Assembly: GCA_900321255.1 (NCBI GenBank)
Contig: ONVK01000003.1
Span: 1-57,685, forward strand
DNA length: 57,685 nucleotides
Direction of reading: 5' to 3'
Source of the DNA: an uncultured Lentisphaerota bacterium
GTDB lineage: Bacteria > Verrucomicrobiota > Kiritimatiellia > RFP12 > UBA1067
Shown here: one piece after another, positions 1-57,685 of the stretch
Numbering within the stretch: position 1 is the stretch's first letter
How the letters are laid out: the number at the start of each line of letters is the position of its first letter
Made by a program: the position numbers and the translations under genes
The notes under the pieces: generated by a model
Database searches by the model: none
Seen by the model: only the letters and a program-made list of their open reading frames with translations
What the model was told of the DNA's origin: nothing

Positions 1-1
1 C

Positions 2-460
2 TACCTCGACTTCACGGTCGACGAGAGCTGCGGCAAGTGCGCGCCGTGCCGCATCGGCGGCAGGAAGCTCCTCAACTACCTGAAGAAGATCACCGACGGG
101 CGCGGCACCGAGCAGGACATCAAGGACATGGAGGCGATCTGCGACGCGATGAACAAGGCGTCGCTCTGCGGCCTCGGCCAGACGGCGTCCAACCCCGTGC
201 GCTCGACGCTCCGCTACTTCATGGACGAGTACATGGAGCACATCAAGGACAAGAAGTGCCGCTCGGGCAAGTGCTCTAAGCTCATCCAGTACAAGATCGA
301 CCCTGCGAAGTGCAAGGGCTGCACGATGTGCGCGAGGAAGTGCCCTGCGGGCGCGATCTCGGGAACCGTGAAGAATCCGCATGTCATCGACCAGGCGAAG
401 TGCATCAAGTGCGGCGCCTGCGAGGCGACCTGCAAGTTCGGCGCGATCAGCCACGGCTAA
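2..460 (+). CDS. hydB: NuoF-like NAD(H)-binding subunit of an electron-bifurcating [FeFe]-hydrogenase (HydB/HndC type), C-terminal part; 5' end lies outside the window
   Basis: Frame is open from base 2: ESCGKCAPCRIG...SLCGLGQ (NuoF 4Fe-4S motif), then a 2x[4Fe-4S] ferredoxin domain (CKGCTMCARKCP, CIKCGACEATC). Directly upstream of hydA. Confidence 0.9.
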   Translation, partial: YLDFTVDESCGKCAPCRIGGRKLLNYLKKITDGRGTEQDIKDMEAICDAMNKASLCGLGQTASNPVRSTLRYFMDEYMEHIKDKKCRSGKCSKLIQYKIDPAKCKGCTMCARKCPAGAISGTVKNPHVIDQAKCIKCGACEATCKFGAISHG

Positions 461-481
461 GGGGAAAGGAAAGGTTTTACC

Positions 482-2287
482 ATGGAAACTGAAATGATCA
501 CTCTTGAGATCAACGGCAAGTCCGTCGAAGTTCCGAAGGGCACGTCGATCCTCAACGCGGCCAAGGCCGCCCACATCAAGATCCCGACGCTCTGCTATCA
601 TCCCGACCTGAAGCCGGGCGCAAGCTGCGGCATCTGCGTCGTCCGCCAGCTCGTCCCGAGCCGCACGGAGCCCGGCAAGTTCGTGCCGAGCCCGAAGCTG
701 CTCCGCGCCTGCACGACCGAGGCGGCGCCCGGGATGAAGATCCTCACGCACGACCCCGACATCGTCCAGGTCCGCAAGACCGTGCTCGAGCTCATCCTCG
801 CGAACCATCCGCAGGACTGCCTCCAGTGCCCGCGCTCCGGCTCCTGCGAGCTTCAGGCGATCGCGGCCGACTTCGGCATCCGCGACATTCCGTTCCCGAA
901 GGAGGTCATCCACCGCGATGTCGACAACTCGACCCCCTCCATCGTCCTCAACTCCGACAAGTGCATCAAGTGCGGCCGCTGCGCCGAGGTTTGCCAGGAG
1001 ATGCAGAACGTCTGGGCGCTCGAGTTCATCGGACGCGGCGAGAAGACGGTCATGGCCCCGGCCGCTGGCGTCAAGCTCGCCGAGTCGCCCTGCATCAAGT
1101 GCGGCCAGTGCTCCGCTCACTGCCCCGTCGGCGCGATCTACGAGAACGACGAGACGGCGAAGGTCTGGGCCGCGCTGCGCGACCCCGAGAAGACCTGCCT
1201 CGTGCAGATAGCCCCCGCGGTCCGCGTTGCCGTAGGCGAGGCGTTCGGCATGAAGCCGGGCGAGCTCACCACCGGCAAGATCTACGCGGCCCTCAGGATG
1301 CTCGGCTTCGACAAGGTGTTCGACACGAACTTCTCCGCCGACGTCACGATCATGGAGGAGGGCACCGAGTTCATCAAGCGCTTCACCGAGCAGAAGGACC
1401 TTCCGCTCCTCACCAGCTGCTGCCCCGCGTGGACCGACTGGATGGAGAAGTACGCTCCTGACTTCACGACGAACTTCTCGACCGCCAAGTCGCCGCAGCA
1501 GATGCTCTCCGCGCTCTGCAAGAGCTACTGGGCAGACGTCAACAAGGTCGACCACACGAAGATCCACGTCACTTCGATCATGCCCTGCACGGCGAAGAAG
1601 CACGAGATCGCGCGCGACGAGTTCATGAGCGCCACCGGCACCCAGGATACCGACGTCGTGCTGACGACGCGCGAGCTTGCCCGCATGATCAAGGCGGCCG
1701 GCATCGACTTCGCCTCGCTCCCCGAGGAGCCGGCTGACAAGCTGCTCGGCGAGTACACCGGCGCGGGCACGATCTTCGGCGTCACCGGCGGCGTTATGGA
1801 GGCCGCGCTCCGTACGGCCTACTGCCTCATCACCGGCGAGGCGAAGCCCCCGAGCATCGACTTCCAGGCGGTGCGCGGCATGGACGGCGTCAAGACGGCC
1901 ACGATCGACATCAAGGGCACGAAGGTGAACATCGCGGTCGCCCACCAGATGGGCAACGTCGAGAAGGTCCTCGACATGATCCGCGAGGACCGCAAGAACG
2001 GCGTCAAGCCGCGCTTCGACTTCATCGAGGTCATGGCGTGCCGCGGCGGCTGCATCGGCGGCGGCGGCCAGCCCTGCCTCGCGACGGACGCGGTCCGCGC
2101 GCAGCGCACGGCCGGCCTCTACACCGACGACGAGAAGTGCGCTCTCCGCATGTCGCACCTGAACCCCGAGGTCACGGCCCTCTACAAGGACTACCTCGAC
2201 GGCAAGACGGGCGCGCAGGGCGGCGAGAAGGCGCACCACCTCCTCCACACCGGCTACAAGAAGATCGATGTCTACCACTTCGACTAA
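482..2287 (+). CDS. hydA: [FeFe]-hydrogenase catalytic subunit (HydA/HndD, group A)
   Basis: H-cluster motifs TSCCPAW, MPCTAKKHE and EVMACRGGCIGGGGQP. N-terminal 2Fe-2S, HxxxCxxCxxxxxC and 2x[4Fe-4S] domains. Purine-rich RBS upstream. Confidence 0.95.
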   Translation: METEMITLEINGKSVEVPKGTSILNAAKAAHIKIPTLCYHPDLKPGASCGICVVRQLVPSRTEPGKFVPSPKLLRACTTEAAPGMKILTHDPDIVQVRKTVLELILANHPQDCLQCPRSGSCELQAIAADFGIRDIPFPKEVIHRDVDNSTPSIVLNSDKCIKCGRCAEVCQEMQNVWALEFIGRGEKTVMAPAAGVKLAESPCIKCGQCSAHCPVGAIYENDETAKVWAALRDPEKTCLVQIAPAVRVAVGEAFGMKPGELTTGKIYAALRMLGFDKVFDTNFSADVTIMEEGTEFIKRFTEQKDLPLLTSCCPAWTDWMEKYAPDFTTNFSTAKSPQQMLSALCKSYWADVNKVDHTKIHVTSIMPCTAKKHEIARDEFMSATGTQDTDVVLTTRELARMIKAAGIDFASLPEEPADKLLGEYTGAGTIFGVTGGVMEAALRTAYCLITGEAKPPSIDFQAVRGMDGVKTATIDIKGTKVNIAVAHQMGNVEKVLDMIREDRKNGVKPRFDFIEVMACRGGCIGGGGQPCLATDAVRAQRTAGLYTDDEKCALRMSHLNPEVTALYKDYLDGKTGAQGGEKAHHLLHTGYKKIDVYHFD

Positions 2288-2307
2288 GGAGCGGTGCCGT
2301 AGAGGCG

Positions 2308-2347
2308 AAAGAAGCGCGGAGCGGTTGTCGCCGCTCCGCGTTTCTTT
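2308..2347 (+). terminator. Putative intrinsic terminator of the hydrogenase operon
   Basis: Inverted repeat AAAGAAGCGCGGAGCGG-ttgtcg-CCGCTCCGCGTTTCTTT (one G-U pair) ending in a T-rich tail, 20 nt after the hydA stop. Confidence 0.7.
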
Positions 2348-2351
2348 GGGA

Positions 2352-4319
2352 ATGAACGGCATAGCTGCCGCATTGCTGCTGCTTTCCGGCCTGAACGCCG
2401 CCTGCGCCGCGGAGGATGCGCTTGTGCCCGTCCGCGCGGGCGATGTAAGAATCCTCGGGCGCGTCGGGGAGCTGTTCGGGTCCTCGCTCGACAGGCGCGT
2501 CTTCTCTGAATACGCGCAGGGGCCTGTCTACGACGAGGCGGAGAACGCGTTCGCGACGCACTCTGACGACTCTGATCCCGACAGGGGCTACTGCGGCTGG
2601 CAGGGCGAGTACTGGGGCAAGACCATGCTCTGCTACGCCGGTGCGATCCGCTATACGCGCGACGCTAAGCTCGCGGCGTGGAGCGTGGAGAAGGCCCATC
2701 ACCTCATCGACGCCTATCAGCACCCCGACGGCTACCTTTCCACATACGCCAACCGGGATCTCCTGCGCATGAACCCGGAATCGCCCGACTCAGAGAAGCA
2801 TTGCTGCTTCAACATCTGGGGTCAGAAGTACACGATGTGGGCGCTCGTCGAGCTGTATCGCGCAACAGGCGACCGGAAGTGCCTCGAAGCGGCGGGGAAG
2901 ATGATGGACCATCTCGTCGCACAGCTCAGGCGCCTCGGCGTCACGATCGACAAGACCGGAACATGGGAGGGGATATCGTCCATGTCCATACTTCGCCCGC
3001 TCGTCGAGCTGTACATCGAAATGCCGAAACCGGAGTACAGGGAGCTCGCCGACTACATCGTGAGGGCGACGGACGTTGGCGAAGGCGTGAAGCCCGAGGT
3101 CAATCTCGTCCACGATGCGCTCTCCGACCGTCCGGTCGCCGCATGGTTCCGCAAGCCCATGTTCCTCGCCAAGGCGTACGAACTGCAGAGTTTCTTCGAG
3201 GGCGTGGCGGCGTACCACCGGCTCACCGGCGACGCGCGTGCGCTCGCGGCGACCGAGGCGTTCTGGGGGCATCTCCACCGCGAGGAACTGAATCCGATGC
3301 GGTCGGTGGGATACTTCGACCACTTTCTCGGCGCGAAGCGCCGCGTCAACGGAATGACGGAGCTGTGCGACGTCACCCACTGGATACGGCTCAACCGCGA
3401 ACTGTGGAAGATCACGGGAGAGGCGAAATATCTCGACTGCATCGAAGAGGCGTTCTACAACGCCTTTCTCGCGGGCGTCTCGCCCGACGGCTCATGGGGC
3501 GCGCACATCGTCCGCTCGCACGGAACGCGCCACCTTTCGGCGCCGCAGCAGGTCGGCATGAAGATGCACCAGTGCTGCCCCGACAACATGCTTCGCACGT
3601 TCTACGACTGGGCCGAGACGGTCGCTGACGTCGCGAAGGACGGCGCGTGGGAGCTGAACCTCTACTCGGACGCCGACGTTGCGCTTCCAGGGCTGCGCCT
3701 TGAGCTGCGCGGCGACTATCCGGTTTCGGAGACGTTCCGAGTCCGTGCCGTTGCCGAAAAGAGGGGGCGGCTCCGCCTGCGCGTGCCGTACTGGGCGCAG
3801 GACATGGTCGTGGACGGGACTTCTATGAAGCCGGCGTCAGGCCGCATCGATCTCCCCGTTGAGGCCGGCGAACACACTTTCGACATCGTTCTTAAGATGC
3901 CGCCGCGGGTCGTAGACTCCGAAGCGCCGGCATTCGAGGATATCGACACGGTGACTGAACTCGACACGGCGAAGCCGGAGGGATACACCAAGCGGTTCAT
4001 GAGCTGGTATACGCCGGAGATGAAAGGCCTGGAGCGCCGCACCGCTGCGGCCGAGGTCATGCGCGGGCCGCTCCTGCTCGCAAAGGGGCGGCTCGCCGGC
4101 ACGTCGCGCAACGAGACCTTCACCTTCAAGACGATCAACGCAAATGGCTGGAAGGTCTCCGTTTCGCCGGCCTTGCGCACGGTAGGCAACGCGTCCGTCT
4201 GGGGCGCATGGAACATGACGTTGGAGAAAGACGGGGAGAAGCGCACGCTTCCCGTCGCCGACTACTGGTCCGTCTCGAACGTCGACGACCCGTCCAACTG
4301 GTTTTCACTGTGGTTCTGA
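2352..4319 (+). CDS. Secreted GH127/GH146-like (DUF1680) beta-L-arabinofuranosidase-family glycoside hydrolase
   Basis: Signal peptide from ATG 2352. WQGEYWGK, DGYLSTY, ELC and CCPDN match the Zn/Cys catalytic set, plus LRLRVPYWA and RGPLLLA. Confidence 0.8.
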   Translation: MNGIAAALLLLSGLNAACAAEDALVPVRAGDVRILGRVGELFGSSLDRRVFSEYAQGPVYDEAENAFATHSDDSDPDRGYCGWQGEYWGKTMLCYAGAIRYTRDAKLAAWSVEKAHHLIDAYQHPDGYLSTYANRDLLRMNPESPDSEKHCCFNIWGQKYTMWALVELYRATGDRKCLEAAGKMMDHLVAQLRRLGVTIDKTGTWEGISSMSILRPLVELYIEMPKPEYRELADYIVRATDVGEGVKPEVNLVHDALSDRPVAAWFRKPMFLAKAYELQSFFEGVAAYHRLTGDARALAATEAFWGHLHREELNPMRSVGYFDHFLGAKRRVNGMTELCDVTHWIRLNRELWKITGEAKYLDCIEEAFYNAFLAGVSPDGSWGAHIVRSHGTRHLSAPQQVGMKMHQCCPDNMLRTFYDWAETVADVAKDGAWELNLYSDADVALPGLRLELRGDYPVSETFRVRAVAEKRGRLRLRVPYWAQDMVVDGTSMKPASGRIDLPVEAGEHTFDIVLKMPPRVVDSEAPAFEDIDTVTELDTAKPEGYTKRFMSWYTPEMKGLERRTAAAEVMRGPLLLAKGRLAGTSRNETFTFKTINANGWKVSVSPALRTVGNASVWGAWNMTLEKDGEKRTLPVADYWSVSNVDDPSNWFSLWF

Positions 4320-4346
4320 CCTGGAAAAGACAATCGCGAAAAACAT

Positions 4347-4883
4347 ATGCACGCAAGCCTTTCAGACATCGTGGCCGACATCGCGGCGAACTCGATCGAA
4401 GCCGGGGCGAGTAACATCCGCGTCAGCGTGGTCGACGAGAACGGGACGATCGAGCTGAAGGTCGAGGACAACGGGAAGGGGATGCCGCCCGAAATCGTCG
4501 TCAGGGCGTTCGATCCTTTCTACACCGAGCCCGGCAAGCACGACAAGCGGAAGGTCGGCATGGGCCTTCCCTTCGTCAAGCAGACGTGCGATGCCTGCGG
4601 CGGCAGCGTAAAGCTCGAGAGCAGGCAGGGCGTGGGCACGACGATAGTCTGCACGTTCCAGGCCGACAACATCGACCTGCCGCCGATGGGGAGCCTTCCG
4701 CAGGCGGTTCTGTCGCTCTTCAACTTCGGAGGGGATTTCGACCTCGTCTTCATCCACAGGAAAAACGGCAGCGGCTACGAAATCTCGCGTCTCGAACTCA
4801 TGGACGCCGTCGGCGGCTTCGATTCCGTCGAAGGGCTTTCGCTCGCGCGCGAGTTCCTTGAGGGCCAGGAAGAGTCTCTTTAG
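4347..4883 (+). CDS. Stand-alone HATPase_c (histidine-kinase-like ATPase) protein of the kind found in [FeFe]-hydrogenase gene clusters
   Basis: N-box (NSIEAGA), G1 (DNGKGM), F-box (FDPFYT) and G2 (GMGL). No sensor or HisKA domain. Confidence 0.75.
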   Translation: MHASLSDIVADIAANSIEAGASNIRVSVVDENGTIELKVEDNGKGMPPEIVVRAFDPFYTEPGKHDKRKVGMGLPFVKQTCDACGGSVKLESRQGVGTTIVCTFQADNIDLPPMGSLPQAVLSLFNFGGDFDLVFIHRKNGSGYEISRLELMDAVGGFDSVEGLSLAREFLEGQEESL

Positions 4884-4891
4884 CCCAAATA

Positions 4892-4900
4892 TGATATAAT
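4892..4900 (+). promoter_or_regulatory. Extended -10 promoter element (TGATATAAT) for the metX operon
   Basis: TGnTATAAT in an AT-rich intergenic gap, 11 nt before ATG 4912. Confidence 0.65.
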
Positions 4901-4911
4901 ATCCGCCAATT

Positions 4912-6687
4912 ATGACTGAGGGCGTTGGAGTCGTAGAATTGAAGAAGATGAAGCTGAACCTGCCGGAAGGCGGGCTCAGGCTTGCCTATGGCGGCGTTTT
5001 GAAGGAAATCGAAGTCGCATACGAGGAATGCGGCGCGCCGCTCGGCGAATCCAACGCAATCTACATCTGCCACGCGCTCACGGGCGACGCGCATGTCGCT
5101 GGCATTAGGCCGGGCGAGGAAAAGCCAAGCGGCTGGTGGGAGGAGATGGTAGGCCCCGGGCGCGCGTTCGACACGAACAAATTCCACATCATCTGCGCGA
5201 ACGTCCTTGGCGGCTGCACCGGGACGACGGGGCCGATGTCGATCAACCCAGACACGGGGAAGCCCTACGGCTCGTCTTTTCCGCAGTACACGTTCGACGA
5301 CGCCGTTGACGTCTTCAGGATGTTCCTGAAGCAGCTCGGCGTGAAGAAGCTCGCGGCGCTCGTCGGCGGGAGCTACGGCGGGCTGCAGGTCGTAAACTGG
5401 ATGACGCGCTTCCCCGACGACATGGAGAAGTCGTGCCTGATCGCGACGAGCGCGAGCCTCAACACCCAGGCGATCGCGCTGAGCGTCATGAGCCGCAACT
5501 CCATCACGGACGACCCCAACTGGAAGGGCGGCGACTACTATCTCGAAGGCGACGGCAAGGGTCCGAAGGCGGGGCTTGCCGCGGCGCGCCAGCTTGCGCA
5601 CATAACGTATCTCTCGCGCGAGCTCCTGCAGCAGAAGTTCGGCCGCAGGCTCCAGGACAACTTCGTGAACGCCCCGGCGGAGGAGCGCGCCGAGCGCGAC
5701 CGCCTCTTCAAGACATATTTCCAGATCGAGAGCTATCTCGACTACCAGGCGATGAAGTTCCTGCGCCGCTTCGACGCGAACTCCTACCTCCACATAACGC
5801 GTTCGATGGACCTCTCCGATCCCTGCGACCGCTACGGTTCGCTTGATGCAGCTTTTGCCCGCGTTAACTCGAAGGTGCTCGTCGTCTCGTATGAAAACGA
5901 CATCCTCTTCCCGTGGTGGCAGTCGAAGGAGATCGTTGCGTCGCTTCTGCGCAACAAGAAGTCCGTGAGCTACTGCCATCTCGAAAGCGGCACGGGGCAT
6001 GATTCGTTCCTGACCGACATCGAGCACCTTTCGAAGGTCGTCGGCGGCTTTCTCTCCGAGCGCCCGGTCAAGGTGATGAAGTGGCAGGAGCGGCTCCACA
6101 GGAACGTCCTCGCGATGGTGAAGGAGAACTCCCGCGTCATCGACATCGGCTGCGGCGACGGCACGCTTCTCGACGTCCTGCGCGCGAAGAAGGGCGTTGC
6201 CGGCGACGGTGTGGAGATTGACGTCGACCGCTACGAGGAGGCGATTGCCGACGGGCACGACGTCTTCTGGGAAGACGTCGACGAAGGGCTTACTCTCGTT
6301 CCAGACGGGTACTACGACACGGCAATCGTCTCGGACACGCTGCAGGAGGTCAGAAATCCGCGCGGGCTGTTGAGCGAGGCGCTGAGGATCGCGAACGAGG
6401 CGATAGTCTCGTTCCCGAACTTCGCCGCCTACAGGATTCGCCTTACGCTCGCGCTCACGGGGCGGCTTCCCGTCTCGAAGCAGCTGCCGTTCCAGTGGTA
6501 CGACACGCCGAACATCCACTGCATCACGCTTAAGGACTTCAAGTCGCTCTGCGACAAGGAGGGGATCGATATCCTCGAGGTCAAGGCCGAGAGCCGGCAC
6601 ATCATCGGCAAGATCCTCATGTGGCTTGGTTTCAAGAACCTCGGTGCGTCGCGCATCGTCGCAAGAATAGCAAGGAGGCGCCAGTGA
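4912..6687 (+). CDS. metX: Homoserine O-acetyltransferase fused to a C-terminal MetW methyltransferase-like domain
   Basis: CHALTGDAH, NVLGGC, GGSYGG (nucleophile Ser), RFDANSY and GHDSFL. C-terminal DIGCGDG...SFPNF...WYDTPNIH is typical of MetW. Confidence 0.9.
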   Translation: MTEGVGVVELKKMKLNLPEGGLRLAYGGVLKEIEVAYEECGAPLGESNAIYICHALTGDAHVAGIRPGEEKPSGWWEEMVGPGRAFDTNKFHIICANVLGGCTGTTGPMSINPDTGKPYGSSFPQYTFDDAVDVFRMFLKQLGVKKLAALVGGSYGGLQVVNWMTRFPDDMEKSCLIATSASLNTQAIALSVMSRNSITDDPNWKGGDYYLEGDGKGPKAGLAAARQLAHITYLSRELLQQKFGRRLQDNFVNAPAEERAERDRLFKTYFQIESYLDYQAMKFLRRFDANSYLHITRSMDLSDPCDRYGSLDAAFARVNSKVLVVSYENDILFPWWQSKEIVASLLRNKKSVSYCHLESGTGHDSFLTDIEHLSKVVGGFLSERPVKVMKWQERLHRNVLAMVKENSRVIDIGCGDGTLLDVLRAKKGVAGDGVEIDVDRYEEAIADGHDVFWEDVDEGLTLVPDGYYDTAIVSDTLQEVRNPRGLLSEALRIANEAIVSFPNFAAYRIRLTLALTGRLPVSKQLPFQWYDTPNIHCITLKDFKSLCDKEGIDILEVKAESRHIIGKILMWLGFKNLGASRIVARIARRRQ

Positions 6688-7430
6688 CACTCCCGCAGAG
6701 AATAGCGCATATAGTCAACCACGGACTCGCCGCGCTGCATCCGTGCGTCTACGGCGATCTCACGGCGCGCGGCGCAGTCGGAGAGATCGCGGCCGACCTC
6801 CAGAAGGAGATTGTGCTCCTCTGCCCGGGACGCGACGCCAAGGCAATCGTTGATGATTTCGTCGCTGCGCTTCCAGAAGTGCGCAGGCTCGTCGACACCG
6901 ATGTCCAGGCCGCGTACGACGGCGACCCTGCGGCGACGAGCCGAATGGAGGTCGTGATGGCGTATCCCGGGCTCTATGCAGTCACCATCCACCGCCTGGC
7001 GCATGTACTCTACAAGCTTAAAGTCCCGATCATCCCGCGCGTCATGAGCGAGCTCGCCCATTCGAAGACGGGGATCGACATCCATCCCGGCGCGACGATA
7101 GGCGAGAGGTTCTTCATCGACCATGGAACCGGCGTCGTGATCGGCGAGACGACCGTAATAGGGCGGAACGTCCGTCTCTACCAGGGCGTGACGCTCGGAG
7201 GCCTCTCGTTCGACAAGGATGCGAACGGCGCGCTTGTAAAGGGGCTGAAGCGCCACCCCAACATCGAGGACAACGTGGTGATATACGCGAACGCCACGAT
7301 TCTCGGCGGCGACACCACGATAGGCCACGACTCCGAGATAGGCGGCAACGTCTGGATCAAGGAGTCGGTCCCGCCCAACTCTCGCGTCTACAACAAGCCG
7401 CCGGCTCCGGTGATAAAGAAAATAATGTGA
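6684..7430 (+). CDS. cysE: Serine O-acetyltransferase
   Basis: AAYDGDPAA, TGIDIHPGA, FIDHGTGVVIGET and KRHP motifs. GTG start overlaps the metX stop, with AAGGAGG as RBS. Confidence 0.9.
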   Translation: MTLPQRIAHIVNHGLAALHPCVYGDLTARGAVGEIAADLQKEIVLLCPGRDAKAIVDDFVAALPEVRRLVDTDVQAAYDGDPAATSRMEVVMAYPGLYAVTIHRLAHVLYKLKVPIIPRVMSELAHSKTGIDIHPGATIGERFFIDHGTGVVIGETTVIGRNVRLYQGVTLGGLSFDKDANGALVKGLKRHPNIEDNVVIYANATILGGDTTIGHDSEIGGNVWIKESVPPNSRVYNKPPAPVIKKIM

Positions 7431-8278
7431 TGCTCGCAAGTTCGCTCGCTCTTGCGCTTGTTGTTGGGGTCTGGAACGGCGAGTGGTTCCCGTCCGGGCG
7501 GGCAGAGCACAGGGCGAACGACCAGGTGGAGCGGGCGACGATCCGCGCGGCAGGGCAGATGCTCGCCGACGGGATCCTTGAAGTTGACCCTTCCGGGAAA
7601 GAGGACGTTGTCCTGTGCCTCAGCGAAATACGCGACCTCGAGACCGCACAGGCGCTCTGCGCCGCGATAGGGCGCACGAACCTCTCTGTCGCAGTCGTCA
7701 CCGCATACCGCAGGCGCGACCGCTTCGACCAGCAGCAGGACGTCATCATGACGACTCTTCCGGTCGCGAAAGCCAACTGGAGCACCTGGAAGACGCACAA
7801 GGACGCGATTCCGCCGCGTGGCTACGCCCATGCAGACGTAATCGTGTCGCCGGCGGTAACCGCGACCGTGTATGCCGTCCACCTAAAGTCCAACTACGGC
7901 CAGACGACGGAAGACACCGCCCAGACGAACCGCCTCAAGCGCGCCTACGCGATAGAGCAGCTTGTCGCCCAGGAGAAGCCGAAGCGCGGGAAGTTCCGCG
8001 CGCCTGTCATAATTGCCGGCGACTTCAACGCCGATCGGTTCTCAAAGTCGTTCGAGAAGGACACGTTGTTTCAGACGCTCCTTGACGCCGGATTCGTCGA
8101 TGCGTTCGAGGGCGTTCCAAAGGATGGCCGCATAACGCATCCGGGGAGCGGCCGCCACGCGGGGAGCACGCTCGACTACATCTTTATTCGCGGCTGCCGG
8201 GTCGAAAGCCCTCCGAAGGTCGTCCCCGCGCTTCGCATATCAGACCATGACGCGGTGTTTGTCCGCCTTCTTCCCTGA
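7430..8278 (+). CDS. Endonuclease/exonuclease/phosphatase (EEP) family protein, probably exported
   Basis: WN, HLKS, IIAGDFN, LDYIF and SDH motifs. Hydrophobic N-terminus. Start is 7427 (GTG) or 7430 (ATG). Confidence 0.8.
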   Translation: MLASSLALALVVGVWNGEWFPSGRAEHRANDQVERATIRAAGQMLADGILEVDPSGKEDVVLCLSEIRDLETAQALCAAIGRTNLSVAVVTAYRRRDRFDQQQDVIMTTLPVAKANWSTWKTHKDAIPPRGYAHADVIVSPAVTATVYAVHLKSNYGQTTEDTAQTNRLKRAYAIEQLVAQEKPKRGKFRAPVIIAGDFNADRFSKSFEKDTLFQTLLDAGFVDAFEGVPKDGRITHPGSGRHAGSTLDYIFIRGCRVESPPKVVPALRISDHDAVFVRLLP

Positions 8279-8293
8279 AAAAAGCATTTGCAG

Positions 8294-9628
8294 ATGCAGC
8301 ACAAGAAAAGGCTTCTCATACTCCTGCCTGACGGGAAGATACACAAGGTGTCGCTTCCGTTCCTCACTATGTCGTTCCGCGAGGCGCCGCTCACGGGCAC
8401 GATGCTCGCGGCGCTCACGCCGTCCGACCTCGGCTTCGACATAAAGCTCTGCGATGCGAGCGTGTCGAAAATTCCGTACGGCGAAAAGTTCGACCTCGTC
8501 GCGGTAAGCATCATCACCGGCACAGCCGTCGAGGGATACCGACTCGCGGACCACTTCCGCGCGCGCGGCGCGAAGGTCGTGATAGGAGGCGTCCACGCGA
8601 CGCTGCTTCCGGACGAGGCGTCCACGCATGCGGACAGCGTGATGACGGGCTTCGGCGAGATTGCGTGGCCGCAGATGTGCCGCGACTTCTGCGCCGGCGC
8701 GCTCAAGCCCCGCTACGACGGCGGTTCGCCCGACATCGCGGGGCTCCCCTGGCCGCGCCGCGACCTGCAGAAGCGCTTCGGCTACGCGATGCCCAACACC
8801 GTCTTCGCGACGCGCGGCTGCCGGAACAACTGCGACTTCTGCGCCGTCGTCGGCGCGAAGTTCGGCTGGCACACACGTCCCGTCGCGGAAGTCGCGGCGG
8901 AAATCGCCGCGCTGAAGGGCTCGCGCTTCGCGTTCAACGACGTGAGCCTCTGCGAGGACCGCGAATACGCGTTCGAACTCTGCCGCGCGCTGAAGCCGCT
9001 GAAGAAGAAGTGGGGCGGACTCATGACGCTCAAGGCCGCGTCGGACGAGGCGATGCTCGACGCGCTTGCGGAGGCGGGGTGCTGCTTCATGCTGCTCGGG
9101 TTCGAGTCGGCGCATCGAAACGCGCTTGTCGGAATCCACAAGTCGTTCAACACTCCTGACCAATATCAGCGTATCGTCTCGAACATGCACGCGCGCGGGA
9201 TGATGATACAGGGGTGCTTCATCTTCGGACTCGACGACGACACGACGGATGTCTTCGACGACACGGTGAAGATGATCGACGAGCTGCAGATCGACATTCC
9301 GCGCTACGCGCTCTACACGCCGTTCCCGTCTACGGCCTGCCATGCGCGCGTCGAGGGGCAGGACCGTCTCCTCGGACACAACTGGGCGTGGTTCGACACG
9401 CAGCACGTCGTGATACGTCCGAAGAACATGACGCCCGAGGAGCTCGACGCAGGCTTCATCCACGCCTGGCAGGAGACGTACTCGATGCGGTCGATATTCC
9501 GGCGTCTCTCCCCGAAGCGCCACCAGTTCCCCGTCGCGCTTGTCGGCAACCTCGCCTACCGCCTCTACCGCCGCGAGCTCCGCCACGACGCGCACCGCTT
9601 CCCGCTCTCTCCGGAGGACGTGCCGTGA
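8294..9628 (+). CDS. Cobalamin-binding radical SAM protein (class B methylase-like) 1
   Basis: N-terminal B12-binding domain (VVIGGVHATLLPDEA), TRGCRNNCDFC, LLGFES, FIFGLDDD and YTPFPST. Confidence 0.88.
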   Translation: MQHKKRLLILLPDGKIHKVSLPFLTMSFREAPLTGTMLAALTPSDLGFDIKLCDASVSKIPYGEKFDLVAVSIITGTAVEGYRLADHFRARGAKVVIGGVHATLLPDEASTHADSVMTGFGEIAWPQMCRDFCAGALKPRYDGGSPDIAGLPWPRRDLQKRFGYAMPNTVFATRGCRNNCDFCAVVGAKFGWHTRPVAEVAAEIAALKGSRFAFNDVSLCEDREYAFELCRALKPLKKKWGGLMTLKAASDEAMLDALAEAGCCFMLLGFESAHRNALVGIHKSFNTPDQYQRIVSNMHARGMMIQGCFIFGLDDDTTDVFDDTVKMIDELQIDIPRYALYTPFPSTACHARVEGQDRLLGHNWAWFDTQHVVIRPKNMTPEELDAGFIHAWQETYSMRSIFRRLSPKRHQFPVALVGNLAYRLYRRELRHDAHRFPLSPEDVP

Positions 9629-10713
9629 TGATGCGTTTGCCATGGCGGGGAAAGACGGTGCCTCACGCAGTCGTCGATATCATACGCGGATGCAACTGCC
9701 GCTGCGCGCACTGCTACAATTCAGCCGCTCCGCGCGCGAAGTCGATGGACGAGATATCCTCCGACGTGCGCGCGATTTGCGCCGCGCGCAATGTGCGGAC
9801 AATATCGCTCAGCGGCGGTGAGCCGCTCCTCCATCCGCAGATACTTGACATCGTCCGCATGCTGAAGCGCGATGCGCGTGTCTCGGCGAGCATGCTCACG
9901 AACGGAATTCTCTTCGACGACGAAATGGCGGCGCGCCTGGGCGAAGCGGGACTTGACTTCGTCACCCTGCATGTCCAGAAGGGGCAGATTCGACCCGACT
10001 GCGACGACGCGCGGGTGGAGTCGGTGAGACGCGAGAAGGGGCGCATCGCCCGCGCGCACGGAATATATCCAGCGATCGTCGAGACCATCGCGTCGGACGA
10101 CGCCCAGGCGTTCGCGGCGCTCGGGCGGTTTCTGCGCGGCGCGCCCGAGTTCGAGTACGCGCTCGTCACTGTCGCGCGGGATTTCTCCTCAATCGACCCT
10201 GAGACTGCGGAGGTCGAGCCGGACCGCGGCCCGATGCTGTCCGCCCTGGCGGGAGAAGGGTATGAGCCGGGCGTGTTCGTGGGAGGGTGCTTCCGCCGCG
10301 ACGTGCCGCGCTGGTATGTTCTTCAGAGTGTCCAGGCGGTGGATTCCTCCGGACGCGAGCGCGACTGGAGCATGGTACGTCCGGGACTTGTCGAACGCGC
10401 GTTTCTCTGGGGCTGTGCCCTGTTGTTCAGAAGGTCTGTCCACTGGATGAAGTCAACTTCCGCGAAGACGAAGGCGCGGCTTGTGCTGAACGGACTTTTA
10501 GGCGGACGCCTCTCCACTCTCGCGTTTGCGGTACGCGCCGTTCTTCACGGATGGCGTGTTCTGGAGAAGCATATAATCGTCCAGTACCCGCCGCGCTCGC
10601 TCGGCGGAGGACGCGTCGAGTTCTGCGACAGCTGCCCCGACGCGACTGTCGTGGACGGACGGCTTCGTCCGCTCTGCATGTCGGACCTCGGGAAGGAGGT
10701 CTGCCGGCCGTGA
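9628..10713 (+). CDS. Radical SAM protein with C-terminal CDxCxDAT...PxC motif (paralogue A)
   Basis: RGCNCRCAHC, SGGEPLLHP, LTNG, C-terminal FCDSCPDATVVDGRLRPLC. Start overlaps the previous stop (TGATG), with GGAGGA as RBS. Confidence 0.85.
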   Translation: MMRLPWRGKTVPHAVVDIIRGCNCRCAHCYNSAAPRAKSMDEISSDVRAICAARNVRTISLSGGEPLLHPQILDIVRMLKRDARVSASMLTNGILFDDEMAARLGEAGLDFVTLHVQKGQIRPDCDDARVESVRREKGRIARAHGIYPAIVETIASDDAQAFAALGRFLRGAPEFEYALVTVARDFSSIDPETAEVEPDRGPMLSALAGEGYEPGVFVGGCFRRDVPRWYVLQSVQAVDSSGRERDWSMVRPGLVERAFLWGCALLFRRSVHWMKSTSAKTKARLVLNGLLGGRLSTLAFAVRAVLHGWRVLEKHIIVQYPPRSLGGGRVEFCDSCPDATVVDGRLRPLCMSDLGKEVCRP

Positions 10714-11966
10714 ATGCCTTCAACGGGAATACGCGCGTGTTCTGCTTCGTCTGCGGCGAAGAGCATCAGGCGGTGACGTACGAGGAGGATGGCTCCATGA
10801 AGTGCCGCATCGACTGCCCGAGGTCCCCGGGGAAGGTGATAGCTCTGAGCTCCGACGCCGCGCAGTTTCTCCGCTTCCGGTCGTTCCCCGCGCAGAAGGT
10901 CGAGCGCAGGCAGCAGTTTGCGCTTCTGCACGTGACTGACAGATGTTCCATGCGCTGTCCGATCTGCTACGCCTCTTCCGGCGACGGCGGAGCCAGACCG
11001 GTCGACGAGATAGTGGAAATGGCCCGCCGGGCGAAGGAAGCCGGCGTGCGGTCCGTGTCCCTGACGGGCGGCGAGCCGACCGAGCATCCAGGGCTCGAGG
11101 AAATCGTGCGCCGCGTTTCCCGCGATCTCGGTCTCAGGACCGCGCTTCTGACGAACGGCCTTGCGCTTGCCGCCGACGGTTCGCTGGCGGGAAGGCTTCG
11201 CCGCGCGGGACTGTCCAAGGCCGTCATTTCGTTTGACACGCTCTCTTCCGACACGAGCCGCGCGATGCGCGGCGGGGACTACGTGGCCGCGAAGCTGCGC
11301 GCGTTCTCCAGCGCGGCCGCGGCCGGTCTGTCGCTTTCGGCCAACACGACCGTATGCGACCTGAATCTTCACGAGGTCGGCGCGGTGTTCCGCACCCTGG
11401 CATCGAGGTTTCCCTGCATGACGCATGTCCTCCTGCAGCCGTTTGCCGACTTCGGGCGGAGGGATGTGCACTGCCGCATTGACCGCGAGCAGATCGTGCG
11501 GGCGCTTGTCGAAAGCGGCGAGTTCCCCGTATCCGATCCGGATCACTTCATCCCGGCGCCGAACATACCTGCCTTCGGCGTGTCCGTGCATCCGGACTGC
11601 TGCGCCGTCTGTCCGGTAGTGGTTCGCGGCGTCGGCCCGAACGCGCGCATGGCTCCGCTTTCCTCGCCCGACGCCCTGCGCAGGCTGTGCGTGCGGCTGG
11701 CGTCGGTAGACGGACGCGGCATCATTCCGCCGACCATGAAGGCGGCGTTCGCCTGGTTCCGCTGCGCCGGGCTTCTAGGCCTGCCGCTTCTGGGACGCAG
11801 GGGCATCGGCGGAAGGGTCGTCCTGGCGGTTATCGACAATCTGCCGGATCGCGACTGCATGCTTGCCGACCGCATCGGTCGGTGCGGCTCCGCCCTGGTC
11901 TGCGCGGACGGATGCCTGCGTCCTGTGTGCGCAGCGTACAGGATGGGACTGGAGAGAAGAAAATGA
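10710..11966 (+). CDS. Radical SAM protein resembling the MJ0619/tetraether lipid synthase (Tes, GDGT-MAS) family
   Basis: N-terminal CxxC...CP segment, HVTDRCSMRCPICYA, TGGEPTEHP, LTNG, HPDC and C-terminal RCx6DGxLxPxC. GTG start overlaps the previous stop, with AAGGAGGT as RBS. Radical SAM call is secure; the family call is by motif memory. Confidence 0.75.
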   Translation: MNAFNGNTRVFCFVCGEEHQAVTYEEDGSMKCRIDCPRSPGKVIALSSDAAQFLRFRSFPAQKVERRQQFALLHVTDRCSMRCPICYASSGDGGARPVDEIVEMARRAKEAGVRSVSLTGGEPTEHPGLEEIVRRVSRDLGLRTALLTNGLALAADGSLAGRLRRAGLSKAVISFDTLSSDTSRAMRGGDYVAAKLRAFSSAAAAGLSLSANTTVCDLNLHEVGAVFRTLASRFPCMTHVLLQPFADFGRRDVHCRIDREQIVRALVESGEFPVSDPDHFIPAPNIPAFGVSVHPDCCAVCPVVVRGVGPNARMAPLSSPDALRRLCVRLASVDGRGIIPPTMKAAFAWFRCAGLLGLPLLGRRGIGGRVVLAVIDNLPDRDCMLADRIGRCGSALVCADGCLRPVCAAYRMGLERRK

Positions 11967-13060
11967 ACGCACTTAAACTGCCGTGGAAGGGGAAGGATGT
12001 GCCTGCCGCGCTGCTGGACGTAGTCCGCGGATGCAACTGCATCTGCAGGGCGTGCTTCAACCGTCGGCCGCCTTCGCACAAGCCTCTCGGGACAATTCGC
12101 GAAGAGCTTGCCGCGATCCAGCGGCTCAGGAACGTGAAGAGCGTCGGCATTACGGGCGGAGAGCCTTTGCTCCATCCGCAGATCGCCGACGTAGTGCGAC
12201 TCATCCGCGACCGTGGCCTGAGCCCGGCGATGCTGACAAACGGAATCCTCTGGAACGCCGATGTCGCGGACAGACTCCGCAGGGCGGGGCTCGACACGGT
12301 AATGTTCCATATACAGCCTGGGCAGACGCGTCCGGATCTTCGCCAGGAAGCGACGGCGGCGGACGCGTTCGCACTCATCTCGGAGAAGTGCGCGACTGCT
12401 GCGGCCAGCGGCGTCGAGGCTGTTGCGATTGCAACTGTAAGCGCAAGGCGTCCGCAGGAGACGGACGCAATGCTTGACGCATTTCTCGGATGCAGGGAGT
12501 GCTCGTATCTATGGCTGACCCTCGAGCGTGACATGCAGACGATCGGCAGCGGGCGCGAATCATCCGCGCGGGGGAACGGAATCGAGGAGATGTCCGGCTT
12601 CCTGCTCCGGCACGGGTGGCGCCCCTTCGCCGGAATAGGGGGCTCGATCGACGCGTCAAGATGGCGCTGGATGGCGTTCCACTCGTTCGCCCGCATAGAC
12701 CGCGCCGGACATGTCGCCGGACTGGCGTCCGTCCCGCCGTCCCTTTTCGAGCGCGGCGCATTTGCCGCGCTACGTCTCATCGGCGTCCAGCTTCCCTACC
12801 GCGTCAAGGCGTCTCGCGCCGGGATTCTGGGGCGGATCGCGGCCAACGCGGTTTCCGGCGGCCCGGTGAAGAATCTCGGCTTTGTCCTTGCGGCCCTGGC
12901 GGGACGACAGCGGATCGAGCCGAAGCATGTCGTGGTGGAGGCTCTTCCCGAGCTGGCTCCCGACGGAAGGATTGAACACTGCGATCCGTGCATCGACGCG
13001 ACTGTAAGAGACGGACGTCTTGTTCCTCCGTGCCTTGCGGACGCAGACTGCGGAGTGTGA
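11963..13060 (+). CDS. Radical SAM protein with C-terminal CDxCxDAT...PxC motif (paralogue B)
   Basis: RGCNCICRAC, TGGEPLLHP, LTNG, C-terminal HCDPCIDATVRDGRLVPPC. Clearly similar to 9628-10713. ATGA overlap. Confidence 0.85.
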   Translation: MNALKLPWKGKDVPAALLDVVRGCNCICRACFNRRPPSHKPLGTIREELAAIQRLRNVKSVGITGGEPLLHPQIADVVRLIRDRGLSPAMLTNGILWNADVADRLRRAGLDTVMFHIQPGQTRPDLRQEATAADAFALISEKCATAAASGVEAVAIATVSARRPQETDAMLDAFLGCRECSYLWLTLERDMQTIGSGRESSARGNGIEEMSGFLLRHGWRPFAGIGGSIDASRWRWMAFHSFARIDRAGHVAGLASVPPSLFERGAFAALRLIGVQLPYRVKASRAGILGRIAANAVSGGPVKNLGFVLAALAGRQRIEPKHVVVEALPELAPDGRIEHCDPCIDATVRDGRLVPPCLADADCGV

Positions 13061-13067
13061 CAGATAT

Positions 13068-14390
13068 ATGAGAATCCTCTTCATACAGCCAGCCGTGGGG
13101 CACAAGCCCGGCGGCGCGACCTATCCGAAGACGTGGATCATGGAGCCGCTTGCGCTCGCCGTTCTTTCCGCGCTGACGCCGCGCCGCGTCGAGCGTCTGT
13201 TCATGGACGACAGGCTGGGCGAAGTCGACTACGCGGCGGATGCAGACGTTGTGGCCATGCCCGTCGAGTGCTATACTGCGGCTCGCAGCTACGAGATCGC
13301 CGCGCGGTTCCGCGCGAAGGGTGCAAGGATCGTTCTCGGCGGGTTCCATGTAAAGCTCAACGAGGCCGAGGCCGCCGCCAACGCGGACGCCGTGATACTC
13401 GGCGACGCCGAGACGACATGGCCGCAGGTCGTGAACGACCTGGAGGCGGGAAGGCTCGCCTCGCGGTACGTAGGATGCGGCGGCGTGTTCTGCCCCATGC
13501 CCGACCGCTCGCTCTACGCCGGAAGGGACTATGGACGACTCAACCTCGTGGAGACTTCGCGCGGATGCTCGTTCAACTGCGAGTTCTGTTCCGTGACGAA
13601 GTTCTTCGGCAGGCGCTACACGCCGCGTCCGCTGGACGAGGTGATGACCGAGGTGCGGTCGCTCGAAAAGGACATCGTCTTCTTCGTCGACGACAACCTC
13701 GCGATGGACGTGGAGCGCCTGAAGGACCTCTGCCGGCGGATGATCCCCATGCACATGCATTGGGTCGGGCAGCTCAGCATCCACTCCGCCAAAGACGACG
13801 AGCTGCTCGCGCTGATGGAGAGGAGCGGCTGCGCGGGCGTGCTTATAGGATTCGAGTCGCTCGACGCCGCGACGCTGTCCGACATGGGCAAGCGCGTCAA
13901 CTCTTCGAACAGCGACTATGCCGCGGCGATCGAGAACCTGAGGCGGCACCACCTCTCCATCTATGCGACGTTCGTCTTCGGCTACGACCATGACACCGCC
14001 GAGACCTTCGAGCGGACGTTCGAGTTCGCGATGGAGAGCCGATTCTTCTTCGCCGCCTTCAACCATTTGGTGCCTTTCCCCGGAACCGACGTGCATGCGC
14101 GCTTCGTGCGCGAAGGGCGAATGCTCCACGACAGGTGGTGGCTCGATCCGAACGTCCGCTTCGGAGACGTCGTGTTCCGTCCGAAGAACTTCACGCCGGA
14201 GGGCCTGGCCGAGACCTGCCGCAGATACAGACTTCGTTTCTATTCGACGCGGTCGGTCTTCCGCCGGGCGATGGACGTGCGCGCGAACACGCACGGACTG
14301 CTCAAGGCGGCGATATTCTTCGCCTCCAACTTTACGCAGGAGCGCGAGGTGATGCGGCGGCACGGACTTCCCTTCGGAGGAGATCCATGA
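13068..14390 (+). CDS. Cobalamin-binding radical SAM protein (class B methylase-like) 2
   Basis: MEPLALAVLSALTP, IVLGGFHV, ETSRGCSFNCEFC, FVDDN, IGFES, FVFGYDHD and PFPGT. Confidence 0.88.
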   Translation: MRILFIQPAVGHKPGGATYPKTWIMEPLALAVLSALTPRRVERLFMDDRLGEVDYAADADVVAMPVECYTAARSYEIAARFRAKGARIVLGGFHVKLNEAEAAANADAVILGDAETTWPQVVNDLEAGRLASRYVGCGGVFCPMPDRSLYAGRDYGRLNLVETSRGCSFNCEFCSVTKFFGRRYTPRPLDEVMTEVRSLEKDIVFFVDDNLAMDVERLKDLCRRMIPMHMHWVGQLSIHSAKDDELLALMERSGCAGVLIGFESLDAATLSDMGKRVNSSNSDYAAAIENLRRHHLSIYATFVFGYDHDTAETFERTFEFAMESRFFFAAFNHLVPFPGTDVHARFVREGRMLHDRWWLDPNVRFGDVVFRPKNFTPEGLAETCRRYRLRFYSTRSVFRRAMDVRANTHGLLKAAIFFASNFTQEREVMRRHGLPFGGDP

Positions 14391-15409
14391 TGCGAGCGCG
14401 GATGTACCGTCCGTCGGACGAGGCGGACCTCGTGCGGCTCGCCTCCGCCGCGATGCCCGGCTGGGCGCGGCTCAGGTACGACTATGCCCCGGGTTACGCG
14501 GCGGCGGAGGCGCTGAAGGGCGCGTGCGAGATCGTCGTAGTCGAAGACGAAGAAGGCTGCATGGCAGGATGCGGCACGCGCGCGACGCGGCGACTCTACC
14601 TCGACGGCGCGCCGCAGGACGTCGGCTATCTGAGCGGCTTAAGAAGCTTTCCCGGCGCGCGGCGCGGATGGGGGCTCTTCCGCGGCTTCAGGGCCATCGC
14701 CGAACTTGAGGCCGCCGCGCCGAACGCGCTGACCTTTACGACGATTCTCGACGACAACGCGGAGGCGCGAGAGCTGTTGACGTCGGGACGCGCAGGGCTG
14801 CCGAAATACTCGCCCCGCGGAAGGGTCGTTACGTATGCGCTCGCCCCGCGCGGCGGAGCGGAGCCCGAAAGGGCGTCGTTCGACGAGCTGGAAGAATTCT
14901 ATGCACGGGTATCTCCGAGGAAGCAGCTCTTCCCCGTCTTTGGCAAGGCGCTCCCTCCAGGGCTTTCGGCCGACGACTTCTTCGTCGTGCGGCGCGGCGG
15001 ACGCGTTGCGGCGGCGGGTGCGGTGTGGAACCACGGCGAGAGGCGTCGAATATTCGTCGACGGGTATATGCTTCGCCTGCGCGTGCTGCGTCCTTTCCTC
15101 AACGTTCTGTTCAGGTTTTCCAGTTGTCCGATGCTTCCTTCGCCCGGAAGCGAGTTCGCGTGCTCGTATCTCGCATACGCGCTTGCCGAGAACGACGACC
15201 CGTCGCTCTTTGCCGTGCTCGTCGAAGCGGCGCGGCGCATCTGCCGCGGACGGAACCTCGTCCTCTCGCTGCATTCCCACGACCCGCTCACCCGCGTCGC
15301 GGCAAAGTTCGGCGGCTGGCGCTACCGGAGCGATTTCCTTACCGTCGAGTTCGCAGGACGCCCGCGCAACCTCCGCGGCATTCCCTACATAGAGGCTGGC
15401 GCGCTGTGA
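14387..15409 (+). CDS. Putative GNAT-fold acyltransferase (tandem GNAT-like), uncharacterised
   Basis: GNAT-like pattern: R-x-Y-x-P-x-D N-terminus, VVVED...MAGCG strand, GYLSGLRS.P..R, TTILDDNxxA. ATGA overlap with the upstream gene. Confidence 0.55.
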   Translation: MMRARMYRPSDEADLVRLASAAMPGWARLRYDYAPGYAAAEALKGACEIVVVEDEEGCMAGCGTRATRRLYLDGAPQDVGYLSGLRSFPGARRGWGLFRGFRAIAELEAAAPNALTFTTILDDNAEARELLTSGRAGLPKYSPRGRVVTYALAPRGGAEPERASFDELEEFYARVSPRKQLFPVFGKALPPGLSADDFFVVRRGGRVAAAGAVWNHGERRRIFVDGYMLRLRVLRPFLNVLFRFSSCPMLPSPGSEFACSYLAYALAENDDPSLFAVLVEAARRICRGRNLVLSLHSHDPLTRVAAKFGGWRYRSDFLTVEFAGRPRNLRGIPYIEAGAL

Positions 15410-16098
15410 GCGAAATGGTTAGAGTCGGGATATGGGCTGTAGGGCGGCTGTCGGGTGATGACCGCGAGGGGATGGAGCGGCTGTACCGCGAGTACTACGA
15501 AGGCGCGAACGAATGCGACTTCGCACGCGACCTCGCGGAGAAGGATTGGGCGATCGTGCTCAGGGACGCGGAGGGCGTTCGCGGTTTCTCGACGATGAAG
15601 CTCGTGCGCGTGGCGGAGATGAACGTCCTCTTCAGCGGCGACACGGTGGTGGACGAGGCGTGCCGCTCGCAGACCGGGCTCGCCGGCGCGTTCGGACACG
15701 TCATGCGCAATCTCGCCGAGACCGGCGTCGAAGATCCGCACTGGTTCCTTATCTGCAAGGGCGCGCGTACGTACCGCTTCCTGCCGACGTTTTTCCGTCG
15801 CTATGTGCCAGGTCCACGCGAGGACGCCGAGCTCGCAGAGCGCCTTCGCTGCGTCGCCTCCGCGATGTATCCGCGCGAATACGACCCCGCGACTGGCGTG
15901 CTGCGCTTTGGCGCGGGGAAGGACAGGCTCAAGGGCGATGCTCTCCGCATGGACCGCGAGTCGGTGAGGTTCCGCGCATTGAACCCGGACTGGGCGCGTG
16001 GCGACGAACTCTGCTGCATGGCGCCGCTTGCGCTCTCCAACCTGAACCGCCTCGGCGAGCGGGTGATCGCCGACACGAACCCCGAGTGGCACCTCTGA
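15406..16098 (+). CDS. Hypothetical protein, probable GNAT-like fold
   Basis: Coupled ORF (GTGA overlap; alternative ATG 15415). FxRDLAEKD...VRGFST...FSGDTVVD...WFLICKGARTYRFLP...LNPxWxxGDEL. Confidence 0.6.
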   Translation: MSEMVRVGIWAVGRLSGDDREGMERLYREYYEGANECDFARDLAEKDWAIVLRDAEGVRGFSTMKLVRVAEMNVLFSGDTVVDEACRSQTGLAGAFGHVMRNLAETGVEDPHWFLICKGARTYRFLPTFFRRYVPGPREDAELAERLRCVASAMYPREYDPATGVLRFGAGKDRLKGDALRMDRESVRFRALNPDWARGDELCCMAPLALSNLNRLGERVIADTNPEWHL

Positions 16099-17447
16099 TG
16101 CGCATCCTCCTCGCCAACATCGCGTGGTTCCTCTCGACGCTTCTAGACGCCGTGCGCTTCGCGCTCGCGCTGCACGACCCTGCGAAGGCGCAGGCGAAAG
16201 CGGCCGCTCGGCGACATCCGACGCGCCCCGAGGACGTCATCCTCGAGGAGCCGACGAGCGGCACGACTGGCGGGACAAAGTGGATTCCGTACACAGAGCA
16301 GCTGCGGCGCGAGTTCATGCGCGCGGTCAATCCGTGGATGGCGTCGATATACCTCCGCCACCCAGGGCTACTTTTCTGCACGCACTACTGGAGCGTCTCG
16401 CCGTACACGGAGGTGCGCCAGCCGAAGGACGGTCTGCGCCGCGGCTTCGCCGAGGACCGCGAATATCTTGGCCCCGTGCGCGCGCGCCTCGTTGCCGCGC
16501 TTTTCCCCGTATCCGCCGCGGTGGCGGAGGAGCGCGATCCGGAGCGGCACATGATGAAGACGGCGCGTGCGCTCGCGGCGTCGCGCAGGCTCGGGCTCGT
16601 CTCGGTGTGGCATCCGTCTGCGTTCCTGCGTCTCCTCGACTTCATGTCCGAACGCGCGGACGAGGTGTCGGACAATCCGCGCGTGCGGCGGCTTCTCGCT
16701 GCGCGGGACTTCCGCGGCGTGTGGCCGCGCCTGAAGCTGATCAGCTGCTGGGACGCGGCGTTTGCCGCTTCGGACGCTGAGAAGGTGCGCGCGGCGTTTC
16801 CGGACGTCGAGGTGGAGGGGAAAGGGCTGATGGCCACGGAGGGCGTGGTGACCGTTCCGTGGTTCGGACGTCACGTCGCTGCGGTGACGTCGCATTCGCT
16901 TTCCTTCGAGTGCGTGGACGAGGAGAGTGGCGAGCCCGTCGCGGGGACGGCGGTCGGCGTGGAGCGCCTTGAGAAGGGGAAGCGCTACGGCGTCGTGCTC
17001 ACGACGGGAAACGGATTCACGGACTACAGACTCGGCGATGTCGTGGAATGCACGGGCTTCGTCGCGAAGACGCCGCGGCTCGAGTTTTGCCACCGGGCGG
17101 GCGGAACGATCGACATGCACGGCGAGAAGATGCATCCGGCCTTTGTGGCCGAGGTGATTTCGAAGCTCTCCGGGCGCTTCGGACGCGCCGCCTTCGCTAT
17201 GCTCGTCCCGCGGCAGGACCGCCGCGGATACCGCCTTCTGTGGGAGCCGGAAGGCGGGAGGCTTCCGGAGGCGGAGGAGGTCGAGGGGCTTCTCCGGGCC
17301 AACTACCACTACGCCCACGCCGTGAACCTCGGGCAGCTCGAGCCGGTCGCGGTGGAGGAGGTGAAGGACGGACTCGGCAGATGGTGCGCCGCGGCAGATG
17401 TGCCGCGCGCCGCCGCTAAGCCTCCAAGCCTCGGAAATCTTGACTAA
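16098..17447 (+). CDS. GH3 family acyl acid-amido synthetase (adenylate-forming, 'auxin-responsive promoter' family)
   Basis: P-loop EPTSGTTGGTKWIPYT, GLMATEG, VVLTTGNGFTDYRLGDVV and GEKM. TGATG overlap. Confidence 0.85.
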   Translation: MRILLANIAWFLSTLLDAVRFALALHDPAKAQAKAAARRHPTRPEDVILEEPTSGTTGGTKWIPYTEQLRREFMRAVNPWMASIYLRHPGLLFCTHYWSVSPYTEVRQPKDGLRRGFAEDREYLGPVRARLVAALFPVSAAVAEERDPERHMMKTARALAASRRLGLVSVWHPSAFLRLLDFMSERADEVSDNPRVRRLLAARDFRGVWPRLKLISCWDAAFAASDAEKVRAAFPDVEVEGKGLMATEGVVTVPWFGRHVAAVTSHSLSFECVDEESGEPVAGTAVGVERLEKGKRYGVVLTTGNGFTDYRLGDVVECTGFVAKTPRLEFCHRAGGTIDMHGEKMHPAFVAEVISKLSGRFGRAAFAMLVPRQDRRGYRLLWEPEGGRLPEAEEVEGLLRANYHYAHAVNLGQLEPVAVEEVKDGLGRWCAAADVPRAAAKPPSLGNLD

Positions 17448-17490
17448 ATTTTAGAGGATTAAATTCTGACTGAGGCGCGGCGGCGCGTTT

Positions 17491-17499
17491 TGGTATAAT
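17491..17499 (+). promoter_or_regulatory. Extended -10 element (TGGTATAAT)
   Basis: Consensus match in the intergenic region upstream of the pyrophosphatase gene. Confidence 0.65.
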
Positions 17500-17532
17500 A
17501 TGCGTTGAAACGGAAGCAAGGAATCGTCTCGA

Positions 17533-18816
17533 ATGAAAACATACGTCTGTGGACACAGGAATCCCGACGTCGACTCGGTCATGAGCGCGTATGCGCTTGC
17601 CGACCTGAGGCGGCGCACCGGGATGAGCGACGTCGAGGCGATATGCGCGGGGCGACTTCCGCCGCGTGCAAAGTGGGTGTTCGAGCACTTTCATCTCAAG
17701 GGCGTCCGGCCGAAGCGCGACGTCTATGTGCGAGTCAGGGATCTCGTCGATACTTCTGTCCCCATGATCGACGCCGGTCAGTCGCTTGTCGACGCGCTTA
17801 GGGCGCTCGAAAATTCCGGCGAGTCGTCGCTTCCGGTGAAGGACGCGGCCGGGAAGTTCGTCGGGATGCTCTCTCCCGCGAAGCTCCTTTCTCTCTTCAT
17901 CGAAAAGGCCGATCTTTCGATACCCGTCGGGAAGGCGCCGCTTCACCAGTGCAGCCAGGTCCTCTCCGAAAACGACCGTGTCCACGACATACGCGCCGCT
18001 GCAGTTCGCAATGCGCACAACCATTTTCCCGTTGTGGACGACAAGGGTGTTCTCGTAGGTACAGTCCTAAAGCGCGCGTTTGCGGAACCGCCGCCGGCGA
18101 GGATGATTCTCGTCGACCACAACGAGACGGAGCAGGGCATCCCCGGGCTTGAAGAAATCCCCGTTGTTGAAGTCGTCGACCATCACAGGATTTCGTTTGC
18201 CGCGACGAAGGACCCCATCAAGTACACGGCGGACGTCGTGGGCTCGACTTGCACGCTCGTCGCGCGGATGTTCCGCGGCGCAGGCGAACGGCCTACGAAG
18301 GAAGTCGCGGGAGTCCTCATCGCCGGCATCGTCTCCGACACGCTCCTTTTCCAGTCGCCCACGACGACCGACGACGACCGCGCGATGTGCGCGTGGCTCG
18401 AAAAGCTCTGCGGCGAAAGCGCCGCGTCGATAATGGAAGGGCTCATGTCAGTCGCCTCTCCGCTCACGTCGATGTCCGCAGACGAAGCTGTCGCGGCCGA
18501 CGCGAAGCTATATAGCGAAGCGGGCAAGAAGTTCATTCTCGCGCAGATAGAGGAGTCGCATCTCGCCGTATTCCACCGCCACATGGCGGAACTCGCCGCA
18601 GCGCTCGAAAGGGCGATGAAGGGCAACGGCCTCGACTTTGCGGCGCTTATGGTGACAGATCCCGTGCGCGGAAATTCCGAGCTTCTCTTCAAGGGCGACG
18701 AGGCTGTTCGCCGCGCGCTTCCCTACCGCCGCGCGGAGTCTGGCGTTCTCCTGATGCCTGGCGTACTCTCGCGCAAGAAACAGCTTTTGCCGGAGGTGCT
18801 GGCGGCGCTGGCGTAA
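17533..18816 (+). CDS. ppaC: Family II (Mn-dependent) inorganic pyrophosphatase with a CBS pair
   Basis: GHRNPDVDS, LVDHNE, VDHHR, GSTCT, SDTLLFQSPTTT and SRKKQ. Two CBS repeats are inserted; no DRTGG domain. Confidence 0.9.
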   Translation: MKTYVCGHRNPDVDSVMSAYALADLRRRTGMSDVEAICAGRLPPRAKWVFEHFHLKGVRPKRDVYVRVRDLVDTSVPMIDAGQSLVDALRALENSGESSLPVKDAAGKFVGMLSPAKLLSLFIEKADLSIPVGKAPLHQCSQVLSENDRVHDIRAAAVRNAHNHFPVVDDKGVLVGTVLKRAFAEPPPARMILVDHNETEQGIPGLEEIPVVEVVDHHRISFAATKDPIKYTADVVGSTCTLVARMFRGAGERPTKEVAGVLIAGIVSDTLLFQSPTTTDDDRAMCAWLEKLCGESAASIMEGLMSVASPLTSMSADEAVAADAKLYSEAGKKFILAQIEESHLAVFHRHMAELAAALERAMKGNGLDFAALMVTDPVRGNSELLFKGDEAVRRALPYRRAESGVLLMPGVLSRKKQLLPEVLAALA

Positions 18817-18842
18817 GATTTAATCAGAAAGGGAAAATTGAC

Positions 18843-19841
18843 ATGAGATCATGCAAGGAAATGCGTCAGGATGCATGGAAAATTTTGACTGGTTCTAAGT
18901 GGGGATGGAAAATACTTCTTAACGGCATAGTACTGTATGCGATTCTGCTCGCCGTCATGCTCGGGCTCGAATTCATCTTCGAGGCCGCTGGTATCCAGAC
19001 CTTTGCGTCGTTCAAAGAGGCGCAGCGTGAGGCACAGCGATCGGGAGTTACACTTACTATTTCTTCTGGCTATGAAGCCCTGCGGATGACATTCGCGAGC
19101 GGCTTTTCGACATTTGTCGAGTATCTTTTTCAGAGCATTGTCGTCTTCGGCCTCGTCACGACGCTTGTCAAGTGCATAAAGGGAGAGTCCGCGGGCTGGT
19201 TCGCCAGTGCCTTCGGAGGTTTCAAGCGTCCGTTCGATCTCTTGTGGCTTACTCTCCTAATAATGATCAAGGTCGTCGCCTGGGCTCTTATCTTCGCCTT
19301 TGTCGGTGGTTTTATCGGTGGTATCGTTTCGGCCGTCCTTCGGGTGTGTGGCGCGGTGACTGAAAAGCAGATGGGAGTATTACTCGGCTGCATGTGCGGC
19401 ATCCCCGCCTGCATCGCCGCCATCATCGCAAGCTTCCGCTATATGCTAACATGGTATGTCAAGGTAGAGAATGTTGAGGTTGGTGCAAATGCCTGCATCA
19501 AGCGGAGCTGTGAATTGATGTACGGTCGCAAGTGGAAGCTTTTCTTCTTCTGGCTGTCCTACATCGGGTGGTACATTCTTTTGATCGCGCCTCTTGCCAG
19601 TGCATCAGGCGTTACGGGCGCTTTGTCGGCTGCAGGCGCTGGAGCAAGCGAAGACGCAACGGCAGCTGCAGCTGACGAATCGTATTCTGTCGTCATGATC
19701 GGCGCACTTGTTGTAACGATTTTGATTGGTGTATTTGTCGTTCTTTACACCGCAATCGGACAGGCAGTATTCTACCGTGACGCTAAGGCCGAAGTCGACG
19801 CAACGAAAGAAGCCGATCCGTCGGAAGGCGTGACTGCATGA
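18843..19841 (+). CDS. DUF975-like integral membrane protein
   Basis: Several TM segments; CIKRSCELMYGRKWKLFFFWLSYIGW and AVFY are typical of DUF975. Confidence 0.7.
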   Translation: MRSCKEMRQDAWKILTGSKWGWKILLNGIVLYAILLAVMLGLEFIFEAAGIQTFASFKEAQREAQRSGVTLTISSGYEALRMTFASGFSTFVEYLFQSIVVFGLVTTLVKCIKGESAGWFASAFGGFKRPFDLLWLTLLIMIKVVAWALIFAFVGGFIGGIVSAVLRVCGAVTEKQMGVLLGCMCGIPACIAAIIASFRYMLTWYVKVENVEVGANACIKRSCELMYGRKWKLFFFWLSYIGWYILLIAPLASASGVTGALSAAGAGASEDATAAAADESYSVVMIGALVVTILIGVFVVLYTAIGQAVFYRDAKAEVDATKEADPSEGVTA

Positions 19842-21025
19842 GCGACGGCATCAACAGGCGGACTGTCGTCCTTGCGACGATGATGTTCCTCGAGTATATG
19901 GCCATGCCAGTGTGGTTTGTGCCAATGCTCCCCTACGTCAAGTCGCTGCAGGGTGGCGAGAACTGGACTCTTTGGTGCGGTCTCATCATGGGCATCGGCA
20001 CTTTCGCGTCTCCCATCGTCGGCATGTTCGCAGACCGCCGCCTCAACGCGGAGAAGGTCCTTGCGATCTGCTACTTTGCGTCTGCGGCGCTCCTGTCGGG
20101 CGCGTTCTTCGTCACCTCGCCCGCACTCCTCTTCGTGGTGCTTCTCGCGGCGATGCTTTTCTACATGCCGACATGGGCGCTTACGGCGACGATAGCGATG
20201 GCGCATGCGAGCAAGGACGCCTTTCCTCGCATCCGCATATTCGGAACGCTTGGCTGGATTGCCTCGTGCGTGTTCTCGCTCGGGGCCGCGGCAGGCGGCT
20301 TCAAGAGCTTTGACTCGTCGCCGTGGATATTCGCTGGCGGCGCTGCCGTTGCCGTTGCCGCAGGGCTTTTCTCGTTCGCCCTCCCGAAGACGGCTCCGCA
20401 GGCGAAGGGAACGCAGATATCAGTTGGCGACGCGCTTGGGCTTAGCGCGCTCGTGCTGTTGCGCGACAAGTCGTTTCGCTCGTTTGCGATCATGCTCCTT
20501 CTCGCGATGATTCCTTTCCAGTGGTACAATGTCTACTGCGCCGCTTATCTGAAGGAATCCGGCTACCAGTATCTCACTACGACGATGAACATCGGGCAGG
20601 CGGGGGAGATATTCTTCATGCTCCTCATCCCGCTGATCTTCCGTCGCATCGGCTACAGGCGCTCCCTCGTTCTCGCGCTTGTCGTCCTCGCGCTGCGCAA
20701 CATCTTCTTCGCGGTGTCTTCCGCCTATGGCTTTGCCGCGCTCGACTTCTGCGGAATCGTCGTGCACGGGCTCATCTTCGGTCTTCTCGTCGTAGGCGCC
20801 CAGATGTACGTCGACGAAGTCGCGCCGCCAGAGCTGCGCAACCAGGCGCAGGGGCTCGTGAACCTCATTCTCGCAGGCGTCGGCGTCTTCGCCTCGAACT
20901 TCATCTTCGACGCGATTCTCAAATCGTCCTCGCCTACTCCGTGGACGACTGCCTACGTTGTCGCCGTTGCGATCTCGCTCGCCACCGCCGTCTACGGACT
21001 TGCGACAGCCAAATCCTCCAAATGA
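19838..21025 (+). CDS. MFS transporter, nucleoside:H+ symporter (NupG-like) family
   Basis: MMFLEY, GMFADRR, FYMPT, FPRIRIFGTLGWI, GQAGEI and LRNQAQGL; about 12 TM segments. Confidence 0.85.
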   Translation: MSDGINRRTVVLATMMFLEYMAMPVWFVPMLPYVKSLQGGENWTLWCGLIMGIGTFASPIVGMFADRRLNAEKVLAICYFASAALLSGAFFVTSPALLFVVLLAAMLFYMPTWALTATIAMAHASKDAFPRIRIFGTLGWIASCVFSLGAAAGGFKSFDSSPWIFAGGAAVAVAAGLFSFALPKTAPQAKGTQISVGDALGLSALVLLRDKSFRSFAIMLLLAMIPFQWYNVYCAAYLKESGYQYLTTTMNIGQAGEIFFMLLIPLIFRRIGYRRSLVLALVVLALRNIFFAVSSAYGFAALDFCGIVVHGLIFGLLVVGAQMYVDEVAPPELRNQAQGLVNLILAGVGVFASNFIFDAILKSSSPTPWTTAYVVAVAISLATAVYGLATAKSSK

Positions 21026-21097
21026 GCCGGCATCAAGATTTTCTGTGGTCGTTTCCGGATGGGCGGCCGTAAAGATCAAACATTGAAAGGATGCAAC

Positions 21098-23191
21098 ATG
21101 AAGCAAATGGTACGTATTCGATTTTTGTTGGCCGCTGTTTTTGCGCCCTTGCTCGTTGCCGCATCGGCCTATGCAGCATTGCCGCTGCCGGTTCCGGTTT
21201 CGCCGCCGACATTTGAAATAGACGGGCGGGCGGTGCGTGGCGAAGTCGTCACGTGGGAGGCGGCGGGCGGACCGGTTGAACGCGCCGACGGCGTCGTCGA
21301 GCGCACGCAGTCGGGCGTTTTGCGCGACTTCCCGTCCGCACGGCTTACGCTTCGCACCCGCCAGCGCAGGGGCTCGCCCGTAGTCCGGTTCCGCTACGAG
21401 CTGGAGGCGACTGCGCCCGAAGGCTTTGCGCTTACGAAGTCGTCGGGGCGCGACAATCTCGTCTATGCATCGGTTACGCTTGCCAAAGGCGCACGGGCGA
21501 CGGAGGTTCGCCTTAGCGAATACGATCCTCTTTGCCATTGCCATCGCCTTGTCGAAACGCCAGTGCCAGACTCGTATTTCTCGGAGGATCTCGCCTTTGT
21601 CGGCCCAATCGTCGTAATCGAGGCCGAGGGCCGCGCCTCGCTGCTCGCCTACGAACATGGTTCGCAGTCGACGGACCGTTTCATCGAGTTCGCGTGCACT
21701 CAGGACCGCCGGCTCGAGCTGCGGGCGGTGAAGGGGAACTACTGGCGCGGACGCCGCATTGTACCGGGGCATCCCTTCGAGACGATCTGGCTGTAGGCGG
21801 CGGAAGTGCAAGGTGGAATCGATGCGCTGTCTGCCGCCTACCGCGCCTTCCAGCTCAAAGGCGCGACTGACAATCCCGCCTCGCGTGCGCCGTGGATATT
21901 CTACAACACGTGGGCGAGCCAGGAGCGCGACTTTTTCTGGGGCGGGAGCCGCAAGTACCTCAAACTAATGAACGAGGCGCGCATCCTCGCGGACGTAGAC
22001 CGCGCGGCGGAGATGGGCATCGACGTGTTCGTCGTCGACACCGGCTGGTTCGAAAAGTCCGGCGACTGGCGCGTCAGCCGCGAGCGCTTCCCCAACGGAC
22101 TTGAGCCGGTAGTCGCGCGCTTGCGCGAGAAGGGGATGAAGCTCGGGCTCTGGTTCAGCCCGACAGAGGCCGCGGAGTCTAGCGATATCCACGCGCGGCA
22201 TCCGGAAGCCGTCATGTCGTGGCATGGCGTCGCCGCCGCGCCCCATTCCGTCTGGGAGACGGAGCAGAGCCGCTTCCACTGCCTCGTCAGCGCGTACTGG
22301 CAGTCTGTCGCGGACGAGCTAATCCGCTGCTACCGCGACTGGGGCGTTACGTATTTCAAGTGGGATGCGATTAACCAGTACGGGTGCGACTCGCCCGACC
22401 ACTTCCACGGCGATGCATCCGTCCCGGCCGAAGAACGCGCCGAATGCTACGCCTTTGAGCAGGTGCGGTACATGGCGCGGATCGTCGACCGCCTCTGCGC
22501 GGCGTGCCCCGACGCAATCGTCGACTTCGACGTGACGGAGGGGAACCGGTGCGTAGGCCTCGCGTTTCTCGCCTCGGGCAAGTATTTCGCGGTGAACAAC
22601 GGGCCTTACTTCCCCGACCTCGACCATCCCTACGACTGGTCTGCCTCGAAGTACTGGAGCAATGTATTTGTCTATCCCGGTCCCGCGCGCGCACGGGTCG
22701 CGCGCACTACGCTCGACTTCGACCGCTGGATTCCATCCGTCCTCTATCTCACGCACTATCTGCCAGATGCGCCGCGCACAAGCCAGAAGATCAACCTCGC
22801 GTCTCTTGTGCTCGGGCAGAACGGCATCTGGGGCGACCTCTCCGCGCTTTCGCCGGAGGACAGGGCGTGGTTCGGGGAGGCGCTTGCGGCCTACAAGCGT
22901 GTGCGTGACGCGGTGACGTCCGCGCCACCAGTGCGCACCGGCGTGCGCGGCGGCTCGCCGGAGATTCACGAGAAAATCTCGGCGGAGGGCGCCGGTGCGC
23001 TCGCCGTGTTCGCAGCTGGTGGTGTGCACGACTATGTGACGGCGCATCGCGCTGGGCGCGTGATCTGGAAGACGGACAACGTTTCGGTTGTGCCGACGGC
23101 GGATGGCCGCGCACGGATAACGTGCCGCTTCAACGGCGCGGATGCCGCGCTTGTGTTTTTCGCGCCCAAGGAAGTTGTCCATGAAAAATAA
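21098..23191 (+). pseudogene. Secreted GH36/GH27-like alpha-galactosidase interrupted by an in-frame TAG (21794-21796)
   Basis: ORFs 21098-21796 and 21806-23191 are in the same frame, separated by one TAG. Signal peptide in the first part. YNTW, VDTGW, FPNGL, LGLWFSP and YFKWD in the second. Confidence 0.75.
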
Positions 23192-24788
23192 AATCTGCTT
23201 TTTTGTCGCTGCCTTTTCATTAGCGACGGCGGAGTTTGCACAGGCGGCGGAGATGCCGTACATGAATCTGCTGAAGCCAGATATGATTTTTGTCGATGGA
23301 GCGGCGAATTCCTCCGGGCGTATCAAGGTCAAGCTTTCGCCGTGCCGCTGCCCGCGTCGAGACGTCTCGGTCTATCTATCCGGGGAAGGCGCAGTATCCA
23401 AGGTCGAACTTATCTGGAACATCGCGTTCCCGAAGGAAGCCTTGATCTACGGCGGAGACTGGGAGCGTAATTACGGGGACTCAGGATGGTTCCGAACCGG
23501 AGACTCCTCCGCCCCGCATGAAGGGTGGAAGCCGTGGTACTTCCTCGTCAACGATGGATCGCGCACGGATGGCTACGGGCTTATGGTTCAGCCGAACGCC
23601 TTTGGCGCGTGGAAGGTTGCATCGGGGAGCGTCACGCTCTCCCTCGATGTTCGCGCGGGGTCGCGTCCACTTGAGCTGAAGACCGACCAATGGGGGATGA
23701 AGATATGCACCCTTGTCGATCGGTGCGGCAAAGAAAACGAGACGCCGTTCGTGTCGGCGCAGGAGTTCTGCCGGATGATGTGCCCGAATCCGCGTTTGCC
23801 GAAGGAGCCCGTCTACGGCTACAACGACTGGTATTGCGCCTACGGCAACAACACGGCGACGAACTTCCTCGCGGACGCCGAGTTCATAGTCTCGCTCGTC
23901 AAGGACGAGAAGGTGCGCCCGTATATCGTCGTGGACGACGGCTGGCAGCGCGGCAAGCAGGGATCTGCCAAGACGACGGCAGACATGCGCTGGGCTGGCG
24001 TGAACGAGAAGTGGGGAATGGAGATGGACGAGTTCGCGCGGCGCGTCAAGGCGATGGGCGCGAAGCCTGGGCTCTGGTACCGTCCGTTCCTCCCCGACGA
24101 TGGCAAAGAACTTCCCATTGATCCGACGGACCCAGCGCTCGAGAATCGCATCCGCGCCGACATGGCACGCTTTGCCGCATGGGGATTTGAACTCGTGAAG
24201 GCCGACTTCATTACCTACGACTGGAGCACGTCGTGGGGTGGAGGGCTGACCCCCATTCACCACGACATTCCGGAGTGGAGCGACAGGAGTCACACGACGG
24301 CGGAAGTAGTTAAGAAACTTTACATGACGCTTCGCGAGGCCTCCGGCGACAAAATGGTCATCATCGGCTGCAACGCATTGGACCACTTCGCCGCTGGGCT
24401 TTTCGAAATCCAGCGCACGGGCGACGACACGAGCGGGAAAGACTGGGGGAGGACGCGCAAGATGGGGCCGAACACGCTCGGCATGCGCACGATTCACCAC
24501 GGCACGTTCTATGTCTTGGACGGCGACTGCTTCGGTCTTGCGAAACCGGACGCGATTCCGTGGCGGCTAAACTCGCAGTGGCTCGATCTTGTTTCGCGTT
24601 CTGGCACCGCGCTGTTCGTCTCGTGGAGGCGCGAGTTGACTACGCCGGAGATTCGCGATGCGCTGGAGACGGCGCTACGCCGCGCGGCTAAGGTACAGTC
24701 GCCAGGCGAACCGCTTGACTGGCAGAACAACCTTCGCCCCATGCGCTGGCGTTTTGGCGACGAGATTCGCACTTACAACTGGGAATGA
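23181..24788 (+). CDS. Secreted GH36/GH27-like (clan D) glycoside hydrolase
   Basis: Signal peptide; YGYNDWY, VDDGW, KPGLW, LVKADF and QRTGDDT. Confidence 0.75.
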   Translation: MKNKICFFVAAFSLATAEFAQAAEMPYMNLLKPDMIFVDGAANSSGRIKVKLSPCRCPRRDVSVYLSGEGAVSKVELIWNIAFPKEALIYGGDWERNYGDSGWFRTGDSSAPHEGWKPWYFLVNDGSRTDGYGLMVQPNAFGAWKVASGSVTLSLDVRAGSRPLELKTDQWGMKICTLVDRCGKENETPFVSAQEFCRMMCPNPRLPKEPVYGYNDWYCAYGNNTATNFLADAEFIVSLVKDEKVRPYIVVDDGWQRGKQGSAKTTADMRWAGVNEKWGMEMDEFARRVKAMGAKPGLWYRPFLPDDGKELPIDPTDPALENRIRADMARFAAWGFELVKADFITYDWSTSWGGGLTPIHHDIPEWSDRSHTTAEVVKKLYMTLREASGDKMVIIGCNALDHFAAGLFEIQRTGDDTSGKDWGRTRKMGPNTLGMRTIHHGTFYVLDGDCFGLAKPDAIPWRLNSQWLDLVSRSGTALFVSWRRELTTPEIRDALETALRRAAKVQSPGEPLDWQNNLRPMRWRFGDEIRTYNWE

Positions 24789-24823
24789 CCCCGTCGTGCG
24801 CATGGAACTTTGTTGCCGTGATT

Positions 24824-24832
24824 TGGTATAAT
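24824..24832 (+). promoter_or_regulatory. Extended -10 element (TGGTATAAT), probably giving a leaderless pgpA transcript
   Basis: Only 8 nt to ATG 24841; no SD sequence. Confidence 0.65.
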
Positions 24833-24840
24833 ATCCGCCG

Positions 24841-25323
24841 ATGAAGAAATTCTGTGTTTTTGTCGCGTCGGGCTTCGGTCTTGGCCTCGTCGCGCCGTTT
24901 GCGCCGGGGACCTTTGGGTCGCTCCCCGGCGTCGCCCTCGCATACGCCGTCTCCGCGCTTCCACTGTGGCTCCAGATGCCCGCATGCCTCGGTTTCACGC
25001 TTCTCGCGATTCCGTTCTGCGATGTCGCGGAACGCCATTTCGGCATCAAGGACGACGGCCGCATCACGGCCGACGAATGGATGCTTTATCCGATCGCCTT
25101 CATCGGAATTCCGATTCTCGATCTTCCGTGGTGGACGATGGTCGTCTTCTTCTGCATCGTCCGCGCCGTCGACATCGTCAAGCCCTGGCCGTGCCGCGGC
25201 CTCCAGTCGATCCCCGGCGGTCGCGGCATCGTTGTCGACGATTTTTTTGCGAACCTCTATTCGCTCGCGCTCAACTGGGTCGTCTACATTCTCTTCTTCG
25301 CCAAGCTATGCACCGCGAATTGA
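24841..25323 (+). CDS. pgpA: Phosphatidylglycerophosphatase A
   Basis: GFGLG..PFAPGTFGS, D..RITADE, DIVKPWP and GIVVDD. Confidence 0.9.
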   Translation: MKKFCVFVASGFGLGLVAPFAPGTFGSLPGVALAYAVSALPLWLQMPACLGFTLLAIPFCDVAERHFGIKDDGRITADEWMLYPIAFIGIPILDLPWWTMVVFFCIVRAVDIVKPWPCRGLQSIPGGRGIVVDDFFANLYSLALNWVVYILFFAKLCTAN

Positions 25324-25985
25324 CTGGCGAAGCGCCCGGGGCGCACATAATCCGCGTAACGGATCCCTGCAGGCCTCTTGAGATCGACCTTTCGCGCCCT
25401 CTTGAGATCGAGGTCGGCTGCGGGAAGGGCCAGTTCCTGACGCGCCGCGCCGCGGAGAACCCCGACTGCGATTTCCTCGGCATCGAGCGCATGCTCGAAC
25501 GCGTGCGGCTTTTCGACGGCAAGTGCCGCAGGGCGAATCTCGCGAACGCGAAGGTGCTGCGGCTTGAGGCGCTTTATACGTTCCACTATCTCCTGCCCGC
25601 GCACCACGCGCGCACCGTATACGTCTTCTTCCCCGATCCTTGGCCGAAGAAGAAGCACCATTCGCACCGGCTTTTCGGGCCGCTCTTCCGCACCGCCCTC
25701 TGGAAGCGCCTTGAAATCGGCGGCAAGCTCGAGTTCGCGACGGACCACAAGGAATATTTCGACGAAGTGTGCGAGGGCTTCGCGTCAGACCAGCGTTTCG
25801 AGCGCGTAGAGCCGATGCCGCGCCCGAAGGAAGTGTGGACCGAGTTCGAGACGATGTTCCGCGAACAGGGACTGCCAATTTATTCCGCCGCGTGGAAATC
25901 TCTTCCCGGCGAAGATGCGCCGCTCGCGCCGCTGACAATCCCGCCAGAGGCCGAGCCGCGCGAAGGAATCGTCCGCCGAACCTAA
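25308..25985 (+). CDS. trmB: tRNA (guanine-N7)-methyltransferase
   Basis: EVGCGKGQF, FLGIE, FPDPWPKKKH, ATD and TEFE. Confidence 0.92.
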   Translation: MHRELTGEAPGAHIIRVTDPCRPLEIDLSRPLEIEVGCGKGQFLTRRAAENPDCDFLGIERMLERVRLFDGKCRRANLANAKVLRLEALYTFHYLLPAHHARTVYVFFPDPWPKKKHHSHRLFGPLFRTALWKRLEIGGKLEFATDHKEYFDEVCEGFASDQRFERVEPMPRPKEVWTEFETMFREQGLPIYSAAWKSLPGEDAPLAPLTIPPEAEPREGIVRRT

Positions 25986-25988
25986 CAC

Positions 25989-26020
25989 CTCTGCTGCTCT
26001 GCGTCTTTGCGTCTCTGCGT
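25989..26020. repeat. Short tandem 8-mer repeat
   Basis: CTCTGCTG CTCTGCGT CTTTGCGT CTCTGCGT followed by TAAAA, just after the trmB stop. Confidence 0.7.
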
Positions 26021-26059
26021 TAAAAATTTTATCTTAAAAATATACTTCTGCAATTTCCA

Positions 26060-28306
26060 ATGAACGCTGAAATACTAAACCGCATGGTGACGGAGGTCGG
26101 GGCGAACGCACGCCAAATCTCCGCAGTCGAAAAGCTCCTTGCCGAAGGAAACACGATTCCGTTTATCGCGCGATACCGCAAGGAAGCGCACGGAAACCTC
26201 GACGAAGTCGCGATAGGCAAGATCAAGGACCGGCTCGAATACTACACAGAGCTCGAGGCCCGCAAGGAGACGGTTCTCAAGTCGATAGACGAACAGGGCA
26301 AGCTCACCGACGAACTTCGCGCCGCAATTGCCGGATGCTTTGTCAAGTCTCGCCTCGAGGACATCTACCAGCCCTACAAGCCGAAGCGCCGCACCCGCGC
26401 GCAGGTCGCGAAGGAGAAAGGGTATGAACCGCTCGCGGATGCAATCTGGGAAGGGCGCTCGCTCGAGTGGAACAGCGCCGCACCGACGGACGAGGATCTT
26501 CAGTTCGCGCGCGACATCATCGCCGAGCGCATCGCCGACAATGCCGACGTGCGCGGTTTCGTGCGTACGGAATTCGCGCGCCGTTCCAAAGTGAAGAGCG
26601 AAGTCGCGAGCCCCGCGCCGAAAGAGCCGACGAAGTTCGAGCAGTACTACGACTTCGAGGAGCCCATCGCGACGATTCCCTCGCACCGCTATCTCGCGAT
26701 TCGCCGCGGCCAGAAGGAAGGCGTCCTGTGGGTCAAGCTCGTTCTCGACGAAGATCCCGTCGTCGAGCGCATCGTGGAAATGGTGTCGGCGGTTCGCGGC
26801 GCGCGGCGAAACGAGACGTGCGACGAACAGCTTGAGCTAGCCGCTCGCGACGCCTACAGGCGGCTTCTCGCGCCGTCGTGCGAAATCGACGTGACTGTAG
26901 ACAAGAAGGCAGAGGCCGACCGCGCGGCCGTCGAGGTGTTCGCGGAGAACCTGCGTCATCTTCTCCTCGCCTCGCCGCTCGGCGAAAAGGCGGTCCTTGC
27001 GATCGATCCCGGCATCCGCACCGGCTGCAAGGTCGCGATGCTCGACTCGACGGGCAAGTACCTCGGCAAGACCGTCATCTTCCCTCAGCAGAACCCGCTT
27101 GAGGCCGCGAAGGCCGTCGCGATGATCGTCGCGAAATACCATGTTGAGGCGGTCGCCGTAGGCAACGGAACGGCCGGGCGCGAGACTGAGTCGTTCGTGC
27201 GCGACACGCTGAAGAAACTTCACGCACAGCACCCCGAGATTCCGACGCCGATCGTTGTCTCCGTGAGCGAGGCGGGCGCGTCTGTCTACTCCGCGAGCGA
27301 AATCGCGCGAAAGGAATTCCCCGACCTAGACCTCACCGTGCGCGGCGCGATCTCTATCGGCCGCCGCCTGCAGGACCCTCTCGCAGAACTCGTGAAGGTC
27401 GATCCAAAGGCGATTGGCGTAGGCCAGTACCAGCACGACGTCTCGCAGCCGCTTCTCGGCGCAAAGCTCGACGAAGTCGTAGTCTCGTGCGTGAACGGAG
27501 TCGGCGTCGAGCTCAACACGGCGTCGGCGCCGCTCCTGGAGCGCGTCTCCGGAATTACGCCGACGCTCGCGAAGAACATCGTCGAATGGCGCAACGAAAA
27601 CGGCAAGTTTTCCTCTCGCAACGACCTCAAGAAGGTGAAGGGGCTTGGCGACAAGGCGTTCGAGCAGTGCGCGGGCTTCCTCAGGATCCGCGGCGCGGCG
27701 AACCCGCTCGACTCGTCGGCGGTTCATCCCGAGCGCTATGCCCTTGTTGGCCTGATGGCCAGGGACGCGGGGCTTTCGGTGAGCGAACTCGTCGGCAATT
27801 CCGCCGCGGCGAAGAAGATAGACGTCAGGCGCTACATAACGAACGACGTCGGAGAGCCGACATTGAAGGACATCGTGAACGAGCTCGTGAAGCCGGGGCG
27901 CGACCCACGTGCGACATTCGAGCCGCCGAAGTTCCGCGACGACGTCACGAAGATAGAGGACGTGAAGGAGGGAATGAAGCTCGAGGGCGTCGTCACGAAC
28001 GTAACGGCTTTCGGCGCGTTCGTCGACATCGGCGTCCATCAGGACGGCCTTGTCCACCTCTCGGAGCTTTCCGACAATTTCGTCTCCGATCCCGCGTCAG
28101 TCGTAAAGGCGGGCGACCGTCTTCAGGTCACCGTTATCGGCGTCGACCGCGCGAGAGGGCGAATCTCGCTTTCCGCGAAGTCGAAGCCGACGATCGGCGG
28201 TGCAGCGGCGCCAGGCGCACCGAGGGCAAAGCGCGAGCCGCGCACGTCGTTCGGTCCCTCGTCCGGCTCCGGCGGCTTTTCCTGCAACCCCTTTGCCAAT
28301 CTGTGA
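26060..28306 (+). CDS. tex: Tex-family RNA-binding transcriptional accessory protein
   Basis: TIPFIARYRKE, DPGIRTGCK, GNGTAGRET, EAGASVYSAS, GVGQYQHD and a C-terminal S1 domain. Confidence 0.93.
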   Translation: MNAEILNRMVTEVGANARQISAVEKLLAEGNTIPFIARYRKEAHGNLDEVAIGKIKDRLEYYTELEARKETVLKSIDEQGKLTDELRAAIAGCFVKSRLEDIYQPYKPKRRTRAQVAKEKGYEPLADAIWEGRSLEWNSAAPTDEDLQFARDIIAERIADNADVRGFVRTEFARRSKVKSEVASPAPKEPTKFEQYYDFEEPIATIPSHRYLAIRRGQKEGVLWVKLVLDEDPVVERIVEMVSAVRGARRNETCDEQLELAARDAYRRLLAPSCEIDVTVDKKAEADRAAVEVFAENLRHLLLASPLGEKAVLAIDPGIRTGCKVAMLDSTGKYLGKTVIFPQQNPLEAAKAVAMIVAKYHVEAVAVGNGTAGRETESFVRDTLKKLHAQHPEIPTPIVVSVSEAGASVYSASEIARKEFPDLDLTVRGAISIGRRLQDPLAELVKVDPKAIGVGQYQHDVSQPLLGAKLDEVVVSCVNGVGVELNTASAPLLERVSGITPTLAKNIVEWRNENGKFSSRNDLKKVKGLGDKAFEQCAGFLRIRGAANPLDSSAVHPERYALVGLMARDAGLSVSELVGNSAAAKKIDVRRYITNDVGEPTLKDIVNELVKPGRDPRATFEPPKFRDDVTKIEDVKEGMKLEGVVTNVTAFGAFVDIGVHQDGLVHLSELSDNFVSDPASVVKAGDRLQVTVIGVDRARGRISLSAKSKPTIGGAAAPGAPRAKREPRTSFGPSSGSGGFSCNPFANL

Positions 28307-28317
28307 TGACACATATT

Positions 28318-28326
28318 TGGTATAAT
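28318..28326 (+). promoter_or_regulatory. Extended -10 element (TGGTATAAT)
   Basis: Intergenic, upstream of an AAGGA RBS and ATG 28350. Confidence 0.65.
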
Positions 28327-28349
28327 ACACGCATCAAGGAAAGACTCAG

Positions 28350-29558
28350 ATGCAGACAGTAACAGACTTATTTGCCGCGGCGGCTGGCAAGGCCAGCTTC
28401 ATCCGCAAGATGTTCGAGAAGGGCATCGAGCTCAAGCAGCAGTTCGGCGAAGACGCCGTTTGCGACTTCTCGCTCGGCAATCCGGACGTTCCGCCGCCGG
28501 AGGCGGCGCGCGCGGTCCTTCACAAGCTCGCCGACGACGCAATTCGCCCGCTCGGCCTCGGCTATTGCCCGAATGCAGGCATCCCCGCGGTGCGCGACGC
28601 AATTGCCGCGTATCTTTCGAAGCAGCAGGGCGTTGCGCTCAGGGGCGCCGACGTGATGATGACCGTCGGCGCGGCGAGCGCGCTTGTGTGCTTCTTCAGG
28701 GCGACGATCGACAAGGGCGACGAGGTGATCGTGCCGAGCCCGTACTTCGTGGAATACGGCAACTACTGCGGACATTTCGGCGGCATCCTCAAGCCCGTTC
28801 CCACACACGAGGATTTCTCGCTTGACGTCCCCGCGATTGCCGCGGCCGTGACGCCGAAGACTCGCGCCATTATCGTCAACTCGCCCAACAACCCGACTGG
28901 CGCAATCTATTCGAAGGACGAGCTTGCATCTCTCGTCGGCGTAGTGGAGCGCGTCAACGCCGAACGCGCCGAGAAGGGCGAACGTCCTCTTTTCCTTCTT
29001 TCCGACGAGCCCTATCGCGCGTTCGCCTACGACGGTGCGGAAGTTCCCGCGATACTACCGCTGTCGAAGTTCGCGCTTGTGCTTGGAAGCTTCTCGAAGA
29101 CGCTTTCGATGGCTGGCGAACGAATCGGATACATTGCCGTCAATCCAGCGCTCACCGCAGAGGACGGCGGCGCGATGATGACGACTCTTACGCTCGTAAA
29201 CCGTACGCTCGGCTATGTCAACGCGCCTGTCATAGGCCAGCGCCTCGCGGCCGCAATCTGCGACACAACCGTAGACCTCGACATCTACAAGCGCCGCCAC
29301 GACCTCATGGCGAAGGTGCTTGAGGACGCCGGGATCGAGTTCACGATGCCGCGCGGCGCTTTCTACTTCTTCCCGAAGGCGCCAGGAGGCGACGACGCAA
29401 AGTTCGTCGACGCACTTCTCGAGGAGAAGATACTCGCCGTCCCCGGCTCGGGCTTCGGCCGCGCCGGATACATCCGCCTGAGCTGCGCAGTGGACGAGAA
29501 GATCATCGCCCGCTCCGCTGAGGGCTTCAAACGCGCAAAGGAGAAATGCCAGAAATGA
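28350..29558 (+). CDS. Class I/II PLP-dependent aminotransferase (aspartate aminotransferase-like)
   Basis: DFSLGNP, NSPNNPTG, SDEPY, SFSKTLSMAGERIG and GAFY. Confidence 0.9.
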   Translation: MQTVTDLFAAAAGKASFIRKMFEKGIELKQQFGEDAVCDFSLGNPDVPPPEAARAVLHKLADDAIRPLGLGYCPNAGIPAVRDAIAAYLSKQQGVALRGADVMMTVGAASALVCFFRATIDKGDEVIVPSPYFVEYGNYCGHFGGILKPVPTHEDFSLDVPAIAAAVTPKTRAIIVNSPNNPTGAIYSKDELASLVGVVERVNAERAEKGERPLFLLSDEPYRAFAYDGAEVPAILPLSKFALVLGSFSKTLSMAGERIGYIAVNPALTAEDGGAMMTTLTLVNRTLGYVNAPVIGQRLAAAICDTTVDLDIYKRRHDLMAKVLEDAGIEFTMPRGAFYFFPKAPGGDDAKFVDALLEEKILAVPGSGFGRAGYIRLSCAVDEKIIARSAEGFKRAKEKCQK

Positions 29559-30529
29559 TCCTCTCGCTCATCGCATCCATCGTCGTCTCGACAAACTCCG
29601 TGACGCTCACCGCCGTCTCGACGGACTGCGGACTCGACGCGCAGATCGAGTTTTTCCTTGCCGGCCCTGACTCGGACCACGACTACGAGGCTATGTTCCT
29701 CGCCGAAGACAGCGTGAAGGACATCGCCGCGGCGTTTGAGAAAGCCGGAATGCCGCTTGGCAAGCCGGCGTCGGCCAAAAGCTGCCGCTTCTGGCCGATA
29801 GGGACGAAGGTGAAGATGGAGCCGGACTTGTGGTCGCTTGTCCGCGACATGCGCGACGAGCGCAGGCAGCCGATCGTCTGGACGGGCGGGACGAGAGAGC
29901 CGGACGGCGCGCCTGTCGCCGCGACGAACATGCCGCTCGCGGTGTTCGCGCTCTACAATCTGCCCCAGTCGCTTATGCAGTTCGACGACGCTCTTGACCA
30001 AAGCGCTACATACGGGCGCTTCCAGCCCGCGGTGAAGATACCGAAGGGCGAGAAGCGCACGTTCAAGTTCACGTGGACGGGCGAGACGAACGGCGGGAAG
30101 CACGAGATGACGCCCGACTTCCCGCCCGAGATGACAGTCGGCGACGCGATCAGGCTCGCCGGCGCGCTTTCGGAGCTCGATTCGCCCGCGACGAAGGTGA
30201 ACGGCTTCAAAGACGGGCAGTTCTTCTACCGCGCGTTCCTGCCGCGCGAGAGCTGGCGCGACCGCAAGGAGCGCCTGACCCAGCCATTTGAAGTCCGCTT
30301 TGCAGACGGCAGCCCCGCGCTCACGGTCATAAAGGAAGACTGGAGCGATCAGAACGCCACCGATCCGAAGCTTATCGCGGCAGAAGCGACCTTCGAATCT
30401 GTCGCGAAAGACGACAGGACGGATACCTGCTTCATCTATGCGCCAAAGTCGATGAAGCTTGCCGACGTCTATGCCGTCTGCAGGCTTCTCCCGAAGGCCG
30501 TCGTGAACTGGTACGTGTTCGGCGAATGA
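29555..30529 (+). CDS. Hypothetical exported protein, possibly YdjY-like
   Basis: Coupled ORF (ATGA overlap; alternative start 29546). Hydrophobic N-terminus; IEFFL...DYEAM...VWTGG resembles the YdjY domain. Confidence 0.5.
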   Translation: MILSLIASIVVSTNSVTLTAVSTDCGLDAQIEFFLAGPDSDHDYEAMFLAEDSVKDIAAAFEKAGMPLGKPASAKSCRFWPIGTKVKMEPDLWSLVRDMRDERRQPIVWTGGTREPDGAPVAATNMPLAVFALYNLPQSLMQFDDALDQSATYGRFQPAVKIPKGEKRTFKFTWTGETNGGKHEMTPDFPPEMTVGDAIRLAGALSELDSPATKVNGFKDGQFFYRAFLPRESWRDRKERLTQPFEVRFADGSPALTVIKEDWSDQNATDPKLIAAEATFESVAKDDRTDTCFIYAPKSMKLADVYAVCRLLPKAVVNWYVFGE

Positions 30530-30532
30530 GGC

Positions 30533-31804
30533 ATGGAGGGGCGCGAGACAGAACCGCTCGCCGCAAGGATGCGGCCAACGACGCTTGAAGAAGTTGTCGG
30601 GCAGGATCACATACTTGGCGAAGGCAAGCTCCTTCGCCGCGTGATCGAGGCGGATCGTCTCACGAACATAATCCTCTACGGGCCGCCGGGCTGCGGTAAG
30701 ACGACGCTTGCCGAGGTCGTCGCGAAGACGACGAAGCGCAACTTCGTGCGGCTTTCCGGCGTTCTTTCGGGCGTAGCCGACATCCGCAAGATCTGCGAAA
30801 GGGCGCGTGACGAGCTCGGCGGAAGGGGGACGATACTCTTCATCGACGAGATACACCGCTTCAACAAGTCGCAGCAGGACGTCCTCCTGCCGTATGTCGA
30901 GGACGGAACTGTCGTCTTGATCGGCGCTACGACGCACAACCCGAACTTCTTCATCAACACGCCGCTTACATCGCGTTCCCTCGTCTTCGAGCTTCATGCG
31001 CTTGAGCCCGCGGCGATCGCCCGGCTCCTTGAAAGGGCGCTTGCCGACAAGGAGAAGGGGTATGGCGCGACGCCTTCCCGGCTCGACGACGATGCGCGCG
31101 ACTTTCTCGCCGAAATCTGCGACGGCGACGCAAGGCACGCGCTCACCGCTCTCGAGATCGCTATGCGCTCGACGCCGAAGGGCGAAGACGGCGCTGTGCA
31201 CCTTACGCTCGACGTGATACAGGAATGCGTCCAACGGCGCCAGGTCAGATACGACAAGAAGGAAGACGGCCACTACGACACGATCTCCGCGTTCATCAAG
31301 TCAATTCGCGGGAGCGATCCAGATGCCGCCGTATATTGGCTTGGGAAGATGCTGACGGCTGGCGAGGATCCGCGCTTCATAGCGCGGCGGCTCGTAATCT
31401 CCGCCAGCGAAGACATCGGCAACGCCGACCCGCGCGGGCTCTCGGTCGCGGTCGCCGCGATGCAGGCGTGCGAATTCGTCGGCATGCCCGAGTGCGCAAT
31501 CAATCTTTCGCAGGCGACGACCTATCTTGCTACGGCGCCCAAGTCTAACGCGAGCTGCATGGCGATCTCCGAGGCGATGGCCGACGTGGAGGCGGGCGCG
31601 GTGCAGCCGGTTCCTGAGCATCTGAAGAACAAGCACGTAAAGGCGATTGGAAGCGCAGAGGTCACGGAATACAAGTATCCGCACAACTTTGCGAACCATT
31701 ACGTCAAGCAGGCCTACCTGACCATACCGAAGAAATACTACAGGCCGTCGCAGGAAGGGTATGAGGCGACCATATCCAAGCGGTTGGCGTCGCTGCCCCG
31801 CTGA
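30533..31804 (+). CDS. rarA: Replication-associated recombination protein A
   Basis: PLAARMRP, GPPGCGKTT, FIDEIHRFNKSQQD, HYDTISAFIKSIRGSDPD and ASEDIG. Confidence 0.95.
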   Translation: MEGRETEPLAARMRPTTLEEVVGQDHILGEGKLLRRVIEADRLTNIILYGPPGCGKTTLAEVVAKTTKRNFVRLSGVLSGVADIRKICERARDELGGRGTILFIDEIHRFNKSQQDVLLPYVEDGTVVLIGATTHNPNFFINTPLTSRSLVFELHALEPAAIARLLERALADKEKGYGATPSRLDDDARDFLAEICDGDARHALTALEIAMRSTPKGEDGAVHLTLDVIQECVQRRQVRYDKKEDGHYDTISAFIKSIRGSDPDAAVYWLGKMLTAGEDPRFIARRLVISASEDIGNADPRGLSVAVAAMQACEFVGMPECAINLSQATTYLATAPKSNASCMAISEAMADVEAGAVQPVPEHLKNKHVKAIGSAEVTEYKYPHNFANHYVKQAYLTIPKKYYRPSQEGYEATISKRLASLPR

Positions 31805-31846
31805 GCGCTTTTTTTTGCGCGTCATGCGCCCGCCCGGCCGGGAATT

Positions 31847-31855
31847 TGGTATAAT
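31847..31855 (+). promoter_or_regulatory. Extended -10 element (TGGTATAAT), probably giving a leaderless buk transcript
   Basis: 7 nt to ATG 31863; no SD sequence. Confidence 0.65.
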
Positions 31856-31862
31856 TCCCGCC

Positions 31863-32972
31863 ATGCAAAAATACAGGCTGCTCGTGATAAACCCCGGCTC
31901 GACCTCGACAAAGGTCAGCATCTTCGAGAACGAGGACTCAGTCTTCGAGAAGAGTCTCTTCCACGACTCTTCGGTGCTCCTTTCGTTTCCGCACGTGAAC
32001 GATCAGGTCCCTTTCCGCAAGGGCGTGATACTCGACATGCTCTCCGCCGAGGGCGTCGCACCGTCGTCCATCGACGCGTTCGTCGGGCGCGGCGGGAGCG
32101 CCTGCACGCAGTCAGGAGGCATAACGGCGATCGACCGGAAGCTCTACGACGACACCGTCGCGGCTGTCGGCGGCTCCGAGCATCCAGCGAAGCTCGGCGT
32201 CATGCTCGCCTGGGACTTCGCGCAGGAGTACGGCAAGCCGGCCTTCACGCTCAACCCGACAAACGTTGACGAATACTGCGACTACGCCCGGCTCACGGGC
32301 ATCAAGGGCGTCTACCGAGTGTCCCACTCTCACGTCCTCAACCAGAAGGCCGTCGCCGAGTTCCACGCCTCGAAGCTCGGCAGGAAGTACGAGGACTGCA
32401 ACTTCATCGTCGCGCACATCGACGGCGGCATAACGGTGAGCGCGCACGAGCGCGGAAAAATGGTCGACGGAAACATGGGCGCGGACGGCGAGGGCGCGTT
32501 CACGCCGACGCGCATCGGCTCGGTTCCGGTCCTTCAGCTTCTCGACTACATCGAGGCCCATTCGGTCGAGGAGGTGCGCCTAAGGTGCTCGCGAGCGGGC
32601 GGATTCGTCGATCTCTTCGGCACATCCAACTCCGACACGATCCACTCGCTCGTGGACAGTGGAGACCGCAAGGCGACGCTCGTCTGGAATACGATGATCT
32701 ACCAGATATGCAAGATGATCGGCGAGATGTCGGCTGTCCTCTGCGGCAAGGTCGACGCCATTCTCCTGACGGGCGGGCTCGTCCGGTTCCATGACATTGT
32801 CGACGGCATAAGGACGCGCTGCGGTTTCATAGCGCCGATCGCGGTCTACCCTGGCGAGATGGAGCAGGAGGCGCTCGCGATTCCCGCGCTCAAGGTTCTG
32901 CGCGGCGAACTTAAGGCCCAGGCCTACAGCGGCAGAAACGTCTGGCCAGGTTTCGGCGACATCGGACTGTAG
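31863..32972 (+). CDS. buk: Butyrate / branched-chain carboxylate kinase
   Basis: LVINPGSTSTK, VGRGG, HVLNQKAVA, GAFTPTR, LLTGG and YPGEME. Confidence 0.9.
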   Translation: MQKYRLLVINPGSTSTKVSIFENEDSVFEKSLFHDSSVLLSFPHVNDQVPFRKGVILDMLSAEGVAPSSIDAFVGRGGSACTQSGGITAIDRKLYDDTVAAVGGSEHPAKLGVMLAWDFAQEYGKPAFTLNPTNVDEYCDYARLTGIKGVYRVSHSHVLNQKAVAEFHASKLGRKYEDCNFIVAHIDGGITVSAHERGKMVDGNMGADGEGAFTPTRIGSVPVLQLLDYIEAHSVEEVRLRCSRAGGFVDLFGTSNSDTIHSLVDSGDRKATLVWNTMIYQICKMIGEMSAVLCGKVDAILLTGGLVRFHDIVDGIRTRCGFIAPIAVYPGEMEQEALAIPALKVLRGELKAQAYSGRNVWPGFGDIGL

Positions 32973-32977
32973 CCGTC

Positions 32978-33017
32978 CTCCAAACTCCCAACTTCAAACA
33001 TCAAACTTCAAACTAAA
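32978..33017. repeat. Short tandem 7-mer repeat (consensus CTTCAAA)
   Basis: CTCCAAA CTCCCAA CTTCAAA CATCAAA CTTCAAA CTAAA fills the buk-pta gap. Confidence 0.75.
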
Positions 33018-33020
33018 CAG

Positions 33021-33962
33021 ATGCGGCTCATAGACAGAATACGCGCCAAGGCGAGATCCTCGATCAAGCGCATTGTGCTCCCCGAGGGCGACGAACCCCG
33101 CACGATCAAGGCGGCAGAGACGGTCCGCGCCGAAGGTCTTGCAGAGCCGATTCTCCTTGCCCCCGAATCCATCGCGGCAGATGCGCCGCGCCGCGAGCGG
33201 TATGCGGAGGCGCTCTACGAGCTTCGGAAGGCGAAGGGGCTTACGGAGGAAGCGGCAGCGAAGCTCGTCTCGGATCCGATGTACTTCGGCATGATGATGG
33301 TCAAGCTCGGCGACGCAGACGGCCTTGTCTCCGGCGCGGTTCATTCGACGGGCGACATGCTTCGCCCGGCGCTCCAGATAATCAAGACCGCGCCTGGGAT
33401 GAAGCTCGTTTCGTCGAGCTTCCTCATGGAGTGCCCGAACCGAGGGATGGGCGAGGACGGGCTCCTGGTCTACGCCGACTGCGTGGTTAACCCGAATCCA
33501 AACGCCGAGGAGCTCGCCAACATCGCCGTCGCCACCGCGGATACCGCGCGCAGTCTGTGCGGGATCGCGGAACCCCGGGTTGCGATGCTTTCGTTCTCGA
33601 CGAAGGGGAGCGCGAACCACGCTCTCGTCGACAAGGTGCGCGAGGCGACGGAGATCGCGCATTCGCTTGCGCCCGATCTGCTTCTTGACGGCGAGCTGCA
33701 GTTCGACGCTGCGCTTGTCCCGGAGGTCGCCGCACAGAAGGCGAAGGGGAGTCCCGTCGCTGGACGCGCGAACGTCCTGGTGTTTCCCGATCTCCAGTCC
33801 GGAAACATCGGCTACAAGATCACGCAGCGCCTCGGCGGTGCCTCGTGCTTTGCCGTCCTTCAGGGGCTTGCGAAGCCGTGCAACGACCTTTCGCGCGGCT
33901 GTTCGGCCGACGACATCGTGAACACCGTCGCCGCGACCGCCGTCCAGGGCGTCCACTTGTGA
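33021..33962 (+). CDS. pta: Phosphate acetyltransferase
   Basis: IVLPEG, GLVSGAVHSTGDMLRPALQIIKT, AMLSFSTKGS, DGELQFDAA, GNIGYK and NDLSRG. Confidence 0.93.
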   Translation: MRLIDRIRAKARSSIKRIVLPEGDEPRTIKAAETVRAEGLAEPILLAPESIAADAPRRERYAEALYELRKAKGLTEEAAAKLVSDPMYFGMMMVKLGDADGLVSGAVHSTGDMLRPALQIIKTAPGMKLVSSSFLMECPNRGMGEDGLLVYADCVVNPNPNAEELANIAVATADTARSLCGIAEPRVAMLSFSTKGSANHALVDKVREATEIAHSLAPDLLLDGELQFDAALVPEVAAQKAKGSPVAGRANVLVFPDLQSGNIGYKITQRLGGASCFAVLQGLAKPCNDLSRGCSADDIVNTVAATAVQGVHL

Positions 33963-33980
33963 GATTCCGATGACGGTTTT

Positions 33981-33989
33981 TGGTATAAT
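33981..33989 (+). promoter_or_regulatory. Extended -10 element (TGGTATAAT)
   Basis: Intergenic, upstream of an AAGGAG RBS and ATG 34021. Confidence 0.65.
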
Positions 33990-34020
33990 ATAAGTCAAGC
34001 AAAGCAAAAGGAGAAACTCT

Positions 34021-34848
34021 ATGAAGAAACTTGTTGTTGTGGTTAAAGACATGAAGAAGTTCATTTTGAGTTGCCTGTGTGCTCTTGCGGCCGTTGTTCT
34101 TTCGGCCGATGAGATGGCGAAGAAGCCCGTTGCGGCGGTTTCCGTGGAGAAGCCAGCCGCTGCAGTCCCGGCGAAGGAGCCGATTCGCGTGGCGTGCGTT
34201 GGCGACAGCATCACGTATGGCCATGGCGCCTCTAATCGCGCGAAGACGAGCTATCCCGCTCAGCTCCAGACGCTCCTCGGCGACGAATGGTCCGTCGTCA
34301 ATTTCGGGCACAACGCGCGCACTGCGCTCGACGACGGCAAGGAATGGAACGGGAAGGGCGGCATGGGCTACCGCAAGTCGCCCGAGTTCGCGAAGGCGCT
34401 TGCGAGCAAGCCGGATATCGTTGTCTTCATGCTTGGGACGAACGACTCGAAGCCCGTCAACTGGGACGGCAAGTCGGACGACGTCAAGCGCGACTACGCG
34501 AAGCTTGTCGACGACTTTCTCGCCCTCGACCCCAAGCCCGTCGTCGTGATTGCAGCGTCGCCGTTCGTCAAAAAGGACTCGTTCTCTATCCGCGAGAGCG
34601 TCGTTGGCGGCGAGCTCGTCCCGTGGCAGCGAGAGTTTGCGTCAAAGCGCTCGCTGCCGCTCGTCGACGCATACGCCGTGACAAAGGCGGCCGCCGACAA
34701 GTCGTACATCGGCGACGGAGTGCATCCGAACGACGCTGGATACGGCGTCATCGCCGCGGCGTTCGCCGAGAAGCTGCGCGGGCTCCGCGGCGGATTGGAC
34801 GCGCGAGGCGGAGAAGCCCGGAATCTCAATGGAAAGGAACCAAAATGA
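34021..34848 (+). CDS. Secreted SGNH/GDSL-family esterase
   Basis: Signal peptide (alternative start 34051); GDSITYG, LGTND and DGVHP. Confidence 0.88.
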   Translation: MKKLVVVVKDMKKFILSCLCALAAVVLSADEMAKKPVAAVSVEKPAAAVPAKEPIRVACVGDSITYGHGASNRAKTSYPAQLQTLLGDEWSVVNFGHNARTALDDGKEWNGKGGMGYRKSPEFAKALASKPDIVVFMLGTNDSKPVNWDGKSDDVKRDYAKLVDDFLALDPKPVVVIAASPFVKKDSFSIRESVVGGELVPWQREFASKRSLPLVDAYAVTKAAADKSYIGDGVHPNDAGYGVIAAAFAEKLRGLRGGLDARGGEARNLNGKEPK

Positions 34849-35855
34849 AGATTGCCACACTTGCCGCGGTCATGGCGGCTGCCTCGGCCGCATTCGGAGA
34901 ACTTGCCGTCAAGGACGGCGACACGCTTGCGTTCCTCGGCGACTCTATCACGCAGCAGGGGCAGGGCAGCCCCGACGGATACGTCAACCTCGTACTGCGC
35001 TCGCTCGCTCTCGAGGGTGTGTACGTCAATCCGGTGAAGGCCGGCATCAGCGGGAACAAGTCAAACGACATGCTGGCGCGGCTCGACAGGGACGTTCTCT
35101 CCCGGAAGCCGAAGGTGATGACCCTCTCGTGCGGCGTCAACGACGTGTGGCACCACGACTGGAACAAGGGCGTGTCGCTCGAGGACTACAAGAAGAACAT
35201 CTCGGCGATATTCGACAAGTGCGCTGCGTCGAACTGCCAGGTCGTCGTGCTGACGGCGACCATGTTCGAGAAGCCCGAGATGGAGAAGTTCAAGCACAAC
35301 GTCATGGTCGCGCCCTACAACGAATGGCTCCGCGAAGAGGCGAAGCGCCGCGGATACCCGGTCGCGGACCTCAACGCCGACATGTGGAAGGCGCATGCCG
35401 ACGATCCGTCGGTGAAGCTGACGCGCGACGGCGTGCACATGCTCCCCGAGGGCAACCGCCTGATGGCACGCGGCGTCCTGCGCGCGCTCGGCATGGCGGA
35501 GGAACGCGTCGCCTCTCTCGACTGGGAGAACTGGAAGCCTGTCTGGGTCCTCTGCCGCTTCGACCTGAAGCCCGACGCAGACAAGGCCGACTACCTTGCT
35601 AAGACGAAGTCCGTCTTGGCGGCGGTCCGCACCGAGCCCGGCTGCTGCGAGTACCGGCTCCTCGGCGACGCCGAGACCGACTGGGACAAGCCACAGCGCT
35701 TCGGCGACCGCACGCTCTGGATGCTCGAGAAGTGGCTCTCTGTCGGCGAGCTCAAAGCGCACCTTGCGACGCCCCACATGAAGAAGTTCGGCCCGTCGGT
35801 CGCCCCGATGCGCACGTCGTCCTCTTTCCATGTGCTTGAGGACGTGCTGCCTTAG
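34845..35855 (+). CDS. Secreted SGNH/GDSL esterase fused to a C-terminal ABM (antibiotic biosynthesis monooxygenase-like) domain
   Basis: Signal peptide; GDSIT, GISGN, GVNDV and DGVH. Then VRTEPGCCEY...MLEKW...HLATPHM, typical of ABM/YgiN domains. Confidence 0.8.
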   Translation: MKIATLAAVMAAASAAFGELAVKDGDTLAFLGDSITQQGQGSPDGYVNLVLRSLALEGVYVNPVKAGISGNKSNDMLARLDRDVLSRKPKVMTLSCGVNDVWHHDWNKGVSLEDYKKNISAIFDKCAASNCQVVVLTATMFEKPEMEKFKHNVMVAPYNEWLREEAKRRGYPVADLNADMWKAHADDPSVKLTRDGVHMLPEGNRLMARGVLRALGMAEERVASLDWENWKPVWVLCRFDLKPDADKADYLAKTKSVLAAVRTEPGCCEYRLLGDAETDWDKPQRFGDRTLWMLEKWLSVGELKAHLATPHMKKFGPSVAPMRTSSSFHVLEDVLP

Positions 35856-35965
35856 TCTTCCCCATCCTCGGCCTCGAATTCTGATCAAGGCGATTTTCGG
35901 GCGATTCGCCTGCTTCCCCTTAAGAGGGGATGGTGGACGCTTCGGCCAAATGATACAATGAGACC

Positions 35966-36225
35966 ATGAAAAAGGGTCTCTTCCTTCTCGCTGCCATCGC
36001 GGCGATTGCCTTCTCTACTCTGTCCTGAAGCCGTGGATCGCCGAACATGCCCCCGGCCGCGTTCCGACGCTCCAGGCGGCATTCAGGAAATGGGCCGACG
36101 CGCAGATTGCAAACGGCGTTGCCGACAACTGGTACTACGAATGGGCGGGCTGGGGCACTCTGATGAAGCGTGACGCGTCCTTTGACTCTGCGGAACGTCT
36201 GGCCTTAGGCGCAATGAGCCGCTAA
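35966..36225 (+). pseudogene. Remnant of a secreted protein gene (signal peptide plus an out-of-frame internal fragment)
   Basis: TGATACAAT 6 nt before ATG 35966; 20-codon signal-peptide-like ORF MKKGLFLLAAIAAIAFSTLS*. A different frame reads LYSVLKPWIAEHAPGRVPTLQAAFRKWADAQIANGVADNWYYEW... to TAA 36225. Confidence 0.5.
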
Positions 36226-36259
36226 TTTCCCCGGCGTTTTGCCGCGCGGCGCATGAATG

Positions 36260-36268
36260 TGGTATAAT
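36260..36268 (+). promoter_or_regulatory. Extended -10 element (TGTGGTATAAT) for prs-pth
   Basis: Consensus match upstream of a GAAAGGA RBS and ATG 36297. Confidence 0.7.
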
Positions 36269-36296
36269 ATACCCAGACTTTGAAAGGAACAGCTTT

Positions 36297-37256
36297 ATGA
36301 ACAATGACTTCATGGTGTTCTCAGGCACGGCGAACCTGCCGCTCGCGGAGAAGGTTGCGAACTACCTCGGACGTCCGCTCGACAAGATCGACATCAAGCA
36401 CTTCCCCGACGGCGAGACGTTCTGCCAGGTGATCGACTCGGTGCGCGGGCGCGACGTGTTCGTGATCCAGTCGGGCTCGCCGGCCCCGAACGACGCATAC
36501 ATGGAGCTCTTCATCATCATGGACGCCCTGAAGCGCGGCTCCGCTGCGAGAATCACGGCGATTCTCCCGTACTACGGCTACGCGCGCCAGGACCGCAAGG
36601 ACCAGCCGCGCGTCCCGATCACCGCTCGCCTCATCGCGAACCTCCTGCAGAAGGCGGGTGCAGACCGCGTGATCGCCATGGACCTCCACGCGAACCAGAT
36701 CCAGGGCTTCTTCGACATTCCCCTCGACCACCTCAAGGCCGAGCCCGTGATCCTCAAGTACATCCGCGACCAGCACTGGGCGAGCCCCATCGTCGTAGCG
36801 CCCGACACCGGCGGGGCGAAGACGGCCTACGGCTACAGCCGCAAGCTGAAGTGCGGGCTCGCGATCGTCGCGAAGCAGCGCACGGGCGGAGACACCGTAG
36901 ACGCGTTTTCCGTCGTCGGCGACGTCAAGGGCCACGACGTCATCATGATCGACGACATGACCGCGACGGGCGGCACGCTTTCCGCCGCGGCGAAGATGTG
37001 CCGCGACAACGGCGCGAAGTCGGTGCATGCGTTCGTCTCGCACTTCCCGCTTACCGAGAAGGGCGTAGAGCGGCTTATGAAGGAGGTGCAGCTCGACGAG
37101 CTCGTCGTCACCGATTCGATTCCGCTCCGCGCGGGTTTCGACCCGGCGAAGCTTCCCTTCAAGCTCACGCAGCTCTCCGTCGCTCCGCTTATCGGCGAGG
37201 CCATACGCCGCACCCACCTGAACGAATCGATTAACGACCTCTTCAACCACGAGTGA
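36297..37256 (+). CDS. prs: Ribose-phosphate pyrophosphokinase
   Basis: FPDGE, PYYGYARQDRK, MDLHANQIQGFFD, VAPDTGG and IDDMTATGGT. Confidence 0.96.
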   Translation: MNNDFMVFSGTANLPLAEKVANYLGRPLDKIDIKHFPDGETFCQVIDSVRGRDVFVIQSGSPAPNDAYMELFIIMDALKRGSAARITAILPYYGYARQDRKDQPRVPITARLIANLLQKAGADRVIAMDLHANQIQGFFDIPLDHLKAEPVILKYIRDQHWASPIVVAPDTGGAKTAYGYSRKLKCGLAIVAKQRTGGDTVDAFSVVGDVKGHDVIMIDDMTATGGTLSAAAKMCRDNGAKSVHAFVSHFPLTEKGVERLMKEVQLDELVVTDSIPLRAGFDPAKLPFKLTQLSVAPLIGEAIRRTHLNESINDLFNHE

Positions 37257-37280
37257 AGTTGAAGAGCTGAAAGGTTGGGC

Positions 37281-37859
37281 TTGAAGGTCGTAGTAGGCCT
37301 GGGAAATCCCGGTGCGCAGTATGCCAATACTCCGCATTCGGTCGGTTTCGAGGTCGTTGACCGCATCGCCGCCGAGTGCGGCGCGGTCTGGGAGGAGAAG
37401 CGGCAGTTCAAGTGCCTCATGGCGCGGGCGACCCTTGCGGGCCAGGCCGTCCTGCTTGTGAAGCCGCAGACCTACATGAACCTTTCGGGCGACTCGGTCG
37501 CGCCTGTCGTGAAGTACCACAACGCGACGGCGGCCGATCTTCTCGTGGTCCAGGACGACATCGATCTCGCGGTGGGGAAGCTCCGCATCCGCAAGGCGGG
37601 CTCATGCGGCGGACACAACGGGATACGAAACATCATAGAGCGGCTCGGCACGCAGGGGTTCGTGCGGATCAAGCTTGGCGTCGGCAAGGACAAGTCAAAC
37701 GTGGTGGGACACGTGCTCGGCAAGTTTGATCCCGAGTCGCGCGCAGTCATGGACCGCGTCGTTGAGGCGGCCGCGAAGGCGGCGGCAGCCGTCGTTTCGG
37801 AGGGGCCCGACAGGGCGATGAACGCATACAACGGATTTGATGCAAAAATCCCTGTGTAG
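37281..37859 (+). CDS. pth: Peptidyl-tRNA hydrolase
   Basis: VGLGNPG, KPQTYMNLSG, DDIDL and GGHNG. TTG start (37275 or 37281). Confidence 0.93.
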   Translation: MKVVVGLGNPGAQYANTPHSVGFEVVDRIAAECGAVWEEKRQFKCLMARATLAGQAVLLVKPQTYMNLSGDSVAPVVKYHNATAADLLVVQDDIDLAVGKLRIRKAGSCGGHNGIRNIIERLGTQGFVRIKLGVGKDKSNVVGHVLGKFDPESRAVMDRVVEAAAKAAAAVVSEGPDRAMNAYNGFDAKIPV

Positions 37860-37873
37860 AACTGAGCGGTTTT

Positions 37874-37882
37874 TGGTATAAT
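37874..37882 (+). promoter_or_regulatory. Extended -10 element (TGGTATAAT)
   Basis: Upstream of an AAGGAG RBS and GTG 37903. Confidence 0.65.
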
Positions 37883-37902
37883 TATGTCTTAAGGAGAAGT
37901 TT

Positions 37903-39276
37903 GTGAACACGATTCCATATAAGACATATCTCGAAGAGAACGAGCTGCCTGAATGTTGGTACAACATGCGCGCGGACATGAAAAAGAAGCCCGCGCCGCT
38001 CCTCAACCCCGCGACTGGAGCGCCTTGCACGGCAGAGGACCTTTCGCACGTGTTCTGCGACGAACTTGTCGCGCAGGAGCTTGACGAGACAACGCCGCTT
38101 TTCAAGATACCGAAGTCGATCCGCGACTTCTACAGGATGTTCCGCCCTTCGCCGCTCGTGAGGGCGTACTTCCTCGAAGAGGCGCTTGGCACGCCGGCGA
38201 AGATATACTACAAGTTCGAGGGCAACAACACCTCCGGCTCCCACAAGCTCAACTCCGCCGTCGCGCAGGCGTACTATGCGAAGGCGCAGGGGCTCAAGGG
38301 CGTGACGACCGAGACGGGCGCGGGCCAGTGGGGAACGGCGCTTTCGATGGCGTGCGCGTTCTTCGGTCTCGACTGCCGCGTCTTCATGGTGAAGTGCTCC
38401 TACGAGCAGAAGCCGTTCCGCCGCGAGGTGATGCGCACGTACGGCGCGAGCGTCACGCCTTCGCCTTCGACGGAGACCGAAGTCGGCCGCCTCATCAACG
38501 CCGAGCATCCCGGCACGACCGGCTCGCTTGGCTGCGCGATCTCCGAGGCGGTGGAAGTGGCGGTCAAGACGCCCGGCTACCGCTATGTGCTCGGCTCGGT
38601 TCTCAACCAGGTGCTCCTTCACCAGTCGATCATCGGCCTCGAGGCGCGCGCGGCGTTCAGAAAGCTCGGCGTAAAGCCCGACGTGATCATCGGCTGCGCG
38701 GGCGGCGGCTCCAACCTCGGCGGCCTCATCGCGCCTTTCATGGGCGAGAAGCTGCGCGGCGAGGCAGACTACCGCATCGTCGCCGTCGAGCCGGCGAGCT
38801 GCCCGTCGTTTACGCGCGGCAAGTACGCCTACGACTACTGCGACACCGGGCGCATCTGCCCGCTTGCGAAGATGTACACGCTCGGCGCGGACTTCATCCC
38901 CTCGCCGAGCCACGCGGGAGGCCTAAGGTTCCACGGCATGAGCTCGACGCTCTCCGAGCTCTACGACCAGAAGCTCATGGAGGCGGTGAGCGTGAAGCAG
39001 ACCGACGTGTTCGCGGCCGCACAGCAGTTCGCGCGCACCGAGGGCATACTCCCCGCGCCGGAGTCGAGCCACGCGATACGCGCCGCGATCGACGAGGCGC
39101 TCAAGTGCAAGGCCGAGGGCAGGGAGGAGACGATCCTCTTCGGGCTCACCGGCACCGGATATTTCGACATGAAGGCCTACGAGGCGTTCAACGACGGAAC
39201 GTTGAGCGACTACGAGCCGACGGACGAAGACCTCGAGCGCAGCTTCGCAAAGCTGCCGAAGGTCGTGGCAAGGTAA
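37903..39276 (+). CDS. trpB2: TrpB2-type tryptophan synthase beta chain (stand-alone, PLP-dependent)
   Basis: P..WYN N-terminal extension, SGSHKLNSA, TETGAGQWG, GSLGCAISEA, GGGSN and PAPESSHAI. No trpA nearby. Confidence 0.9.
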   Translation: MNTIPYKTYLEENELPECWYNMRADMKKKPAPLLNPATGAPCTAEDLSHVFCDELVAQELDETTPLFKIPKSIRDFYRMFRPSPLVRAYFLEEALGTPAKIYYKFEGNNTSGSHKLNSAVAQAYYAKAQGLKGVTTETGAGQWGTALSMACAFFGLDCRVFMVKCSYEQKPFRREVMRTYGASVTPSPSTETEVGRLINAEHPGTTGSLGCAISEAVEVAVKTPGYRYVLGSVLNQVLLHQSIIGLEARAAFRKLGVKPDVIIGCAGGGSNLGGLIAPFMGEKLRGEADYRIVAVEPASCPSFTRGKYAYDYCDTGRICPLAKMYTLGADFIPSPSHAGGLRFHGMSSTLSELYDQKLMEAVSVKQTDVFAAAQQFARTEGILPAPESSHAIRAAIDEALKCKAEGREETILFGLTGTGYFDMKAYEAFNDGTLSDYEPTDEDLERSFAKLPKVVAR

Positions 39277-39298
39277 TTTAATCCCAAGGAAAAAGACT

Positions 39299-40695
<1,397 letters not shown>

Positions 40696-40696
<1 letters not shown>

Positions 40697-41634
40697 TGGC
40701 CAAGCTCTCCCAGCCCTCCTACATGAAGTGGCTGCCGCCGAAGACGACGGCGACCATTTCGCGCTGCGAGTTCTTCGGGCGCACGATGAAGTCCGGTTTC
40801 ATCTCCGGGCGCCACCGTTCGCCGAAGAAGGGCAATTCCGTCGAATTCGCGGAGCACCGCCAGTACATGCCGGGCGACGATTTGAGAACGCTCGACTGGA
40901 AGGTGCTCGGACGCAAGGATCGTCTCTACATCCGCCAGTACGAGGAAGAGACCAACCTCCGCACGACGATTCTCCTTGACTGCTCGGGGTCGATGGCCTA
41001 CGGCGGCGACGCGGCGGCGGAGCTCGACGGGAAGAAGCTCACCAAGTTCGACTACGCGCGCTATCTCGCGGCCGGCATCACCTACATGTTCTCCGGCCAG
41101 CAGGACGCCGTCGGTCTCGTCACTTTCGACACGAAGATACGCGAGTACCTCCCGGCGAAGTCGTCTGCGTCGCAGACACGGCGCATACTCGAGTTCCTCG
41201 ACAAGTCGAAGCCGGGCGGCGAGACCGACCCCGCGCCGGTAATCAACGACATCGCCGAGCGCATCCCGTCGCGCGGCCTCGTCGTGGTGATATCCGACCT
41301 CTTCACGCAGGACGCCGACGCGCTTGTCAAGGCGCTGCACCACTTCACGTTCCGGAAGCACGAGATCGTCGTCCTCCACGTGATGGCCGAGGAGGAGCTC
41401 ACCTTCGGCTTCGACGGACACGTGCACTTCGAGAACCTCGAGGGGCCCGACGAGATGATGATCGACGCGAAGTCGATCAGGGCGAGCTACCTCGAGCAGG
41501 TCAACGCCTTTCTCAAGAAGATCGGCGACGGCGTCAGGAAGACGGGCGCGGACTACGCGCCGATGAACACGAAGATCCCGTTCGACAAGGCGCTCGTCGA
41601 GTACCTGTCGCGCAGGCGGAGCGGGGGGAGGTAG
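40696..41634 (+). CDS. DUF58 (vWA-like) protein
   Basis: GRHRS..KG.SVEFAEHRQYMPGDDLR.LDWK, DCSGSM and ISDLF. Confidence 0.9.
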
Positions 41635-41637
41635 GCC

Positions 41638-44469
41638 ATGCAGTTCATAAACATGGCGATGCTCTTCGCGCTCGCGGCCGTCGCGATACCGATCATCATC
41701 CAGATCTTCACCCGCAAGAACGCGCGGAAGATCCAGTGGGGCGCGTGGCTGTTCCTCGACAAGACGATGAAGAAGCGCAAGAGGAAGGTGCTTCTCGAGG
41801 ACATCCTCCTCCTCGCGAGCCGCTGCCTCGCCGTCGGTCTTCTCGCGCTCGCGTTCGCGCGTCCGTTCGTTAGGCCCGATTCCCCGGTTCCGTGGGCCGT
41901 CACCATGCCCGTGATGCTCCTCTCGATAGTGGCGATCGGCATCTCCTTCGCGCTCTGGCGCTATCCGAAGCACCGGCTCATCATGATGGCGCTCGGCATC
42001 CTGCTCTTCGTCCTCTCCATCGCGACAATCGTGTTCGAGCGCCAGCTCAACCTCAAGCGCTTCGGCCTCGGAGCGACAAAGGACGTCGTCCTCATAATCG
42101 ACGGCTCTGCGTCGATGTCGATCGTCAACGACGGGAAGACCAACTTCGAGCGCGCTGTCGAGGAGGCGAAGAAGTACGTCGAGAACGCGCCTCGCAACAC
42201 GTCTTTCGCAGTGATCATCGGCGGCCCCGTGCCTCAGGTGATGAACCCGGTGCCGATCGCCGACAAGCGCGTGATACTCTCGACGCTCGACCGCCTCTAC
42301 ATCGCGAACGGCACGATGCAGATAGCGGGCAACCTGACCGCGGCGGCCGTGACGCTTGCGCAGGGCCACAACGCCGTCAAGCAGATCGTGATAGTCGGCG
42401 ACGGCCAGACGGTCGGCTGGCAGCTCGAGGACAAGGAGCGCTGGAAGACGATCGGGCGCGTGTTCTCCTCCCTCAAGACCCAGCCGATCGTGACATGGCG
42501 CACGCTCCCGCTTCCGACGTCGATAAGGAACCTTGCCGTCGGGTCGGTCCGCCCGTCGCGCGACATCGTGGGCACAGACCGCGACGTGAACCTTCAGGTG
42601 ACTGTCGTGAACGCCGGCACCGAGGCGGTCACGCCGAAGAACGTGTCCCTCACCGTCGAGGGCGAGGTCAAGAAGGCGCACGACCTTCGCCAGCTCGAAC
42701 CGGGCGAGGAGCAGACGTTCACCTTCACCCACCGGTTCGCGAAGGCGGGCGGGGCGATAGTCTCGGCGAAGGTTGAGTCGGGCGACGATCTGCCAGCGGA
42801 CGACGTCTACAAGTACGCGATGCCCGTCCTCGACAGCCTGCGCGTCCTTCTCGTCGACGGCAACGCGGGCGCGCCGCTGATGAAGCGCTCCGCGACCTTT
42901 ACCGGCCTTGCGCTCAGGCCAGAGATGGCGGCGCTCACAGGCGAGTCGCAGACGAGGGAGTTCCTCCTTGAGACCGTCGTTGAGGACGTCACGACCGCAG
43001 GCCAGCGGCGCAACTTCGGCGGCTTCTCGGCTGTTATACTTGCGGGCGTGCGGCGCCTTTCCGGCGAGACCAGAGACGCGCTCGCGCGGTTCGTCTCGGT
43101 GGGAGGCGGGCTTCTCGTCATGCCTGCGCCCGGGCTCGACGGAAAGTTCTTCGACGAGTGGACGGCCGACGGACGCAAGGTGATGCCGGCTCCGTTCGGC
43201 GCCTGGCGCAGGAACGAGTCTGCGCTTGACCCGAACGCCTTCCGCGAGATGTTCCTGCGCTTCCGCACGGGCACCGACCTCGGCACGGCGACGCCAGAGC
43301 GCATCGTCGAGTTCAGCGAGGGCTGGTCGTCCAACGCGGTCGTGACGGCGAAGCTGGCCGACGGCACGCCGTTCGTCGTGGCGCATACTCTGGGGCGCGG
43401 CATGGTCGTCGAGACGGCGGCCCTCTTCGACACGGCGTCTGGCCTCGTCTCGAAGCGCGGGTTCGTGCCGATGGTGCATGAGCTCGTCTATTCGCTCGCG
43501 CGACCCGCGTCCGTCTCGCTCGACGTCCGTCCGGCCGAGGGGCTGACGCTTCTCGTCGCAAGCGGGGCCTCGGGCGCCGAAATAGCCGGAGAACAGGGCC
43601 TCATGGGATACTATTTCCCAAAGCTCGGCTGCCTCGGCAAGCCGGTCACGCGCATGGAGAGCAAGATCGCCTTCAACTGGGGCGGGGGAGGCCCGCTGCC
43701 GGACTTCCCGGGGGACAACTGGTCGGCGCGCTGGCGCGGCGTCATCAGAGTGCCCGAGAGCGGCAGCTACAAAATCTGGTGGGACGTGGACGACCGCTTC
43801 TGGCTGAAGATCGGAGGCAAGGAGGTCGGCAACAAGACGTACGTCAGGTTTGAGAAGGACAAGCCATACGCCTTCGAGGGGAAGTTCGAGGAAGACGGCG
43901 GCGGCGCCTATGTCACGCTCAAATGGCAGAAGCCGGACGGCAAGCGCGAGGAGCAGATACCGGCTTCTGTATTCTCCATGAGCGCGGCCGGCGTCGAGGG
44001 CGCTGGCGATATCGTGGAGATGACGGATCCGCACGGCGAGACGTTCTACGCCGAGATGTTCCAGGGCGCCGAAGGCCTTTTCCTCAGGATTACTCGAAGC
44101 GTCATCCCCGGCGTCTACGCCGTCAACGCGGTCCCCGAAACGCTCAGGGACTCTTGCCGCGGTGTGATGGACCAGGAAGGGCGCATACGGTTCACGGTTT
44201 CGTCGGGCGTCGAGGAGTCGACCATGACGGCGATCACGCAGAACGAACTCTCGGATCTCTGCAACTACGTCCAGATATCCCAGGCGATAAAGGATGAGGA
44301 CGTCATAAAGGCCATAGGAGGGCAGAGCTTCGGCAAGGAGGTGTGGCGCATCCTCGCGTTCGTGGCGTTCCTCTTCCTCGTCACTGAGCCCGCGATCGCG
44401 CGCTGGATAGCGATCAACCGCCGCACGGGCGACATCATCGACACGGAGGGTTCATGGATCAGAACGTAA
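41638..44469 (+). CDS. BatA-N/vWA membrane protein with Ig-like, GATase-like and PA14 domains
   Basis: BatA-type N-terminus (PIIIQ...ARP), MIDAS DGSASM, a PA14-like segment (GYYF...FNWGGGGP...WSARWRG...DD) and a C-terminal TM. Confidence 0.75.
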   Translation: MQFINMAMLFALAAVAIPIIIQIFTRKNARKIQWGAWLFLDKTMKKRKRKVLLEDILLLASRCLAVGLLALAFARPFVRPDSPVPWAVTMPVMLLSIVAIGISFALWRYPKHRLIMMALGILLFVLSIATIVFERQLNLKRFGLGATKDVVLIIDGSASMSIVNDGKTNFERAVEEAKKYVENAPRNTSFAVIIGGPVPQVMNPVPIADKRVILSTLDRLYIANGTMQIAGNLTAAAVTLAQGHNAVKQIVIVGDGQTVGWQLEDKERWKTIGRVFSSLKTQPIVTWRTLPLPTSIRNLAVGSVRPSRDIVGTDRDVNLQVTVVNAGTEAVTPKNVSLTVEGEVKKAHDLRQLEPGEEQTFTFTHRFAKAGGAIVSAKVESGDDLPADDVYKYAMPVLDSLRVLLVDGNAGAPLMKRSATFTGLALRPEMAALTGESQTREFLLETVVEDVTTAGQRRNFGGFSAVILAGVRRLSGETRDALARFVSVGGGLLVMPAPGLDGKFFDEWTADGRKVMPAPFGAWRRNESALDPNAFREMFLRFRTGTDLGTATPERIVEFSEGWSSNAVVTAKLADGTPFVVAHTLGRGMVVETAALFDTASGLVSKRGFVPMVHELVYSLARPASVSLDVRPAEGLTLLVASGASGAEIAGEQGLMGYYFPKLGCLGKPVTRMESKIAFNWGGGGPLPDFPGDNWSARWRGVIRVPESGSYKIWWDVDDRFWLKIGGKEVGNKTYVRFEKDKPYAFEGKFEEDGGGAYVTLKWQKPDGKREEQIPASVFSMSAAGVEGAGDIVEMTDPHGETFYAEMFQGAEGLFLRITRSVIPGVYAVNAVPETLRDSCRGVMDQEGRIRFTVSSGVEESTMTAITQNELSDLCNYVQISQAIKDEDVIKAIGGQSFGKEVWRILAFVAFLFLVTEPAIARWIAINRRTGDIIDTEGSWIRT

Positions 44470-47150
44470 TACGCACCGACCTGCTTCCCGAGTCGATGGC
44501 TCTTTGGATAATCGCGCTCCTCGCCCTTATGGGGGTCGCGGCGTGGGTGGCGTGCCACTGGGCGGTGAAGCGCTATGCGGCGAACAGGCTGAACGTCTGG
44601 TACAGGGCTCTTCTCAGCGTGCCGCTCGGCACCATCGCGTGCTGGCTCGTACTGCAGACCCTCGCGCGCATGATGTTCCTCGCGACGCCGTGGTCGCTGT
44701 TTCTCGCGTCCGTAATGGGCGCCGTGTCCGTCGAGGCCGTCAGCGCGTTCTACGGCCACGAATGCGCGCGCGTCCCGCCGAAGACGGCGAAGATCCTTGT
44801 CGCGTGCCGCATGGCCGCGGTGATATTCACGCTTCTCGTCCTGATGCAGCCCGTCATAATAGGCGAGCGCGAGCGCACGGTAAAGGAGCGGGTTCTTGTT
44901 CTCGTCGACGACTCGGCGTCCATGCACTTCAGGGATACGCTGATGACGCCCGACGAGAAGAAGGATCTCGCCGCCGCGCTCAAGCTCGAGAAGCTCCCCG
45001 ATGACGGCATGACGCGCGCGGAGATGGTCCGCATGCTGATAGCGGCAGGAGGAGACGACAGCTTCCTGAAGCGCACCGCCCGAAAGTACGAGGTGGACGT
45101 GTTCAGGTTCGGCAACGGCCTTCAGCGCGACGAGTCGATTGCCCAGGAGAAGCCCGTTGACGCGAAGGAGGAGATGTTCCGTTCGGTGACCGACGTCACA
45201 AAGGCCCTCGAGCTCGCCTTGAGGGAGGTGCCGGCGGAGGAGATAACCTCCATCATCATGTTCACCGACGGCATACACAACGGCGACGCCGGAGTCGAGT
45301 CGATCTCCCGCAAGCTCGGCGGCTACGGAATCCAGGTCTCGACCGTGCTTGTCGGAGGCAGCGTAAAGCCGTTCGACCTCGCCGTCGCGTCGGCCGACTC
45401 GCCGGAGTCCGTCTTCCTCGGAGACAAGGTTCGCTTCACCGTGCGCGTCTCGGCGACGCGCGCCAACGGACGCAAGGCGAAGATACACTTCTCCGACGAC
45501 AACGGCGAGCTCGACGTCAAGGAATTCACCGTCGAGGGCGACGACTGGTCGAAGGAGTTCAAGTTCACCGATATCCCGAAGGACCAGGGCGTCTACGGCT
45601 ACAACTTCACCGTGACCCACGTCGAAGGGGAGCTCTTCGACGACAACAACGAGCGCAGGCTCGAGGTCGCGGTTTCCGACGACCGCATGAACGTTCTGCT
45701 CGTGGACGGCCGCCCTCGCTGGGAGTACCGGTATCTGCGCAACCTCTTCTACGGCCGCGACAAGTCGGTGCATCTGCAGGACTGGCTCGTCCACCCCGAC
45801 TCGATCGCCGGCATCCAGCCGAAGCTCCTCGAATTCGCGAGCGCGTCGCGCCCGTTCGGCCAGTCTGAGGCGGGCGGTTGGCCCATACAGGACAACGACT
45901 GGCGGCAGTTCGACGTCATCATCATCGGCGACATAGGCGAGGACGTTCTGACGGAGGACGTCATCGAGCAGCTAAGGTACAACGTCGAGGACCGCGGTGC
46001 GCTTCTCGTCCTCATCTCGGGCTCCGAGTACATGCCTTACTCGATTACGAACCAGAAGCTGCGCGACCTCATGCCGATCGAGTACGAGCCGTCAGCGCAG
46101 AGCCGCCGTGTCGCTCCTGAGGACGCGTTCGTCTTCCAGCTCGCGGCAGCTGGCCGCGGCCATCCTGTTATGAACCAGAGCTCGTCCTCCTCCGAGAACG
46201 AGGACATCTGGGCCGACATACCCGACTTCCACTGGCGACTTCCGATTTCCGGCGTGAAGTCGGGCGCCGACATCCTCGCGTATGCGAAGCCGAAGAAGTC
46301 TTCGGGAGCCGATGACGCCGGCGCCATAGCGGAGTCCGTCGCGGCAACTATCGAGGAAAACCCCGAAGCCGCGCTGAAGCGGCTTGAGGACATGCGCGGC
46401 GAGCAGGGGCGCAACGCACTCGTCGTGGCGGGCGCGAAGGGCAAGGGCAAGGTGCTGATGCTGACGACCGACTCGATGTGGCGCCTCCGCTCCAAGACCG
46501 GCGACCAGCTGCACCACCGCTTCTGGGGGCAGATCATGCGCTGGGGCGCGGGCGAGAAGCTCAGGTGCGGCAACATGTACGTGCGCCTCGGCACCGACCA
46601 GCTGAGGTACGGCGCGGGCGAGACGGTGAAGGTCCTCGCCAGGTTCCTCGACGAGAAGCACAACGGTATCGACGGCCTCGATCCCCGCTTTATGGTCCGC
46701 GCGCCGAACATGGGCGCGAGAGTGTCTGTGTTCGATGCAAAGAAGCGCCCCGACTCCAACGGCCTCTACGAGGTGGAGATACACGGCTGCACGGCCCCAG
46801 GCCTGTACGAGGTGAGCCTCGACTGCCCCAAGGCGCAGGAGCTCCTCGGCCGCCGCTATCCGGCGGACAAGCTGAAGACGAGCTTTGTTGTCGTCACAAC
46901 CAAGCAGCCAGCCGAGAAGGTCGACATCGCGTCGACGCGCAACCACGTCGAGCGCGTCGCCTTGGCGACAGGCGGCAAGGTCCTGAAGCCGTCCGAGTAT
47001 ATCGCGCTCGCCAGCGATTTCGGCGGCGGCTCGAGACGCATCTCCGACCGCGTCGAGTTCCACCTCTGGTGCCTTCCTCCGCTGTTCCTCATCATCATCG
47101 GGCTGCTTACCGCGGAATGGATACTCCGGAAGCGCGCTTCGCTTGCATAA
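44454..47150 (+). CDS. Membrane-anchored vWA + glutamine-amidotransferase-like domain protein
   Basis: N-terminal TMs, DDSASM and FTDG (MIDAS), VLLVDGRPRWEYRYL, HHRFWGQIMRW and C-terminal EWILRKR. Confidence 0.75.
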   Translation: MDQNVIRTDLLPESMALWIIALLALMGVAAWVACHWAVKRYAANRLNVWYRALLSVPLGTIACWLVLQTLARMMFLATPWSLFLASVMGAVSVEAVSAFYGHECARVPPKTAKILVACRMAAVIFTLLVLMQPVIIGERERTVKERVLVLVDDSASMHFRDTLMTPDEKKDLAAALKLEKLPDDGMTRAEMVRMLIAAGGDDSFLKRTARKYEVDVFRFGNGLQRDESIAQEKPVDAKEEMFRSVTDVTKALELALREVPAEEITSIIMFTDGIHNGDAGVESISRKLGGYGIQVSTVLVGGSVKPFDLAVASADSPESVFLGDKVRFTVRVSATRANGRKAKIHFSDDNGELDVKEFTVEGDDWSKEFKFTDIPKDQGVYGYNFTVTHVEGELFDDNNERRLEVAVSDDRMNVLLVDGRPRWEYRYLRNLFYGRDKSVHLQDWLVHPDSIAGIQPKLLEFASASRPFGQSEAGGWPIQDNDWRQFDVIIIGDIGEDVLTEDVIEQLRYNVEDRGALLVLISGSEYMPYSITNQKLRDLMPIEYEPSAQSRRVAPEDAFVFQLAAAGRGHPVMNQSSSSSENEDIWADIPDFHWRLPISGVKSGADILAYAKPKKSSGADDAGAIAESVAATIEENPEAALKRLEDMRGEQGRNALVVAGAKGKGKVLMLTTDSMWRLRSKTGDQLHHRFWGQIMRWGAGEKLRCGNMYVRLGTDQLRYGAGETVKVLARFLDEKHNGIDGLDPRFMVRAPNMGARVSVFDAKKRPDSNGLYEVEIHGCTAPGLYEVSLDCPKAQELLGRRYPADKLKTSFVVVTTKQPAEKVDIASTRNHVERVALATGGKVLKPSEYIALASDFGGGSRRISDRVEFHLWCLPPLFLIIIGLLTAEWILRKRASLA

Positions 47151-47154
47151 TGCC

Positions 47155-50100
47155 ATGAAATACAAGAACATACCGCCACAGATAGCCGCCAAGCTCAACG
47201 AGAGCGTGGGTCGGGTTCGCCGCATTCTCCTCGTGCGCGGCACATGCGCCACGCTCGCCGTCTTCGTCGCATCGGTCCTCTCCATAATGGCGATCGACGC
47301 GATGGTGACGATCTATGTCTCGTGGGTCAGATGGCTCCTCTGGGCCTGTTGCGTCGCGGCGACCGCCGCGGTTGCGTGGTTTGCGCTGATAAAGCCGCTC
47401 CGCCGCAAGTTCACGGCTGCCGAGATCGCGGCGCTCATCGAACGCAACCATCCCGAACTCGAGGAGCGTCTTTCCACCGTCGTCGAGCTCGCGCAGGCTG
47501 GCGACCTGTCGTCGTCCTCCCGTCTCATGGAGGAGATTACGAAGGACGCCGTCAAGGACGTGCAGACGGTTTCGCCCAAGAAGGAGTTCACGGGAAGGAC
47601 CGTGAAGCCGAGGTTTATCGCCGCCGCGATCGCCGTAGGCATACTCCTCCTCCTGTTCGCGGCGTTTCCAGACGCCACGCTCAGGCTTGCGACGCGCGCA
47701 CTCGTTCCGTCCGCCGAGGTTGACAACATCTACGCCTCTTCGCTCAAGGTGTCGCCCGGCGACAAGGTCATACTCGAGGGCACTCCCCTCGCTCTCTCTC
47801 TCGCCGTCAGCGAAGGCTTTCCGTCTAGGGCGTTCGTCAGGACGCGTCAGGACGGCAGGAGCGAGGCCGTGGAGCGGATGGTCAGGGTTTCTGAAGAGGG
47901 CGCTGAAGGCCCCGTGATATATTCGTTCTCCTATCCGCGCGTGACGAAGAGCTTCAACTACAGGATAAGCTGCGGAAGCGCCCTGACGCGCGCGTACAGG
48001 GTAGAGGTTGTTCCCGAGCCGAGGTATTCCGAGAGGATGGTCGAGGTGCGTCACCCCGAGTACACCGGCCGCGAACCAGAGCGCTACACGAACACGGCCG
48101 CGATAGTCGGCCTCGAGGGGTCTAAGGTCACGGTTTCCGTCAAGCCGTCGCGTCCCGACGTCGAGGGCTCGATTACGCTCCCCGGCGACGTTGTGGTTTC
48201 TGGATCCGAGTCGGACGGCCGACTCTCGTTCTCGTTCAACCTCGAGAAGGGCGGCGAAGGCGGCTGGAGCTCGCAGGTGTGGGATTCCTACGGCTTCACG
48301 AACCAGATGGAGACGTCCTCCATAACGATTGTCAAGGACATGCCGCCCGAGGCGAAGCTCGTGTCGCCGGAGAAGATGGATCTCAAGCTCCCGGTGAACG
48401 GCAGCCTTCCGCTCGAGTACTCCATAAAGGACGACTTCGGCCTTTCGCGCACCACGCTTGAGGTCTGCATAGGCGCTGGCGCGTGGGAGGAGTACAGGCA
48501 GCTCGAGCCGGAGAAGTCCGGCGACGTCACGTGGGGCGGTTCGCACGTGGTCCACTTCGTCTCCGGCGGCTTCAACAACGCGGCCGTTGTGCGCTTCCGC
48601 ATCAAGGCCGAAGACAATCTCCCTGCCGATCTCGGTGGCCCCGGCCGGGCCTATACTCCCGAGGTAATGGTCAACCTCGTGGGCAGCAAGGATGCGAAGT
48701 CGTTCGGCCGGCAGTCGCTTAACGCGCAGATCGACGGCGCCAAGAAGGACATACAGAACATCGTCGACCACCTCAAGACGGCCAAGAAGAACTTCGAGGG
48801 ATCGAGGGGATCGTATGCGAACGCCGAGAACAATACCTGGCAGCGTTCCGAGGCGGTCAAGTCCAGCGAAAGGGCTCGGTCGGCAATGCAGAACGCCGAA
48901 GCTCTTCTCTCCGACTTCATCGACGGCCTTCTCGACAGCCGTCTCGACACGGGGGCCGAGATGTTCAGGCCTATCCTCGACAAGCACGTGACTCCAATCC
49001 GCCAGGGTTCGGAGGATGTGTTCCTCATGTCCCGCTGGAATGAGAAGAGCGATGCATGCAAGACGCTCGCTAAGGACACCGATACGGCCATCAAGGCTTT
49101 CGAGGAGGCGAAGCGCAAGTTCGACCTTCTGACCAGGGCTGCCGAGGAGCTGCAGAAGATGCAGGATCTCGTGGAGCGCGAAAAGGCGCTTGCCGAGCTT
49201 GCCGAGAAGGGCGAAATCGACGCAAAGACGCTCGAGGAGGAGGAGAAGAAGCTTCTTGAGGAGGTCAAGGATGCCATAAAGGACGACCTCGAGAAGAACC
49301 TCGACAAGCAGATCGAAAAGGCGAAGGAACTCGAAGAGAAGGGCAAGGACCTCGCCAAACGCCAGGAAGAGATCGAGAAGAAGGCCGAAGAAGCGGCAAA
49401 GAACGGCGACGATGCCGGGAAGAAGGCGGCTGCAGACGAGGAGAAGAAGCTTGCCAAGGACATCTCAGACCTCGCTCGCGAAACCGACAAACTGACAAAG
49501 GAGATCGAGCAGCAGACCGGTTCGCAGGAGATGGACGAAAACAGGACATCGGAGGGTGCGGAGAAAGCGACCGAGATGGCGGAGAAGGCCTCTGAATCCG
49601 CGAACGACGCAGCGGAGAAGATGAAGAACGGCGACATGGATGGAGCCAAGAGCGACATGCAGAATGTCAAGGATGCTCTTTCGGAGGCGCAGCAACAACT
49701 GAACAACGCCCAGCAGAAGATGGGTTCCAAGAACGACGAGTTCGAGCAAAACGCCAACAGCCTCGGCGACATGGTCAAGGCGATGGAGGAGGCCCTTGAT
49801 GCCGCCAAATCCGCCGCTGAAGCCCAGGAGCGCCAAGGCGAGCAGTCTCAGGGACAGGAAGGCGAGTGGACACAAGGTCAGGATGGCGAACGTCAGGATG
49901 GCGAGCGTCAGGATGGCGAGCAGTCTCAGGGGCAGGAAGGCAGCCAGCAGCAAGGTGATCAACAGCAGGGTCAGCAGCAGGGCGAAAAGCAACAAGGTCA
50001 GCAGCAGGGTCAGCAGCAGGGCGAAAAGCAACAAGGTCAGCAGCAAGGTCAGCAACAGGGCGAAAAGCAGCAGGGCGACCAGCAGCAAGGCCAGCAACAG

Positions 50101-50811
50101 GGCGAAAAGCAGCAGGGCGACCAGCAGCAAGGTGATCAACAGCAGGGCGAAAAGCAGCAAGGTGATCAACAGCAGGGCCAGCAGCAGCAGGGCCAGCAGC
50201 AGCAGGGCCAGCAGCAACAGCAGCAGGGTCAGCAACAGCAGCAGGGCCAGCAGCAACAGCAGCAGGGTCAGCAACAGCAGCAGGGTCAGCAACAGCAGCA
50301 GGGTCAGCAACAGCAGCAGGGTCAGCAACAGCAGCAGGGCCAGCAACAGCAGCAAGGTCAGCAACAGCAGCAGGGTCAGCAACAACAGCAGGGCCAGCAA
50401 CAGCAGCAAGGACCAATGCAGCAGGCCGCGCAGAAGGCGAACGAGGCTTCGCAGAAGATGCAGGAGCAAACTAACCGCCAGGCATCGCAGAACAATATGC
50501 CAATGGAGCAGTTCGACAGCGAATCTTCCGACAGCGAGTCGTCCTCCGAGAGCAGCGAGAATATGGAAGGCGGGAAGTCGAGCAGTAATGCCAAACACTC
50601 CCAGCACCAGCAGAAGAAGTCGTCAAAGAAGAAAAAGAAGCCCGCTCAAAGGATCCAGCCCGACGACGAGGGTGATGACGACGACTGGTTCAAGATGAAG
50701 AGCGAATCTGGAACTGGCGCAGAGGTTGATTCCCTTGACGATGTCCCGCCCGAATACCGCGGGCTAGTACGTGAATATTTCAAGTCGTTGAATGAAGGAG
50801 ACAAAAAATGA
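47155..50811 (+). CDS. Large DUF4175-like membrane protein with coiled coil and poly-Gln/Gly repeat
   Basis: N-terminal TMs plus IERNHPELEERLST, Ig-like region (DDFGL), long E/K/A-rich coiled coil, Q-rich repeat and C-terminal PPEYRGLVREYFKSL. Confidence 0.75.
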   Translation: MKYKNIPPQIAAKLNESVGRVRRILLVRGTCATLAVFVASVLSIMAIDAMVTIYVSWVRWLLWACCVAATAAVAWFALIKPLRRKFTAAEIAALIERNHPELEERLSTVVELAQAGDLSSSSRLMEEITKDAVKDVQTVSPKKEFTGRTVKPRFIAAAIAVGILLLLFAAFPDATLRLATRALVPSAEVDNIYASSLKVSPGDKVILEGTPLALSLAVSEGFPSRAFVRTRQDGRSEAVERMVRVSEEGAEGPVIYSFSYPRVTKSFNYRISCGSALTRAYRVEVVPEPRYSERMVEVRHPEYTGREPERYTNTAAIVGLEGSKVTVSVKPSRPDVEGSITLPGDVVVSGSESDGRLSFSFNLEKGGEGGWSSQVWDSYGFTNQMETSSITIVKDMPPEAKLVSPEKMDLKLPVNGSLPLEYSIKDDFGLSRTTLEVCIGAGAWEEYRQLEPEKSGDVTWGGSHVVHFVSGGFNNAAVVRFRIKAEDNLPADLGGPGRAYTPEVMVNLVGSKDAKSFGRQSLNAQIDGAKKDIQNIVDHLKTAKKNFEGSRGSYANAENNTWQRSEAVKSSERARSAMQNAEALLSDFIDGLLDSRLDTGAEMFRPILDKHVTPIRQGSEDVFLMSRWNEKSDACKTLAKDTDTAIKAFEEAKRKFDLLTRAAEELQKMQDLVEREKALAELAEKGEIDAKTLEEEEKKLLEEVKDAIKDDLEKNLDKQIEKAKELEEKGKDLAKRQEEIEKKAEEAAKNGDDAGKKAAADEEKKLAKDISDLARETDKLTKEIEQQTGSQEMDENRTSEGAEKATEMAEKASESANDAAEKMKNGDMDGAKSDMQNVKDALSEAQQQLNNAQQKMGSKNDEFEQNANSLGDMVKAMEEALDAAKSAAEAQERQGEQSQGQEGEWTQGQDGERQDGERQDGEQSQGQEGSQQQGDQQQGQQQGEKQQGQQQGQQQGEKQQGQQQGQQQGEKQQGDQQQGQQQGEKQQGDQQQGDQQQGEKQQGDQQQGQQQQGQQQQGQQQQQQGQQQQQGQQQQQQGQQQQQGQQQQQGQQQQQGQQQQQGQQQQQGQQQQQGQQQQQGQQQQQGPMQQAAQKANEASQKMQEQTNRQASQNNMPMEQFDSESSDSESSSESSENMEGGKSSSNAKHSQHQQKKSSKKKKKPAQRIQPDDEGDDDDWFKMKSESGTGAEVDSLDDVPPEYRGLVREYFKSLNEGDKK
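49834..50412 (+). repeat. Intragenic low-complexity tandem repeat encoding ~193 residues of Gln/Gly
   Basis: Units QDGER, GEKQQ, GDQQQ, GQQQ, then GQQQQQ (18-nt units such as GGTCAGCAACAGCAGCAG). Confidence 0.95.
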
Positions 50812-51848
50812 GTAAAAAACTTGTTGCAGGATTTGCCGTTCTGTGCGCTGGCGTGTTTGCGCTTTCGGCGAATGCGGCAAAGGAGCCCGACAGGATTGAT
50901 CTCGCAATCGAGCGCGGGCTTGAATACCTTCTTGCCGTACAGAAGGATTCCGGCGCATACCCCGGCCAGCAGGGAGATACAGTTGCGATTCCGGCTCTTG
51001 CCGCGATGGCGTGTCTTGCGACGGGACATGTTCCAGGTGATGCGAAATACGGAAAGCTGATAGAGCGTTCCCTCGACTATGTCCTTGCCAACCACGACGA
51101 GACCGGGTATTTCGGCGCTATCGGCAACGGCAAGATGTACGCCCATTCGATCGCGACGCTCCTTCTGACGGAGGTGTCCGGCATGGTGTCGAAGGAGCGG
51201 CAGGCGCAGATAGACGAAATCCTGCCGAAGGCCATAAAGGTCATCCTCGACGCCCAGAACATAAAGAAAAGCCAGTACAACGACGGCGGCTGGCGCTATA
51301 CGCCCGATACGACGGATTCCGACACAAGCTGCTCGGGCTGGGCGCTTATGGCGCTCAGGTCCGCAAGATTGAACGGGGCACAAGTGCCGAAGAGCGCTAT
51401 TGAGCGCGCCGTCAGATATATGCACCGTCACCACCACAAGGAAAAGGGCTGCTTTGGCTACCAGAACACCGACGGGTCTGCCGTGACGCTCTCGGGTGCA
51501 GGAATCCTCTGCCTCGAGCTCTGCGGCAAACACGAGGACCCCGACTCGCTCAGCGCGGCGAAATACCTAATGTCTGTGTACCGCGAGAAACTCCCGAACG
51601 AGGGATATGCCTACTACGGGTTATACTACGCTTCGCAGGGCCTTTTTCAGATAGGCGGGGAGAATTGGAAAGAGTTTTCCGAGTGGATGTACGACACTTA
51701 CCTTCCTCGGCAGCGTCCGACGGGCGCATGGCCAGAGCACGGCAACGAGCGCACCGAGCCGTATGCGACGGCGATGACCATCCTCGCGTTCGCGGTTCCT
51801 TTCCGCCAGCTTCCTGTGTACCAGAGAGACGAGACGGTCGACGAATGA
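50808..51848 (+). CDS. Exported prenyltransferase/squalene-oxidase-repeat (alpha/alpha toroid) protein
   Basis: Signal peptide; repeats GLEYL..VQ..SG, MYAHSIATL, GGWRY, SDTS, YYGLYY and Q..TGAW. Confidence 0.8.
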   Translation: MSKKLVAGFAVLCAGVFALSANAAKEPDRIDLAIERGLEYLLAVQKDSGAYPGQQGDTVAIPALAAMACLATGHVPGDAKYGKLIERSLDYVLANHDETGYFGAIGNGKMYAHSIATLLLTEVSGMVSKERQAQIDEILPKAIKVILDAQNIKKSQYNDGGWRYTPDTTDSDTSCSGWALMALRSARLNGAQVPKSAIERAVRYMHRHHHKEKGCFGYQNTDGSAVTLSGAGILCLELCGKHEDPDSLSAAKYLMSVYREKLPNEGYAYYGLYYASQGLFQIGGENWKEFSEWMYDTYLPRQRPTGAWPEHGNERTEPYATAMTILAFAVPFRQLPVYQRDETVDE

Positions 51849-52483
51849 TGCCGAAGGGGAAGTTCATAACCTTCGAGGGCGGCGAGGGCTGCGGAAAGTC
51901 CACGCAGGTGCAGCGGCTGAAGGCCGCGCTTGAACGGAAGGGCATCTCGGTCCTCCTCACGCGCGAGCCCGGCGGAACGCGCCTCGCCGAGCAGATCCGC
52001 TCGCTTCTGAAGGATGAAACCGAAGACCCGCCGTGCGACAGGGCCGAGCTTCTTCTTTTCCTCGCCGCGCGCGCACAGCTCGTGAAGAATGTCATACGTC
52101 CGGCGCTTGCCGCCGGAACATGGGTCGTCTCCGACAGGTTCAGCGATTCGACGATCGCCTACCAGGGGTATGGACGTGGTCTTCCGCTCGGCATCGTGCG
52201 CGAGGCGAACGACTTTGCGTGCGACGGGCTGAAGCCGGACCTTACACTCCTGCTTGACGTCGACCCGGAGACGGCGCGCGAGCGGATGCGCGGGCGCGAG
52301 AAGTCGACGAACACTACGGCGGATCGCATAGAGCGCGCGGGAGACGATTTTCATGCGCGGCTTCGAAAGGGCTTCCTCGAGCTTGCCGCGGCAGAACCCT
52401 CGCGCATAGCGACGATAGACGCGTCGGGGACCGAAGACGATGTCTGGGAGAGAGTATGGAAGTCGACGACGCGTATTCTCTGA
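51845..52483 (+). CDS. tmk: Thymidylate kinase
   Basis: FITFEGGEGCGKST, TREPGGT, DRFSDST.AYQG and PDLTLLLD. Confidence 0.95.
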   Translation: MMPKGKFITFEGGEGCGKSTQVQRLKAALERKGISVLLTREPGGTRLAEQIRSLLKDETEDPPCDRAELLLFLAARAQLVKNVIRPALAAGTWVVSDRFSDSTIAYQGYGRGLPLGIVREANDFACDGLKPDLTLLLDVDPETARERMRGREKSTNTTADRIERAGDDFHARLRKGFLELAAAEPSRIATIDASGTEDDVWERVWKSTTRIL

Positions 52484-53256
52484 TATCGCGCGCCATCGAC
52501 AGCGGGCATGCGGCGCACGGATATCTCGTCTGCGGCGATCTGCGCGGCCAATGCGACGCGCTGACCGAAATGATTCTGCGAAAGCTGTTCCCGAACGAGC
52601 CCGCGCAGGTCGAGTCAAGGTGCCATCCCGACATCGCCTGGCTGGAGCCCGAGGGGAAGTCGCGCACGATACACGTAAAGTCGATGCGAGAGCGAATCGT
52701 CGAGCCGATGGCCTCGACGGCGTTCTCGGGAGGATGGAAGGCCGGCGTCATAGTGGGCGCAGACAGGATGGAACTGGCTGCGGCCAATTCGTTTCTGAAG
52801 ACGCTCGAGGAGCCTCCGCCTAAGACGATGTTCCTTCTTCTCACCGACCAGCCCGATGCGGTGCTGTCGACGATCGTATCGCGTTCGCAGAGGATTGACC
52901 TCCCTCTTTCCGAAGGACTTCTCGATGACGATGCGTACGACGCAGTCGAGGAGGTGCTCTCGTCGCGCGGGGTTTCAGGCGTCTTCGAGAAGGCGCAGGC
53001 GGGCAGACGCCTCGCCGAGATTCTTTCGGAAGTCAAGGACGAGGCCGAGGATGAGGATGTCGCGATGGCGCGGAAGGCGTTCTACAGGACCGTCATGAAG
53101 TTCGTCCGCGGCTGGATGGTGAAGGGCGAACTTCCGCGGCACCAGGCGTTCAGGAACGTCTCCGCCGTAGAAGACGCGTTTCTCCAGAGCGAGCGGTATC
53201 TTTCCGACGACGCGGTGCTTTGCAATCTTGCCGACCGGCTCGTCTGGCCCGCCTGA
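52456..53256 (+). CDS. holB: DNA polymerase III delta' subunit
   Basis: HGYL, HPD, AANSFLKTLEEPP and TIVSRSQ; follows tmk as usual. Confidence 0.85.
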   Translation: MEVDDAYSLISRAIDSGHAAHGYLVCGDLRGQCDALTEMILRKLFPNEPAQVESRCHPDIAWLEPEGKSRTIHVKSMRERIVEPMASTAFSGGWKAGVIVGADRMELAAANSFLKTLEEPPPKTMFLLLTDQPDAVLSTIVSRSQRIDLPLSEGLLDDDAYDAVEEVLSSRGVSGVFEKAQAGRRLAEILSEVKDEAEDEDVAMARKAFYRTVMKFVRGWMVKGELPRHQAFRNVSAVEDAFLQSERYLSDDAVLCNLADRLVWPA

Positions 53257-53269
53257 AAGGAACTGCGGA

Positions 53270-54208
53270 ATGAAGCTCTCCCTTTCCACGAACTGGTGCA
53301 ACCGCAGGATTGACGACGGGCGGGAGATCGCCGAGAAGGCGCTTGAGCTCGGCTTCGAGGAGCTTGAGCTCGGGTTCCACACGACGGCGCGTCAGGTCGC
53401 CGGCTTCAAGGCGATGCTTGGGCATATTCCCGTGGGGAGCGTCCACGCGTTCTGCCCTGTTCCGCTTTCGGCGCCGCAAGGATATCCCGAGCTATACCAG
53501 CTTGCGACGCTCGACGAGGAAGGCCGCAGAATGGCCGTTCTACAGGTGACGAGGAACATCGACTTTGCCGCCGAGATGGGTGCGGACACCGTTGTCCTCC
53601 ACGCGGGACGTGTTGCGTTTGACCGTGTGTTCGACCGCATCGACTCTGGGACTCTCCGCGACGTCCTCAGGGCGAACAAGGGCGACGTCAAGTCGGCGCC
53701 GTACGTGAAGCTGCTTGCGCGCGCCTCGAAACGCCGCGTAAAGCGAGGCGAGAAGCTGCTCGACGTCTTCCTTAAGACGCTTTCCGACCTTGCGCCGCGC
53801 CTCGTGGAGAAGGGCGTCACGCTCGCGCTCGAGAACCTGCCGTACTACGAGGGCTTCCCCGCGGAATGGGAGCTCCCCAGGATCGTCAGCGAGTTCAGGG
53901 GTGCGCCGATCCGCGGCTGGTTCGACACTGGCCATGACCGCGTCCGCGAGATGCACGGCTGGCGCGGCGAGGTGAAAGTCTCCGATTTCGGCGAATACGC
54001 TAAAAGCTTTTTCGCAGGCATGCACCTCAACGACGTCGTCGACTTCAACGACGATCATTTCGCGCCTGGCGACGGCAAGGTCGACTTCGCGGCGCTTGCC
54101 GATTTCGCGAGGAATGTCAGCCACGTCGTCTTCGAGCCGTCGCAGGCCGTAGACGAGGACTCGCTGCGCCGCTCTGTCGCGCACGTCCGCTCATTGTGGG
54201 GGGAGTGA
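53270..54208 (+). CDS. Sugar phosphate isomerase/epimerase family TIM-barrel protein
   Basis: SVHA, VVLHAG, LALEN, FDTGH, MHLND and H..PG.G.VDF. Confidence 0.8.
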   Translation: MKLSLSTNWCNRRIDDGREIAEKALELGFEELELGFHTTARQVAGFKAMLGHIPVGSVHAFCPVPLSAPQGYPELYQLATLDEEGRRMAVLQVTRNIDFAAEMGADTVVLHAGRVAFDRVFDRIDSGTLRDVLRANKGDVKSAPYVKLLARASKRRVKRGEKLLDVFLKTLSDLAPRLVEKGVTLALENLPYYEGFPAEWELPRIVSEFRGAPIRGWFDTGHDRVREMHGWRGEVKVSDFGEYAKSFFAGMHLNDVVDFNDDHFAPGDGKVDFAALADFARNVSHVVFEPSQAVDEDSLRRSVAHVRSLWGE

Positions 54209-56097
54209 TGTACAGGAAGGTCCATTTCACCGGCATAGGAGGCGTCGGAATGGCCGCGCTCGCCGTGCTGCTGAAAAACAGGGGCTGCGACGTCTCCGGA
54301 TGCGACATTTCGCGCAGCGCCCGCACGGACTGGCTCGAGTCCCTCGGCGTGCACGTCGACATCGGGCATTCCCCCGCCCATGTCGCAGATGCCGACGAGG
54401 TTATAGCCACTCCCGCCGTCTCCCGCGGCAACCCCGAGCTCTCCGCCGCGAAGGGGCGCGTCAGGATGCGCGGCGAGGTCCTTGCCGAGATCGTGAACGC
54501 CGCAGACGACTCGATAGCGGTGTGCGGCAGCCACGGCAAGACCACTACGGCGACGTTCGTCGCGAAGCTGCTTCTCGCGCTCGGCGAGGAAGTGGAATGG
54601 GCCATCGGCGGCGAGACGGGCGATTTCCCGGTGGCAGGCGGAAAGGGCGTTCTCGTAGTCGAGGCGGACGAGTCCGACGGCACGCTTGCGCTATACCGCG
54701 CCAGGACTCTCGTCGTCACCAACTGCGACTACGACCATCCCGACCGATTCAGGACGAGAGACGAATACGTAGCCTGCTTCGACGCGGCGCGTCGCCAGTC
54801 ATCCGACGTCGTGGAAGGGGAAGGCCTTTCCCCCCTCGCGTTCCTCGAGGGGATTCCCGCCTTCGCGGCGCTTGCGCCTCACAACAGGAAGAACGCCCGT
54901 GCGGCCGTCGAGGTCGCTCTGCGGCGCGGGCACTCGCCCGAGGCCATCGCCGCCGCGCTTCCGGAGGCGGTCGCTTCGCTCCCTGACCGGCGTTTCCAGC
55001 GCATCGCGGACGGCGTATACACCGACTACGCCCACCACCCCGCGGAAATGGCGTGCGCCGTGTCGATGGCGCGGCAGATATGCCGCGGAACGCTCCGCGT
55101 CCTCTTCCAGCCGCACCGCCATTCGCGCACCAAGGCTCTTCTCGCAGACTTTCCCGCGTCGCTCTCGCTCGCGGACGAAGTCGTCCTGTGCCCGGTGTAC
55201 GCAGCGTTCGAGCCTCCGGTCGAGGGCGGAGACATCGCAGACCTGTACAAGGCGACGCGCGACGCAGGAGTGCGCGTCATGCTCGCGCGAAGCTGCGCCG
55301 AGGCATGGGAGCATGCGCGCAATTCCACGTCAAAGGGAGACGTCACCCTTCTTCTCGGAGCGGGCGACATAATCGCGCTCGCCGCAAGGGTGAAGGCCGA
55401 CATGTCGCCTGGAGCGGCTTTCCCCGTGAGAAGGATCCTGATCGGGCAGGGCAGCAATACGTGGAAGAGCGATCTCAACCTGAGCGTGGAATACGCCACG
55501 ACCTCAGGTCCCGCAGGCGCGAGCGGCGCGTCGCTTGTCGCTGCACGTCCGTCGCTCTGCCCGTGGATGGCCGGCATCCCCGGCACGATCGGCGGGTGGG
55601 TGAAGATGAACGCCGGGGCGTTCGGCCATTCCATCTCCGAGGTCGTGGAGTCCGTCAAGGTCGACGGAAGGTGGATTCCCGCGGAGGACTGCGGCTTCGG
55701 ATACCGCACGAGCTCGATCGGCGGCGAGATCGAGGACGTGAAGTGGCGCGACTCTGTCTGCGAAGAAGGGTCGCCGGCCGATTTTCTCGCGCGCCGCAGG
55801 AAGTTTCCCTCCGGCACCAAGGGGAGCGTGTTCAAGAACCCGAAAGGCGATTTCGCAGGGCGGCTTCTCGAAGAGGCAGGAGCGAAGGGGCTCCGTGTTG
55901 GCGGTGCCTATGTCTGGGATGGACACGCGAATGTCATCGTGTCAGGACCAGACGCGACACCAAGCGACTTCCTTGCGCTTGCGCGGCTTATGCGCGAAAA
56001 GGTGTGGTTCCGTTTTGGAATACGCCTTGAGCCGGAGGTTCGGGGACTTGTCTTTGACGATCGGACGCGACCTGAGGCTACCTCGAGGACGGTCTGA
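54208..56097 (+). CDS. murC: MurC-MurB fusion (UDP-MurNAc--L-Ala ligase + UDP-MurNAc dehydrogenase)
   Basis: MurC motifs GIGGVGM, GSHGKTT, EADESDG, DYAHHP, FQPHRHSRT and LGAGDI. MurB motifs IGQGSN, GIPGTIGG..KMNAGA, FGYRTS, GSVFKNP, HAN and LEPEV. Confidence 0.85.
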   Translation: MYRKVHFTGIGGVGMAALAVLLKNRGCDVSGCDISRSARTDWLESLGVHVDIGHSPAHVADADEVIATPAVSRGNPELSAAKGRVRMRGEVLAEIVNAADDSIAVCGSHGKTTTATFVAKLLLALGEEVEWAIGGETGDFPVAGGKGVLVVEADESDGTLALYRARTLVVTNCDYDHPDRFRTRDEYVACFDAARRQSSDVVEGEGLSPLAFLEGIPAFAALAPHNRKNARAAVEVALRRGHSPEAIAAALPEAVASLPDRRFQRIADGVYTDYAHHPAEMACAVSMARQICRGTLRVLFQPHRHSRTKALLADFPASLSLADEVVLCPVYAAFEPPVEGGDIADLYKATRDAGVRVMLARSCAEAWEHARNSTSKGDVTLLLGAGDIIALAARVKADMSPGAAFPVRRILIGQGSNTWKSDLNLSVEYATTSGPAGASGASLVAARPSLCPWMAGIPGTIGGWVKMNAGAFGHSISEVVESVKVDGRWIPAEDCGFGYRTSSIGGEIEDVKWRDSVCEEGSPADFLARRRKFPSGTKGSVFKNPKGDFAGRLLEEAGAKGLRVGGAYVWDGHANVIVSGPDATPSDFLALARLMREKVWFRFGIRLEPEVRGLVFDDRTRPEATSRTV

Positions 56098-56413
56098 GGT
56101 CGGCGAGCTTCACCGACGCCTCGAACTGCGATAAAGACGTCGTCGTTATTCCGATTCCCTCGCGCTTCGCGGCCTCGATCATGTCGTCGGGCGGCTGGCG
56201 GTCGTGGCAGAGGACGATGCCCTCGATTCCGGCGAGCGTGCAGACGGCGATCGCGTTGAGATGGTTCTGTATCGTGATGAGGACGGATTCGTCGCCGCAG
56301 TGCCCCATGACGTCCGAGAGGAGATCTGACGTGTATGCTGCGGCGATCTCGCCGTCCGTGTTCTCCACGACGGTCTTCCCGCCGAGCCGTTCAGCAATTT
56401 CAGCGAATTTCAT
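56078..56413 (-). CDS. Stand-alone DRTGG-like domain protein
   Basis: MKFAEIAERLG...AYTSDLLSDVM...VLIT...N.IAVC...AKREGI. Likely start ATG 56413. Confidence 0.8.
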   Translation of the reverse strand: MKFAEIAERLGGKTVVENTDGEIAAAYTSDLLSDVMGHCGDESVLITIQNHLNAIAVCTLAGIEGIVLCHDRQPPDDMIEAAKREGIGITTTSLSQFEASVKLADLRPSSR

Positions 56414-56420
56414 GGTCGTA

Positions 56421-56429
56421 ATTATACCA
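56421..56429 (-). promoter_or_regulatory. Extended -10 element (TGGTATAAT on the - strand), probably giving a leaderless transcript
   Basis: 7 nt before ATG 56413; no SD sequence. Confidence 0.65.
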
Positions 56430-56490
56430 TATTTCTGCGGCGGCCCGCGAATTGCCGTTCGAGGAGGCGCAAAATACCCTTTTAGGGTGA

Positions 56491-56533
56491 TTGCATATTT
56501 TCGGAATATATGGGATAATATGTACATACAAAC
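56491..56533 (+). promoter_or_regulatory. sigma70-type promoter (TTGCAT-17 nt-GATAAT) with an overlapping palindromic operator-like site
   Basis: -35 at 56491-56496, TG-extended -10 at 56511-56519, ATATGTACATACAAAC at 56518-56533. Confidence 0.55.
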
Positions 56534-56551
56534 TCAAGGAGACTTTCGACG

Positions 56552-57685
56552 ATGGCGGCACTAGACTGGATCATGATTCTTGCGTATTTCGGCGTTCTCG
56601 GCGGTGTTGTGTGGTGGAGCATGAGACGCAACAAGATCGAATCGGAGAAGGATCTCTTCCTTGGAGGCAGATCTGTCGGCTGGCTCGCCATCGGCGCGTC
56701 GATATTCGCGGCGAACATCGGCTCGGAGCACTTGATCGGCCTCGCGGGCTCCGGCGCGGTCGCGGGTCTTTCGCAGTCCCACTGGGAGTTCCATGCGTGG
56801 GTGCTCGTCATGATGAGCTGGGTGTTCCTGCCGTTCTACTACAACTCTGGCGTGTCGACCATGCCGGAGTTCCTTGAGCGGCGCTTCGGCGCGAGGGCGA
56901 GGTGGATACTCTCCCTTGTCTCGCTCGCCGCCTACGTGCTCACGAAGATTTCCGTCACGGTGTTCGCAGGCGCGCTGTTCTTCGAGGTGATGATGCCCGA
57001 AGTGCAGCTCACCATCGGCGGGACTGTCGTGAGCTCCTTCTGGATCGGCGCGGTCACGACGGTCATCCTCGCCGGGCTCTACTCCTCCCTCGGCGGGCTT
57101 TCCGCCGTCGTCTACACCGACCTCGTGCAGACAGGGATCATCCTCCTGGGCACTTTGTCCGTGACTGGCTTCGCGCTCTACCACCTCGGCCACTCCGGTG
57201 CCGTCCTTCCCGACGGGCAGACGGCGCAGGGGCTCTTAGACGGCTGGCAGGTTCTCAAGGCGACGATCAAGTCGACCGGCAACGTCGAGCAGTTCGGCCT
57301 CTGGCACTCGCTCTCGCACAAGGCCTTCCCGTGGCTCGGCGTCGTCGTGGCGTCTGCCACGATCGGCGTCTGGTACTGGTGCACAGACCAGTTCATCATC
57401 CAGCGCACGCTCGCCGCGAAGAACATGACGAACGCTCGCCGCGGCGCCATCTGGGGCGGCTTTTTGAAGCTTGCGCCCGTGTTCCTATTCCTCGTTCCCG
57501 GCATGCTCGGCTTCGCGCTGCACCACAACCACGTCGTAATCAACGGCGCGGCTTTTGCGATTCCGCTCAAGGAGTCCGGTGCGCTCAACGGCGACACCGT
57601 GTTCCCGACGCTCGTGCAGACGCTCCTCCCCGTCGGCTTCCGCGGGCTCGTCGTCGCCGGCATGATCGCGGCCCTCATGAGCTCG
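56552..57685 (+). CDS. Sodium:solute symporter (SSS/SGLT-like), runs off the window end
   Basis: MAALDW...FLGGR...GASIFAANIGSEHLIGLAGSG, TMPEFLERRF, YTD and WYWCTDQFIIQRTLAA; AAGGAG RBS. Missing from the ORF track because it has no stop in the window. Confidence 0.92.
   Translation, partial: MAALDWIMILAYFGVLGGVVWWSMRRNKIESEKDLFLGGRSVGWLAIGASIFAANIGSEHLIGLAGSGAVAGLSQSHWEFHAWVLVMMSWVFLPFYYNSGVSTMPEFLERRFGARARWILSLVSLAAYVLTKISVTVFAGALFFEVMMPEVQLTIGGTVVSSFWIGAVTTVILAGLYSSLGGLSAVVYTDLVQTGIILLGTLSVTGFALYHLGHSGAVLPDGQTAQGLLDGWQVLKATIKSTGNVEQFGLWHSLSHKAFPWLGVVVASATIGVWYWCTDQFIIQRTLAAKNMTNARRGAIWGGFLKLAPVFLFLVPGMLGFALHHNHVVINGAAFAIPLKESGALNGDTVFPTLVQTLLPVGFRGLVVAGMIAALMSS

What the first reader, a model, noticed from the sequence alone, without database searches (positions are those of the whole stretch)
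8294..17447. Orphan biosynthetic cluster: five radical SAM enzymes + two GNAT-like proteins + a GH3 amide synthetase
Seen: eight consecutive genes. Six of the seven junctions are stop/start overlaps (TGATG, GTGA, ATGA) and the seventh is a 7-nt gap. Order: B12-rSAM, rSAM-A, Tes-like rSAM, rSAM-B, B12-rSAM, GNAT-like, GNAT-like, GH3. Established: GH3 enzymes adenylate a carboxylic acid and amidate it. Cobalamin-dependent rSAMs mostly methylate unactivated carbons. Tes/GDGT-MAS-type rSAMs make C-C bonds between lipid chains. Inference: a dedicated anaerobic pathway making a heavily radical-modified acyl amide or membrane lipid (methylated, cyclised or cross-linked chains). No ACP, ketosynthase, NRPS, precursor peptide, peptidase or exporter is visible, so the substrate probably comes from primary lipid or acyl-CoA metabolism. 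I know of no characterised pathway with this gene set.
Basis: partly seen in the sequence, partly recalled or inferred. Interest (0 to 1): 0.9.

Follow-up and report, generated by a model that had tools for sequence, protein, structure and literature searches.

The report
Orphan radical-SAM, GNAT and GH3 operon
A rumen bacterium carries an eight-gene operon whose five-gene core (two B12-type radical SAM enzymes, two acyltransferase-fold proteins and an amide-forming GH3 ligase) recurs in uncultured bacteria of many phyla and matches no described pathway, so it probably makes an unknown modified acyl-amide.

Summary
Eight + strand genes (8294-17447) sit head to tail with overlapping or near-touching junctions. 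Five have the radical SAM CX3CX2C motif. The last is an intact GH3-type adenylating ligase. The two "GNAT-like" genes match no Pfam or NCBIfam model, but high-confidence models show a tandem-GNAT fold and a single GNAT fold.

In 43 of 52 evaluable loci, from at least ten phylum-level labels and all uncultured, the core is B12-like rSAM (g1 type), B12-like rSAM (g5 type), tandem GNAT, GNAT, GH3. The three non-B12 rSAMs, including the "Tes-like" one, are an accessory module (10-18 of 52). Flanking genes are not conserved. I found no conserved precursor peptide, riboswitch, transporter or defence-system match. Two GNAT-GH3 fusion proteins link those two steps.

Best reading: a self-contained pathway that builds an N-acylated amide, possibly an amino lipid, with radical tailoring. 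The product is unknown. The tetraether-style cross-linking idea is not supported. B12 dependence is uncertain, because g5's B12 domain scores below the Pfam cut-off and the closest solved relative is AprD4.

My literature searches found no description of this cassette. Interest is moderate to high.

The parts
8294..9628 (+). g1: class-B-type (B12-binding domain + radical SAM) enzyme, 444 aa; core member, 'g1-type' orthogroup
   Evidence: Pfam Radical_SAM 41.9 bits; B12-binding 32.2 bits against a cut-off of 32.1. CRNNCDFC at residue 176. Best NCBIfam hit is HpnJ at 85.4 bits against a cut-off of 577.6. g1-type clade of 47 tips with support 1.0 holds 27 of the 29 genes lying second upstream of g6.
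9628..10713 (+). g2: radical SAM enzyme without a B12 domain, 361 aa; paralogue of g4; accessory module
   Evidence: Pfam Radical_SAM 72.5 bits, Fer4_12 37.6 bits. CNCRCAHC at residue 22 and a C-terminal CxxC...C. g2/g4-like genes occur in 18 of 52 evaluable loci.
10710..11966 (+). g3: radical SAM enzyme, 418 aa, with an N-terminal four-Cys motif; distant likeness to TrsS, Tes and GDGT-MAS; accessory module
   Evidence: Pfam Radical_SAM 84.2 bits. TrsS 112.9 bits against 490 and Tes 82.3 against 450. PDB 7tol GDGT-MAS at E 4.8e-19 over residues 71-293. Cys 12, 15, 32, 36 and CSMRCPIC at residue 79. Present in 10 of 52 loci, always together with a g2/g4-like gene.
11963..13060 (+). g4: radical SAM enzyme without a B12 domain, 365 aa; paralogue of g2; accessory module
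   Evidence: Pfam Radical_SAM 59.1 bits, Fer4_12 26.6 bits. CNCICRAC at residue 24 and a C-terminal CxxC...C.
13068..14390 (+). g5: class-B-type radical SAM enzyme, 440 aa; core member, 'g5-type' orthogroup, normally directly upstream of g6
   Evidence: Pfam Radical_SAM 57.1 bits; B12-binding 20.9 bits, below the cut-off of 32.1. CSFNCEFC at residue 167. PhpK family 107.2 bits against 600. PDB best hits are 9ccb and AprD4 6fd2. The gene order g5-g6-g7-g8 is contiguous in 40 of 52 loci (order strings).
14387..15409 (+). g6: tandem-GNAT-fold protein, 340 aa, no Pfam or NCBIfam family; core member
   Evidence: No family hit. Model pLDDT 95.1. Foldseek: N-myristoyltransferases with TMq up to 0.62, plus Eis and the tandem GNAT MAB_4324. 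VIA-align: Z 19.7 to 4zm6 (GlcN N-acetyltransferase region), 18.3 to NMT, 17.7 to MAB_4324.
15415..16098 (+). g7: single GNAT-fold protein, 227 aa, no Pfam or NCBIfam family; core member; fused to GH3 in two database proteins
   Evidence: No family hit. Model pLDDT 95.8. Foldseek: YhbS and NatD at probability 1.0. VIA-align: Z 12.9 NatD, 11.8 LasI, 9.9 FeeM. At least 1615 90%-identity clusters, all 'hypothetical'. Fusions P0241 and P0242.
16098..17447 (+). g8: GH3-family adenylating amide synthetase, 449 aa, a short form; core member
   Evidence: Pfam GH3 41.8 bits and GH3_M 53.9 bits, cut-off 23.6. OlsH model 23.9 bits against 620. Conserved TSGTTGGTK, KGLMATEG, YRLGD, GEK and a C-terminal Lys441 across 28 cassette GH3s.

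Best explanation
The eight genes form one operon. Its conserved heart is a five-gene cassette: two paralogous class-B-type radical SAM enzymes, a tandem-GNAT protein, a single GNAT protein and a GH3 ligase. It is a self-contained pathway that takes its substrates from primary metabolism and makes an N-acylated amide with radical tailoring.

Shown: the folds and families, intact catalytic motifs, conserved gene order across phyla, a GNAT-GH3 gene fusion, and the lack of a conserved precursor, carrier protein, transporter or regulator RNA.

Inferred steps: the g7 GNAT transfers an acyl group from acyl-CoA or acyl-ACP to an amine such as an amino acid. The GH3 enzyme adenylates a free carboxylate (a fatty acid as in OlsH, or the N-acyl amino acid made by g7) and joins it to a second amine. 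The tandem GNAT g6, which resembles N-myristoyltransferase, adds a further acyl group. The two B12-like rSAMs modify unactivated carbons, most likely by methylation, but other radical chemistry is possible.

In this Kiritimatiellae lineage a three-gene module of non-B12 rSAMs (g2-g4) adds further radical steps. The product, whether an amino lipid or a small soluble amide, is unknown.
For: Five of the eight genes have rSAM motifs and Pfam hits. g8 keeps the GH3 nucleotide-binding motifs in all 28 aligned cassette GH3s. g6 and g7 have GNAT folds at pLDDT 95. The core is present in 43 of 52 evaluable loci by tblastn, or 45 with the g6 HMM. The order g5-g6-g7-g8 is contiguous in 40 of 52. Record titles span Kiritimatiellia, Lentisphaeria, Verrucomicrobia, Planctomycetota, Acidobacteriota, Desulfobacterota, Bacteroidota, Spirochaetia, Omnitrophota, Calditrichia and others. 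g1-type and g5-type rSAMs form separate clades that keep their positions. Two proteins fuse g7 to GH3 in gene order. Same-strand neighbours share no family (at most 2 of 74). The only characterised bacterial GH3, OlsH, joins free fatty acids to ornithine using ATP (PMC12493201: abstract and sections 8 and 9 read). Variant loci without rSAMs put a Rieske oxygenase, an FA_desaturase-family protein, a class I methyltransferase or an AMP-binding enzyme beside g7. That fits tailoring of a hydrophobic small molecule. The genome has a strong B12-binding protein elsewhere (101.9 bits), so it probably uses cobamide.
Against: No substrate or product is shown. All steps beyond fold and family are inference. 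g8 fails the OlsH model (23.9 against 620) and no OlsI-like partner recurs. g5's B12 domain is below Pfam's cut-off, and the best solved relative of g1 and g5 is AprD4. From recall, AprD4 is a dehydratase that works without cobalamin. CobS, CbiB and methylmalonyl-CoA mutase were not found in this 87.8%-complete MAG. None of the eight proteins has a clear membrane segment (maximum Kyte-Doolittle 19-residue mean 1.54), and no lipid gene is conserved beside the cassette. The lipid-leaning hints come from single variant loci. The GNAT-GH3 fusions could be gene-calling read-throughs. Nine of 52 evaluable loci lack a full core by tblastn.
Confidence: 0.55

Rival explanations
1. Membrane-lipid remodelling in the narrow sense the first reader proposed: Tes/GDGT-MAS-type C-C cross-linking, cyclisation or methylation of lipid chains, with GH3 and the GNATs acting on head groups.
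For: g3's closest solved relative by sequence is GDGT-MAS (E 4.8e-19). g5 has weak hits to lipid-related B12 rSAM models (ladderane-type 74 bits, HpnR 55.5 bits). OlsH is a lipid enzyme. FA_desaturase and a weak CMAS-like methyltransferase hit sit beside g7 in single variant loci.
Against: g3 scores 82.3 bits against the Tes cut-off of 450 and matches only model positions 85-277 of 486. It is in only 10 of 52 cassettes, so it cannot define the cassette's function. No glycerolipid, ether-lipid or isoprenoid gene recurs in the flanks. No membrane segments were predicted.
Confidence: 0.12
2. A peptide or protein modification system (RiPP-like or post-translational), with the substrate encoded elsewhere. 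The rSAMs would methylate or cross-link residues, the GNATs would acylate an N-terminus or lysine, and GH3 would ligate an amine to a carboxylate.
For: B12 rSAM C-methyltransferases and SPASM-type rSAMs are common in RiPP clusters; weak NCBIfam hits to RiPP rSAMs include ApyD and rSAM_ocin_1. g6 resembles N-myristoyltransferase, a protein N-acyltransferase. One locus adds an rSAM-SPASM gene.
Against: No small ORF is conserved across phyla in or beside the cassette; the only clusters of small ORFs come from one Planctomycetaceae lineage and overlap real genes. No peptidase, leader-binding protein or exporter recurs. GH3 enzymes are known only for small-molecule carboxylates (recall).
Confidence: 0.1
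3. A conflict or accessory system, for example anti-phage defence or production of an antimetabolite or a siderophore-like secreted compound, spread by horizontal transfer.
For: The distribution is patchy: 15 of 301 genomes of the phylum and 2 of 24 other species of the genus. It occurs in many phyla with unrelated flanks. Close relatives are mosaic: g6-g8 are 94-96% identical but g5 is 60% and g2 is 59%. A HipA toxin gene sits between g6 and g7 in L016. A TonB-dependent receptor sits between g7 and GH3 in L058. g2-g4 give weak pVip hits.
Against: No PADLOC model matches g1, g6, g7 or g8, and the pVip hits cover only the generic rSAM core. No effector, nuclease, immunity or export gene recurs. 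The window shows no mobile-element genes at the borders and no GC anomaly.
Confidence: 0.1
4. Synthesis or modification of a cofactor, compatible solute, cell-wall or nucleic-acid component. The logic would resemble pyrrolysine (rSAM mutase plus amide ligase) or N-acetyl-beta-lysine (rSAM aminomutase plus GNAT).
For: rSAM-plus-ligase and rSAM-plus-GNAT pairs are known for such products (recall). g1 has a weak PylB hit (21.9 bits). g6's best VIA-align match is a glucosamine N-acetyltransferase region (Z 19.7). All eight proteins look soluble.
Against: The similarity to those systems is far below their cut-offs. No sugar-nucleotide, peptidoglycan or tRNA gene recurs beside the cassette. The patchy distribution argues against a core cofactor.
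Confidence: 0.1

Closest known systems
OlsH/OlsI ornithine-lipid pathway of Singulisphaera acidiphila (PMC12493201)
   Same: A bacterial GH3-type ligase in a PVC-group organism that forms an amide with ATP. The nucleotide-binding motifs are kept. It works without an ACP or CoA donor, so no carrier gene is needed.
   Different: g8 scores 23.9 bits against the OlsH cut-off of 620. There is no OlsI alpha/beta-hydrolase or OlsG partner. The partners here are two GNAT-fold proteins and two or more radical SAM enzymes, and the paper's main text does not contain 'radical SAM' (0 occurrences).
GNAT-fold N-acyl amino acid / acyl-homoserine-lactone synthases (FeeM, LasI, RpaI) and OlsB-type N-acyltransferases
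   Same: g7 has the same fold (Z 9.9-11.8). Its size and operon context fit an acyl-carrier-dependent N-acyltransferase.
   Different: These matches tie with histone and N-terminal acetyltransferases (NatD Z 12.9), so the fold does not single out this subgroup. No Pfam model, including OlsB's family, matches g7.
N-myristoyltransferase and bacterial tandem GNATs (Eis, MshD, MAB_4324, clavulanate CBG)
   Same: g6 has two GNAT domains in one chain (TMq up to 0.62 to NMT; Z 14.7-19.7).
   Different: Sequence identity is 7-18%. No family model matches. The donor (acetyl-CoA, long acyl-CoA or aminoacyl-tRNA) cannot be told from the fold.
Class B (cobalamin-binding) radical SAM enzymes: HpnJ, BchE, PhpK, CysS, TsrM; and the B12-free relative AprD4
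   Same: g1 and g5 have an N-terminal Rossmann-type domain followed by an rSAM core with CX3CX2C.
   Different: All equivalog models score far below their cut-offs (best 107 against 600). g5's B12 domain is below the Pfam cut-off. The nearest solved structures are AprD4 and an unnamed rSAM, 9ccb. Methylation is therefore an assumption.
Tetraether lipid synthase Tes / GDGT-MAS and TrsS
   Same: The rSAM core of g3 is most like these, and g3 has an N-terminal Cys4 motif.
   Different: Only about 190-220 residues match. g3 is 418 aa against model lengths of 486 and 441. Scores are 82 against 450 and 113 against 490. g3 is an accessory gene of the cassette (10 of 52 loci).

Membership tests
Radical SAM superfamily (g1-g5) | CX3CX2C cluster motif and a PF04055 match above the gathering score | tested here: met
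   Motif in all five. PF04055 scores 41.9-84.2 bits against a cut-off of 29.5.
Class B, cobalamin-dependent radical SAM (g1, g5) | N-terminal B12-binding domain (PF02310) above the gathering score | tested here: inconclusive
   g1 scores 32.2 bits against 32.1, just above. g5 scores 20.9 bits (22.7), below..
Class B, cobalamin-dependent radical SAM (g1, g5) | Actual cobalamin binding and methyl transfer | not testable with these tools
   The nearest solved relative is AprD4.
Tetraether lipid synthase Tes / GDGT-MAS (g3) | NCBIfam NF045702 at or above 450 bits over the full length | tested here: not met
   82.3 bits, model positions 85-277 of 486.
TrsS radical SAM (seleno)protein (g3) | NCBIfam NF045646 at or above 490 bits | tested here: not met
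   112.9 bits.
GH3 acyl-acid amido synthetases (g8) | PF03321 and PF23571 above the gathering score | tested here: met
   41.8 and 53.9 bits against 23.6.
GH3 acyl-acid amido synthetases (g8) | Three nucleotide-binding motifs (the motif definitions are recalled; the OlsH paper confirms that three motifs exist) | tested here: met
   TSGTTGGTK, KGLMATEG and YRLGD are conserved across 28 cassette GH3s.
GH3 acyl-acid amido synthetases (g8) | C-terminal domain PF23572 | tested here: inconclusive
   Not detected in g8 or in relatives at 48% identity or more; it is listed for more distant ones. About 95 residues follow GH3_M, with an invariant Lys441.
OlsH lyso-ornithine lipid synthetase (g8) | NCBIfam NF052613 at or above 620 bits | tested here: not met
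   23.9 bits.
OlsH lyso-ornithine lipid synthetase (g8) | Operon partner OlsI (alpha/beta-hydrolase O-acyltransferase) | tested here: not met
   No family recurs in more than 2 of 74 same-strand neighbours, and the listed top 25 hold no alpha/beta-hydrolase family.
GNAT superfamily (g6, g7) | Match to a GNAT sequence model | tested here: not met
   No Pfam hit even at E<=10 and no NCBIfam hit.
GNAT superfamily (g6, g7) | GNAT fold | tested here: met
   g7: Foldseek probability 1.0, Z up to 12.9. g6: two GNAT domains, Z up to 19.7. ESM Atlas neighbours are named GNAT.
RiPP biosynthetic cluster | A conserved precursor peptide gene in or beside the cluster | tested here: inconclusive
   No small ORF is shared across phyla among 575 candidates. 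Precursors can be encoded elsewhere or diverge beyond BLAST.
Known anti-phage defence systems (PADLOC 2.0) | Matches of the core proteins to system models | tested here: not met
   g1, g6, g7 and g8 have no hit. g2-g4 hit only the rSAM core of pVip. g5 gives 27.5 bits to PDC-M51A.

The most novel reading that the evidence does not exclude
The cassette is the anaerobic, radical-SAM-based route to a so far undescribed class of C-alkylated N-acyl amide, most likely amino lipids or lipo-dipeptides. It would be made by many uncultured PVC, Bacteroidota, Desulfobacterota, Acidobacteriota and Omnitrophota bacteria. The g7-GNAT/GH3 pair would be a new two-step amide-assembly unit. In oxygen-tolerant lineages, Rieske, desaturase-type and class I methyltransferase enzymes would replace the rSAMs (L070, L077).
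Probability: 0.2. Interest if true: 0.8.

Novelty: new variant of a known kind. Interest (0 to 1): 0.62.

Why it matters
Two of the five core proteins belong to large families with no Pfam or NCBIfam model; g7 alone has at least 1615 90%-identity clusters, all annotated 'hypothetical'. The cassette recurs in uncultured anaerobes from rumen, sediments, lakes and soils. If its product is a membrane amino lipid or a signalling N-acyl amide, it would add a new lipid or metabolite class with a traceable gene marker. It would also give a second function for bacterial GH3 ligases after OlsH, and two new class-B-type rSAM activities. If the rSAM-to-oxygenase swap is real, it would be another case of paired anaerobic and aerobic routes to one product.

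Tried and rejected

Sequence-level searches for g6 and g7 gave nothing useful: Pfam at E<=10, NCBIfam, and PDB sequences.

Complex prediction on g8 + g7 gave 'no answer' (score 0.00, controls not run). This says nothing for or against binding.

Rfam at gathering thresholds found no RNA family in the window and 12 loci, about 277 kb in all.

PADLOC gave only generic rSAM-core hits.

The search for a conserved small ORF found none across phyla.

A tally of 74 same-strand neighbour proteins found no recurrent family. Before that tally I dropped eight near-duplicate loci (L015, L016, L017, L037, L057, L061, L064, L066) and two overlapping ORFs from the 76 listed.

The upstream genes look tightly packed with g1. 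They are MetX-MetW (427.8 bits against 331), a CysE/EpsC-like serine acetyltransferase, and an EEP-family protein. The downstream gene is a family II pyrophosphatase. tblastn at 1e-8 found the upstream genes in none of the 72 loci. The downstream genes appeared only in the near-identical L016. I therefore do not count them as part of the cassette.

CobS, CbiB and methylmalonyl-CoA mutase were not found in this 87.8%-complete MAG. This is not evidence of absence.

Reads: all four runs laid were contigs. The one run on record as RNA (X20) has short pieces on g1, g3, g4 and g8. Three are at 99% or better: 10848-11023, 11952-12156 and 12338-12519. They do not bridge junctions by the 31-letter rule, and DNA carry-over cannot be excluded. 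Stretches without cover mean nothing. Co-transcription therefore remains untested.

The unknown ORFs of L070 gave no useful PDB sequence hit.

hhalign of the g7 profile against the g6 profile gave only a weak match: probability 66.8%, 75 columns.

Literature searches found the OlsH paper and nothing on this gene set. Four of them (48, 64, 65, and 47 in substance) returned nothing relevant. Supplementary files were not consulted.

Full report
**Observation**

The + strand between 8294 and 17447 holds eight open frames that follow each other without room for signals. Six junctions are 1- or 4-nt stop/start overlaps. One is a 7-nt gap (g4/g5). The g6/g7 junction is either a GTGA overlap or a 5-nt gap, depending on the start codon; alignment with relatives favours the ATG at 15415.

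Pfam places g1-g5 in the radical SAM superfamily, and all five carry CX3CX2C. g1 has a B12-binding domain just at Pfam's cut-off (32.2 against 32.1 bits). g5's is below it (20.9 bits). g8 is a GH3-family protein.

g6 and g7 match no Pfam or NCBIfam model and no solved chain by sequence. With alignments of 51 and 56 homologues, AlphaFold models reached pLDDT 95.1 and 95.8.
- g7 is a single GNAT domain: Foldseek probability 1.0 to YhbS and NatD; VIA-align Z 12.9 to NatD, 11.8 to LasI and 9.9 to FeeM, which are near ties.
- g6 is a tandem GNAT: N-myristoyltransferases with TMq up to 0.62, plus Eis and MAB_4324; Z 19.7 to the GlcN N-acetyltransferase region of 4zm6 and 18.3 to NMT.

Contigs from an independent bovine-gut study cover the region without differences, for example 9005-13142 and 13121-14862. 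GC content matches the flanks.

**Organism and habitat**

The window is contig C75 of a 2.78-Mb, 87.8%-complete MAG. The nearest named relatives are rumen MAGs labelled Kiritimatiellae or Verrucomicrobia. Near-identical DNA is held by runs from ten studies, mostly bovine gut.

**Conservation**

A scan of one genome per species with a g7 profile returned 72 loci. All record titles are MAGs or 'uncultured'. They name Kiritimatiellia, Lentisphaeria/Victivallales, Verrucomicrobia/Opitutales, Planctomycetota, Acidobacteriota, Desulfobacterota, Bacteroidota, Spirochaetia, Omnitrophota, Calditrichia, Elusimicrobia, Acidimicrobiia and a cyanobacterial bin.

I mapped the eight window proteins on these loci and counted only the 52 loci with at least 4.2 kb upstream and 1.7 kb downstream of g7.
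- 43 carry at least two B12-like rSAMs plus g6, g7 and g8. HMMs recover g6 in two more, L048 and L068.
- The order g5-g6-g7-g8 is contiguous in 40 of 52, and g1-g5-g6-g7-g8 in 33 of 52 (order strings).
- g2/g4-like genes occur in 18 of 52.
- g3-like genes occur in 10 of 52, always together with a g2/g4-like gene.
- 12 of 52 have three or more B12-like rSAMs.
- The window's exact eight-gene order recurs once (L019).

In a tree of 109 B12-like proteins, the g1-type clade (47 tips, support 1.0) holds 27 of the 29 genes lying second upstream of g6. The other side holds 33 of the 42 genes lying first upstream. g1 and g5 are therefore two old orthogroups, not recent duplicates.

The nine loci without a full tblastn core include:
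- L041, which has non-B12 rSAMs only;
- L025, with no GH3 in the locus;
- L082, with a fragmented g1;
- L070, L077, L079 and L080, which show other contexts for g7.

Within the phylum the g7 family was found in 15 of 301 sampled genomes, counting this one. GH3 orthologues were found in 2 of 24 other species of the genus. The cassette is thus an accessory trait.

**What is not there**

Same-strand neighbours share no family: at most 2 of 74 for any Pfam family. The upstream MetX-MetW fusion, the CysE/EpsC-like acetyltransferase and the EEP protein, and the downstream pyrophosphatase, are housekeeping-type genes. They are not found beside the cassette elsewhere, except in a near-identical relative.

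No small ORF is shared across phyla. No Rfam family reaches its threshold in the window or in 12 loci. No PADLOC model matches the core. No ACP, ketosynthase, NRPS, peptidase or exporter recurs.

**Clues to mechanism**

- g8 keeps TSGTTGGTK, KGLMATEG, YRLGD, GEK and a C-terminal lysine across 28 cassette GH3s, so it should adenylate a carboxylate and form an amide.
- The one characterised bacterial GH3, OlsH, joins free fatty acids to ornithine with ATP and needs neither ACP nor CoA (PMC12493201; abstract and sections 8 and 9 read). g8 is not an OlsH (23.9 bits against a cut-off of 620).
- Two database proteins of 799 and 784 residues fuse a g7-type GNAT to a GH3 in the order of the genes. This suggests consecutive steps on one substrate.
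- Extra genes inside some cassettes are further GNATs, an amidohydrolase, an rSAM-SPASM gene and, once, a TonB-dependent receptor.
- Three loci have g7 without rSAMs and carry other enzymes instead. L070 has a Rieske/VanA_C oxygenase, a GH3 and a class I methyltransferase. L077 has an FA_desaturase-family protein and a Rieske protein. L079 has an AMP-binding enzyme. These are single cases. They fit tailoring of a small, probably hydrophobic molecule, and they hint that oxygenases can replace the rSAMs.

**Limits**

Cobalamin use is not shown. g5's B12 domain is sub-threshold. The best solved relatives of g1 and g5 are AprD4 and an unnamed rSAM, 9ccb. From recall, AprD4 acts without cobalamin. 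CobS, CbiB and methylmalonyl-CoA mutase were not found in this incomplete MAG. One strong B12-binding protein is present on another contig.

The 'Tes-like' label for g3 rests on the rSAM core alone. None of the eight proteins has a convincing membrane segment.

Transcription is only hinted at. Short contigs from one RNA-labelled run lie on g1, g3, g4 and g8. They do not bridge junctions, and DNA carry-over is possible.

**Verdict**

This is an orphan, widely conserved biosynthetic cassette, but its unit is five genes, and the tetraether-type cross-linking idea lacks support.

The most likely function is assembly of an N-acylated amide by the GNAT-GH3 pair and the tandem GNAT, with radical tailoring by two class-B-type rSAMs. 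In this lineage three further rSAMs extend it. The product is unknown.

Seven literature searches found no description of the gene set. Supplements were not read.

Noticed in passing
L016:2488-3738 (near-identical relative, between its g6 and g7): A HipA-type toxin kinase gene (HipA_C 173.9 bits, Couple_hipA 83.1 bits) is inserted between g6 and g7 in a relative whose g6-g8 are 95-96% identical to the window's.
   Followed up: partly
G013:C217 and G013:C45 / L016, compared with window 9628-17447: Mosaic cluster in close relatives. g6, g7 and g8 are 93-96% identical to the window's, but the g5 homologue is only 60% and the g2-like gene 59% identical, and the gene order differs (g2-like sits directly before g6). 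The rSAM half seems to have been exchanged.
   Followed up: partly
P0241, P0242 (database proteins): 799- and 784-residue proteins join a g7-type GNAT (residues 11-244) to a GH3 (about 365-752) in one frame. They are either real fusions or gene-calling read-throughs.
   Followed up: partly
L070:10001-17975; L077:8894-12760; L079:8475-10735: g7-family genes occur without radical SAM neighbours. Beside them are Rieske/VanA_C oxygenases, an FA_desaturase-family protein, a class I methyltransferase or an AMP-binding enzyme. These may be oxygen-dependent counterparts of the cassette.
   Followed up: partly
L058:10730-13531: A TonB-dependent receptor gene lies between g7 and the GH3 gene in a Calditrichia MAG.
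   Followed up: no
L041:6012-12209: A Verrucomicrobia MAG (UBA6053) has g6-g7-GH3 preceded only by non-B12 rSAMs (g3-like and g2/g4-like). No B12-like rSAM was detected in the locus.
   Followed up: no
window 4912-6687: MetX (homoserine O-acetyltransferase) and MetW are fused in one 591-residue frame. A CysE/EpsC-like serine acetyltransferase (6690-7430) and an EEP-family protein (7427-8278) follow, and the EEP gene ends 15 nt before g1.
   Followed up: partly
G000:C73:8554-9798: A third B12-like radical SAM paralogue (30% identical to g5) lies on another contig of the same genome.
   Followed up: no
L018 and L025 (record titles): Contigs carrying the cassette are labelled Fibrobacter succinogenes (g7 74% identical to this Kiritimatiellae-type gene) and Enterobacterales. 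These labels look like binning or classification errors.
   Followed up: no
window 482-2287, 2268-4319, 4347-4883: A [FeFe]-hydrogenase large subunit with an NuoG-like N-terminus, a GH127-like glycosidase, and a 178-residue ORF that holds only an HATPase_c domain (possibly a truncated sensor kinase) lie upstream.
   Followed up: no
window 16098-16175 (g8 N-terminus): The Kiritimatiellae-type GH3s replace the usual GH3 N-terminal segment with a short hydrophobic stretch (the highest Kyte-Doolittle window of the eight proteins, 1.54). They also lack a roughly 40-column middle insertion present in other cassette GH3s.
   Followed up: no
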